A stretch of 64,000 nucleotides of DNA from contig OZ076409.1 of assembly GCA_964187785.1 (NCBI GenBank), forward strand, positions 27,096,001 through 27,160,000, in the 5' to 3' direction. This DNA comes from Amphiscolops sp. MND2022. Taxonomy: Eukaryota. Under the pieces are notes generated by a model, which saw nothing but the letters and a program-made list of their open reading frames with translations, searched no databases and was not told the origin of the DNA. The translations under genes and the position numbers were made by a program. Below, piece by piece: positions 1-64,000 of this stretch (position 1 is its first letter; every line of letters starts with the position of its first letter).

Positions 1-2346
1 TTAGGTTTTTGTTAGATCAATTCTGTTCTTTACAAAAATATACTAGAAAACCATACGTTTCGATGTCAATTTCTAAAGTCGATCATTTGGAGGAACTCGC
101 AAAAATCGAAGGTTCCGACACTTTTTGATTCAATTCGCGCAAACTGGGAACGGCCCAAATTAGCGCCACGCTCAAAGTTCAAAAAACCAACGTCAAAGGG
201 ACACTATTTTGAGAATGTTATCAAAATTACAATGCCGGAAAATACCCGAAGGGTCACCCATGAGACTCAAAAACCTGTTTTCCCAAATGGAAAAAAAATT
301 AAATATTTTTCAAAATTTTTACTTTTTGAAGAAATGTTCGGAGAGAATTCTCGTATTGCCAAAAAGGAGCTTTGAGATCGTAAGACGCTTTTCTCAAGCA
401 GAGACTATTTATGAAAATGAAAGGGTCTCTGAAAGTGAAGTGCTCTTTGACCAAATGATTTTTTTTCGGAAAAAGTCGTACAGTGCTGGAAAGAAATAGT
501 AGGTCTTTTCACAAGTATTGAGAAAACTCTCATCAGTTACATATGGCCGAAACATAAGTAAAGAGGTACTCCTTAGGACTTAAAGACCCGGAAAACGGTT
601 TTTCTTTACAAAAAACATGAAAACAAAGCAAAAATAGTGTGGCCAAAAACTTTCGAAAAATATATTTTAAATTTTCTACGGTACTTTGCATCGTGCCGAA
701 AATCTTAAGGTGGCCCTCCTATGCTTGCAAAACGTGTTTTGCTACAAATCTAAGAAGAGTCGGATAGTGACAAACACCCCAGAAGGGGACCATTTGGTCT
801 ATCCTCAACATTTACAAGCATAGAAAATATTTGGTTTAGTGTGGGTTTCGAACCAACGTAGTTCTGCTTCTCAGGCTCCATCACCAGGCCGGGAGATCCG
901 TGGTAACCGCTAGACCAAAAGGGGTGCAAGTCAGTTACAACTGATAGAAACCTGATAGAACTATGTTAGTTCGCTGGTCTTTAAAAACTCCTACTATAGT
1001 CGTTTTTTTCTGATAAAAAGCATTGACTAAAAAAACTATCTGAAAGGTTAAATGTTTTTTGTTTTCAAATCTTTATACCAACAGAAACATCTTAAAACTC
1101 TACACAAACTGCATGAAACGTTCAAATTAGGTTTTTGTTAGATCAATTCTATGTTCTTTACAAAAATATACTAGAAAACCATACGTTTCGATGTCAATTT
1201 CTAAAGTCGATCATTTGGAGGAACTCGCAAAAATCGAAGGTTCCGACACTTTTTGATTCAATTCGCGCAAACTGGGATTGGCCCAAATTAGCGCCACGCT
1301 CAAAGTTCGAAAAACCAACGTCAAAGGGACACTATTTTGAGAATGTTATCAAAATTACAATGCCGGAAAATACCCGAAGGGTCACCCATGAGACTCAAAA
1401 ACCTGTTTTCCCAAATGGAAAAAAAATTAAATATTTTTCAAAATTTTTATCTTTTGAAGAAATGTTCGGAGAGAATTCTCGTATTGCCAAAAAAGGAGCT
1501 TTGAGATCGTAAGACGCTTTTTTCAAGCAGAGACTATTTATGAAAATGAAAGGGTCTATGAAAGTGAAGTGCTCTTTTACCAAATGATTTTTTTTTCGGA
1601 AAAAGTCGTACAGTGCTGGAAAGAAATGGTAGGTCTTTTCACAAGTATTGAGAAAACTCTCATCGGTTACATATGGCCGAAACATAAGTAAAGAGGTACT
1701 CCTTAGGACTTAAAGACCCGGAAAACGGTTTTTCTTTACAAAAAACATGAAAACAAAGCAAAAATAGTGTGGCCAAAAACTTTCGAAAAATATATTTTAA
1801 ATTTTCTACGGTACTTTGCATCGTGCCGAAAATCTTAAGGTGGCCCTCCTATGCTTGCAAAACGTGTTTTGCTACAAATCTAAGAAGAGTCGGATAGTGA
1901 CAAACACCCCAGAAGGGGACCATTTGGTCTATCCTCAACATTTACAAGCATAGAAAATATTTGGTTTAGTGTGGGTTTCGAACCAACGTAGTTCTGCTTC
2001 TCAGGCTCCATCACCAGGCCGGGAGATCCGTGGTAACCGCTAGACCAAAAGGGGTGCAAGTCAGTTACAACTGATAGAAACCTGATAGAACTATGTTAGT
2101 TCGCTGGTCTTTAAAAACTCCTACTATAGTCGTTTTTTTCTGATAAAAAGCATTGACTAAAAAAACTATCTGAAAGGTTAAATGTTTTTTGTTTTCAAAT
2201 CTTTATACCAACAGAAACATCTTAAAACTCTACACAAACTGCATGAAACGTTCAAATTAGGTTTTTGTTAGATCAATTCTATGTTCTTTACAAAAATATA
2301 CTAGAAAACCATACGTTTCGATGTCAATTTCTAAAGTCGATCATTT
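1..2346. repeat. Tandem array of ~1.13-kb units (89-1216, 1217-2346, plus a partial unit running off the window start)
   Basis: TTAGGTTTTTGTTAGATCAATTCT recurs at 1, 1127 and 2257; units are near-identical; similarity stops after ...AAAGTCGATCATTT at 2346. Each unit contains a HINE-like repeat. Confidence 0.95.
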
Positions 2347-4276
2347 CTACCTTTTCTGGTTCTTCTCAGGTTTCTTTCTGAAAAAATTTTGAGAATCAAC
2401 CGTTTGTAGTTGAGTTCGATTTCTTAGTTACTTAGTTACTCGAATGCACATAACCGTCAAAAACAATGCAATGCATTCTGAAAAATTCAATTTTTTGGTT
2501 TGTCTCATCCTTTTCCTGAATAAACTTCAGGTTGCTTTATAAGTAGTTTCTCAATTAACTAACTGATTTGTCATGATCACAAACATGTTCAGTTTTTCAG
2601 TATTTTCGAATTTGTTGAAAACGGAAGAAAATTGAGGAAGTTTAGTATTTTTGAAACGCTTCGGGGCGTTTTATAGAAAGTGTCAGCTTCTGAATAAAAA
2701 AAAAGTCCTAACATGAGTTCAGAAAAGAAGTCGCAAGACAGTTAATTTCACCCATTCCGCGGGATGGACGCCGAATAAGCAGTTCTGCTTTTCTAAGTCG
2801 GCGCCCAAACTTTTTTCTGGTCTTTGACATTTTGGGTCTTTTCTGAATACTCTGCTTCTGCATTTTGGTGAATGGTTGCTTAGTAAATAAATTCTTTGTT
2901 CTCGAGTTCTATGGATTTTGATTTTCAGCGAACTTTTAAAAGTTATACAAAAATTGCTAAACAAGGTCAAAATTCCAGAAATTTTTGGTTGCTTTTTCCG
3001 AACACAAAGCATCTAATTTCTGTTCTAAGAAACGCGCATTTTCGTCGTTCGAAATCTATTGTTTCATCCACACAAGCATTTCGACTAAAAAATTCATTTT
3101 TTTCGATAAATACATATGCTACGAACCTAATTTTATAGTAGTATAATTCTGTGGAAGTACGTCTATAGTTTGGGTACAAAATTGGAACAACAAAAATAGG
3201 AAAAAACGCTGTACATAAGTTTTCCTTTCCAATGCGGAAATATGGGCGGAAAATGAAGAATCAATCTAAAACTTGAATTTTGGCCATATTGATGTAATCA
3301 TTCATTTTTCATCAATCAGCAGGCTTCGAGCACTTTTGGAATTTTTGTTAAAAATAACTTGGGGTTTCTTCCAACTCTGCGGAATGAAATATGCTATAGT
3401 TTATTCATGTCATGTTTATGCTTATAATTATTCTAAGAAAACTGTCTATAACCATTATTCAGAAACAGCCATCAATTTTTCTAGACGCTTTCATTAGGAA
3501 GAACTGAAAAAACGCATGTGCAAGATTTTGCGATACTGTCTTTTATACATTGATTTGAATTTACAATGAATTTTGTCTGCTATGAGTTTCAAAATCGGAA
3601 TTTTCAGAAAACGCAGACAGTACGTTTTTCAAAGGAACGGCATGGCGGGAAATAAAAGAAAAATATCTAAAAATAAACAGACCAAATCGTCTGGTCACAT
3701 GTTGTTTCTTTGAAAAACTAACTTGGACAACGAATGCCATAAATGGTTGATGACAAGGCTTCAAATGTTTATTTATGGCGAATAGTCGATTGCTTTGGCA
3801 CGAACTGGCATTGTTTGAACAGGAAGGCACTTAAGTGGCAAATGGCTTTTTTATCTCTGACGTTTGTTTAACAGTGGGAAATATACACGTCATTTACTCC
3901 CACGCAAGGAACCAACTGTTGTCAACTGAGGAACATGTTGGAATATAAATTATGAGAATTCTCGTTGATAAAGACTGATGAAGATTTCACAAAAAAAAAC
4001 AGATAAGCAGTGATGAATTTAAAAAACTGGATTGATTAAAAGATGTTCAAAACCAGACAGCCAAATCATCAAATTAAGTCGATGCCAGTTTTAGATTTCT
4101 TCCGGATTGCTTTCTACTCACTTTAGTATCATAAAGTAAAATAAAAAAGAATGAATAAGTTTCATTTTACAGTGAATACTTGAAAATAAAATAGACTAAA
4201 TACTGTCAGTGAGTTTCCACATGATGGAGTGGACGATTTTAGAAACAATGTTGAAATTAAATCATTTTAATTTCAG

Positions 4277-4439
4277 ATCCAGCCAGTAGTGAAACGTGTT
4301 CGAAACTGATAAAAACATCCAGTCAACTCATGAAGTAAAACCGACTGTTTTTACCTTTCATCGTTCTATTTTCAGGATTAAAGCCACCCTGAAGGCATCA
4401 CTCGCTGGATTTGTTTCAAGTCTCCAGGAAACTTGCTAA
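4277..4439 (+). CDS. Possible last two small exons (4277-4334, 4376-4439) of a plus-strand gene, ...DPASSETCSKLIKTSSQLMKIKATLKASLAGFVSSLQETC*
   Basis: Acceptors TTTCAG at 4276 and 4375, donor GTAAAA at 4335, phases compatible. The intron would be only 41 nt and no homology is recognised. Confidence 0.25.
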
Positions 4440-4813
4440 GGTCATGCCCTAAAACAAGACCACGTCCCTCCCCCTCCCTCTCCTGCTGCCCTGCCCACTG
4501 GCCAAAAGCACCCCTCCAAAAATTCGGCAAGCAGCGCGTGATAAATGCATAGATATTGAAGGTTACATATATGCGAGGCATTTCTAAAACTAAGCAACAC
4601 AAAATCAACTTGTGGTAGTGTGAGTTCATTACTAATGTTATGACAGTTCGAGTTCGGATCCAGGACAAGGAGCTGTTTTCGCCCATTGAAGTAGCCCTGG
4701 TCTTCTTTCGTTGGTAAAAACAATCTGCATGGTGTTGTTAACAATTGTTGAAGTTTTAGTTTGTTGTTTTCTAACTCAGCTTTCTACTTCAAAGATAGAC
4801 TGTTGGGTTAAAG

Positions 4814-6332
4814 TTACACGTTGGAGGTGCGCGAATTATGAGGAGTGAGACTTTGGAAGTCGTCGGCGAATGAGACATCGACAGCTTCATCTGCCACTTC
4901 AACTTCATCTGGGTGCAGTGACTCACCGCTTCCATGAGCCTCTTCAGTGTAGTCAGGGGGCATATCCCCTTTTCCTCCCGACCCTCTGCGCTTTTCAATC
5001 GTCTTCGAACTCATTTCTTGGGCGCTATCGACCAGGTTGGCATTATCCATGCACCAGCTGGCAATAGATGAATGTCTCCCTAAGCAGTAATTTCCGAGCC
5101 CCAAAACTGATCGGAAGAGGAAATAACCAAACAAACAAGTTAAACATAGCATTACGACTATAACCAATTCCAAAGAACTCGAACTCTTGATGTTCACGCA
5201 CGTCAAAATAGAACTGAGAGCCACCAAGATTGCCGTGACAGCAAAAAGAACTTGGGTTGACCACTTGGTAACAAACGCGGCAGAAGGATTGAAGGAACTA
5301 CTCATGCTCGTCGACGCAGCTGCATCTGGAGATGCTGAACTTTGCTGGCAAGTGGTAATGTTTGGGGTTTGGTTCTGTCGGGACCAGCCCACACAGAAAT
5401 CCAGAATGAGAACGGCCCCCAAGACAGACGTCCAGGTGTAAACGACAATGTCACCCAAAGTATCTGCCAAAACTTTATTATCATTCGTCCTCTTGAATAG
5501 CATTAACGAAGCGCCAGTAGCGGATACACTAACCGGGGCATATATGCACGCATACAAGAGCAACTTGTTCTTCGTAATTGAATCTTGCAAGATAAGTTTC
5601 CATAACCCAAGACAGGCTGAAATTGAGACGATAAGCAACGATGCCAATGTTTCGGCAAACTTTCCGTTGACCGGTCCGACTTTTTTGGCGGCTAGAATGA
5701 GGAGGAAAAACGCAATGAATGCCATAAGAACAATGTTTCCATAAAAATGCACACTGAGACGAGAAACCTCACAGTGGCTTCCTTGGTGCCATCTGTAGCC
5801 CTTGTAGACGAGAATGCACACAATCACAGCACATGGTATAATGAGTATCAGCATGATTATACTGCTATCAAAAGATTCACGTTCGCCATCCAAGGGACTC
5901 ACTTGTTGCATCGCGATGCCATCCACTGCATCCTCGCCCGATCTCATTGATTTGGCTAATGGGGTGGTAGCATCAAAATCCATGACGTCATTCTGATTGC
6001 CTCGTGGGGGGGTATCCACAACTACAAAGCTGGCCACTCCTGTGCATTTACATATCAAACTTCCTCCTTCTAGTCTGGCGTCGCATTTTGAGTTTTCAAG
6101 TCTGTTGAACCCGTCCAATGAATAGCACTGCGGGTTATGGACTCTTTGGCTTTTTGTCAAAGGAATCTCGATTTCGATGGGAGGAATCATTGGAGTTATA
6201 GCGTGGTTGTCTTCAGGAGCAACGAACGTCACAGTCACGATGCTGCTAGCAACTGACTCTAAACTTCCGAGACTCTTCGCGAAATCTGCAGCTTCTCTGT
6301 CCGTAATGCAAATTCCAATTTCGAGGCTTTTC
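4814..6332 (-). CDS. Exon 2 of adhesion-GPCR-like receptor: GAIN/GPS-like module, seven hydrophobic helices, cytoplasmic tail
   Basis: 515-codon ORF; GPS-like QCYSLDG...SKC...LICKCTGVASFVVV followed by seven TM-length segments; acceptor TTTGTTCTCAG at 6333 in phase 2. Confidence 0.8.
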
Positions 6333-6390
6333 CTGAGAACAAAAACCAGCGTTACAAACATTGAAATGCATCGAAGATGTCACCTTCAAT

Positions 6391-8103
6391 TTTTTAGTCG
6401 ACGCTTTTTGTGAAGCAAAAAATGCCCGACTCTTACAGTTTCCTTTTTTTCTCCAGACTACAGACCTCGGACTGGAAGGTCCACTTTTTACAGAAACTAC
6501 GAAAACTACTTAGGCTGAGTCCGGCCAGCGGAAAATTAGTGCAAAGGGTCCCGCCTTTCATTTTTCACTTTTTTAATGTAACCTACAAAACCGGACGAGA
6601 CTAAAGGGTCCCCCTTTTGATTTTTTTCGGTACTGTGCGACGTTTTTTTCGAAAATATTTAAGTCTCCAAAGGGTCCCCCTTCGAGTTTTTGATATTTTG
6701 CAACAAACTCAATGTTAAAAAACCAAAAAGGTCCCCCTTTCAGATTTTTCGGCACTATGAGACTTTCAAAATTCTCATTTTTGTCTGATATTAGGTTTTG
6801 TTAATATATCCAATAATTTCTTTTCAATACTATCCGAATTTTTGACTTAATATCCGAAGTGAAGCGCTATCCGAACTTTTGACGTTATATCCGAACTACA
6901 TTGCGTTTTATTAAGGAGGAGGCGGAGGTTCGAAAACAGGAGTTTTTCAATTAATGTCGCCATCAATTGAATACCTTTCGTAAGTATTCAGCAACAAAAA
7001 CGATACTGCAAAAAAAACACAAAACAATAAGGTATGGTTTTAAACATAAACAGGGCCTTTTTGAGTGATTGATCAAAATTACAGCGCTGAATTTGTACTG
7101 GAATCATTGATAATTCAGTAATTTTTAACAACTACAGGAATAAAAAATAGAGATAAAAACGCAGTTTCATGTTTTACATGAATCAATTCTGCAGCATGTA
7201 GAAACTAGTTTATGAAGCTTCGGTTAAAAATGATCATTTTCAACTCAAATTGAGCTCAAACTCTTGGTAATTGGTTTATAAATGTTTTGACTTCATAGAC
7301 TAGCTCGAACTTCAATGACTATACAAACGTATCACACATCTTTGAAAAGCCATTAGTGGCATTAATTGATGGACTACATCCAAATTTGGAGTTGAAGAAG
7401 TTTCTGGCTGACTTGACTGAATAAGTTTATTTTAAAAATAGAAAAAAAACTAGACTGTTGAAAATCTCACTCTGATTGGTCCACTTTTCTTACAACCAGG
7501 GGCGGTTTTAAGGGGGATGCGGGGGCGGCGGCCGCCTGCCCCTTTGGAGTGATGTATGGAATGAATTGATGTAAGAGCCGGTAAAATGAGCCGATTGTTC
7601 CTACTTTCAAAAATATTCAACTGGTGCTTTCGTTCCGGTGCGCCCCACTTTTTGAAAATCCGCCCGCCCGTTGAGGAAATCCTAAAACCGCCCCTGCTTA
7701 CAACAGAAACTACTAAAACTACTAAGGCCGTAAGGCCAAGTCCGGACAGCAGAAATTAGTGCAAAGGGTCCCCCTTTCATTTTTTACTTTTTTAACGTAA
7801 CCTACAAAACCGGACGAGACTAAAGCCCCCCCCCTTTCGATTTTTTTCGGCATTGTGCGACTTTTTTCGAAAATTTTTTAATGTCTCAAAAGAGTCCCCT
7901 TTTCAAGTTTTTTGATATTTTGCAACAGAATATATGTTAATAAAGCCCGAAGGGTCCCCCTTTTTACATTTTTCGGCACTATGCGACATTTTATGAAAGA
8001 AAAAAATTTCGAAAACTTCGAAAAATAGGTTTTTTCCAAAAAACATGTTTGGGGCTTTTTGAGCCTTAGATATAGCGCCGACTTTAGACGTTCTCTTCTT
8101 GTT
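6391..8103 (+). mobile_element. Composite HINE-like (non-autonomous Helentron-type) repeats inside the receptor intron
   Basis: 5' TTTTTAGTCGACGC...GCCCGACT fold-back at 6391-6431; 3' GCGCCGACT plus degenerate stem-loop at 8075-8103; internal block near 6478 is repeated near 7477/7705. Confidence 0.6.
7497..7696. mobile_element. hAT-type MITE, 200 bp
   Basis: TIRs CAGGGGCGGTTTTA / TAAAACCGCCCCTG; perfect 8-bp TSD CTTACAAC at 7489-7496 and 7697-7704. Confidence 0.92.
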
Positions 8104-8530
8104 TTGACAAGTTTTGTGTTCAATCAACTCCCACAAAAATACTGAATTGATGGATATATGTTGATTTCAGAAATGATCAACCGTTTCCGAAATATCAAGC
8201 TCAAAAGGTAAAATTTCCTCAATTTACATGAATTTCACTCGATGCGCCAATCAAAACCGGAAGTGAGAGCAAATAAACAATTTTAATTGGCTGAGAACGT
8301 CTTAATCACAGTACTGTATTGACAAATTGATTCATTATTAAGTTTATATAGTTCGTTCAGAAATGTCAAAATTACCAGTTCAAGTCGTTTTCAATTGAGA
8401 TTTGTAAGGTGTAGAAAATGTCAAATCGGCATTACCAGTGAGTTAACCTTGACTTTTAACACCTTCAATTAAGCTTAATTGGATGCGGTGAAATCAACTC
8501 AGAAATTAGAAAGATGTTTTGCAATCGGGC

Positions 8531-8923
8531 CAGGGTTGGTTAAAAAATGTTTAAAAGTGTTTTTACACGTTTAAAACGTTTTAAAACGTTTAAAAACAAG
8601 GTTTGAGAGTGAGTGAAAAGCTCAATTCGATTCATTATCACAAAAATTACTCAGAAACCGCAGCAGAATTCAGCAAGCGCATACAAAATGCCAGTTTACG
8701 GACTTTCTCAGAATTCAGTCTATTCCGAATTTCAGAATGTACATGACCCATGGATGAAAAAAACGCTCTCCAGACCAGCTGAAGACGGTGCCATAGTTAC
8801 CAGCTCTTCGGAAACTGAAAGAATGTTTGCGAAAAGAGGCGATAACTGTTTTTAAACACCCCCTGGCAAATGTCCTTGTTTTAAAAGTTTTAAAACACCA
8901 TGTTTCAAAACATGCCAACCCTG
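8531..8923. mobile_element. hAT-type MITE with a possible transposase C-terminal remnant
   Basis: TIRs CAGGGTTGG / CCAACCCTG; flanks AATCGGGC vs ATTGGGGC (6/8); internal KKTLSRPA...SSETERMF loosely resembles the hAT dimerisation motif. Confidence 0.65.
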
Positions 8924-9620
8924 ATTGGGGCGCTTTTGTCTGGGGTGTCTCTGGAAATTTCTGAGGGGGAGGCGAAATGAATCTCTATCAGAGAAAAATG
9001 TTGAATGTGTGTAAGTTTTGGATTTCGAAATACGGCAGGATTTTTCAACACCACCGAGAAAAAACATGAAAACCACAAAAATCTCAATTTTGTTCTAAGG
9101 CTCTTTTCTGTTCCCCCATTTTCTCCCATCAAAAATTTTGAAAGTAATTCATAGACAGTTGAATCCGTCTCGCTAGGGAGTCTCGCTTGAAGTCGTATCG
9201 ATAGGGACGAATAAAGTAGACGAATAACAATTGGCAATATTTGGTTTTCAGCGAATTTTTTCGAGGATTTTTTTTGAGAAAAACAGCATTAATGCTGTTT
9301 GAATTTTATTTAGAAATATATGAACATTTTCTTCTTTGACTTTCAAAATACTTTAAAGTAAAATTGGAATAAATCAATTATTTAATCGACTAATTATTAT
9401 TTTATTCTAAATTTTCATTTACGTGTTGCTAATTTTCTAATGTGCCATTGAACAAGTTTGAGAAGGAATCAAGTAGTTCCATTGATCACTGGAATTACTT
9501 GGTTTCATCAGTACCTTGTTTTGGCAACAGATTTTAGCAATTTTTCTTCCACTAAACTGTTTTTTTTCAATATTTCAAGAAAAATTGGGTTAGTTTTAAA
9601 CTTGAATAATCAATACTCAC

Positions 9621-10882
9621 AGATACATGAACTGTTTAAGGAAGTCCCGCGACATTCTCAGATTTGGTCTTTTGATGGCATCAACCGCTGGAAAAGTCAA
9701 CCCCCCTCTTCCCACATTGTGGTTGAAAGAAGACGCCGCTATTTTGGCCCCAAAAACTTCGCTGTGTTCGCCCAGTTCGTATCGCAGAGTCTTCAACTGC
9801 AAGTCCTTTATATCAGTCACGAGGTTTGCGTCCTGGCTTATTGTCTCCTTCATTTCCTGCGTTATGAGTGTGAACAGAGGTCCGTTGAGTTTCAGTTCAC
9901 GGCGAGGAACTCTTCCGAGGCAGTTACTTGAGTCTTTGTTTTGATTGGTTGTCTCAGTGGGCTCAGATTGGATGTGGGCGGCAGTTTTAGGAACATCATC
10001 CCCGTTATTCGAAGATATTTCCGGATCTGTGTTTTCCCTCGAAAGAGCAGCAGATCCATACAATGCTGGTTTCGGAGCTTGTCTCAGATAGCCGACCGCC
10101 ATTGGTTTCGACTTTTCAGATGGGTCGAAAGATTCACAATTAACCCATGACTGGTCCACACTGCTCAGACGGAAGTGCTTGTACGTTTCCCATATTTCGA
10201 TTTTTGCATTCCATACTAGGCAAAGCAGTTCCTTGTCATCGTCCAATTGCTTGCTGAAAAGTTTGCGGTTGAACTGAACCGAGTGCGAAGACTGGCCGAA
10301 AGTTTCGCCAGAAATGGTCCAGAAGTAAACCAGAATCGGGGAAAGTACAACGTACTCGCTTTTTTCATCCTCATGCCACACTTTGGGTTTAAAGGTCATG
10401 TCAACCACCGAGAGTACAAGCCGGTCGTCACTTGTGACCTTGTGGGGCGTGACCTTGTAAGCAAAATCGATGAGCCCGTTTCCGAAATCTTGGGAACGGA
10501 GAACTGTGGCAACTTCTCCGGATGCTGAGTTTTCTGATCCATCTTGAGACAGAATTTGATCGCTAAATACTCGCGATTGAAGGTGAACTGTTGATTGCAC
10601 TTGAATATCTTTAGGCAGTTGTAGAAATTGTTCAGTTTCGTCGTCTGTTGTCTTTTGTTTCCAAAATTGATCGACGTCTGCCCATAAATCGTCCAAACTT
10701 TGCGACACCGATGGGCTTGTTTTTTCCTGGGCTATAGAAGCTTCCAAACTGTTGAAAGATTTTTGGAGGTTTTTGTTATAGATGGGATTGGCAGATGCGG
10801 CAAAAACTGCGGCCGGGTTTGAGCAGCACAAGTTGAGTAGTAATAATAACAGAGGGAGGACAGTGATAGATGTTTTCAGCAT
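9621..10882 (-). CDS. Exon 1 of adhesion-GPCR-like receptor: signal peptide and ectodomain with a GAIN/GPS-like module
   Basis: ATG at 10882 followed by the hydrophobic leader MLKTSITVLPLLLLLLNLCC; donor GTGAGT at 9620 is phase 2, matching the acceptor at 6333 and giving ...FMYL|KSLEIG... with a 2781-nt joined CDS. Confidence 0.8.
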
Positions 10883-12220
10883 CTTTTTACGCGCCTGTCT
10901 GTGCGTAGGCGATGGCAGTTTTTTCACTTACAGAGTAGAATTTCTCCACCAACGTATGTCTTCTACAATTTTACTACAATTTAGACAGTGTAGCATTCAT
11001 TACATGTGTACAGTGAACAAACGCAACTTGGCAACACTGAGGTCTTCGGCGTTAAAATGAAATGTGGCGGCCGTCGAAGAAAATGTTCAGCAACTTGCAT
11101 CAGATTAACGAAGCCATCGTTCGGCGGCAGCGGCGGCCAAGTCGTAAGCTAAAGCACATGCACATGTGAATTGAAATGAATGTGAAGAGTCACGCGCAGC
11201 GGTAAACGCGCGTGGTCGTGTCCTTTGACGTAAATACAGAATACGTACATGTAAAAGTTATCATTATGCGCTATAAACTGAATCTGGTGCTGTAGTCTGG
11301 ATTATTTATTCTATCAAAAAGGGATTGACCGTGTGCACCGAGACAAAAAGGGACGGCTTGATACGGTAGTTTGTATTCCTTCTATAGAGAGAAGAAGCGT
11401 CGATTCAAAAGACCATCTTTGGACTATTTTGCGACAAATTCACGTACAATTTGGTTCATTCTATTGTTTGATTATTTTTTATATACCACATGACGTACAT
11501 CACATGCTTCATAAATGATTGGAGTGATTGAACGCACCTGATTTTGAATAAAAAGCAAACCAATCAAAAATCTCTGCAAAAGTCCCACCGGTTGTATTTT
11601 TCATGTTCGTTCGTCTTCACTGTAAAATTACGACCCACGCTTTTAGCTCTTGCGAAGGCTGGTCGATTCTTCTTTTATTGATTGCTATTGGCCAACGAAG
11701 GCATTTACGTTAGTAACTCAACTATGCACACCTCCTAGCTTCTTGCCATAAAAGGAGATAAATTACAAATTTCGCGAGAATCAATTCCTGTTTATTGTTA
11801 ACCTTAAGGGCTGTTTCAGTGAAATGACAAAAGGGACTGATTCAGACGCGGCGACAGACAGTCGAATTTCTGGAAAGAGTGCTTCTAGGTTTTCTGTTTG
11901 AAATCGACCCAGTTTTGAGATTTCAAGCAATAGAGAAACTGAAAAGGAATTTCAATCACACTACATGTATTGTATTCGGAACAATTTCATTGTTTACGGC
12001 CTGGAATTCCATTCATGTTCTTCTTGCTTATTTATTTACTCCAAATTTTAAATTAACACAATTACTACCGAAATCAGCTAAAATTCATGAAACTATAATC
12101 GTTGCGACGACCAATGCCAAATAAGATTCCAAAGTCTTGTGAAAGTAATCAATATCTGATTCTGGGTCTTTTCGATAATGTTTTCCCCTGGTAGCTTAGA
12201 ACAAGCTGGGTTTAAATAAA

Positions 12221-12480
12221 ACAAGCCGGGAACGGCCCAATTCGGCGCCGTGCTCAAGATTCGAAAACAAGTTTTAAATATGCAAAGGGACACTATTGTA
12301 AAACTTTTATCAAATTCAAAGTGCTGGAAAATATGCGAATGGATACCCATAAGACTTGGAAGCCGCTTTTCCCCAACAAGAAACATGAAAAACCTAAATT
12401 TTTTGAAAATGGAACTTTCGGAAGTCTCTGTGACAAACACACAAATGAAACTCTTCATTTTCGAGAAACGCTTTTTTCCA
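12221..12480 (-). mobile_element. Truncated HINE-like repeat, same family as 18076-18557
   Basis: Begins ACAAGCCGGGAACGGCCCAATTCGGCGCC, the family terminal stem-loop plus subTIR; right boundary approximate. Confidence 0.55.
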
Positions 12481-13149
12481 AGCATATCGTTTCTATCGTT
12501 GTTATCAGCAGGAAGAAAACACTTAACAGACAAGTTTCTGTATATGGTGGTAGCATCAGCGACACTAAGAAAAATTCAAAAGAAGTATGAAAAAAAATTC
12601 ATGAAGCCACGGAATAGATCGCTGACAGGTGGTATAAGTTATTTCCCGGAAGCAACTACCAGACGAATAGCTCAAGCAATTGTAGAACGTACTCACAGGA
12701 TCAGCAACCAAATGCGAGTTCGGAGATCAGACAAACAGTCTGATAATGGACGCGTTCATTCACAACTTAAACAACAACGGTTATGCACAACCAAAAGAAG
12801 GACCGGAAGAGGCACTGCAATTTGCAGTCGCATTTGATGACGGAATCAGTCAACAGAAAAGCTTCGGAGTTTAAAACAGAATCACTGTGTGTGAAAAACG
12901 AAAACCGAAAAACTCTTGAACGAGGTGCGGACTGCGCAAAATCATAGGTCAGCATGGAGAGCTAAGAATGAACAATGCCGCAACTACGGAGTAATTGGAC
13001 ACTTTGCCTGAATGAACAAAAGACCAACAACTGCCACCTTCAGAGGAAAGGGCAGAGCTGCAAACAGAAGCGGAATGAGAAAAGTGAATCTGATCAACAA
13101 GCCGACCAATCTGTTGCAGCACAGAAGCTGAGAATATGGTCTTCCACTT

Positions 13150-16100
13150 AGATCTTCCACTTAGATGGAGACGGAACACCACCGTTTGTGCTAAAGGGCA
13201 AAATCTACAACGAACAATTCGCAACGATAATGGACTCGGGGTCACCCATAAAACTTTTCACACAGAACAATGCGAGGGAGATTCTCAAAATGGATGTAAT
13301 ATTAGCGAGACCACTACCCAAGAAGTACATTGGACCTCTAATTGCACATGACGAAGTCAATGTGCATTGCAGTCCAGCTAAGTATGTTTTTTCCACTATA
13401 GTCAACTTCATAATGAGCGCCTTTTAGAAAAAAGCCAAAACCCCAGAGAGATTCGAACCTGCAGCCTCCCGATTGCACGGCATAAGTGTTGACCACTGTG
13501 CCATAGGAATGTTATTGAACAAAGTTGAACTGTTGAATATATACGCATGCGATTAAAATAATATAATTGCGCATATTAAAATAATCGATGTCTTCGTCAT
13601 GTGTTGCGAAGCACCGCTTCGCCTCTGTGTTCAACTAGGGTTCACGAAGTGAAGAAATCCATGGAGAAAGGAAGGATTATGATTACACGCGATGGTAAGA
13701 AATCTCTCATCGGACGTGACTGGTTGGCAAATTAGACTAGCTGAGTCAAACAGAATAAATGAGTATACCAAGACGGTAAATTTGTAAATAGTGGAAATTT
13801 CCCAACATTTTCAACAGACAGGAATATTGCTGGATTCACAATAAAATTGAATTTAAAGAAGGAGCGAGAGTAACTCAGCTAAAGGGAGCGGGTCCCATTA
13901 CAACTACGGGAACAACAGGGTGTCGAAATTCGACAAGTTACCAAAGACACGACGTGTCAAGGGAATCGATAATACCAACAACGAACTGTTTATACAACCC
14001 GTGCTCAGAACAATCAAAAGTGATCGGAGTGACAAACCCACCCTAAATGTCAGATCGCTCAAGAATGCCGTGTTGAAGGGCAAGTATGAGATGCCAAGTC
14101 TTGAAAGCCTATGGGATAAGATTGCAGAAATCGTAACTGGAAAACTAGAAGGTGAGGTACTCTTCTCAGCCTTGGATATGCCTTAAACATATAGGCAAAC
14201 AATATTACACCATTACACAACATTACACAAACAATAGGAAACTGCTAAACACTGCAACTTCCAAATCATGTGGGGAAACGAGACGACAGGGACGTATGAA
14301 TTCAAAACAAGCTTTTACGGATTAACAACAATGCCTTCGGAGTTCCCAAAGAAAATGGACAAATTTCTGCACAAAAGGAACGTTTTTTCATTCGTCGATG
14401 AGATCCTAGTAGTCGCAAAAGGAACAGAGGAGGACTACATGAAGAAAGCGAGGGAAACAGATGAAAACAGTGGATGAAACAGGATTACGACTGAAAATGG
14501 AATTGTGCAAGAAAAAAACGAGACTGACTGAGGTACATTTGACATGCAAGCATGCATCTGTAACTGACACGTTGAGGCCGAAAAATCTGGAAGACTTTCA
14601 ACGGGGCAATGAATGAAATGAACAGAGTTCACCGAACCAGCAAAACAAAGTGCACCACTGCAATCAATATTTAAAACGAGACAAAGGATGAAATTGGGAG
14701 GCAGAACATTAGAGTGCGTTTAACACGATCAAGGTTGCAAAGAAAAAAATGATACAAACTTCACACTTCAAGAACATTAAGATTGTTTATCATTTGTGAT
14801 GCTAGCAAAAACGGGCTACGAACAGGGGCACAACAGAAGTGAGAGGAAGGTTGGGAAACCACACAGTTCGCATCGAGGTTTGAGCAAATATATTTAATAA
14901 ATGAGTAAGAGCTATTAGCAGTAGTATCGGCCATAAGAAGTTGTTAAGTATGTACCGAGTTTGAGAAAGTTTCAGATCACAAGGCATTATTACCGAAACT
15001 AAAACATAACCAGGAAAATGAAACGTTCTCCTTCAGGCTAACCATGTAGATTGACTTCTTCCGTTTCAATTTAGGTTGGTTTATGCCCAAGGTAGCACAT
15101 TGGGGATGGCCGACTGTTTCTCACGCCATCACTCTGAAAGAAAAAGCATTGACAACAAAGTTAAACAGAATATTGACACGACTGGTTCACAACGCGAAAT
15201 GAAGTTTTTCTCGGCAAATCACGTTCAGCAAAACAACGAAGCAGCCATTTAGATCGAAGCTGTCATGTGAGAACAAGCTCTACGGAAGTGAAAAGTTGCC
15301 AATTGGAGCGGATAAAGCTACAGCGAATATACTGTCAAAGAGGTAGCGGCAATTAATAAATCAGAGCCCACAAGCGAAAGCTTGCAGGAAGTCGACCGCC
15401 ACCAGTGTTGAATTGAGTGACCACCTAATTGAAGCGGCAAAAAGGCCACCAATGAAAACGCTATGCTTCTCGTTTAATCGGGTAACCAGATCGAAGTATT
15501 GCAATCATTGGGCAATCACATTTCCGCGACATAGTACGAGACGGATGACTTTCTACAAGACGCCCGCTAAGCACCGGGATATTTTCCGCTACTAGAATAG
15601 TCAAGTAATTACAATAGTCGAATAAATCTAGTGTTACTGGTCAAGTGAGGTGATACTGGGAGGAGATTTGGCAGAATGTGGAAAAATAACGCAACATAGA
15701 TCATGATTTTCCTTCCCCATTTATGTCGGTGGAAAATGATAAAAGATCATCAAGCTGCTGAAAAAGCCCGACAGAGTTAAAATCAGTCGTCTCCCCACGC
15801 TATGGAAGAAAAATTAATGTGTTTCAGCCTTCTGGGTGTGAGGTGTGCGGTTTTTACAGGGACAAGCGTTTAGTTATACCAAAGCCTCTGCGACCAATGA
15901 TCATGCGATTACTACATTATGAGCACTCAGGAAGGGACAGCATGCTAGCTGGTCTTTGGAAGGTCTGGTGGCCGAGGTTGCACAGAGGTGGTGGCCATAG
16001 CAAGCCCGTGCACTCAGTGTCAAGAGGCCGGTGTGAACATAAACCCTGTACTTAGACAAAAGCAATTAGGTTAGTTGCCCGAGGGCACTGAAAGTAATCA

Positions 16101-16800
16101 AATAGAAACAGTACAATTTATAGGCCCTTTCAAAATGCTATTATAGTAAAGAAAAATCTGCTAGTATAAGTAAGACGTTTTTCTGAATAGCCCACACCGA
16201 AAAGGTAAAGGAAATCTTCAAAAAGTATGTAGCGAAACAGGGGATATCCTAAGTAATAATTACGGGACTGGTAAAAGCTTCAAGGAATTTTTCAAAAAGC
16301 AGCTAATTCAACAAATAGAAAGCACGATAGGCGACCACCGCGGTAACCGGAAAATAGAAAGACTAATAAGAACAATTAATGGAAGGATGAAGGCAAACAA
16401 GCAAACAGTCATAAGATAAGTCAGGCCTGTTAGAGATTCTGTTTCCACTGAGAATGTGTCCATTGGCAAACGGAAAATCGGCGTACGAGAACCTCGCTGG
16501 CAGAAAACCGAATACTATCAATAAGTTAGTAATAAATCCTTACCGGTACTTTTTAGAACTTTCCACTGTTCAACTGAACGAGACATGCGTTGAATCGGAC
16601 CAAGATTCAGCTATTCTTGTGCGGGAGGGGTCAATGGGCACCAAGTTAGAAGGAGCATACAAGAAAAGAAAGGGTGTCTTGGAGCAATCCAACCACAAAA
16701 TAACATTTACCAGCAGGTATGAAGCAGGCCACGATACTCTTAAAGAAACATAGCGAACAGACAGGAAGAATGGCGGCGATTGAGCGATGAGCCAGCTTCG
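13150..16800 (+). pseudogene. pol: Decayed Ty3/Gypsy pol (protease, RT, RNase H, integrase remnants)
   Basis: IMDSGS protease motif; KYEMPSLE...FSALDM and FYGLTTMP...FVDEIL RT motifs; LHYEHSG...WWPRL integrase zinc-finger remnant; many stops and frameshifts; boundaries approximate. Confidence 0.85.
13344..13630 (+). mobile_element. Second HINE-like family member inserted in the Gypsy relic, with an internal tRNA-like segment
   Basis: 12-bp subTIRs CACATGACGAAG (13345-13356) / CTTCGTCATGTG (13592-13603); 5' partial inverted repeat ATGTGCA; 3' stem-loop GCGAAGC-ACC-GCTTCGC (13606-13622); no TSD, TT at the left junction. Confidence 0.75.
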
Positions 16801-17297
16801 AGCGATATGGCTCATCACAGCGTTCAGCCAGAAGAAGCCGAACAACCATAATCACCGGTAATGGAACCCCCGCGGAGGGGTCAGATGGAGTAGATTTGAC
16901 ATGTCAATTAGAGCAGCAGCAGGTGGAAACGCCGTCACCTGAAGCACCAAGACGAGGAATAAAGAACACACCCAAATAAGAGGTCCGGCCACAACATCAT
17001 TCAAACCTTAACAGCAAAACTTAACCGTGTTGTGCGAGCCAAGCAAACACTCCATTCAAGGTATTTACATGACATAACCATTGTAAACGTACATTACTTA
17101 ACCCAAAGTTCGCTGTTAGAATTAGCATTAACATTCAGTTGCCGTGCCTGTAAACTTGCTGTTACATTGTGTAGTACTAATATTAGTTTGTTCACCAAAC
17201 TGTGGGGTGGTATGCGAGAGCTAAGCTAGACTCTTGAACTTACCTCTAAGTTAAATAAAAATAATCAAGTTGTTGACAAATATATTTACAAATACAA

Positions 17298-18557
17298 ACA
17301 AGACGGGAACGTCCCAAGTCGGCGCCATATCTAAGGCTCAAAAATATTCAAGGAACAACTATTGGAAACATTTGGAACCAGAGCCGCATATGCGGTAAAG
17401 GAGTCGGCTCAAGTCTTTTTCCTTCTGACTCGCTTTCGTTCGAATCGTATGAACAGTTTGTGAGAAAATCGAAAAAATCGAAAAATGGCTGTTTTTTGGC
17501 CATTTTTGGGCTAATTTTGGCTATGTTTCTCACATCCCAGACATACGATTTTGATGCCTTTGCACACGCAGGGGCCCCTTTGGGTGTAGAATGGCTGTGC
17601 AAAATTTCGTGAAAATCGTATGGACAGTTTTTGAGAAATTTGAAATTTTCATGAAAAGGTCGGGAGAAAAAAAACAGCACGATTGCATAAGTAGTCGAAA
17701 ATTTTTTCCGACTCCTAAAAAATTAATTTTTTTAGAAAAAGTTTTTTTTAAAACAAAATGTCGCACAATGCCCAAAAACTCAAAAAGAGGCCATTTAGTC
17801 TCATTAAACGTTTTTACAAACCAAGAACTTCAAAAAAATGCAAGGGGGTACCATCTGATAGAATTCGAAAATTTTCAAAAAAGTCGCGTAGTGCCGAAAA
17901 AAACCTAAAGGGGGGCCTTTGGGCTCGCCTTTACTTTTGGAAGCATAAAAAATTTGTGGTTTAGTACGAGAATCGAACCCACGATCTCCTGCTTTTCAGA
18001 AAATTAGTTGAACAAATGAACTAAAGATTGTAAAAAAGTGGACAATTCAGAGTGTGATTGTAGGCTGAAAAAGAAACAAGCCGGGAACGGCCCAAGTCGG
18101 CGCCATATCTAAGGCTCAAACATAGCAAAAGGACTTCAAAATGTTTAAGTATTGTTGAATTGGGGACCCTTTTATGAAAAAAAAAATTGGAAAAAAGTTT
18201 CACAATGCCGAAAAAAAACTGAAAGGGGGGACACTTTGGGATTTTTCAACATTCATTCTGTCGGAAAATATCAAAAAATTGAAGGGGGGCCCTTTGGTGA
18301 GAATTTTTTTCGAAAAAAGTCTCACAGTGCCGAAAATACTCTAAGGGAGTACCCTTTGGCCCCGTTGAGTTTCTTAGATAATGTAAAAATACCTCTTTGT
18401 AATTACTTTGCTTAAGCTAAGTAAGAATTGTAAAAATTGTAAGATTGTAAGAATTGTAAGAAAAGTGGACCATTCAGAGTGAGATTGTAGGCTGAAAAAA
18501 ACAACCCACTGTAATAGTCGGGCTTTTTTCCTTAAGGGAAAAGGCGCCGACTAAAAA
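17298..18557 (-). mobile_element. Two adjacent HINE-like elements (17298-~18075 partial; 18076-18557 complete)
   Basis: Stem-loop GCCG-GGAA-CGGC at 18080-18091; subTIR AGTCGGCGCC 18095-18104 and its inverse GGCGCCGACT 18543-18552; terminal fold-back 18515-18553; A-run flanks without TSD. Confidence 0.75.
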
Positions 18558-20924
18558 GACAAAAGATACAAAAGATCTCTTCTCCAAGTTGCTAGTCACC
18601 GGAAGATTCACTCGTTAGCTAGCAGTCTTAATGCCAAAAAATTCACAAGGGGACACTTTGATCTGCCCTCTACTTTTGCAAGCATGGAAAAATTTTGTTT
18701 AGTGCCAGACTCGAACCCAAGTACTTCTGTTTGTCTGACCTCGTCTTTAGGAAATCTGATTTAACCTCTAGTCGACTAAAAGCAGAAAATGGTGACTTCT
18801 TTGCGACCAGGGGAAGCAAAATTTTAACCTAAACTAAATTTGTATGATGTTTGGGTGGGCTCACAGACAAGAGTAAAACCTTAAAGTATCATTATCAGTT
18901 TGTAGTCAAACTCTAGCCCAGTATATTTCTGTCATCTCAAGACTTAGATATTTCACTGATACCTCTACTTCGATAAGATACTATAAAGCTTTTATTAAAC
19001 CACTTATCGCAGATGACTCGGTTTATGGATGTTGAAAAGTAGATTGGATGTTTTCAAAGCTGAGAAAAATTTCTCATCATTTTTAGGATAAGATGTTCCA
19101 TACTAAGTCGTTTCAATTCTTATTACGAATATTTTAAAATCTTTTTATGCTAGAGCTTCTAAAATTCGCAATACAGTCTGTGTGTCAGAAACAAACAGAC
19201 CTCCGTTTTCAGAAATAATCTCTTCAAAATGTGAAAGTTTCAATTCACACGAGAAGTATAAGCACTTGGGTTTGGAAAGGTAGTCAATTCTCTTTCTTTG
19301 CATTATCACGAGAGGCGACTGCTCAACCGCTCAGTGAAAATGAAGCTTTCATCTTTGAACTACTCACTGATAAACGATAATGAGACCAAACGGTGGTGTA
19401 TTCTTTGCCCTCTATGTTAAAACATAAGAACTAGCTGGGTTTGTCTCATGCCAATAAGAGGCGGCAAGACTTCTAGTTTCATAGGGTCATCCGCAGATAA
19501 CGTTGACCAGTTGGAGGGTCCTCCTTAGTCTTCGTTGCAAAACTTTTCTGAGCATTCTTAACTAGACTCTAAAGAAATGAATTCTCTTCCGTTATCTGAT
19601 TTGACAGCAAAAAGATTTCCCGAGTTAAAAACCCACGTTGACCTCCATGCAATAAACATAGAAATCTTGAAAAGTCAAGTCATATGGTATGGTGATGTAT
19701 GAAATCAGTTCATTCATGTTTTTGAAATGTTTGCGTATCGAAAGACATTTAAAATATCCGTATTTGATTTTGGAGGTTCAAATTGTGTGATCTTCGGTTC
19801 CATCATCTCACTTACTTTAAGGCTACTTTTATCGTAAGTGTTTCTGTGTGATTTGAGACAAATTATGATCTTACGTAGAGGTAATCATGAAAGTCAAACA
19901 TTGATCATATATGAAATTCATTCAGAGCATAGCAAGACGTCAACGTTTTTTTTTAAATGGCAAACTAGTTTCCATATGAGAAAACAGTCTGAACTAAATG
20001 TAGGTCAATCCTGAAATTTTTTAATGGCAGCACTTTATTGACAATTTTTTGTCAGTTTGTTTTTTAAAAACGTGCAATAGTTGAACATTGTAGCTTCAAT
20101 AGAATCTCTTTTATGGCCTTTCTGCCGTAAAAGCTCACAAAGAACCAGTCAGTGATCCAAGAGTTACACAAAGTTTTTTGAGTCCATATGAGCGTAATCT
20201 TAATGATTTCTGAAGCATTGATTGGATGGCCTACTAATACTGAATTGAGTCGCTAAAAAATTCGCTTATAGCCAACCTCGGTTTTTGGATGTGCAGTTTT
20301 CGCTTCTTTTGCTTTTTCTAGACTGCTTCTTTGCTAACCACTAAGCAGCCGCTAATAAAGTTTCAAAAAAATTGAATTCAATCATGTTATTTCGTAAGCT
20401 GATCAGAAGCTAATGCCCATTTTACTTTGCCAAACATGATGTATTTAAATCTCAGAAAAAAAAGAATATTTAAGTTAGAGATTGACTACCAAGTTCAACA
20501 TTAGAAAAATACTCATTTCACTATGTGTGCCTCTGCCTCATTCTATCCAAAACCATTGTAAAGTTTCAACTTTTAAGGTGAATAAATGATTAGATAGACC
20601 AATCTGTTATCAACCGACTTGAAAGCAAATAGCAAAGCCAAATTGACAGAGCACATTGGAAAGACTAGTTGCAAATATATCAAATAGTTGATGATTGCAT
20701 CTTTTCCGTTCGACGTAAAATTCGAATTTTTCTCAGATTTCAGTGCGACAAGACGGAAAGAGTTGGGCTCATTTGGCATCATTATTACTCTGGTGTCACA
20801 TTAGCAAATTGTAATACTACCGAAATCAATTCAGGTAATCAAAATTATTCTCTGTTCTTTATTTGAATACTTTCAAGTGTATTGTACCCAATGCAAATTT
20901 CTCCAAGCTTCTCAAACGTTTCGA

Positions 20925-23530
20925 ATGTCTAACAACACTACCCTGCATTGCCCACTACTACGGCAACAAAGAAAACATTGTGATTACAGACGCATGTGAA
21001 ACTAGCCTCGGAGTAGCACTATGGCAGAAACAAGGCAACGTATTACTGAAACATTGCCAGCCGTTACCTAAATGACGCAGAAAAGAAATACTTCATCAGA
21101 GAACTAGAGCTACTGGCTTTGGTTTGGGGGCTTGAACGATTCCGATTAGTCCACCTATGCGGCAAACAAGTTCAAATAATTTCGGACCATCAAGCACTTG
21201 AATCGCTTTTTATAAAAACAAAACCAATAAACAAAACAGCGCACAACTAACACGATGGCTTGACAGACTAAACAATTTTTTTCATCAGTCTGAAGCAAAC
21301 CGCAGAAACAGAAATAAAATTCACAGACTTTATTAGCCGTAATCCTACCAGTATTCGTGATAAACGCCATCGCGAAACTAGCAACGGTAAATATTCGCTT
21401 TGGACGAGTTTTCGACCAATCCGACGGCGCGAACGCCGACAACAAAACGAACAAGCGTGATACGCACGCGCTAATTGATACGCGACGCTACCAAACAAAC
21501 AAGAGTCATTTTTGGTCTACTTACTCTACATTACAGCCGCATCGCGACAAAATCATTACAAATAAATCAACAATGAATAACAACAATGAAAATAATCAAA
21601 ACGCAAGAACAATCTTCCGAATAGACGGACAATTACGTTACCACTGGGACAACGAAATCATGGCCATAAGCAACCGGAGAGTGAAGTTTCCCGAAACTGC
21701 GGAACTTGTGACAAAACGAATTGAGCTTGTGAGACCAGGAGCGATGAGGCGACAGTGGAACAAAAATTTCAGAAGAGTAATCTCCCTACCATGAAGCTCA
21801 GAAGGAGAAAAAAGGTAGATAAAAAGGATCAAAATACAACTTAAAAGAAAAGAACGAAAAGCACACATCGGCGGGGGCTATTTTAGAGATTTCGGAAACG
21901 AAATACCATCGAGGCCCCAAGAACTAGACCTAACCAACAAAGATAATCCACGGTCTCAACAAACTCTGAAGAAGCAGCAGCAACACACAAACTGGGATCA
22001 TACCTGTCCGAGAGGTTATTACCCCGCCATACCAGTACAGGACTACCGAGATTGCCCAATTGAAGAAACAGCGGCCCACTACGTCCGCATAAACCGTGTG
22101 GTGGAAGAGAAAGCCACCTGAGACAAACAACAGGAAGACAAATGTCAGGGCAGTTGAACGAGAATCCATGCTAGATCTAGAAACACTGATCAAAGAAACA
22201 GCCGCTCTTCCCGACATCATTGAATTTAACTGCTCCCTCGAAGACAACAACATCAACCAAATACCCAATGGCTACAAGACAGTGGCAAAGAAGCTCACCC
22301 ACCGATGGGCATCATAATGGTAGATGACTGGATAAAAGTGTCAAAAACACGACGATACGCAGCCCTGAGCGCTCTACACTTCGAACACCCCGGGATAAAC
22401 AAAATTTGCAACGACGCAGCAATATACTGGTGGCCTAATATGCGGGCAGATATCAAGGTAAACCAAAAACATGCTCAGCATGCCTCAACGCCCATAAGAA
22501 CCTAAAATTGCGAACACCACAAACCGAAAAAAAACTTAAATTGAACCGCTTAAAACTCCGAGCGAAGAAATTCAAATAGATTTCACCGGAATTCTACAAA
22601 ATAATAATCTGCCATCAAGCCCTTACAGATTGATTGCAGTGGACAAAAACAGCCGCTGGCCGGTGGCAAACACTATAGAAGAACCAACCACCGAAACGGT
22701 TATTAATTTTCTAAACGAATATATAAATGTGTAGGGAGTACCGAAGCCTATGAATTTAGACAATCGAGGCGCTTTCATCTCCAAAGAATACGAAGAATTT
22801 TGAAAGTTACAGAAAATAAACTGGTAATACAGTACTGCAAATCTACATACCGGCACCGGATTGGTCTAGAGAACGATCCAATCATTGAAGAACTTAATAC
22901 TGGCAAATCTAAAAGACGGAACGAACCTCCGTGAAAGTTCAAATAGGGCACTTTATGTCCTAAGATTTACAGTAAAAAAAATCAAGAAATCAAGAAAAAC
23001 CGTTCGAATCCCACTTCGGCGACAAACCTAGAACAAAGTTGTCTAATGTACAAAATGCTATTTCAGTGAACTCAAAGGACTTCTCTGTCTACATGACCCA
23101 AAATTCGGCTGGAGAAATAACAGACAACCTGGTGAAGTCGAAGAAAAAGACAACTGAACCGGGAATGACTTTCTCACAAACCAAAAAACCGACCAGGTCG
23201 GTAAGTATGAACAAATTCAACTGCCCTTTTATATTCTACCAAAAGAATTACAAGAAGAGCTCCCTAGAAAGTAAATATAACAACAGAACCCAAACCGCCT
23301 TATCGGGCACGGAACACTCCGTAACTACAAACAAAAATGAAATAAAACGTAGAAAACATGTCCCCAACCCGTTACCCATTCAGCAAACAATCAGCACCCC
23401 AACGAAACGAATAAATTCCCGACGAACTTATGTCGAACAACCAACTGGCTGCAAAAGAATGACCAGCCGCGTAACAACAAAGGCCAATTCACGTAGCCAA
23501 ACGAAAGTGCGGCGAAGGAAATCGACCTAA
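20925..23530 (+). pseudogene. pol: Decayed Ty3/Gypsy pol fragment (RNase H and integrase)
   Basis: ITDACETSLGVALWQ; RYLNDAEKKY..RELELLALVWGLERFR; LHFEHPG...YWWPNMRADI; LIAVDKNSRWP; many disablements; boundaries approximate. Confidence 0.85.
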
Positions 23531-25003
23531 ATCTCAGATTTGTCTCTGGCGGAGAATGTGACTGCTACAACAAGTCCGACGGCACACCGGTGCAACGAAC
23601 TCCAACTTACTGAGACTGTTACGAAAGACAAGAAACACAGAGGTTATTCCCGAAGCACTTTTAAATTGAAAACAAGATTTTTGTAATTTGTGAGATTTTT
23701 CCACCGGCTTTTGATGAATTTGAAGTCCATCTTTGTCATGGCTGAGAAACCGTGAGAATGTATCTACGTAATTGTTTGATTCTAGCGCTGATGAATACGA
23801 CTGTGAAATAACTTATGATAATCCATTTCATGAACAAAGCATCCCTTCGGAAGGCATATTTCGCCCTCGACCATAACGAAAGTAAAAACATTATTCGACT
23901 CTCGAATCAAAAGAACACATGTCATAGTTTTCATGAAATCTCGAACTGAAAATCGACCTGATTGTTTGATTACTAACCCCAAAATTTATGATAACCTTTT
24001 GACGCATAGCTCACAAGTTTTCACCGTCGAAAAGTGACCAGTTAAACACTATTTGATTTTTTCGTTTTCGTTACATGTAAAACTTCTACAATTTGATCAA
24101 AGTAGTGAAAGCGACTATTTTTCTAAACCTTATACCGTTGTTTAACGACAGTTCATCGAGCAACAATTCAAATCAGAAGACTACTCATCACATAGAAGAA
24201 TTGAAACTCAAGTTGAAAAATATTCCAGACTGCAACAGAAAAGACTGTTTGGCCCAAATTGTACGCCCACGATAAAAGCTTTGAGCATCCCACTGGAACT
24301 CTAAGACTCTCTGGAGCTAAGCAATTAGCAGTGTTGACACTGAGTCAATGAATGACGAAGCTCCAGTTCTCATTGCCATGCACCTTATGGGAGCCGAATG
24401 TGAAACTGAGACTCGTTTCTGCCTTCAGTCAACAGCAGCGGACTTAGAAGCAGCCAAATGCTGTGAACTTTGAAAACACGGTGTTGGAGGAAAACCAAAT
24501 AACGTTCAAAGAAATAATGTTCCAAAGTGAGTTGGAACTTGGAAGTAAAGTCCAAGACAATTTATAGGAATTAATGTTCAAAAAATGTCTTCCAAGGTAT
24601 TTTTCTGAACAGTGAAAACAATTGAAAGATTTGTTGTATGACTGGGCCAACCGCTTCAGAAGCGCTTCGCACACTCTCCAGGTCAGTATGTGACCGTGGC
24701 AGATCACGATTGCCTTCTTTGGACGTTATTAAATGTGAGAACTTTTGTGCGTTATCTACTTCCAGTGAAAAAAACATCCGACTGCACATATGTGTATACA
24801 CATACACTACAAAGAAAAAACTAAAACAGACTCGAGATATCCATTGTCTTCCATATGTCTTCTCAGCTTCACCAAAGGCAACGATATCAAGTAGAGTCTG
24901 AAACCTACTTGAGTTAAAAGCGCTTCAAAGGCAGAAATTGCACTTTGAGAATGCAACAGTGGTGGTGCATGACTTGGTAACACCGCAACAAAAGACTGCA
25001 TAT

Positions 25004-26662
25004 CAGGGGTGTAAAAAAGATTATCTTAGCAAAGATTATCTAGATAATGGTAAATAAGATAATCGACTTTTAAAACAAAGTAAATAAAGATTATCTAATT
25101 GGCCTAACTAACTGGTAATCTAGATTATCTAATTTTCTACTTTTGCCAGGATAGCAGCTTCTCATTATGTTTACGTGTAACGTGGATCAGGCTTGCAAAT
25201 TTTATGCGCTAAAGTTTGCCAAAACATGCGCTCCGGATATGCGGTAAAAATGCTTCATTATGCGCTAATTTCTCAAAAAAATGCGCTGTTTTCAAAATTT
25301 CATTTTGCAACATTCAAATTAAAATACAGAAACAAAAACTTTGCTGTGTTTTCGGGGTTCAGTTTTTTTCTGTCGCTAGAACAAAGCCGGTTGTATTTGG
25401 AGAAACTCCGTTCCACTTCCGCTGAACTGAATGGGAGAAAGCCATAAGCAAACGCCAACGATGATAATTGGGGCAAAATTCGGTATTCGACTTCAGAAGT
25501 CCCTTACCTCCATACTGTGGACTCCAATACCGTCCATAGATAATCACAACTGTTAGTTTGTCTAAGTTCACGCGCTTTTTGACTATATACTTTGAATTCA
25601 GCAGTACAGACCAGGCTTGTGCGTTTTTCACGGAAAATTTCCTCGATTTTTACGCTGCATTTAACGACAATTTTTACGTAAGTTCACGCTCTATTTCACG
25701 CGCAAAGACTGAATACGGTGCAGTTGGCGTCGGCTTTTGTTTGTTTTCATTCCATTTTGTCAGTTCATCTCTTGAATTTCTCGGCACGATCTTGCAAGAT
25801 CTTGCAAATTCGTGGATTTCTTGGTAAGAATCTTGGCAACATTCTTACAAAGAAATCCATGAAAATCCAAGATTATTATCAAGAGTTGCAAGAGTTTTTA
25901 CACTGGGAAGATATTATCGGCACAACGATTTTTGCTGAACGACTGTTTAGTGTTGCTGGGAATATATATACGCCATCGAGATCATCAATGTGCCCAACAA
26001 CATTTGAAGAAACCTTATTTTTAAAGGTCAATCGCAAATTCTGGGACAATAAAATGATAGGTCATATCATTGATTTGTAAATGGATTATTTAGGATAATC
26101 TTAATAATCTAGATAATCTTAATAATTCATTGTTACATAATCGCTTATCGCTTTTAATCAAAGATATTGGACCATGTGTTCAATCCCCCCCCCCAAACTA
26201 CGGCGGGGGGAAATAAGACAGAAGGTTCAAATACCATTATGTCGACATAGTTTGCGTTGAAATTTTGGTCCAACATAAAAATTGATGCCGACATAATCCT
26301 ATCCATTACATTGACTGTCGTTTAAAAGTTGCTCATTTGATTTAATAGCGGACAAAATTTGCGCTGAAATCGGGGCCTTTTTATACGGTTTTAGCTTGTT
26401 TAAAACGTGAATTTCTGCTATTTTGGGCAATAACATCAAAAAATTTTGGTAATTTTTTTACCTGAAGTGTCCAAACAGTTGTAGAGGCAACCCTCTAAGT
26501 ATATACATTCATATAATATTCTCTTACTCGTGAAATATTTTTATTCAAGAACAAAATGTGCTTTCGTGTTGGGGGGGGGATTCGCAACAAAGTGTACCTG
26601 GGGGGGGGGAATTGAACACATGGTCCAAGATATTATTAGTGATAAGATAGTTTACACCCCTG
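25004..26662 (+). mobile_element. Non-autonomous hAT element with nested insertions
   Basis: TIRs CAGGGGTGTAAA / TTTACACCCCTG; perfect 8-bp TSD CTGCATAT; hAT C-terminal remnant AERLFSVAGNIYTPSRSSMCPTTFEETLFLKVN at ~25930-26035. Confidence 0.92.
26169..26626. mobile_element. GG-terminated MITE (Merlin- or MULE-like) nested in the hAT element
   Basis: TIRs GGACCATGTGTTCAAT / ATTGAACACATGGTCC with adjacent C/G runs; 8-bp TSD AAGATATT at 26161-26168 and 26627-26634. Superfamily uncertain. Confidence 0.85.
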
Positions 26663-28854
26663 CTGCATATAACCAAGTGACTTAGAGCACTCGGAAAGTA
26701 TTCGAAGTCAAAGGCGAAATCAAGACTCAGAATGGTTTCCCGTTTACTTGTATGTTATAACCATATTTTACACTGTTGGTTTAAATGCCAGAATGAATAA
26801 ACGATGAAGTGATTTATTAACTAAGTTCTTGTATTTTTTTCTCCGCATGTATCAGTCTTGGCAGTTTTCATTTTCTTCTCGAGTAGTTGCCAATTCAAAT
26901 TTCCGCTTCATCACAATTCTAATTGATTCAACTTTAAATTATAAATTTGAACGGGGTAAAAACAATTGCTTAACAATTTTTTAAAACGTTTCAACGGGAA
27001 AACCTGGTCAGAAAGAAATAAAACTACTCGGAACTCCGTTTTTCAAGTGGACTCCGTTTTCGCTGCTCATCTATCAGTATTGTAAATTGATGCGACTTTT
27101 TGCTTTTGAGTGATAGAAAGAAAGGACTTCACATATCTGATTTTCAGGATCAATAATTTTCTACCGTGAAAGCACGAATAAGACGCAAGATGATGAAAAG
27201 ATTAACAGCAATTAACTCATCAAATATAAAAACTTTCTGCTGATCCAGTCTCTTTGGAACCACATCTATGAAAACGGAACTTCTACGATTCCAAACTTAT
27301 GAAATTGGAGAGTTCCCGGGATTCATTGGCAGTCCTTGAGGTGAGATTTTCGTAAGTACGGGAAATTTGTTGTTGTTGAAACTCCAGAATGAAAGCGCCA
27401 ATGGCGCTCAGGCTTCCTGTAGTATTTAGATGCCGTTTCAGGACAGCACTTTCCAAAGGACTGAAATGCTCTCGAGTTGTCTCCTTCAGTGCGATACTGA
27501 ACCTGGTTGTTTAATTTTTCTTGAAATTTCCATAAATCGCACGAGAAAAAATTCTGGCATTATTCACTTTTTGTCCAGTTTACCTTCTACTGCGAAAATT
27601 GTTACAATTTTAGCCTTGATAGATTCGGCTTCAATGGGACCGAAATGGGACTTCGAAGACGAGAAAGTATGTCAACAAGTTGATCATTTATTCCAAATTG
27701 GAAAAAAGATAAGTTGGGAACTTTTTATTCCATAGATCAGAAAAAAAGCATTAATATGGCTGGGACAAATCGAAGAGAAAATTGCATTGTCAAAATCGCG
27801 CCCAGCTCCAGGCACAAAAGTGACCCGCAAGTATGTGGCTTAAGTTATCACTTGTTGAAAAAAAGATTTTTCTAAAATGCAAAAAAGTCTTATAGTATTG
27901 AAAACCTGACACTAAAACTTTAGATTCGACGCAAATTATGTGAATTTTTAGGGAAAATCAGTAATGTTTTACGAGAAATGAAAACGTTACATCCAAACTT
28001 TTTATCCGAATTTAAGTTCTGAAAACGTTTTATCCGAATTTAAGTACATGTTAGATGTCATATGAGAAACTTTTTACTTATCATTTTTACAGCTTTGAAA
28101 AATTCTCCAAGAAACGTTTCATCCGGTATACGTTTTAATCGGAATTCGTTTCGCATTAAATCCAGTTTGTATTGTGTTGTTATATCCGGTATATGTTATA
28201 TATCGAATATTCGTTATATACGCTTTGCGTTAAATCGGTTTTGCGCCAAAATATCCAACAGGAGGACTTTCTGTAACATTGAGAAAATTTCCAAGAAACG
28301 TTATGTCCGGTACACGTTATATCCGGATTTCGTTATACCCGGTTTCCGTTAAATCCAGTATGGGTTGTGTTATTGTCGAAAGGGAATCCTTAGGACTTTT
28401 TACAGATCAAATGTAGTGTGTAGATTGTCAAATAGCCAACAGCTTTTAAAGCTTATAAAATCTGTCACTTTGAAAAAGCCACTACTTTAGTCGTCTCTTT
28501 CTACGAAAGTGTCGACTAAAAAGTACATCCATCCCAGATACTTCTCAGAAACCTGGTAAAAGTTCACCTAATTCAAGAAGACGCCGCTCATTTCCGCCCG
28601 CGATAAAAATATTCGTCGACGCCAATTATCCGCGAGCTTGTCAAAAAAATTTCGGGAAACATAACGCTTCTGATTGATGTCAACTGTTTTTTAAATCAAA
28701 ATAAAAGATAATTTCTCGATACTAGAGTATGCTGAAAAGTTTGTTGTTGTACTCTGTGAATACTCAGACACACCAAAGATTTTGTTAACCAGTTGCGCAA
28801 AAAAGAGAAATTTGAAAACAATGGAAAAATCCATTTCGGTAGGTGGACACCGGC

Positions 28855-30844
28855 TGTCAAGCCCAACCTTGGCCTGCTTTGAAGGACCTTGGACATTAGT
28901 ATTTTGGCTTTCGCTATCAGACTTCTTTAGAAAAGCCATCATTAGGTCCTTCAGTTGACGGAATTCTGACTCTAGGTCACTGATTTTCCTCTCGTAACTT
29001 TATCTATTTTTTTGCGAGTTGGGAGGGAACATCATTGCTTTCACTGGTATCAGTATCTACAGAATTTACTTCAGCAATCATAAGAGAACAAATGGTAGGT
29101 GTTTCAGATGTTGGGCCGATGATTTTGCCGTTTCTAAGCCTATTTCCTCGTTCTACGCTCATGCGATAAAGAAAATATTGAGTTTTGGATTAAGACTGGA
29201 TTGTACGAAGTTTTAGTTATGTAATTTCGATTTTATGATTTCTGGCTGTAACCAATTCAGTAATCTGAACTGGAGAGGCGTTTTGCTAACGATTCTGAAC
29301 GGTTTCTAATTTACGATAAGAAAGTGATAGGTTTACAAATATCCAAAGAAGTTCATCTATAATTCATCAGTAATTTTCAGAGTAAATATAACTAGTCAGT
29401 GGTTCGTAGATAGGAATATGCGAGGCCTGAGTAGATGACATTTAGATGGTTTCGGTGGTTTTAAAGGTAACAACTGTACTGTAGCTGGTTGTAAAATCTC
29501 ACTGACTAATCAATCATGGCGGCTTTCCTTCAGCAATTCGCGTGTCATGCTCGGATGGTAAGACTCATATTTTTACCATCCGCTCTTCTTCTTGGCATGT
29601 GTGGCTGGTGCTAATTGGTAAATCACGTGACTATTAGTGGTGCGAATTGCCGCTGGAGGAGCTACTCGTATGTTACATTTGCATATTGCGCAACTGTGTA
29701 CGAATCATTATTGGATTTTAGATCAATACTTGCCTGCACAGCATTGTTAAAACTATGGTGATGTAGAGACGATGAGTTTCTACACCAAGACTGCCAGTAA
29801 TGAATCATAATCATACTAAATGCACAAAACGATGAATTGATGATGAATTTCAAGCAGAATGAGTTATTTTTCAGCACACATTTGTCATTCAGATGTATAA
29901 ACGATGAACTCCTCATCAGATACTACCAAATTTCAGCACAACTTTTGAATCACCGAAGTAAAAACGATGAACCTTTTTAAATACATCAAAGAGTCCATCT
30001 CAACCAATTTTATAGATGGAATTAAATTGTACTTTTCTCTTTCTTGCTTCGTGTTGAGCTACGTTAATGTACGAATGATTCTTTTGAGTACGACGATGAG
30101 AAAATTGTGGATAGTGCAACTGAACAAATTCGCTGATGAATTTATGAAGTGATTCTTTATTGATAAAGCCACGTCGAAGTGTAGTAAGGTCAGATCTGCT
30201 GATGGATTTGCGATGAAATATACATGTAAATCGCTTTAATGTACTAGCACCAAATTCGCTAATGATTTTCCTATGAATTCATGCTTACAAAATGTGAGCA
30301 CCTAATTAAATTGAAATCGCTGATGAATTCAGGATGGATTTTTACCATATACACTAATCCAAACGTTAGTTAGTCTAAATTCGGTCGCAGTGATGGAAAA
30401 TAGATGAACTTCTGTTCATCGTTTAGTCTATGAGTTGAATAGATCAGTAGCGATTGTTTCACGATGGGTTGTCACGATAGTTCACTCTGAGGCAGCAGCT
30501 TGCTAACCGAGTAACAAATTGCATGTCTTTCTCATCCGCCGGTCTAGTTGACCGAAAAACCACTCTCTCAATTATCGTGACAAACCACAATTATGAAATT
30601 GCGCTTTTGCTAAATAGCATGGATCATTTGTGCAGACATCGAAACTAGGGTGCTCAGTATTAATTAAATAGATAACTCAAACTCAGGGGGAAAATTAGGG
30701 ATTAGGTACAAGTAACGTAGAGTTGCTCACAACCATAGCTTTTATTATATGTTATCATATTATTGCCCATAAGTAAGTACATGAGACATAGTTTTTACAT
30801 TACAGATATTCAGTAATCTATATATCCATCATGCTGGCATGACA
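28855..30844 (-). mobile_element. Solo LTR (~1990 bp) related to the Gypsy element at 52877
   Basis: TGTC...GACA termini; reverse complement starts TGTCATGCCAGCATGATGG as at 52877 and ends GGTTGGGCTTGACA as at 55049; retains gag N-terminal coding remnant; flanks CCGGC / CCAAC may be a decayed 5-bp TSD. Confidence 0.88.
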
Positions 30845-32807
30845 CCAACTAAGCATATTTGCGTTAATATTCGGGCAATATACTCCCATAGCAATCGACG
30901 GTACCAAATTTGGATCTTGGTTGTCAAGAAATTGTCGACTGGAAGCTCTCTTACGAAGTGACTTGCTCAAGGTCACAATGGTCTGACTTCTCGCCATTGC
31001 AATTTATTCTTGTTTTTTTTTCGCTGAATGTAAACGGTTCTGACATGATCACTACGCTGGGAACTAAAGACGTTGTCGAGTTCCCACTTACCTTTTCGTT
31101 CAATTTGCACATTATTTGATAAAGTTCCATTCAAAAGTTTCATTCCTCTTTGAAAAATTTGTATCTTCGGATCCACAGAAACATCCATAAAAAGTACAGA
31201 ATATGCGTAGAATATTCTAGTTCGTCCTCTTTCGAATAAATTCTTTTGTTTCTCCCGTCAAAAGCCAAATATTTTGCTGCCGAGCAGTGTGGATTTTCAA
31301 CAATCTACAAGGAAGTTTTCAAAAACTTAGAAACGTTGCCTGAAGTGGTCAAAAATTGATTATTCTAACATTTAAGGTATTTTGAAAAGTAATACTACCA
31401 AAAGTGTTACAAGTAGTCAGTGAAGTTTGTAATTATTGATATCCACACAAATGTCATCATTCAACAAAAAGATGCCCAAAAATGTTTTCGACGTTTTGGG
31501 GGCAACTTTTGAAAAAAACGTTTCCTTTTGTAGAAGGCTATTGAATCGTTTACTGCTTCGTCGTTGAACTCACTGAAAACTGGTATTCTTATTACACATT
31601 TGAAAACTGTCAAGAAATAGCGTTAAGATGGTCCAAAGTTTTAAGATGTAGGACGTCAAGGATATTTTGTTGTCACTTTCGGTACATTTGAGACACTTTC
31701 ACCAAGAACTTCAATTATCACGACAAATGCATGTGTTTGGAACCTAAGTTTATGGTCATTGAATTTTTTGGAAGAACATTTGGGTGCATTTTTCGGAAAA
31801 AGTTGCGAAGTGCGTAGGTCTTTTCCACAATTAGTGATGAAAGTCTCCTCAGTTCTACAGGACCAATAAATAATCAATGACGTCACCCTTAGGACTAGGG
31901 AAAAGGTTCTATCACAGAAAACATTTTAAAAAACAAAAATTGTCTCGAAAAAAGTATCAAAAAAGTTTCGAAGTCTTTATTCAATGTTCTAGAAACTTCG
32001 GTAAGTCGCATTGTGCCAAATAAATAAAGTCCACTGTGCTCAAAAAACGTTTTATTCCTGCTAAAAGTCAAAAGGGGCTAAAATCTAATAACTTGGATTC
32101 GAACCTACGCCTCCTTCTTTGTGAAACGTAATTAACTCCGGAAATAGCGTCAAAGTGCGGACAATCAATCATTTTTAACTCCCACCTCCTCTCTAGTGAC
32201 AAGCGCAACTTACTTCGTATACCATTGAAAAATGCTCCATAAAACATCATATCTGGTGTACGTTATATCCGGTATGCGTTAAATCCGGTATGGGTTGCGT
32301 TATTGTCAAAATTGTCTGCTGATCACTTTTTAAAGGTCAAATGTAGTATGTAGATGGCCAAAAACACCTTGCCAAACTTGAACAACTTTTTAGAACTATT
32401 TTGGCTAGTTCTGGTGCTTCGAAAAAATTGACAAAAACCGTGAGTATAATCGACTGTTGTGTAAAGAAAAGAACCGACTAAGTCAATTAAATTTCTCACT
32501 AATGTTAAAATGAGTCGCTTAGAGATTCTTTATCTGGGTTTTTGATGATAACATTACGGAGTGTCTTTTCTTTCCAAAATTTGTGGTTGACACTGAGATA
32601 AAATTAAGTTACCAGTCGTGTAGAAAACTCCATTCAGGAAGTTTGGTAAAATTTTTGATGGTTATAAAGAGAAGTCAATTTCCCCCATTATCGCTCTGCT
32701 TTTCTAAGTCGGTGCCCTTTCGGATACTATCTCCCCATTGCAAGCTTTGGTACCGTATTTGCAGTCAAGTGGTCAAGCAATGGTGGGCTTAAGGCTGTGG
32801 TTTCAAA

Positions 32808-33008
32808 GTGACTTGCTCAAGATCACAAAGGTCTAACTACTCACTGTTGCTATTTTTTTTCTACGCCATGCGTTATTTTTTGTCATTGACCTAATCTTGG
32901 GATGAAGGACTTGCTTAAGAACCAACAATAGTGAGTTGAGATTCGAACTTGATACCGCCCCATTACAGGCCGAATGCTCTAACCACTACGCCATGCCCTC
33001 CTAACCAC
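32808..33008 (-). mobile_element. tRNA-derived SINE-like relic interrupted by the BEL element (continues at ~40456-40475)
   Basis: Minus strand carries A box TGGCGTAGTGG and B-box-like AGTTCGAATC; GTGACTTGCTCAAG motif at 32808 recurs at 30958. Confidence 0.65.
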
Positions 33009-33572
33009 TGTATGATAAAGCTTCAAAATAATTCAAAAAGAGTTTTTGTTTGAATTTCAAACCTTCAAGACTCGGTAATTTACCGATCAATGTCTTCAAT
33101 TTTGCTATTTAAGGGTTAACAAACCTTCTCTGTCGACGGACCACCCACAATTTGTGAGATAAAACAATTATTATAAAAAGAATTGTCCAATTGTTGTGAT
33201 TCTCAGGTTCAAGAAGCCAATTTGGCTCAAACATGACATTACTCACAGAAACAGCGGTGAAACTTCAACATAAAATCAACATTAACTCAATGAGAAGTCA
33301 ACGTACTTCAATTTTGATTGGCTGTCCAGCAGCGCGTAGCAGTTTTGATATACTAAAATGTCATCAATCAATAGACAGGGCATCAAACAGACTCTAAAGT
33401 TATATCATATAACGATTATCAACAAAATGTTTCATAAAAAACTCCTTCAACATAGTTTTAATTATTGCCGGGTCCAATTCTTTCCTTTTGATCCAAAATT
33501 GTGTCCCAAAATTTCGTTCAAGAGGATTTGATATTTGAACTGGAACATGCTCCGAAATTTTCGTTTCTAACA
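33009..33572 (-). repeat. BEL 3' LTR
   Basis: Direct repeat of 39892-40455; preceded on the element strand by the purine-rich tract AAGGCGGGCGGTA. Confidence 0.95.
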
Positions 33573-33684
33573 TACCGCCCGCCTTGATTTCGCCCAGTAA
33601 ATCAAAGTAAATCAAGTTGATGTTTGCTTCTTTCGGAGATAGTTCCATAAATCGTAACATAGCTCTAAATTGTATCAGATTCAT
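33400..33684 (-). CDS. Putative 94-aa ORF3 overlapping the pol stop and extending into the 3' LTR
   Basis: ATG 33684-33682 overlaps TGA 33683-33681; open across the PPT and 173 nt into the LTR; no recognised domain. Confidence 0.45.
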   Translation of the reverse strand: MNLIQFRAMLRFMELSPKEANINLIYFDLLGEIKAGGMLETKISEHVPVQISNPLERNFGTQFWIKRKELDPAIIKTMLKEFFMKHFVDNRYMI

Positions 33685-36600
33685 TCCAAATTATCATTCA
33701 GTAAAGGTAGCTTCCGTAGTTTGGCAACCGGTCTGTTGAAAATACCGTTAGATGTTTTCACTTTTACAACGCGTACGAATTGGTCGGGTCCGCTATATAC
33801 GTACGTTATTCGACCGAGTGGCCACTGGAGAGGAGCAACGTTATCATCGGTCAAGTATACCAGATCACCAACTCTTAAATTTTCGCTTTCATTTTTCCAT
33901 TTCAGACGTTCTTGCAACGAAGAAACGTACTCTTTTGTCCAACGCTTCCAAAAAATGCCTAGAAGATTTTGCAGGAAAAACCAACGTTTTTGTGGCGAGC
34001 ATTTTTTGATTTCATCCGGTACACTAGAAATTTTCATTGGGAAAGCTTCTAAGCTTCCACCACAACAAAGGTGTGCCGGTGTTAAATGTTTGGGATCCTT
34101 TGGATCCTCTGACAGAACGCCTATTGGTCTTGAGTTCAAGACCCATTCGATTTGGCAGAACAATGTTGTCAATTCCTCAAAGGAGAGCACATTGTTCCCC
34201 ATAATTCTCCTCAAATGGTGTTTAGCGCTCTTTATTGAGGCCTCCCATAGCCCTCCGAAATGAGGAGCACGTGGCGGTATCAGATTCCACTTCATATGCA
34301 GGTTGGCAGCTTCAGCCTGAAAGGAATTTGCGTGCTCATTTTTCAGGATTTTCTGCAATGCCTCAATTTCAGCTTTTGTTCCTGCGAAGTTCGATCCATT
34401 GTCGGTGTATATCATAACTGGGCATCCTCGCCTTGCGGTGAACCGACGTAGAGCAGCAATACAAGCTTGTGTTGTTAGATCAGAAACTGCTTCAAGATGC
34501 ACAGCACGGCTAGCGAAACATACAAAAAGGGCGAGATATGCCTTTTCTGAATTCTTACGAGTTCCTTAACAAGCGAAGGGACCTCCGAAGTCTATTCCAA
34601 CGTCTTGAAATGCCTTTGTGGGCACATCTATCCGCGACTTTGGGAGGTCACCCATTAAAGGTAAGGTGGCCTTTGTTGTGAAGCGACTACACTTCACACA
34701 GTTGCGAACAAACTTGCGGATTTTAGCACGACTGGCTGGGATCCAAAAACGTGTTCGGATTTGTGCCAGAACTTGGTTGGTGCCACCATGCAAAGTTTTC
34801 TCATGGGCATTAGCAATTATCAATCGAGCAAGTTGACTCTCAGGAGGAATGATTCTTTGGTACTTCGCCTCGTCAGGCAAGTTCGCATGCACAAGACGTC
34901 CACCCACACACAAAACATCTTCATGAAGAAATGGGTAAAGCTTCAAAATTTTACTGGATTTATCGACTTGGTTTTTAGTCTTCAAAGTCGATATCTCATT
35001 CTTGTAGAACAAGCCTTGTTCCTGTCGTAGTAGCATGCAAAGCGCTTCAGTCCTTTCATCAAATGTTATGTATTCCGGAAAATTTTTCCCTTCTCTTTTA
35101 AGTCGTGAAAATGCGCGCTTAACAGTTGAAACAATTCGCAGTGCTTTCTCGAAGGAATTTTCTTTCGTCAAGTCGAAGATTACTTCCGTACTCTTTGCCT
35201 CTGTAACAGTCAGCACAACTTGATCAGAGTTGTTTGGCTTCACTTTATGATCTGCTCGCTTTAGTTCTTCTTTTGTCTCACAAAATGGAGGCTGTTCTGG
35301 AAACTTGTTAGTGACCAACCACTGGGGACCAGACCACCAAAGCGAATGTTCTTTCAGCGTGTGAGGATCGATTCCCCTGGATGCAGCATCCGCCGCGTTA
35401 TCTTCACTTGGCACATGTCGCCAAGTAACATCCGGATACTCATGAATTTTGGAAATTCTATTCGCCACGAAGGTTGACCATTGACTAGGCTCCTTCAAAA
35501 GCCAAGACAACACAATTGTGGAATCTGTCCACGCATTTTTTGACTGAATTTCCATTTTCAGCTTGGAAAGACTTTTGACTACAGCGTTCAAGAGATTCAC
35601 CCCTAATAAGGCAGCGCACAATTCGAGTCGAGGAATAGATTGAGTTTTTAACGGGGACACCTTTGATTTGCCAGTCAGTAGAGTGGCTTTCATGTTACCT
35701 TCTGTGTCACAAGAGACAATGTAAACACAGGCTGCATAGCCCTTTTCCGAGGCGTCGCAAAAGAGGTGTAAATTAATCTCATCATTTTGCTCGTTGCAAA
35801 GAGCGAATCGATCAATCGCGATTTCGTTCAAAAATTTCAATTTTGATCTCCATTTGCAATAAAATTCCGAAATGTCAGAAGGAAGGATAGCATCCCAGTC
35901 GGTTCCGCATTTCCAGACTTCTTGCATAAGCTGCTTCAGTTGCAGGGTGACTGGCGAAAGCCAACCAAGTGGGTCAAAGACCTTAGCAATGTCACTGAGA
36001 ATTCGTCGCTTGGAAAGCCTTTCGGTTAAATCTAGCTTCAGGTGTTTGACGGTGAATGTGAATTTGTCCTTGATGGGGCTCCAGACAATGCCAAGTGTCT
36101 TGATAGTATGATTCTCATTCAGGAATTGGAAGTCTTCACTTGCTTCGCGATACTCAGGTGGAAGACCTTGGGTCAGCCTGGCATCACTGCAAGTCCATTT
36201 ACGAAGGTCAAATTGTCCTTGTTTTAGAGTGTCGATGAGACCGGTCTGCAAATTTTTCGCCTCTTCCAAGTTTTCGGCACCAGTTAGAATATCATCAACA
36301 TAGAAGTCGCGTTCAATGGCATCTTTGACGATTTCAGGTGTTTTTGGAGACTTGGCACAATCAAGAAGTGATCTGATTGCATGAAAGGAAGAACTTGCAA
36401 CACCATAGGTTACTCGAGTCATCCGATAGGTCAAAATTGGTTCATTTGGATTCTTACGCCATAGAATTCTGTGCAAGTCGCGATCTTCGAGAGAGAGTTC
36501 AACCTGGCGATACATTTTCGCCACATCTGCTGACATTGCAATTTTGAATATGCGAAATCTGATTAGAATGTTGAACAAATCGTCTTGACATTTCGGTCCC

Positions 36601-38894
36601 ACTAACAAACAATCATTGAGCGAAAAACCGGTGGAAGTTTTTGCACTGGCATCAAAAACGACGCGAAGTTTTGTAGTTGAACTTTCTTCCTTTGTCACAC
36701 AATGGTGCGGCAAATAAATATTTCTAGGATTATCCAATTGATCATCCGGTACTCTTTCTAAGTGCCCAAGATCAAGGAATTCTTGAATGAATGCAGCGTA
36801 CCTTTCTTTCAATGACAAATCAGAATTCAATTTCTTCTCGAGGTTAAGAAATCGGCGCATCGCGATAGCTTTGCTTGATCCCAATGTAGGTCCATCAGAT
36901 TTCAAAGGCATTTCAACGACGAATCTTCCATCATCTTTCCGCTTCGTTGTGCGGTTGAAATGTTCAACACATTCAGATTCTGACTTTGTCAACATTTTCT
37001 TCTCCGGTACATTTTCAAGTTCCCAAAATTGGGTAATATCGACTTTATTAACATGAACAATGTCACCTTTGGTGATTTCATTACCTTGTTGAACAGGTCC
37101 CGAAATTATCCAACCAAAAATTGAATTTCTAATGTGCAGACCATTCTCTTTGAGTTTTCCTTCTTTCATTACATCTTCTAGAACATCTGCTCCGAGTAAA
37201 ATATCAATTCTTCCTGGGGAGTTGAAGTGTGGATCAGCCAGTTTGAGGTTTTTGAGGCTTTCAAGCGTTGGGACCTTCACTTTCTGAGGAGGCACGAGAT
37301 TCGAAATCTTAGGAACAATGTGAAGATCAACATGTACTGCTTCATTGAGGACAGTTGACAAAACTCCCTTTGATTTTTGTGAAGAGGATGATCCAAAGGG
37401 TGTTATGCTGATCGTGTTTCCATGAATTTTTGATTTCATGGCATTGGCTCTACTTTCATTAATAAAGCTAGCTTGAGATCCAGAGTCAAGCATGGCTCGC
37501 AGGGTCACTGGAGTGCCATCGGCGTCCTTGATTGTCACATATGCTGTTGATAAAAGAACAGTTTTCTTGGGGCTGACAGCTGCACATTGGTTATTCGAAA
37601 CTGTTTCGACAATGGAGGTAGCTTGAGTTTCTTGGGAAGTGTTTTCAACTTCGACGCAAGTGGTTTTTGTTTGAGAAGGGCGATGCAACATAGTATGATG
37701 CCTTTGTCTGCACTCTCTGCATGTAAATTTAGAGGGACATTTACTGACATTATGACCAATTTGAAGACAATTGTAGCATCCACGCTTTGCTTTCACAATT
37801 CTGAAGCGTTCCGGTACTGAAAGAGTTTTGAATTTCAGACACTCGTGTAACTTGTGTTCTTCATTGCACCCATCTACACAAGATACTGAAGCCGTATAGA
37901 CGTGTGAATGCCTCTCTCGTGCATTCTGATTATTTGCTTGTTGCGGAATCGGCTTCGAATTACTCGATTCTAGTGCTCGACTCCTTGTATTGAGAAATTC
38001 TGCTAGTTGATTCCAAGTTAACAGTTCAGTGCCTGGATGAGCAAGTTGCCATTGTTTGCGGGACTCGGGGTCCATTTTTTCAGACAGCCAAAACACGAGG
38101 AGCGAATCCCATTGGTCAGTGGGTTGCCCAAGTTCATTCAAAGACCGGAGATGCTCATTCGTGACTTCTAGCAGTTTACGGAGACCGCTGGCAGATTCAA
38201 CCTTCATTGAGGGTTGAGACCAAATAGATTGAAGGTGTGCTTGTACGATGCTCCGTTTGTTGGCGTATCTATCGGTGAGTAGGCCCATAGCAATAGCGTA
38301 GTTGGCATCAGTTATGGAAACCGAGCAAATCAATTTGGCGGCATCGCCTTTCAAGCATGCGCGCAGATAATTGAGTTTCTCAGAGTCAGTCAATTGAGTA
38401 TTAGAATCTACTGCTGCCCTGAAAAGATCAAAGAACGACATCCATTCAGTATATGACCCACTGAAGGTTGGCAGGTTCAGTTTTGGCAAGCGGAGCTTGC
38501 TGCCGGCACTCCTCGGTGAAGAACTTCGTCGCAAAGGAGTAGAATCACTCGTTTCTAACCTTTTTTTGTAGTTTTCTATTAAGGCGGTTAATCTAGCAAT
38601 TGCAATGCCACTACGTATGTCAAACTCGGTAGCATTGTCAACTTCGGCGTCAAATTTAGCATCATCTTCAGTTTCAAGCTGAATTTCCAAATTCCAACGA
38701 TGGATATCAAGTGCCTTTGTTTTCATGTTCGAGAGAACAGCTTCAGCTTCACAAAGCTGATCTTCATTACTAATTCCGATATTTACTAACGTGTCTAAAC
38801 GGCTTTCTAGACGAGTAAATGCTCCTTTGTGGCCACCTCGCACCTTAATTTTTTGCTTAAGATCTAGTTTTTCCGCAGCGGGCTCGTTATCCAT
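33681..38894 (-). CDS. gag-pol: BEL/Pao gag-pol polyprotein with one in-frame TAA at 34566-34568 inside integrase
   Basis: LPKLNLPTFSG gag motif; three Cys/His knuckles; LDSGSQ protease; FYVDD RT; FCDAS RNase H; HHCC and DDE integrase. The same frame resumes after the stop (PFAC*GTRKNSEKAYLALFVCF...VHLE). Confidence 0.95.
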
Positions 38895-39112
38895 GGCAAT
38901 GACCGTTGCCTTTCTTAAATTTTACTAAAAACGATAGTTATTACGGTTTGAAAGTCCTTATCAGGTAGTTCTAGATAAGCCCACGACGAGATCACGTCAG
39001 TAGGCTACACTAGATCTACTGACCAACGTTTGAAATCAGATAAACCCACGACGAGAACACGTCTGTAGGTTACACTAACTTCAAAAGTACAACGATGATA
39101 AAGTCCAACCTT

Positions 39113-39721
39113 TTAAGTTTTTGACAATTTTTTCAGAAACCGGCGTTTTTTCTGCGAGAGTCGTTTCCTTGGCCGCCTCGTATTCTGCGCGAGGGCCTTC
39201 AAATTCGAAGAATGCTTCAAAACCAGCTGTAAAGAACGAATTTCTAACGGTCCTTCTTGATGAAGCTGCAAATATTGATGTAGGAGGAATTTATCTTGTT
39301 GTCTGCGACGCGAGATTAAATTCTTTGTGATTCTGATGGTCACAATATTAGTTGACCGTAATGTTTCGAAGATTTGAGGGGCTCCAAACCTCTGGCAATA
39401 CACGATAGCTGCTATTCGTTCCTTGTACTTCAATAAAATTGACGCTAGTTGACTTCCTTCAAGGCCAGTGTAAGAATTAGATTTATGTTTCGTAATACTG
39501 TTGTTGATAGTGTCGTGCCAGATCACTAAGTTTGTTTTTTGGTGTAAAAATCCTCGTTCCAAAAGGTAAGAAAGGCTTATAAGAGGTCTTTTAGGTGAAA
39601 TGTTGGGATTTAAACTCAATGATGGGACTGCAGTAACGAATTTTGCAAGAAACCGTTTTTCTCTAGGGGAAAGTTGATCGATTGCGTGCTTCAAAGAACT
39701 TGCACCAACGATATAAACCAT
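39113..39721 (-). CDS. Extra 202-aa ORF upstream of gag, SGNH/GDSL-hydrolase-like, with a basic C-terminal tail
   Basis: Intact ORF between PBS and gag; YIVGASSL, VPSLSL, VIWHDTINNSI and QLH fall in SGNH block I/II/III/V order; tail RRPRKRLSQKKRRFLKK. Confidence 0.7.
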   Translation of the reverse strand: MVYIVGASSLKHAIDQLSPREKRFLAKFVTAVPSLSLNPNISPKRPLISLSYLLERGFLHQKTNLVIWHDTINNSITKHKSNSYTGLEGSQLASILLKYKERIAAIVYCQRFGAPQIFETLRSTNIVTIRITKNLISRRRQQDKFLLHQYLQLHQEGPLEIRSLQLVLKHSSNLKALAQNTRRPRKRLSQKKRRFLKKLSKT

Positions 39722-39867
39722 CAATTCAAACTTTGAGAGCTTAAAACTAACAATTATGACGGTAAAAGTCTCGGAAACTTGATAATTTCACAAAATCTGG
39801 AAGTCCTGATGGTCTTCTTTTTTCAATAAGATTTTAATGGAAGAGATCGTGTCCTGGGTCTTCAATG

Positions 39868-39886
39868 TCCGGGTCAGTAAGGACCA
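39868..39886 (-). promoter_or_regulatory. BEL primer-binding site, tRNA-Tyr-like
   Basis: TGGTCCTTACTGACCCGGA begins 5 nt after the 5' LTR; resembles the TGGTCCTTCGAGCCGGA tRNA-Tyr-type PBS. Confidence 0.7.
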
Positions 39887-39891
39887 ATAAA

Positions 39892-40455
39892 TGTATGATA
39901 AAGCTTCAAAATAATTCAAAAAGAGTTTTTGTTTGAATTTCAAACCTTCAAGACTCGGTAATTTACCGATCAATGTCTTCAATTTTGCTATTTAAGGGTT
40001 AACAAACCTTCTCTGTCGACGGACCACCCACAATTTGTGAGATAAAACAATTATTATAAAAAGAATTGTCCAATTGTTGTGATTCTCAGGTTCAAGAAGC
40101 CAATTTGGCTCAAACATGACATTACTCACAGAAACAGCGGTGAAACTTCAACATAAAATCAACATTAACTCAATGAGAAGTCAACGTACTTCAATTTTGA
40201 TTGGCTGTCCAGCAGCGCGTAGCAGTTTTGATATACTAAAATGTCATCAATCAATAGACAGGGCATCAAACAGACTCTAAAGTTATATCATATAACGATT
40301 ATCAACAAAATGTTTCATAAAAAACTCCTTCAACATAGTTTTAATTATTGCCGGGTCCAATTCTTTCCTTTTGATCCAAAATTGTGTCCCAAAATTTCGT
40401 TCAAGAGGATTTGATATTTGAACTGGAACATGCTCCGAAATTTTCGTTTCTAACA
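39892..40455 (-). repeat. BEL 5' LTR
   Basis: Same length as 33009-33572 and no differences seen by eye. Confidence 0.95.
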
Positions 40456-42834
40456 ACCACTACGCCATGCTCCCCAATACAGTTTCAAATGTGTACAAAC
40501 GGAATACTTTGCTCGGACAATAAATTTTTCCTCTCACACAATATTGGACATTATATTTAATATATTTATTGTTAGCCAGCACCAAATAAATATTAATATA
40601 TATATTTTTAAAATAGTATTTGAATAAAATATTTTAAATCCTTGATTGTGGCTGAAGGCTACCATGAAATATACAAGTAAATAGTTTTTTCATATAAATT
40701 CAGCTCAAAAATTAATAACTGGTGTAGAAAATCTATTCCTTCATCAGTATTCCAGGAAGTGCCCTATTGCGTTAATTTCATGGACAATGATTCTGCTTTA
40801 TTTTTTGGCAGGAATATTGCAAAAAGTTAGATTTCAACTTCGGCTTGAATTTCTGTATTTCTGAGGCTTTTCCGTGCACTGATCGGTTAACTTTCATCAT
40901 CATCATCATCGGTCATAGCTTTTAAAATTTTGATTTTTTTTAAAAAGGAACGCAGCAAAAATTATTTCGTGCAAAAAGAATTACACAGACGTCATTAATT
41001 AAACTTGTGACCATTTCTGATTTTGTGTGATTAATGATTTTGCGAAACTTACTTGGGGTTTTTAGGGTATTTCTGAAGTCATGACTCATAATGGAATAAG
41101 TAAATGACATCCTGATTGAGTTGTTGGAGACAATTGAGTCAGGCTTGTGACTTTGTTGAGTAATTGTAGTTACTCCCAGATGGTGAATGGAAAATACTCT
41201 CTGCATTACGAATCTCGTTTTCATCAATGAAATCAATTCACGTTGTTGAGAAGTTTGTTCACTCCCGCTTCTTTCAACATTGTCAAATGGAACGAAAGAC
41301 AATGACGTCAGACAATTCACGTGTACTCACTCCTGAGAAGCAGCATCATTTGAATGGATATTTTTGAATGATTCATCAAAAACTACGCTGTAGTGCAGGT
41401 GAAAAATTGGTGAAGCGTAAAATGATTTGAATTTAAAAGCATGAAAACTCAAAAGGTACTAAAATTCTATGAAAATTAGCGTAATAACAGTTTGTTGAAA
41501 TTTCATGTAATTTACATGATGTTTGAAACACCATGGTTTATGCAATGATAATATTGGAAAATCAACAAACAAGGCCATTAAAACAGTCAATCAGTATATA
41601 GGGAAAATCAACATTTTCAAATTCACTCTACCCGAAACAACATTTTAAACAATACGATACATCTTGAATGACATTAAAATGAACAACAACTACCGGTTGA
41701 TTACTTTAGAGGTTGCTGAAAAATCACAACAAAAACAACAAGAAACGGATGTACTCTAACATTATCATCACGCAGTTTCGATTGATTTGAAATTAACAAC
41801 TGGAGCGAAAAATACTCAAAAATAGTCGCACAGTTCCGAAAAAATCCAAAGGGGACCCTTTGACACGTCAAGGTTTGCAAACGAAGATATTTAGTCCTAG
41901 ACAGACATCGAACTGACAGCCGTCTGCTTGGGAAGCGCCCATGCTAACTTCCTGGCGACATGAACAAAAACTGTTGAAAAGTGGACCATGCGCATACATT
42001 CTGTGGTCTTACAAAAAAACTAGTCACTGTAAAAGTCGGGCATATTTTCTTACAAAATGCGTCGACTAAAAATAAACTTGCATGTATACTTTTGCATTGA
42101 TTCCACCAGGAGTCCTAACTCGTGCATAGGCTTCAATTATCAAAAAGCCTTGGAACGAAATTTTTAAAAATTAAAAACATCAATATTCTTTGCATGAATA
42201 GGATAAACATACCTGTTTGAGTAAACGTCGTAGATAAAATAGACAAAACTGACCTCAAGAAAGACCAATAATTTTAATATCATCTAATATTTATCTTTTT
42301 TGTGGTCTTGGAGGAAGTTTGTTCTGGGGTACCACCAGGTTTTTAAAAAGCTAATATCTATTAGCTCGTGATTTGCTTAGGATTGATAACTCCTATGCTC
42401 CTCTGAAGTGTTTAAAGTCGACGACCCTGGTCATTCGAGATATTGAATGCGTTTTTCAGGCGAGGAGACTGTTTCGATCATTTCAAAGAAGACGCGGTAA
42501 CAGGAGAAAAATTGTATTTCAAGATAACAAGAGTCAATTTGTTATATGTGAAACGCCCAATTTAATTTTTCCCAAGTGTTGTGTTGCGATGTCATGTCGT
42601 CCATTCAGAAGGATCGCCGGATGCTGAATGTGACTCAAGAATTAAACATTCAACAGTTTTAAACTTCAGGTAAAAAAGACATTACAGCGTTAACTGATCC
42701 AATCATTTTTGCGCGAAGCCCAACCAACAGAACTATGTTTATTACGTTTCTAGACCATCAGATTAGTGAAAACAGCTGAAAAGGCTGACTATAGCGTGTT
42801 TTGTTAAGGCCTATTCGGCAAACCTGGTGTTCAC

Positions 42835-44190
42835 TTAGAAGACGATACCTCTCATCACTTTGAACATAGGTTCTGGATTGCCGTCAGCGATGTAATTGTT
42901 CGAATCGGTTGAGACAGAGTAGATCCCTTCGAGAGTTTTATCAAACTTCCATTTTGTGCGAAAAGATTCTAAAATACTTGAAACGCATCACCTCACCAAA
43001 CAAACACCACAAACAGTTATTCGCAAAAAATTTTAGTCGTAGAGACATGAAATTTGGCGCTCGTATACATGAGCATTAGGGCGGCCTCTTTATGAAATTG
43101 GAACCCCACAGGGAATGAGATGATCGCGGCTCCAAGCTATTAGCATCAGAAGTGCACTAAGTGGATCTCCCTACAGGAGCGTCGGCAAAGCTTGGAATTA
43201 GTCGTGCTATATCGATTGTCCGGATTGCGTGCCCGGAACAAAAGAAGCACGTGACTTTGGCTTGTAGTAGCTCAAACGGAGTGCAATAACGGTTGTAGTC
43301 GAGTGCTAGCGTGAATTGAATTGTATTGGCAACCAGTCTGGGTTACCACCATAAGTAACCCAACCAAATGCGAGCCTTGTAACTCGGATACTATTAACGC
43401 CCGGACCCTTTAACACGACATGTAGGAACGTTAGAGAACGTTCAGACACGGATGTTTTTCAAGGCCACAGGCGGTATTCGATGTCACCTCAAAAGGACGA
43501 CCCTGAACATTTGGCAAAACTGAATTAGGATATGTAAATCAGCGTAATTTTCGTGATATTTTATGCTTCTACTCACGCGAGAGGATTCGCGGCGGACCGT
43601 ACTCATAATGACGGAAAAGTATCCTCCAAATTTAGAGAACCTGTACACCATGTAAGCGAAGGCCATTGAGCGCTTGTCGCTCTTTAAAGTATATCTTGCC
43701 AGACTTGAATTATTATGGAATGAAAACTTCAGACAAGTCGTTGAACTTTGTATCATTCGTTGCGAATAATGCTTAGTCGACGTATCGGGAGGTTTTATAG
43801 GGACGTTCGCTATACCCTAGAAGGATATTTAAATATGACGGTGACAACATGCAAACTTAAGACGTTAATGCCCCGTAATCATAATATCGAGAATGAAAGA
43901 ATGTGAAACTGAGACCGCGAGAAGCTCTTGCGATGAATAAATATAACAAGAGGAATTGAAACCTACTTGAACGACCACAACCAAGTTAGACACCTGTAGC
44001 TAGTTGAATTTTGTTGAGCCGGAGAAAAGGTATTTGTTCAGAATGACATTCGCTCTCTTTTCGCCCGCCAATTCGGAGTTTGAGACTGATGACACTACCA
44101 GTAAAATCGTTAGTCATTTTGCAGCTCTCAGAGCTGGAATATTGAAGCGTACAAGTGCCTGTATCGTGGATCTTGATATTAGATAGCTCT
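42835..44190 (-). CDS. Possible two exons of an unidentified gene (~44190-43994 and 42968-42835)
   Basis: Phase-1 donor ACAG|GTGTCT at 43993 and phase-compatible acceptor TTTTAG at 42969 give ...KIQLAT|ESFRTKWKF...MRGIVF*. Donor is weak and no homology is recognised. Confidence 0.25.
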
Positions 44191-45003
44191 CTTATACTTG
44201 ATTGATGATTACAAAAAGTCGATTTGATTATGACATAATATGTAATGAGGTTGTTAATTTTCTCGAAGAACCGAGCAGAGCCGAAGAGCATATCAGAAAG
44301 AAAACTAGCGAAGCATAGAGACCTTTCTGATAGAGTTAGATTTTTGCGAAAATGTCTCCGTTCTCGAAATATAAATTTTCTACTGGTGTTTTATTGCTCT
44401 TTCCAAAATACATTTAAAAAGTATTGCACCCAGAGCAGCGGATTCCAATCAAACTAAAAAAAATTAAGGAAGAAAATGGGTCACAGATTTCAAGATACAA
44501 AAGTACTTTTCAAGCTCAAATTAGCGATCTCTCAAAAACACTTTTGTTCATGAGTTGTTCTCTAAATTTTATCCAGAGATGATTTTTTCCAGTCAACCTA
44601 AATACAGTTGCTACCTAATGGTCTCATTTCCGAACAAAAACAATTTTTTTTTACAAATGTAACGGGTCTCGATATTTCTAGGATGATATCCTGTCAAATG
44701 AAAACATGCTTGTTTTTAACTCCGTGAACCTTTCAAAGAATCTGTAAGCTCATTTACCTAAAGTTTAAAAAACCTAGTTGAGTTAGTTGAGAATTCTGAT
44801 GCAGCCCTTTATTTTAATTAACTAAGATCACGTTTGGGTTTGAAGAGCTATGATAAATGTTGCTTCATAGTTACAGCATATATAATTAAGGAACAAGAAT
44901 ATGATTGTGAAATGCTCAATAAATATACCAGCTCTAAAAATTCGAATTTCTTAGAGCATGATAGAGGATGGCGTTTGAATTACATGCTTTCACTCAATAT
45001 ACA

Positions 45004-46078
45004 CCCGGGTTGACCCTCTTACTAGCATCTTGGCTGTCTTGGCAAGATCTTGCCAAATTCTTAGTACATCTTGTCAACCATGGATCCCATGGCAAGATTC
45101 TTATTAAGATCTTACTAAGATGATACTTATTCCAAGATCGTATCTTATCACGATGAACAAAATTTTAAGATTATAAAAAGACTATACCTTCGGTACAAGC
45201 AGCCAAGGCTCAATCTAAAGGCTCATTTCACCCAACAACGACTATTTCTACTCGTTTTCATAATCAAAATGCTTAAACCTGCTGAAAAAATTTTGCATGC
45301 AAAAATGTGTGAAAAATTACGATAACGTATTCTGGCTTCCGAAATTTTGACGAGAATCCTAATAACTGCTCACCTGTTTAGGACTGAGAAATGCGAATGT
45401 ACCAAATGGAAGGTCATTTCAAGGGCTTTCCAAAACTTGTAATTTATCACTCCTGTCGATTCCAGAGACGGAGATATATGATCTCAAACGTCCAGACCCA
45501 CTATCGGAAAGTTACAAAAGAAAGACCTTAAAATCCGGAAATTATTGTGAATATCATATTTCCAGCTTTATTTGAGCCTGTTTCAGCAGCCTTATTACTG
45601 CTAGAAACCGCGGTCATTGCTCTATTTTGGGTAATGACAGCTCAAGGGTTATCTGACGCCGTTGTTGGCGACAGTTTTGCAATTGAAAAAGAAATCGATA
45701 TCGAAATGGTTGTAAAAATCATTCAGTAATTTTGTTTTGAGTGATGTCTAGATTATTTTTGCATAACTCTTAATTTAATGGTTTTCTGATTCTACTTTTT
45801 CTCGATATCGAGCAGTTCGTAGCAATTTTTTTCTTGCCATATTCGGCTTCTTAGTTAGATTTTTCTTGCCATATTGGGCTTCTTAGTAAGATTTTTCTTG
45901 CCATATTGGGCTTCTTAGTAAGATTTTTCTTGGAAACATGGCTCTCTTGATAAGATCTTACCATGGCATCTTGCAATTCTTGACAATATCTTGTCACGAT
46001 CTTAGCTAAGAATTTTCCAAGATCTTGGCAAGATCTTGCCAAGATCTTACTAAGATATCCATGGAGGGTCGACCCGGG
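45004..46078. mobile_element. CMC/EnSpm-like non-autonomous DNA transposon
   Basis: TIRs CCCGGGTTGACCCTC / GAGGGTCGACCCGGG; 2-bp TSD CA; subterminal CAAGATCTT repeats; three ~31-bp tandem repeats at ~45830-45930. Confidence 0.8.
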
Positions 46079-46862
46079 CAACCAGCAGCGAGATTTTTCA
46101 GTGCTCCTTTGTTCATGGTTTGCTTTTCGCCACTGTGGTGTTGCGATCTTCCTCCGTCTATCAAAGAATTGGAAAACCAGGCATTTGCATGCCGCCTCTG
46201 TTGATCACAATGTCTGATTTCTGATTCGAAAGACAAAAATGTTGCCTGTAAAAACCCGAGTTCATCTCTGGTGAAGTGAAATCTCAAAAAAAATGGTGCA
46301 AATTTTCAATCTTATCGGAAAGTTTTGTGGCACTGTAAGAAATCTTTTTTGTCTCATTGCAACTGTTTCAGGAAAACTGAAACAGATAAAAAGTTGCGTA
46401 TGTTTTCTTAGCTATGCACATCATTCCATACAGTATGCATTCTAGCGTTGAAAATACAATCAGCTGAAAGTGATCTGAAGTGAAGTTGATGCAGGCGTTG
46501 GAGCAGTCGAGTCATTAGAAAGTCAGCTGTTTTTTGTTCTTTGAAGACTGAAGAATTTGGGAAATATTTAGATAATTCGGCCAGATGTCTGCACTAACAA
46601 CCAAAGCCACTCCAGCTCAATGGTCTGTTTACATTCCGCTTTTATGCCAACTGTCGACAGAACAATGAGGCTAAACTAAGCGATTGTTGTTGTTGTTGTT
46701 CAAAACTAAGCGCAACTTTGCAGAATAAAATGACTTCAGGGCTCCACAGGTAGATGTTTTGTTTTCTCAACAACGCTGCATTTTCTGCAAGCGAAGGTAT
46801 CCCGAAAACAAAGTTGATATTCAACACGATGATATATTAACTTGTTACGGAAAAATGCATCA

Positions 46863-46920
46863 CTTTGGTCAAAACGCTAAAAAAATCTCAGCGGAGATTT
46901 TTTTAGCGTTTTGACCAAAG
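46863..46920. repeat. Perfect inverted repeat, 27-bp arms with a 4-nt spacer
   Basis: CTTTGGTCAAAACGCTAAAAAAATCTC-AGCG-GAGATTTTTTTAGCGTTTTGACCAAAG. Confidence 0.95.
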
Positions 46921-47532
46921 CGCGCTCATAAAGCTCATAAAGCGCTTTTGAGCGCGCTCATAAAGACAAAGAATCAGACCTACAAAATATAGAATGTCAA
47001 ATTTTCAAGTTTAAAATGCTGTTTCTGGTCTTGAGTTGATCCAGTACATATGATTGGTCTAAAATACCTCTTAGTGAATTTGGTTTAGCTTCATTAAAGA
47101 AATCAATTTTTTGTTTACTACAAAAGGATGAGAAATCATTTAGGATACTCAGGGAGAGTTCGGTATGTTCGTCATATAAGTCATATAAACCCCAAACTTT
47201 TGACCACCAAAAATTCAAAAAAGGGGGGCTTATACGCCGGAATATACGGTACCAAAATTTTGACGCAAAATTTCGACCCTTTTCTCAAAAAAAGGACAGT
47301 ATTGTTTAAAGTGATAAGCAAAGTGACCGCGACTTGTGGTCAAACAAACATGACTGAAATTAGATGATCAGCAGTTGTCTGACAAAAAGCTCCAAAGGTG
47401 AGTGTAGAAGTTGACACGTTTCGACGAAGATGAACGACGGGTCACCTCAAATCTTTTCAGTCTGTTAAATGATTCCACATTTAGATTTCGTGCACGAAAC
47501 TGAAAGTATTTGTGATAAATCTTCACAGGTAT

Positions 47533-48159
47533 CCCGGGTTGACCATCTTCGCATGTTCGATTGCGGAACGATCACACCAAAACCTTAAACGTGATCGTAC
47601 CACAATTCGTTCTGCTATTGGCGTGATGACGTAGCACGAACGTACTCATTGTACTGCAGAAAGCAAGAAACCTTGTATAGAGGATGAACACTCAATTCAC
47701 AGGGAAATATTGACACGTATGTACTGGAAAAGCTTTAAAAAACAGAAATGGTTTAAAAGTAAACGAACTGGAGAAAATTTCATGCTGGATTCTTTCCGAG
47801 GTTTTGACATGTATTCAAATTGAGTTTGGTTGCCTGGCCAACTGTTTCGAAATGAGTTCGGAAATGGCAATGATACCACCGGGCAGAAATATAGGATTAC
47901 CTCTAAACATTAATCATCAAAAAATCGAAATTTTTCCACAAAAACCGACATTCAAGGGTCGACCGAAGTGCTCCCAAGTTGAGCAACCGCACAGATCAAA
48001 AAATTTTGAGTTAAATGAAATCTAGTCAAGTGCAACATTTTAGTACCAGGAATATTAGAAGATGTTTTTATCGCATTTTGATTTGTAGTACGAATAGTAG
48101 TACGAGGTGAATGATTGATACGATCGCCGTGATAGTACCGCGAGGGTCGTCAATTTGGG
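47533..48159. mobile_element. Degenerate CCC...GGG-terminated (CMC-like) element
   Basis: Left end CCCGGGTTGACC matches 45004; imperfect right TIR ...GTCAATTTGGG; AT on both flanks. Confidence 0.5.
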
Positions 48160-51100
48160 ATCTAAGCGAAATTTGCTGAATCCAGAACAAAAATGTTGTG
48201 ATTGAATAAAATCAACTGAAGGCGGCGTTCAAGCCTCGAACGACAGTTTATGGAAATTTCTTTCGAAGTTCAACGATTTGCTATTCGGTATATCTTTTGA
48301 ACTTCATATTTCACTTCTAGATGTCAAATTCCTTTCTTTGAGTTCGCGATGATAACTCACGTGATGTTCATCTAGTTCGATCGTTTCGCTCAGAATCTGT
48401 ACTTTGGCTGTTCTTGTGTACTCACCAGAGAGACGAAAAACAAAATGCTGAAATTTGAAAACTTCTGCAATTTTTTTTGAGTTTTTCTTTAGTTTTTCGT
48501 TTTATCATGTCACATGTTGATGGTCCAATGAAGCCTATATGTTTTTCCGAAAACTTTTCGAATTTTCGTATCTACGGTGGTTTGTTAATGCCTTGTTTGA
48601 GCCAAATTAGATATTGTGTTCTAATACTCAGTGGTATAAGTGCACTTCTTCCGTTTTTTTAATCCCTCCCGAAGTTTATAATTGATTACATTATGTATCA
48701 TTCCGGCCCAATCTGTTTCGTCTTGTTCTGAAAAGTGATTTTTAACTGGAACAAAACTCAATGGATTTTTAAAAAAGTCTCAAGAGCAGCCGAGGATTCC
48801 CAAGTATTGGTGCCACTTTTATCCTTCCAAGTTATGGACCAGTCATTACCATTCCCGAAAACCCGACCGTTGAAATCACAGGTGTTATCTGCTAAAAAAT
48901 GCAAAACTCTTGTGCAGTCCGGGAACCGAACTCGGACTTTGTGGGCGAGAACACATCATAAACCTTACTTTAAGTAGGAATGAGGATTTTCCCAAAAGTT
49001 ACCAAGAACTGTTGTCACGATGTGCAAACCTAAAGACATTCTTTTTTCCAGTTTTTCTTTGAAGAGAAATAACAATATTGCAAAATTACTGCAAATCTGA
49101 ACGTTTGGCTATCATTTTTTAAAGAAGAAATCCTTTAGAACCTTTTTTCTTCTTGTGTTATGTTTAACAACTAAATTGTTTACAAACTGAAGCCCGTTGA
49201 AGGGCTGAAAATTTTCCTTCAGCAACCCAATACTGGGTTTGTCATATTTGCTTCCAAGTAGTGACGTGGTTGCATTTTTCCAATTTCCTACCCAATTTAT
49301 ACCTACCCATATACAGATTAATCTATCAAATTCAGATACTTCAACGAAACGCCCGCAGAGCAACGGAATATTTTCCGCCCCGAACTACATTAGCTACGAT
49401 AGTTTCTGAAGGCTCGACCGTGAAAACTTCTACACCATTCTACTCATTTCACGCCTCGCCAGGAAATTACAAGAAGAATGTTTTTTCAACTACAGTGCAC
49501 TCAATTGCAAACTTTTTGTTATTGAAGTCCATGGATATTCATACTTGAAAAACACGCGAAGATTACCAAAGAAGCATGAGAAAGACAATTTTCGGCTCTT
49601 GATTGCGTATTTTTTTGTGATTAAAAATATATCGTCACCTTCCTCATTATGCTAAAGAAGCAATTACTGTATCGTCGAACACTGTCATTATGCAAAGCCA
49701 CCTAAAAGTTCAAAAAGTTACCGAAATTCAGTAAAACGGTTTAAATAGGAAAACAGATGGTATTTGAGGGCTGGTTTTTTGGGGCCTATAGTGAAAAAGC
49801 TTCCACTCTCTTCTGAAAACGTACTCCATAGTTTTTTTTGTTCGTGTCGTTCAATTCTGGATACTGCCAAACACAAAAATTTTTGAAAAAAGTTCAAGAA
49901 TTCCCACTAAATTGTCAATATGGAAACGTTTGGATTTTTTGCACTTTAGTGGTTTTTTGAAATTTTTAACTTACGCTTTTGTCCTAAAAAGTATGCTACA
50001 TGGAGACTTAGTTCATTTCTGAACATGATTTGTAATAAAAACCACCAAAGTGTCCAGAAGTTGGAAAAAATTTCATTGAAATGTCAAAAAGTTCTTTTTA
50101 CTTTTTTTGTGCACAAAAAGGTTCTTTCAAATAATAAAGTGATGATTGCTCAATCAAAAGGTCTCTTGAGCCAGTTAATACTTTGTTTTCGATCATACAC
50201 ATAATAAGATTTGAAAAATGTACTGAAACTGCTGGAAACAGTAGAATATTGATTTATTTTGGGAGGCTTCATTCTGTAAACTTGGAATTCCCATTATAGT
50301 CTAACCCTTGAAAACGTTTTAAAGTGTAACAAGACGCCCGCTAAACGCCGGGATATTTTGCGCGTTGTAAAGAAATCAGGCGAAGGCGAGATTCGAACTC
50401 TCTATCTACTGATTGATAGGCTGGTGCACAACAACTGAGCCATGGTAACTCAAATAGAATGCTTGCTTGCTAACTAATTGTTTGGTAACTAGCTGCTTGC
50501 TATTACGCATGCTTGTAACTAACTGAAAGAGCAACTAAACAACATGGAGATCATGGAGCTGTAGCAGAATTTGGAAAAAAAAACCAACACGGATTATAAT
50601 TTTCGCTCCCCTACACAATGAATTGTGGGGTGGAAAAGCTTCAACTTAGTGGTCAAGAACTAGAACTTTTTCAGTTTGGTCGCATTTGAATGTTTTTTGT
50701 CTATAAATTCCAATTGTTGTGAAAGTGCATCAGATTCCTTTTCAATTCGTTTCGATACCCGTGATTGTTTAAATATGTCTTTAAACGTTCCGAAACATCG
50801 AATAGTGTTTCTAAAGTACTCAAAAAACATCAGATTACTTTTCGTATTAGCGTATGGGATAGCTAGCTCGTTTGTTGTTGAGCCCTTTGTATGTTCTAGT
50901 TATTCAAAACCTACTATAGGGTTGATTTGAAAACTTGAAATTTCTCTATTCATTTTTTGGGGTCAATTCGAAACGCTTTCCAAACACAATGGTTCAGATT
51001 TTTCTGCATAAAAGCGTTTTGGATTGTTTGTTCCATTGGAATCATTTTGGAACCCACGTCGTTACACTTTCCGATGAGCTGACCGTTACATTTCAATTTG

Positions 51101-51286
51101 TTTTCGAGATATTTTGACCAAAAAGCTTAAGACAAGCAAAAATGTTGAAAGCTCACCATTTCTGTGAGTCTGCACATGATACAAAATCTCTTCAATTTTT
51201 AGATTTTCATCTTTTTTGAGGAGAAAAGTTCCTGGAAATATAAAAAATAGTGAACAGTGTCAAACTTACAGATTTTGAAACTGACG

Positions 51287-52545
51287 TTTTTGGTCGACGC
51301 TTTTTGTGAAGCAAAAATGCCCGACTCTTCCAGTGACACATTTTTCTTTTTTCTTCTCCAGATCACAGAAAACACACTGAAAGGGGGTCCATTTTCCACG
51401 GAATTGCTCTAGGCCTTCCTAATTTACAAGAAAGCAATTTCGGGTGCTTCAAAAGGTACCGCTTTTGGCTACCATACTTTTTAAAGCTTTTGTTACTAGA
51501 CAACTGAGAAGGTTTGGTGTTACTGTTTGTTTCGGCATTGTGAGATATTTTTCGTGAGATATGTCGCAAAAGTGTCCTCTCTTTGCTTAATTTGATTTTC
51601 TGTACCCTACTGGATAATAAAAAAGTAAAAAGAGTCCCATCTTTTGCGTTATTTGGCACGGCGATACTTTTTTTTGAGAAAAATTCATTTATGCTAGCCA
51701 AGGTAGAGGAAATATCCAATGGTCCCATCTTGGGGTTTTTTCGGTACCATGCATCTTTTGTGTTATGTTTTTGAACAACCGAGTTGCCCGCCTTCTGTTT
51801 TCAGAGTAACAGTGTTTTGAGATCATTGAGGGCTTCTTAAATTTTCCGGCAATATGCTACTTATTGAAGACATTTTTTTTAAAAAAATTGAAACCAAAAA
51901 ATTTAAAACGTCTTTTGTTCTCTTTTTTGAAGCCTCGTTTGATACTCGTTTTTGAAGCCTTAAAGGTGACACCTTCGGTTATTGTTTGATCCTGTGTGAC
52001 TGATGAGACGTTTTTCAATACTTTTCAAAAGAATCTACTAGTTTTTGGCATTGTGCGACTTTTTTGGTCCAAAAAGTTTCGATCGGTCAAAGTGTACCCC
52101 TTTATTTTTGAGGAAGTTCTTGGCTTGTAAAAAGCATTTTATCAGCTTAAAGCTCCCTTTCCGGCAAATTGAGACTTATTTCAAACAAACAACTCTTTCG
52201 AACTTTTTGTCCAAAAACTTCGGTTCTCAGATTTTTCCAGTCAGAAAATCCGCTTTTTCAGTCTTATTTGCATTCCCTTCGGGTGTTTTTTGGCTCTGTA
52301 AATGTGATAGAATTTTGACAGTAGTGTCCTTTTGCGTATTTAAAAAAGTGTCACTTGGGTTTTCCGGCACTATAAGACTTTGCTTCAAAAAATGAAAATT
52401 TTTTCATTATATACGTTTTTTGTATGTTTTCAGTTCAGAAAAAGCCAAGGGTACACCTTCAGTTATTTTTGGCCTCCGCTTATTGCAAACCTTTTGCCCT
52501 TTTGGAACTTTGAGCGGGGTGCCGACTTGACCCGTTCCCGGCTTG
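51287..52545 (+). mobile_element. HINE-like element, same family as 6391 and 18076
   Basis: 5' TTTTTGGTCGACGC...GCCCGACT fold-back nearly identical to 6391-6431; 3' GTGCCGACTTGACCCGTTCCCGGCTTG. Confidence 0.7.
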
Positions 52546-52843
52546 CTCCGAGTCCTTCCATAAAAAGCATGAGCTCAAAAAATTGCTATTTCCAAAATGA
52601 AAAATCATCTTATTGCTGTATTTTTTTCAATTTTAAAAATCTCTACCATTTTTTGACCAACATCTAAGACACTTTTACTCCAGTGATTTTTTTCTGAAAT
52701 GCATGTTCAAAGATTTGTTGAGCTCTTCCGTTTTTCATATGTGAAATTAAATGTCTTTAGCGTTTTAGTACCGCTAGTGTGCTTACTGACAGACATTTTT
52801 CAACTAGCAGCGGTTCCGTTTTTTGTGTAATATTAGTATCTAT

Positions 52844-52848
<5 letters not shown>

Positions 52849-52876
<28 letters not shown>
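52849..52876. repeat. (TC)n microsatellite abutting the Gypsy 5' LTR
   Basis: Pure TC run ending at the LTR's terminal TG. Confidence 0.9.
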
Positions 52877-52880
<4 letters not shown>

Positions 52881-55049
52881 ATGCCAGCATGATGGAAATA
52901 TAATCTACTAAATATTTGTAATGTAAATATTATGTCTTATGTACTTAGATATGGGCAATATGATGTCATATAATAAGAGCCATGGTTGTGAGCAACCCTA
53001 CGTTACTTGTACCTTAATCCCTACCCCCCCCTGAGTTTGAGCTATATATATTTATTTAATACTGAGCGCTCTAGTTCCGGTGTCCGCACAAATGATCTTG
53101 CCAATAGCTTTAATGTGCTATCTTATTCAATATTGGTTTGTCACGATAAGGGAGAGAAGTTTTCCGGTCAGACTGGACCGAGAGATGTAGAAATAATGGA
53201 ATATGTAACTTCTACTAGCTCCCTCGCCTCAGGACTTGTAGTCGTGACGATTTTCAGAAAAGTTCATCACTAATCCATCAGCGGACTTAGTGATCCTTTA
53301 ACTTCACTTACTAGTGAAATCACGGTGCTATGTTATCAAGGTTCATCGCAATCACATCGCCAAAATTGCGGGTGAACAAAATTTGGGACATTTATTTGAT
53401 TTCATTTAGTGATCCATCAGCGGATCTCACGGGACTTTAAAATACATGAAAACCATCTTATACTCATCGTCGTTTTGTGAATTTTAACCTTCAATGTGCT
53501 TCTCATTTCTTAAAAGAGCATAACACATCTATATTTCATCGTCCTGACTAGTAACTACAAGGAATGAGAAAGTACATCCTTAATTCATCCTAAAAAAGAG
53601 TGAAGTGCTGGATATCTGTTTTTTTAGATTAACTCATCACTAGTTCATCGTAAATTCATCGCTAGTTCGACTTGCGTTAGAATTAGCCGAAATTTCAGTT
53701 GAGTTCATCCTAAACCCATCGTAGGAATTTCATTCATTAGATTTTGCTGTTTTATTGAATGTATTCATCCTAAAGTCATCATATATTTGTCTTCACTGCA
53801 GAATTAGCTGTTTCACCTGCTTTGTTGGCTGAATTCATCCTGAATTCATCGCCAATTTCACTAGTGCTGGAAATTAGTTATTTTCGAGGAGAGTTCATCC
53901 TTTTATCATCGTCAGTTCATATCGTGTTGATTTTCGAGCTAAAAGACCACCATTCATCGCATTTTCATCCAGAGCTAAACTAGACTTGAAAATCAGCAAA
54001 TATTCTGACGAATTCATCGCGTTTCCATCTTTGGTTTTGAAGTATTGATCTTAATGCTAGAATTAGTTGGAAAACATCGTTTTCTCATCCTGTGATGCAG
54101 TTTACTCTGTTTTGACTTGAAATTAGTACATTATTGAATGATTTGAGTTGCTATAGAAACCATGACACTGTGTGCAGGCAATTGCGACATTGTAAAGTGA
54201 TGATTAGTCATAATTAGCATATGTAGATGTACCATGTAGTTTGGCCAACTTGCGGCAGTTCACAACACCGGTCACGTGACTTACCAATTAGCACCAACTG
54301 GCAATAGCCAATAAGAGTCGGCTGGTAAGAGATTTAGCGTCTTACCAGCCTGAAAAGACACGTGAACTGCTGTATTTTGGACCGCCATTAGAGATTACTC
54401 AGACCGAAATTGCGATTAGCTACTGTCCAGTTGGACGAATTACGACAGATTTGAACTAGAAAAACATATCTCTTATTCATCGTAAAACGCTACCTTCACA
54501 ACTCTGAGTAATTTCTTGATTGATACCTGTCCGATGAAATTTGGATGAACTCTACTTAATCCTCGTTAACTATTCTCATTCTATACTAGTATCCTTGTCT
54601 TACTGTAAAACTCATCGCATTTACATCTCAAGTTCAGAAATAGTGAATTTGAGTTCGAATAAAGGCACAAAATAGTAAAATACATCGAAAAATCATCCAG
54701 AATCCAGTCTTCACTCATAATTCCTTTTCTCTCACCTCTATGAACCCAGATCTAGGCACCGAACTCAGAAGCGGAAGAGTTATTAGTTCCTCATCAGAAA
54801 CACACGTTCAAACGGACCCAGACATGGCTCAGTCTTCTGCCAATGATTCTGATAGCAACGAGGTTTCCGATATCTCGTCTCAGTTATCTGAAATAAAAGA
54901 GAGCTATGAGAGAAAGATAAACGAATTACAGAATGAGTTCAGTCAACTGAAGGACTTAATGATGGCTGTCATAAGTAAGACAGACACCGAAAACCGACAG
55001 TCAACCTCGAAAGGTCCTTCAAAGCCGACCCACACGGTTGGGCTCGACA
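52877..55049 (+). repeat. Gypsy 5' LTR, 2173 bp
   Basis: TGTC...GACA termini; both ends fixed independently by similarity to the solo LTR at 28855-30844 and by the adjacent PBS. Confidence 0.85.
54271..54312 (+). promoter_or_regulatory. Candidate LTR promoter: palindromic E-box GTCACGTGAC plus two CCAAT boxes
   Basis: GTCACGTGA and the adjacent CCAATTAGCACCA are conserved in the diverged solo LTR (~29606-29631). Confidence 0.55.
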
Positions 55050-56245
55050 TGGTGACAGGAGTTACAGAAACCCGCTCCAACCGCCCGACAACCAGCTTCA
55101 CCAACTTCAGAAGTTACCAAGAAGACGATTCAGACGAAGGAGAATCAACCCCCAGAAGCAATGAGGAACGACTACTCAATGCAATCGAGACGATCCCCCA
55201 ACGGATCAAAAACACAACCACCAACACGAAGCTTCTGCAGACACACGTGCCAAATTTCAGAGGCCAAAAAGACAAATTCGTCGAATTTGAGCACCTTCTC
55301 CTCAACCACCTTAGCCCGCTTGCCAACAAAATCACCGAGGAGAACAAACTACACTTCTTTCAAAGCCTTTTGAGAGATGACGCAATAGAATACTGGCAAT
55401 CCATCCAGATAACGCCAATGACAACACTAAAGGACGTACTCGACCTCTTCAGAAAAGAATTTGCAAAAGAGGATCTAAAGGAAGTGGCCCGTTACAAATG
55501 GGATCAAGCACGCTATGATCCCACAACAGAAACATTCGGCGATTTCCTCAAAAATCTCAAGAAGACTGCCAAACAAGCCTTCGGCAATGACGCCGACAGT
55601 ATAATCAAAATGTTCCTGTTTGGAAAACTGCCAGTCGAGATTCAACAAGAGCTCACCATGGCAAACAAAGAAAAGAGCTCCCCAGAGGAAATCAAAACCT
55701 ACCTAATGCGAAAATACCAGTACCAGCAGTACGTCGCGCCACCTACGGCAATCCAACCATTCAACGCGGTCACCTCCTCAGCACCACCTACGATTACAAC
55801 GACAAAGCCTACAACAACAACGACGACCGCACAACCGACAGAACGAAAACGATTTGAAGGACAATGTTTCTACTGCGGAAAGACAGGACACCGCAAAACA
55901 GAATGTCGCGCCCGACAACGAGACGAAGCGATCGGCATAAAGAAGGAGGATGCAATCCCAATGAAGAAAGCAGCCGATCCAGATAAACCGAAATACAATC
56001 CAAAATTGGTTTGCCAGATTTGCGGTTACACAGGCCACTCAGCAAGGGATTGCAGACGACGTGTACCTAAAGAAAGCAGTTCTGCATATGGAAAGATTCC
56101 ATACGCAACGAATTCACAAGATGACAACAGAACTAGAAGACAAGACTTAAAACGACAACAAAAGCCGATGAATCCTATGCAAGCAGTCACCGAAGAAGAA
56201 GACCAAGAAACCTACTCTGATGAAGACATAAATCAGGGTTTTTGA
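54740..56245 (+). CDS. gag: Gypsy Gag, 501 aa, two CCHC zinc knuckles
   Basis: N-terminal LRSGR, coiled-coil-like segment, VPNFRG capsid-start motif, CFYCGKTGHRKTEC and CQICGYTGHSARDC. Confidence 0.93.
   Translation: MNPDLGTELRSGRVISSSSETHVQTDPDMAQSSANDSDSNEVSDISSQLSEIKESYERKINELQNEFSQLKDLMMAVISKTDTENRQSTSKGPSKPTHTVGLDMVTGVTETRSNRPTTSFTNFRSYQEDDSDEGESTPRSNEERLLNAIETIPQRIKNTTTNTKLLQTHVPNFRGQKDKFVEFEHLLLNHLSPLANKITEENKLHFFQSLLRDDAIEYWQSIQITPMTTLKDVLDLFRKEFAKEDLKEVARYKWDQARYDPTTETFGDFLKNLKKTAKQAFGNDADSIIKMFLFGKLPVEIQQELTMANKEKSSPEEIKTYLMRKYQYQQYVAPPTAIQPFNAVTSSAPPTITTTKPTTTTTTAQPTERKRFEGQCFYCGKTGHRKTECRARQRDEAIGIKKEDAIPMKKAADPDKPKYNPKLVCQICGYTGHSARDCRRRVPKESSSAYGKIPYATNSQDDNRTRRQDLKRQQKPMNPMQAVTEEEDQETYSDEDINQGF
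55050..55062 (+). promoter_or_regulatory. Gypsy primer-binding site (tRNA-Leu-like) lying inside gag
   Basis: TGGTGACAGGAGT directly follows the LTR-terminal CA; one mismatch from the TGGTGTCAGGAGT tRNA-Leu-type PBS. Confidence 0.75.
56236..56242 (+). promoter_or_regulatory. -1 ribosomal frameshift heptamer G_GGT_TTT
   Basis: X_XXY_YYZ pattern in the gag frame immediately before the gag TGA; pol is open in the -1 frame from here. Confidence 0.85.
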
Positions 56246-59200
56246 TTCCGCCACGATTTCCACCCGCTAGAAACACAACGCGCGACCAACGACTTTCGAC
56301 TCAACCGACTACACACGACCGTCCAATGAAGAAATGGCAGCCTTCATTGGACAAACGACCAAAAGCTGACGATGTCTATCAGCGAAGACTTTCCAACGAT
56401 GAAAAAGCGATGAGAAATGCAAGTCAACTCAACGGCAGCCGCTTTTCTCCACTCGCTGAAATCAACGATGAACAAACGATGAACTGGCAACCAAACACCA
56501 TGAGGCAGGTGGAAGATGCCAAAGAGATGGAAACCCACCATCTAGACGACGACTCGACTTCACACTCAACAATCGACAAACGGCTTAGTATTAAAAAACA
56601 TGCAAATCAGAGTAGTATTAACGTTTCGAAAACTAAAAAACATGCAATTAAAACAGAAATTCACGTTCTCAGTCCCACTTTACATTTAAACAAGAAAGAT
56701 AAAATGCTGTACGTCCCTCTTCAGTTTGACAAATACGAAAACAGCGCACTTTTAGACACAGGCGCAATACAAAGTGCAATGTCTGAAGCCGAACTGCGAA
56801 AAATAACAACGGCTCATCCAGAAGCCATCCTTCAAGAATTCCCCCCTCCGAATTTCAAAATTCAAATAGCAAACGGGAACTTAGTCCCAGTGCGTAAGCA
56901 AGTCTTACTTAGATTTTACGTTGCTGGAAAAGTATTCGAAGAAACGTTCCTAATCCTTCCAACAATGGGAACAATTTTAATTGGAATGTCCTTTTTTGAA
57001 AAGTACTCAGTCAACTTAGACATCAAAAACCACCTTGTCCACTTCCCTAATCACATGATGTCCATGCAAGTTAGACAGCAAAAGAACAACAGATTCAAAA
57101 CTGGTTTAATTGATTTGTGTTCCAGCACTAGAACAGTGATCCCTCCTCTCCATCAAGTGATGATACAGGTCCACAGTGACGCGGACATCTCACTTACAAC
57201 TGGTACAGTTGAGGGCTCACCTGGATTCATGCGAAAGACGTGTTTGCTTGTTTCTCCAGCTTTGGTTGACCTAGACGAGGGCAAGACGACAATCCAGGTC
57301 ACCAACCCAAACAACCACACGTACACACTTGAAGCCAACACCACTCTGGCACACTTTCGCATCCCGACACCACACCAGGCGGCAAACATCGCGCCCATGC
57401 CAGTGGAACACTTGAACTTGATCACCAAGTATCCAGATGAAGCCGAAGCAGTGATCAACCAACTGTTCGTGAACCCTGAAATGAAGTCAACCAAGTGGTA
57501 CCCAACTCCCGAGACGTGCAGTGAGCCAGACAAACTCAACGCAATTGAGCGACGGATTTATGATGAGATTCTGGCACTGCGAGAGCTCGAGAAGCTTGAC
57601 CCGTCCCAATCCGATGAACAACGGATGAACTTCCTGAAGAACTTCAACTGGGACGACTCACTTCTTACTCCGTCTCAACGGTTACAGGTAGAGGAGTTGC
57701 TGGTAAAGTACAACTCCATTTTTGCTAGACACCGTTTTGATATTGGCATGAACACTGATTTTAAAGTTAAGTTAACACCTCAACATGAAGAACCTGTTTA
57801 TTCACAAAGTCTCCCGACTCCGACAAATTTGAAGGACGATTTGCTCGTGGAGTTAGCCCTAATGCAAGAGTACGGGATTATAACTACTTTGCCTCACAGC
57901 AAATACTCTTCCCCGATATTTGCTCAGCGTAAACCTAATGGTAAATTGAGGATTTTAGTTGACTTGAGAAGAATAAACCACCTGATCAAAAACGATTACG
58001 GTGAGCACAATCATCCCGTAACAACAATTGCTGACGCTGCCCAACACATGGCCGGGAAAAGGTACTTCTGCAAACTTGATTGTTCCCAGGCCTATCATTG
58101 CATTCCAATGGCCGACGAGCAATCTGTCCAACTGTTATCGTTTAATTTTGAGTCTAGAACTTTTGCATTTTTACGTCTAGCACAAGGTCTTAATCGTTCT
58201 TTGTCAGCATTTACAGGAGTAATCCGTGAGTATTTGGACCCCTTGGTCAAAGCGGACCGCTGTGCCCAATATGTTGACGATATTGGGATTGCAGCACACT
58301 CACCCGAAGAATTGATTACCAACCTTGAACTTGTTTTTCAACAATTGCACAAAGCTGGTCTTAAACTTAGCATGAGTAAATGTGAATTTGGACAAAAACA
58401 AATTGAGTACTTGGGAAAAACCATTTCTAGCACTGGTATTGCTCCCATTGAAAAACGCGTAACAGACTATTTAACGAAGTTGAAACCCCCCAATTCAGTG
58501 AAAGCGTTACAACGTTATCTTGGTTTTGTGAACTTTTACAGGTCTTACATTCCCCGTCTAGCTGATAAAACTTGTTGTTTACAGGAACTCATCAAGAAAG
58601 ACGTCCCTTTCAAGCTGAACCAACAACATAAAGATGCTATTTTTGAAATTAATGAAAGTTTGTTAAAAGCAACAAAAGTGTCTCTGAAACTGCCATTACC
58701 AGATAAACAACTGGTAATCATGTGTGACGCCAGCGAACACGCTGCAGGCTATGTGTTGTTAATCGAAGATTATGCAGACCCGTCAGTCAAACATACATAC
58801 GCCCCTGTTGCATTTGGCTCTAAGAAATTTCAGGGCGGCCAGATGTCTCTAACAATGTATGCCAAAGAGTTTTTAGCTATGCACTTTGCCTTCGATGAAT
58901 TTGGCCACATTTTGTGGGGTGCGAAAAAACCCATCATTGTTATGACTGACAATAAGGCCTTAACTAGATTTTTCCAGGCGAAGCATATCCCGCCTTCACT
59001 TTGGAATTTTTGCGATCAAACCCTTCAGTTCAATTTTCTATTAGCACATGTTCCAGGAGTTGAAAATCCCGCAGCGGATTACTTATCTCGGCTTGAGATT
59101 AGACCTGAAGACCGTGTACATTTAAAATTGACTGATACTATTCCAATTCACAGGATCGAGATCGACATCGCCTCCCGTACACCAAAACAGGAGGAAGACG

Positions 59201-61335
59201 AGCCTGATTACTTCCCCGCGAGCGAACCACTCAGATGCAAACGCCAGAAGGATGTCAAAGAGATGAAATTGGCAACTGGCACTGACGTGGCTCATGACGA
59301 TGGGAAAGGGATGAAGTTCACCAACTGTGAGAGAACTGCGGCCTCAGATGACTTCGCGACTGACAACCATCTGACGTACCGCCTCACAGACGTGGACGAG
59401 CCGATTCAACTCTCGCAATTCATCCGTAAAGTATCATTATCACACCCGGTAATGAGTCAGGTTAGCCCCGCCGAGGGGATCGATCTAATTCAGGTCCAGA
59501 AAAATAACTGGGTTATCCAAAAAATGATTAGATTTTTAGAAGGTACTGAAATTTTGCAACACCCAGTTAACATGCAAGACCAGTTTTTTCAAAAGTTGTA
59601 CAAAAATCGAAAACGCCTACAAGTTGTAAACGGTGTCTTGTACAGACAGTTTTTTGATCACACGGGACTAGAGTCTCATAAGCAGTTAGTCGTTCCTGAA
59701 GACTGTATTTTGACAATAATTAGGACTCTACATAACAGCCCGGTACAAGGACACCCTGGTTTAAAGAAAATGTTGTATGAACTTCGTAAAAGATATTACT
59801 CTCCTAACTTAGCCTGTAAAGTTCAAAAAGTCCTTGACGGATGTGAAAACTGCATGAAGTCTAAAAGTGTAAAAGAAACGCAACTACGTCCACCGTTACA
59901 AAAAATCTACGACCCGTGCGACGGACCAGAAGACCTGCTGGAAATAGACATCGTTGGTCCACTCCCGGCATCGAACGGTTTTACACACATTCTGACGGCT
60001 GTTGACGTTTTTTCGCGCTACCTGTTCGCCGTTCCGCTGAAGAGACCTGACACACATTCCGTAGTCAGAGGACTACTGTCGATCTTCACAAAACACGCGT
60101 ATGTGCCCAAACACATTCTGACCGACAAAGGCACGGCGTTCACGGCTGAACTTCTGTCTGAAATCGCGAAAGCGGCTGATATTCACATCTCCCACGCCAC
60201 GATAAAGCACGCGCAGACAATAGGCATGGTGGAGAGAACGCACGCGAAACTGAAAAAGATCCTTAAGATTAGTGTAAACGCAGACAGACCACAATGGGAC
60301 CGCTATGTCGACATAGCAATCATGGCCCATAACACAACATACCATGATTCACTGAAATGTTCTCCAACCGAAATTTTCCACGGAAGGACACCATACAACT
60401 CACTAGATCTGCAATTCCGAAACGCAAACAAACCGGCTGAAACAAAGTGCAAGGACGTGAACGAAATTCTAGACAAAATGAATTTTATCTTCAGAGACAA
60501 TCTAGATAACATCATTTCCGCCTATCACAAGTACAAAACGTACTATGATAGAAAAGCACGAGCACAGCCACTGAAGGTGAATGAATTCGTGTTCCTACTA
60601 GACCCTAAGTACGACTCTCAGAGAAGCAAAGAAGAGTTTAAAACTTTCCATTGGAAAGGACCGTACAAGGTGATTAAAGTGCTATCCGATAGCAACTACA
60701 TCATCCGCAAAGTAGGCACACACCAAACTCAGTGCGTACATCGCATGCGACTGAGATTGTTCAAACCGGAATTTCCGATTGACGACATCAACGTGTCCAA
60801 ACATCTCTACCCAGACACCGAAAGGGTTGAAGACACGGACATTTTCGACTCGAATATTCCGACGACCGACGAGATAGATCAGAATGAGAATGACAATCTA
60901 GATCAAGACTTGGTCGAAGAAGAGCCTTCAGAAGAAACAATTCCTCGAGTACAAGAACAACACACTCCACAAGTAATTCCACCAGAAATAACCACGAGAA
61001 TAGACTATCAGCAAGTAGAGACTGATCACAACAACTTTAGACCACCTACAGTTAGATTCGGAACGCGAGAAGAAATTATTTTACCGCCTCCCCGCGATGA
61101 GAGTAGGATAAGAGTACCTCTGAGAGACGAACAACACGAAAATCAGTCACAACAGACAAACACGCAAAATGAAGATGAAGAAACGATGAGTTCTAGACCG
61201 TCTAGATCAAATCAAAGTAGGTACAGGTTACGTGAGAACCCTACACCGAAAACGTATCCAGACTTCCTCATTCATGAGATTACTTCAGCTAGAAACGCAC
61301 TGAGAAAGACCAACAAAATAGACGTAACGATTTAG
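56242..61335 (+). CDS. pol: Gypsy Pol, 1697 aa: protease, dUTPase-like insert, RT, RNase H, integrase with GPY/F motif
   Basis: LLDTGA; YVDD; CDAS; H-x6-H...CxxC; DDE core; WKGPYKV; uninterrupted ORF. Confidence 0.96.
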   Translation: MIPPRFPPARNTTRDQRLSTQPTTHDRPMKKWQPSLDKRPKADDVYQRRLSNDEKAMRNASQLNGSRFSPLAEINDEQTMNWQPNTMRQVEDAKEMETHHLDDDSTSHSTIDKRLSIKKHANQSSINVSKTKKHAIKTEIHVLSPTLHLNKKDKMLYVPLQFDKYENSALLDTGAIQSAMSEAELRKITTAHPEAILQEFPPPNFKIQIANGNLVPVRKQVLLRFYVAGKVFEETFLILPTMGTILIGMSFFEKYSVNLDIKNHLVHFPNHMMSMQVRQQKNNRFKTGLIDLCSSTRTVIPPLHQVMIQVHSDADISLTTGTVEGSPGFMRKTCLLVSPALVDLDEGKTTIQVTNPNNHTYTLEANTTLAHFRIPTPHQAANIAPMPVEHLNLITKYPDEAEAVINQLFVNPEMKSTKWYPTPETCSEPDKLNAIERRIYDEILALRELEKLDPSQSDEQRMNFLKNFNWDDSLLTPSQRLQVEELLVKYNSIFARHRFDIGMNTDFKVKLTPQHEEPVYSQSLPTPTNLKDDLLVELALMQEYGIITTLPHSKYSSPIFAQRKPNGKLRILVDLRRINHLIKNDYGEHNHPVTTIADAAQHMAGKRYFCKLDCSQAYHCIPMADEQSVQLLSFNFESRTFAFLRLAQGLNRSLSAFTGVIREYLDPLVKADRCAQYVDDIGIAAHSPEELITNLELVFQQLHKAGLKLSMSKCEFGQKQIEYLGKTISSTGIAPIEKRVTDYLTKLKPPNSVKALQRYLGFVNFYRSYIPRLADKTCCLQELIKKDVPFKLNQQHKDAIFEINESLLKATKVSLKLPLPDKQLVIMCDASEHAAGYVLLIEDYADPSVKHTYAPVAFGSKKFQGGQMSLTMYAKEFLAMHFAFDEFGHILWGAKKPIIVMTDNKALTRFFQAKHIPPSLWNFCDQTLQFNFLLAHVPGVENPAADYLSRLEIRPEDRVHLKLTDTIPIHRIEIDIASRTPKQEEDEPDYFPASEPLRCKRQKDVKEMKLATGTDVAHDDGKGMKFTNCERTAASDDFATDNHLTYRLTDVDEPIQLSQFIRKVSLSHPVMSQVSPAEGIDLIQVQKNNWVIQKMIRFLEGTEILQHPVNMQDQFFQKLYKNRKRLQVVNGVLYRQFFDHTGLESHKQLVVPEDCILTIIRTLHNSPVQGHPGLKKMLYELRKRYYSPNLACKVQKVLDGCENCMKSKSVKETQLRPPLQKIYDPCDGPEDLLEIDIVGPLPASNGFTHILTAVDVFSRYLFAVPLKRPDTHSVVRGLLSIFTKHAYVPKHILTDKGTAFTAELLSEIAKAADIHISHATIKHAQTIGMVERTHAKLKKILKISVNADRPQWDRYVDIAIMAHNTTYHDSLKCSPTEIFHGRTPYNSLDLQFRNANKPAETKCKDVNEILDKMNFIFRDNLDNIISAYHKYKTYYDRKARAQPLKVNEFVFLLDPKYDSQRSKEEFKTFHWKGPYKVIKVLSDSNYIIRKVGTHQTQCVHRMRLRLFKPEFPIDDINVSKHLYPDTERVEDTDIFDSNIPTTDEIDQNENDNLDQDLVEEEPSEETIPRVQEQHTPQVIPPEITTRIDYQQVETDHNNFRPPTVRFGTREEIILPPPRDESRIRVPLRDEQHENQSQQTNTQNEDEETMSSRPSRSNQSRYRLRENPTPKTYPDFLIHEITSARNALRKTNKIDVTI

Positions 61336-64000
61336 CCAAGAAAAGTCTCATTTTACATCTGAGATGTATTACGGATGAACAAATCACAAAACGAACGAAT
61401 TACATGCAATTTTAACTTAAAAAGTACATGAAGATGTAAAATGGATGAAAAGTTACTAAAAATCACATGAAAACCGCATACAAACAAAACGCGATGTAAA
61501 ACGGATGAAAAACGATCAAAAAACCAGAAAAACAACACACAAAAACTTGAGATGAAAAAAGGATGAAACCACATGAAAATTTCGCTCAGACACACGAGAG
61601 ATGAAAAAGTGATGAAATCAGTCAAAATTTCGACCAATCTACATGCAATTTTTACTAGCGATGCATTTGAGATGGAAAATACCATCAGAATGCAAGCGCA
61701 CCCACGTTCATGCTATTACAAGACTCTAGCTCGGCCAGAGGATGAAATAGCGATGAACTCGATCCAATTATTCATAGATTACATGAAATCAATTAACGAG
61801 ACGAATTTGTGATGGACACTACCATCAAATCGCGACCGAATTTATCGTTAACCTGACACAATACTCTAGCTTCGCTGGAGGATGTCAAAACGATGAATTT
61901 AGTCTAAATGGAAATTCGAAAATATTAAATGACTTACCAACACCTCTTTGTGATGGGAAACACCATCAACATAACATCACAATAAATCAGCTAATTCGCA
62001 AACAACATGTAACTCCACGAAACGATAAAAACAACCGACCTTATTTCGAATCATGCAACGAAATTATGCGACACAAACATGAAATGATCAATACATGTAA
62101 AGTTCAAAGACCTGCCAAATCAATGACGGCACGAAAGCAATTAACAATTCCAAACTACATGCAATACAAATGAGCAACGCACGGAAATATACATGTACCG
62201 TTCAAAAATGAATGAGATAATATATGCAATTCACAGCAAAACCATCCGAACCTAGACGAATAAAAATAAAACAAACAAACGAAAATACATGAAGTCTACT
62301 AATTTACATGCAAAATATAAGAATTGACGAAACACCTACTAAACTAACAAAGGAGTGAGCACCCCCCAGCAAACATCAGTTTATAACAAGCAAAACACCC
62401 CTATCGATAAGCCAAAAACATTCCTTCGTGCTGGCTGGCATTTCTCTGAAAAGAGTGCTGGTTAGTTGAGGCGGGGAGCTCACAACCATATTCGGATGAA
62501 GCTTGCTGCGTTGGTTATCCAGCGGCTAGTGGATTCTCAGTTAGTTTTGTAGGGGCTTTGTGACGACAAAGCCCTGTCCAAATGAACGAAAATAAAATCA
62601 AAAAACATGAAACTAACACCGAACATATAACGACATGTCAATAATGGGGCAACCCATTTAAAAGAACACATCATCTAACAATCCATACATGCAAATACAA
62701 GAAACAGATAGTCTAAAACTGGACACATGCATAACCGTAGATGTCAATCACATTGATTGATCGGACTGACCGTCAAATGGACAAACCCATTTCGACGAAT
62801 AATGGCAAACAACCAACCGAAAAAATGACATATAGACTATATATAGCCCGAAACTACGAGATTCCATTTATCTGAAAGGAGCGGAGCAGCTCCACTCACC
62901 CAGCTCTGGACTGAAGCCACTAGTACCTTGCACGCCTACAGGCTATCAGTACCACTGCTGAGTGAACTTATTTTCGACCGCCACGCAAGCGGCGGTCACC
63001 AGAAAGCGAACTAAAAATACATGCAATAACGTTCCGAAGTTGACAAATTAGAAACATGACGACGATGATCAAAACACATGTACCATAAAATTCATGCAAA
63101 TTCAAAAACACGACAAATGGTTATAACCGTATAACGCTAAAATACATGAAGAAAACAATCCGAAACACCGCAATATTAATAAAATTTCCTCCGGACATGA
63201 AAAATGCAACCCCCGCTTACGTTATACCCAAATAACATCGAAAACACGCAAAAATCCGTACATTTCAAACGCACGATAAAAAGAAGATGAACTATACAAC
63301 AAAATGAGCAAAAAACTTGCCAAGTCAAACTTGCGATACAAAAACGATGAATTACACCAAAAAACTAGCAAAAATGCAAAAATTCAAACGCAAGATGAAA
63401 AAACGATGAAATACGTAGAAAAACCACATGTAACAACATGCAATATTTCTGACGCACCGAAAGATGTAAAAACGATGACAAAAACAGTTTTCACGACGTC
63501 GCTTGGTCGACCGAGGAAAACGTGATGAAAATGAGATGAAAAATCAAAGATCAAACGCTGACGAGTTACTTACACTACCGCGAGATGTAATAACGATGAA
63601 CACCATAAAAGCGACGCGCGACCGATGATCTATGATACAAAAATACCGAAGACAATGCTTCAAGTGAACTGTTGGACGAACTTGTTGATTTACACGTACT
63701 TAATATCCTCTGTAACTATCTCTAACAACTCAAAAGAAAAACAGCTGTTGGGCACCAAAATAACTAATGTTGTAAACACACTACTACCGATCTTTCCGCC
63801 GTAGCATCTGGATTTGTATCATTCTCACTATGGTCATTACTGTGCTTTCCATTTATTGACCTTTTTCATGGGTCTCCCAACATATGAATAACTACACTAT
63901 AATGTAAATACAACAAATTATATAGCAAAACAATGAACAACATAAACAGTTAATAAGTCAGTTTCCAATCTCGGGACTGGCAGCCCGCTCCCCGGTCACA

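What the first reader, a model, noticed from the sequence alone, without database searches (positions are those of the whole stretch)
54740..55062. gag starts 310 nt inside a 2.17-kb LTR and reads through the primer-binding site
Seen: the LTR end at 55049 is fixed by the solo LTR and the PBS, yet the gag frame opens at 54740. The junction CA|TGG also creates an in-frame ATG (GLD-M-VTG). Established: most Ty3/Gypsy gag genes start downstream of the PBS; yeast Ty1 begins within its LTR but with a much shorter overlap. Inference: about 100 aa of Gag is LTR-encoded and duplicated in the 3' LTR, and long and short Gag isoforms are possible.
Basis: partly seen in the sequence, partly recalled or inferred. 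Interest (0 to 1): 0.7.

Follow-up and report, generated by a model that had tools for sequence, protein, structure and literature searches.

The report
Gag head written inside retrotransposon LTR
A large family of animal gypsy-type jumping genes writes the first 103 amino acids of its shell protein (Gag) inside its terminal repeat, a much longer form of a layout known from yeast Ty1, so leftover repeats carry an open gene start that runs into neighbouring DNA, and the head likely steers the protein to the nucleus.

Summary
Confirmed. The LTR spans 52877-55049 and gag opens at 54740, 310 nt inside it, reading through the PBS. The in-window solo LTR is a diverged sister family and is weak proof alone. 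Stronger proof: 119 of 120 short database ORFs carry the same head, then turn into unrelated sequence exactly after residue 103; in 118 of 119 the next residue fits a codon starting with the LTR's last base, A. The head is under purifying selection (dN/dS about 0.23) and the junction motif xMVTG holds in Gag relatives down to 40% identity. The proposed short isoform from the junction ATG is not supported: LTR end plus PBS force that ATG and seven ATGs precede it. A conserved second Met just behind an N-terminal Arg motif (M29) is the better candidate. The motif resembles the nucleosome-binding peptides of LANA and IE1 (untested). RNA ends and this copy's 3' LTR could not be examined. Yeast Ty1 has the same layout with about 41 nt. 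This scan already reported the layout twice in this genome and in three other genomes. New variant of a known kind; interest 0.48.

The parts
52877..55049 (+). 5' LTR, 2173 nt, TGTCA...GACA
   Evidence: both ends match the solo LTR; 3' end fixed to the base by 118 of 119 other copies
53343..54090 (+). degenerate array of [TA]CATC[GC] motifs about 60 nt apart; likely U3 enhancer-type repeats (inferred)
   Evidence: 23 motifs on + strand in the LTR against 2 on the minus strand
54252..54433 (+). non-coding block conserved in the sister LTR (E-box CACGTG 54273, CCAAT 54284, inverted repeat, CCGCCAT 54382); candidate core promoter (inferred; motif names recalled)
   Evidence: (69% over 190 columns)
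54740..55048 (+). LTR-encoded Gag head, codons 1-103
54764..54775 (+). N-terminal LRSG motif (LR[SN]G or TRS in relatives); candidate nuclear/nucleosome tether (untested)
   Evidence: resemblance to LANA and IE1 residues in PMC9040877
54824..54826 (+). second in-frame ATG (M29), context GACATGG; candidate start of a form without the Arg motif (inferred)
54866..54991 (+). predicted helix, residues 43-84, with conserved heptad-spaced hydrophobic residues (coiled-coil-like)
55049..55051 (+). junction ATG (M104): last base of the LTR plus first two of the PBS; likely a by-product
55050..55062 (+). primer-binding site, read as M-V-T-G-V; tRNA-Leu-like by recall, tRNA not identified
   Evidence: no tRNA gene in the window
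54740..56245 (+). gag, 501 aa: head, linker, capsid-like helical domain about 164-330, two CCHC knuckles
56236..56242 (+). GGGTTTT just before the gag stop, pol in the -1 frame: likely frameshift site
   Evidence: sequence; heptamer rule recalled
56224..61335 (+). pol frame: protease, RT, RNase H, integrase (Ty3/Gypsy order)
28855..30844 (-). solo LTR of a sister family; carries the homologous ATG at 29162 and a head broken by a frameshift near 29010-29000

Best explanation
The gag frame of this Ty3/Gypsy retrotransposon opens 310 nt inside its 2173-nt LTR and runs through the LTR end and the primer-binding site, and the 103-residue head is likely translated as the true start of Gag from an RNA that likely begins in the conserved block near 54,400. 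Shown: LTR limits, open frame, purifying selection on the head, same layout across the clade. Inferred: most of the LTR is U3, the head lies in R/U5 as in yeast Ty1, so the genomic RNA carries it once at the 5' end and reverse transcription copies it into both LTRs; the PBS has to serve as both tRNA site and codons, which freezes the peptide xMVTG and creates the junction ATG as a by-product. The head (basic Arg motif, acidic spacer, 40-residue amphipathic helix) likely takes the place of a matrix domain for nuclear targeting and oligomer formation. Leaky scanning past ATG1 (pyrimidine at -3 in both LTRs of the window) to M29 would give a second Gag without the Arg motif. Because the head travels with the LTR it is sometimes swapped between sub-families, and each 3' or solo LTR leaves an open head-plus-flank frame.
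For:: 119 of 120 head-bearing short ORFs break after D103, A-first codon next in 118 of 119; 3 more such ORFs in a distant family; junction motif in 179 of 239 Gag-type proteins examined (many others lack the region), complete heads 95-118 aa in 150; same junction at residues 100-224 in more distant Gags; against the sister LTR dN 0.38, dS 1.65 (ratio 0.23, bootstrap upper bound 0.44); codon-position identity 64/102, 72/101, 53/102 against 55/102, 52/101, 60/103 upstream; hydrophobic residues kept at 60, 63, 67, 70, 73, 74, 77 in 87-100% of rows although head identity falls to 10-23%; helix 43-84 at pLDDT about 80; capsid-like fold only after the PBS; second Met at 14-40 in 100 of 104 LRxG heads and 32 of 32 TRS heads, in all 8 motif-bearing head types and neither of the 2 without the motif; 8 of 1176 pairs have heads at most 80% identical with bodies at least 97% identical. 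Ty1 precedent: PMC5454406.
Against: No RNA ends, ribosome or peptide data. The AATAAA at 54658 is not kept in the sister LTR and the U3/R/U5 borders are unmapped. The first 330 nt of the LTR, with a TATA-like box at 53043, is better conserved (about 80%) than the block I take for the promoter; an RNA from there would have 20 upstream ATGs. Two short upstream ATGs remain even from 54390. dN/dS rests on one pair, dS is near saturation and the lower bootstrap bound is uninformative. Only 15 of 32 TRS heads have a G-starting residue after the second Met, and start-context rules of this host are unknown. The head is the most variable part of Gag (77% against 91-95%). One distant lineage (P0079, P0084, P0101) lacks the Arg motif. 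Database proteins probably come from the same or a close genome, so they are other loci, not other species. The reverse swap pattern (heads at least 95%, bodies at most 85%) was seen in 0 of 1176 pairs.
Confidence: 0.8

Rival explanations
1. One reading: the junction ATG (M104) is a real second start and gives a 398-aa Gag with capsid and nucleocapsid but no head.
For: Context GACATGG is strong by recalled Kozak rules; the product would hold the whole capsid-like domain; gene callers start there in some records (11 of 148).
Against: M104 is no better kept than V105 or G107 (172, 175, 176 of 179); five records read Ile there; it is forced by CA plus TGG; seven ATGs precede it inside the head, so it would need its own RNA start or a splice; gene-caller starts in broken or partial copies are not evidence.
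Confidence: 0.12
2. The RNA starts near the left end of the LTR (TATA-like box at 53043) and reaches the gag ATG by splicing or trans-splicing; the head is still translated but lies deep in a long R/U5.
For: First 330 nt are the best conserved part of the LTR; a pyrimidine-rich run precedes the ATG in both LTRs.
Against: No AG directly before the ATG; the TATA-like box is not exact in the sister LTR; the block at 54252-54433 keeps several promoter-type motifs; the left end may instead serve integrase or an antisense promoter (inference).
Confidence: 0.25
3. Gag starts only at the junction ATG, and the upstream frame is an unused accident of U5 sequence.
For: Head identity between distant families is only 10-23%.
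Against: Chance of the open stretch 0.0013; dN/dS 0.23; heptad pattern, length and N-terminal motif conserved across families.
Confidence: 0.04
4. The LTR really ends before 54740 and the solo copy is a truncated internal fragment.
For: Solo LTR flanks differ at 2 of 5 bases and it belongs to another family.
Against: 118 of 119 independent loci break at the same base, 55049; PBS-like TGG follows at once; terminal TGTCA/TGACA inverted repeat in the solo copy.
Confidence: 0.01

Closest known systems
Ty1 of Saccharomyces cerevisiae (Ty1/copia)
   Same: Gag starts in the LTR and the PBS is coding: RNA begins at DNA nt 241, 5' UTR is 53 nt, and PBS mutations at nt 335-347 had to preserve Gag residues (PMC5454406; passages and methods part 1 read).
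   Different: Overlap is about 41 nt (LTR length 334 recalled) against 310 nt here; other superfamily (integrase after RT here); here a folded helix and a conserved motif lie in the LTR.
Cer1 Gag of C. elegans (Ty3/Gypsy)
   Same: Gag has an N-terminal region before the capsid domain predicted as a long coiled coil, proposed to target Gag in place of matrix (PMC10309623, passages).
   Different: Cer1 has 492-nt LTRs and a 5' UTR reaching past nt 1175, so its head is not LTR-encoded.
Mouse ERVL/MT LTRs that donate an AUG to chimeric genes (D6Ertd527e)
   Same: Solo LTRs supply promoter and start codon to flanking DNA (PMC5538554, passages).
   Different: There the AUG is joined by a splice donor and is not the gag start; here 103 codons of Gag read straight into the flank. 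Expression of such fusions is not shown here.
Nucleosome acidic-patch peptides: KSHV LANA, HCMV IE1, foamy virus Gag
   Same: Short Arg motif with a hydrophobic residue before it: LANA L8-R9, IE1 M483-V-T-R486-S487 (PMC9040877, passages and section 6); heads here begin with LR[SN]G or MV[NTYL]TRS.
   Different: Four- to five-residue resemblance only; no binding test; not homologous proteins.

Membership tests
Ty3/Gypsy LTR retrotransposon | pol order protease-RT-RNase H-integrase | tested here: met
Ty3/Gypsy LTR retrotransposon | Gag with capsid fold and CCHC knuckles | tested here: met
   zf-CCHC E 1.7e-7; dArc1, copia and Ty3 Gag by profile; Arc capsid best fold match, weak E 0.018, probability 0.99
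Ty3/Gypsy LTR retrotransposon | LTR with TG...CA ends followed by a PBS | tested here: met
   primer tRNA itself not identified
Ty3/Gypsy LTR retrotransposon | 3' LTR, polypurine tract and target-site duplication of this copy | not testable with these tools
   beyond 64000; no genome held
Ty1/copia | integrase before RT | tested here: not met
Ty1-type layout (works like, not member) | gag start inside the LTR and coding PBS | tested here: met
Ty1-type layout (works like, not member) | start codon lies in U5, behind the poly(A) site | not testable with these tools
   no RNA ends available
env-bearing gypsy elements | env frame after pol | tested here: inconclusive
   no frame over 128 codons in 61335-64000, but the element runs off the window
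acidic-patch binders (LANA/IE1 type) | short conserved Arg motif | tested here: met
   136 of 150 complete heads match LRxG or TRS patterns in the first 16 residues
acidic-patch binders (LANA/IE1 type) | binds H2A-H2B through that Arg | not testable with these tools

The most novel reading that the evidence does not exclude
The LTR carries a portable, swappable nucleosome tether: an N-terminal LANA/IE1-like arginine anchor plus a coiled coil, switched on or off by leaky scanning between ATG1 and a conserved second Met, so the element makes a chromatin-binding and a non-binding Gag. Every 3' or solo LTR is then a promoter-plus-start-plus-tether cassette fused to random host DNA, hundreds of ready-made proto-genes per genome, and moving the PBS into the reading frame may shield it from tRNA-fragment silencing.
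Probability: 0.2. Interest if true: 0.8.

Novelty: new variant of a known kind. Interest (0 to 1): 0.48.

Why it matters
LTR and gag are usually treated as separate modules. Here a quarter to a third of Gag rides in the LTR across a whole clade, so LTR exchange changes the protein, LTR finders and gene callers will mis-cut or mis-annotate these elements (434 short head-like proteins already sit in the database), and each leftover LTR leaves an open frame into host DNA. If the head is a nucleosome tether it gives a testable handle on how gypsy particles stay on chromatin and choose sites.

Tried and rejected
No genome is held for this window, so the 3' LTR and copy-wide DNA statistics were out of reach. 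Related-locus scans found nothing in metagenome contigs (0 of 56 stretches) or viral contigs (0 of 11). The run search listed one holder with a small share and no RNA holder; its contigs do not cover the LTR ends or the junction. One depth-2 contig over 54790-54939 shows 8 listed of 14 differences, six synonymous and two making V42T by my reading; too shallow to count as evidence. Complex prediction of three copies of residues 36-92 gave no verdict (score 0.20). The Atlas search with the head gave only scores of 0.80 or less, chance level. No Rfam match in 52800-64000, no tRNA gene. The leader 54380-55120 folds only modestly better than shuffles (z -2.3, 20 shuffles); not used. Cluster look-ups gave no names. 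Oikopleura Tor elements, a recalled lead, showed no statement on gag inside the LTR in the passages seen (PMC4402516). Paper searches for a gypsy precedent found none, but the library lacks most subscription papers and Repbase reports, so this is not proof of absence; bioRxiv supplements were not seen. The host was not identified; an acoel-like animal is a recalled impression of Pol, untested (one search gave nothing useful). In one search the junction pattern fixed T and limited the other letters, so those counts compare M, V and G only roughly, and 60 of 239 proteins without a matching junction were left out.

Full report
The observation. The window holds the left part of an intact Ty3/Gypsy element: a 2173-nt LTR at 52877-55049 (TGTCA...GACA), a PBS-like TGGTGACAGGAGT directly behind it, gag at 54740-56245 (501 aa), and a pol frame at 56224-61335 with protease, RT, RNase H and integrase in Gypsy order. 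Pol is in the -1 frame behind GGGTTTT at 56236-56242.

How firm is the LTR end? It shares both termini, but it is a sister family (38-87% identity per 100 columns) and its flanks read GTTGG and GCCGG. No genome is held, so I tested the end through proteins. If 3' and solo LTRs carry the head, gene callers should have produced proteins made of the head plus a random tail. A search with residues 1-103 returned 434 short proteins, of which the best 120 were listed. One reads on into MVTG; the other 119 match up to residue 103 and then diverge, identity falling from 119 of 120 at D103 to 6 of 120 at residue 104. If the LTR's last base is the A at 55049, codon 104 must begin with A: it encodes I, M, T, N, K, S or R in 118 of 119, against 30 and 54 of 119 at the next two positions. 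Three cluster members of a family only about 40% identical behave the same way (P0196, P0197, P0204). These copies start at the same Met. The LTR therefore contains codons 1-103 and ends at 55049.

Is the head real protein? The chance of 103 open codons at LTR composition is 0.0013. The sister LTR keeps an ATG at the matching place (29162) and a recognisable head, broken by a frameshift near 29010-29000. Over about 100 aligned codons dN is 0.38 and dS 1.65, ratio 0.23 with a bootstrap upper bound of 0.44; second codon positions are 72 of 101 identical and third 53 of 102, a pattern absent upstream. This is one pair near saturation. Across 40 aligned Gags, head identity falls to 10-23% while hydrophobic residues at 60, 63, 67, 70, 73, 74 and 77 are kept in 87-100% of rows; the model predicts one helix at 43-84 (pLDDT about 80) and the capsid-like helical domain only from about 164, with Arc capsid as the best, weak, fold match. 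The junction motif was found in 179 of 239 Gag-type proteins examined, with complete heads of 95-118 residues in 150; a deeper profile search showed the same MVTG at residues 100-224 in more distant Gags with basic N-termini. For those distant families the LTR end is inferred from the motif, not from DNA.

The junction ATG. An LTR ending in CA next to a PBS starting TGG always spells ATG. Of the three frames across this junction one is closed by TGA inside the PBS, and the one used reads D-M-V-T-G (sequence). The Met is kept in 172 of 179 junctions, V in 175 and G in 176, so the PBS explains its conservation. Seven ATGs lie between 54740 and it. I therefore read it as a by-product, as e1-8580103 did. 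A better isoform candidate is M29: ATG1 has a pyrimidine at -3 in both LTRs of the window, M29 sits in GACATGG, and a Met at residues 14-40 is present in 100 of 104 LRxG heads and 32 of 32 TRS heads, in all eight motif-bearing head types but neither of the two that lack the motif. The following residue is G-starting in 96 of the 100 LRxG cases but only 15 of 32 TRS cases. Starting there would remove just the Arg motif. This is inference; start-context rules are recalled and the host's are unknown.

What the head may do. 136 of 150 complete heads begin with LR[SN]G or TRS. LANA binds the nucleosome acidic patch with L8-R9 and IE1 with M483-V-T-R486-S487 (PMC9040877). The resemblance is short and untested, and a plain nuclear-localisation role is as likely; more distant heads begin with K/R clusters. 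Cer1 Gag offers a precedent for a coiled-coil head replacing matrix (PMC10309623, passages), though not in the LTR. Head swapping, proposed in e1-8580103, finds modest support: 8 of 1176 pairs have heads at most 80% identical on bodies at least 97% identical, the reverse pattern in none.

Where the RNA starts is open. A block at 54252-54433 is conserved in the sister LTR and keeps an E-box, CCAAT and CCGCCAT; upstream lies an array of TCATC-type motifs. This fits a long U3 with a start near 54,400 and a 340-nt leader holding two short upstream ATGs. Against it, the first 330 nt of the LTR is the best conserved part, and the AATAAA at 54658 is not shared. No RNA data were available.

Comparison. 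Ty1 has the same logic: RNA from nt 241, 53-nt leader, coding PBS (PMC5454406), about 41 nt of overlap if the recalled 334-nt LTR is right. Mouse MT LTRs donate start codons to new genes (PMC5538554). tRNA fragments repress LTR elements through PBS sites in 5' UTRs (bioRxiv 10.64898/2026.01.22.698655, passages); whether a PBS inside the frame escapes this is speculation. My paper searches found no gypsy precedent, within a library that misses most subscription papers. This scan already noted the layout twice in this genome and in three other genomes; those notes are unchecked and are not counted as support.

Verdict. Real, clade-wide, and a new variant of a known kind: a Gypsy element that works like Ty1 at its 5' end with a far larger LTR-encoded part. 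Interest 0.48; 0.8 if the switchable chromatin tether proves true (probability 0.2).

Noticed in passing
window 53343-54693 and 61373-63623: The motif [TA]CATC[GC] occurs 23 times on the + strand in the LTR (2 on minus) and 16 times in the opposite orientation in the region after pol (1 on +). With the 3' LTR the two arrays would face each other, like binding sites flanking the antisense gene that other notes describe in this clade, or could pair in RNA. Unexplained.
   Followed up: partly
window 61336-64000: At least 2.7 kb after pol without a long frame. GC-richer islands on the minus strand could be exons of the antisense hAT-derived gene reported in e1-8580076; a three-frame reading showed no clear exon chain.
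   Followed up: partly
window 33009-40455 (minus strand): Young BEL/Pao element: identical 564-nt LTRs, ACCAC target-site duplication, one in-frame stop before the integrase core, and an extra 224-codon frame at 39113-39787 between the 5' LTR and gag-pol that looks SGNH-hydrolase-like by eye (compare e1-9086399); not scanned.
   Followed up: partly
P0240-P0359: Residues 104-105 of head-plus-flank ORFs report the target site: N over K (23:10) and S over R (18:5) suggest a pyrimidine at position 2, and residue 105 suggests a purine at position 4; both flanks of the solo LTR fit. Ordinary weak palindromic preference.
   Followed up: partly
P0240: Head of this family fused in frame to the head of a sister family, likely an LTR inserted just behind another LTR's gag start.
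   Followed up: no
window 52877-53210: The first 330 nt of the LTR are about 80% identical to the sister LTR, more than the coding head; a (CT)14 run abuts the LTR at 52849-52877.
   Followed up: no
window 1-2346: Tandem repeat with a unit of about 1128 nt, 99% identical.
   Followed up: no
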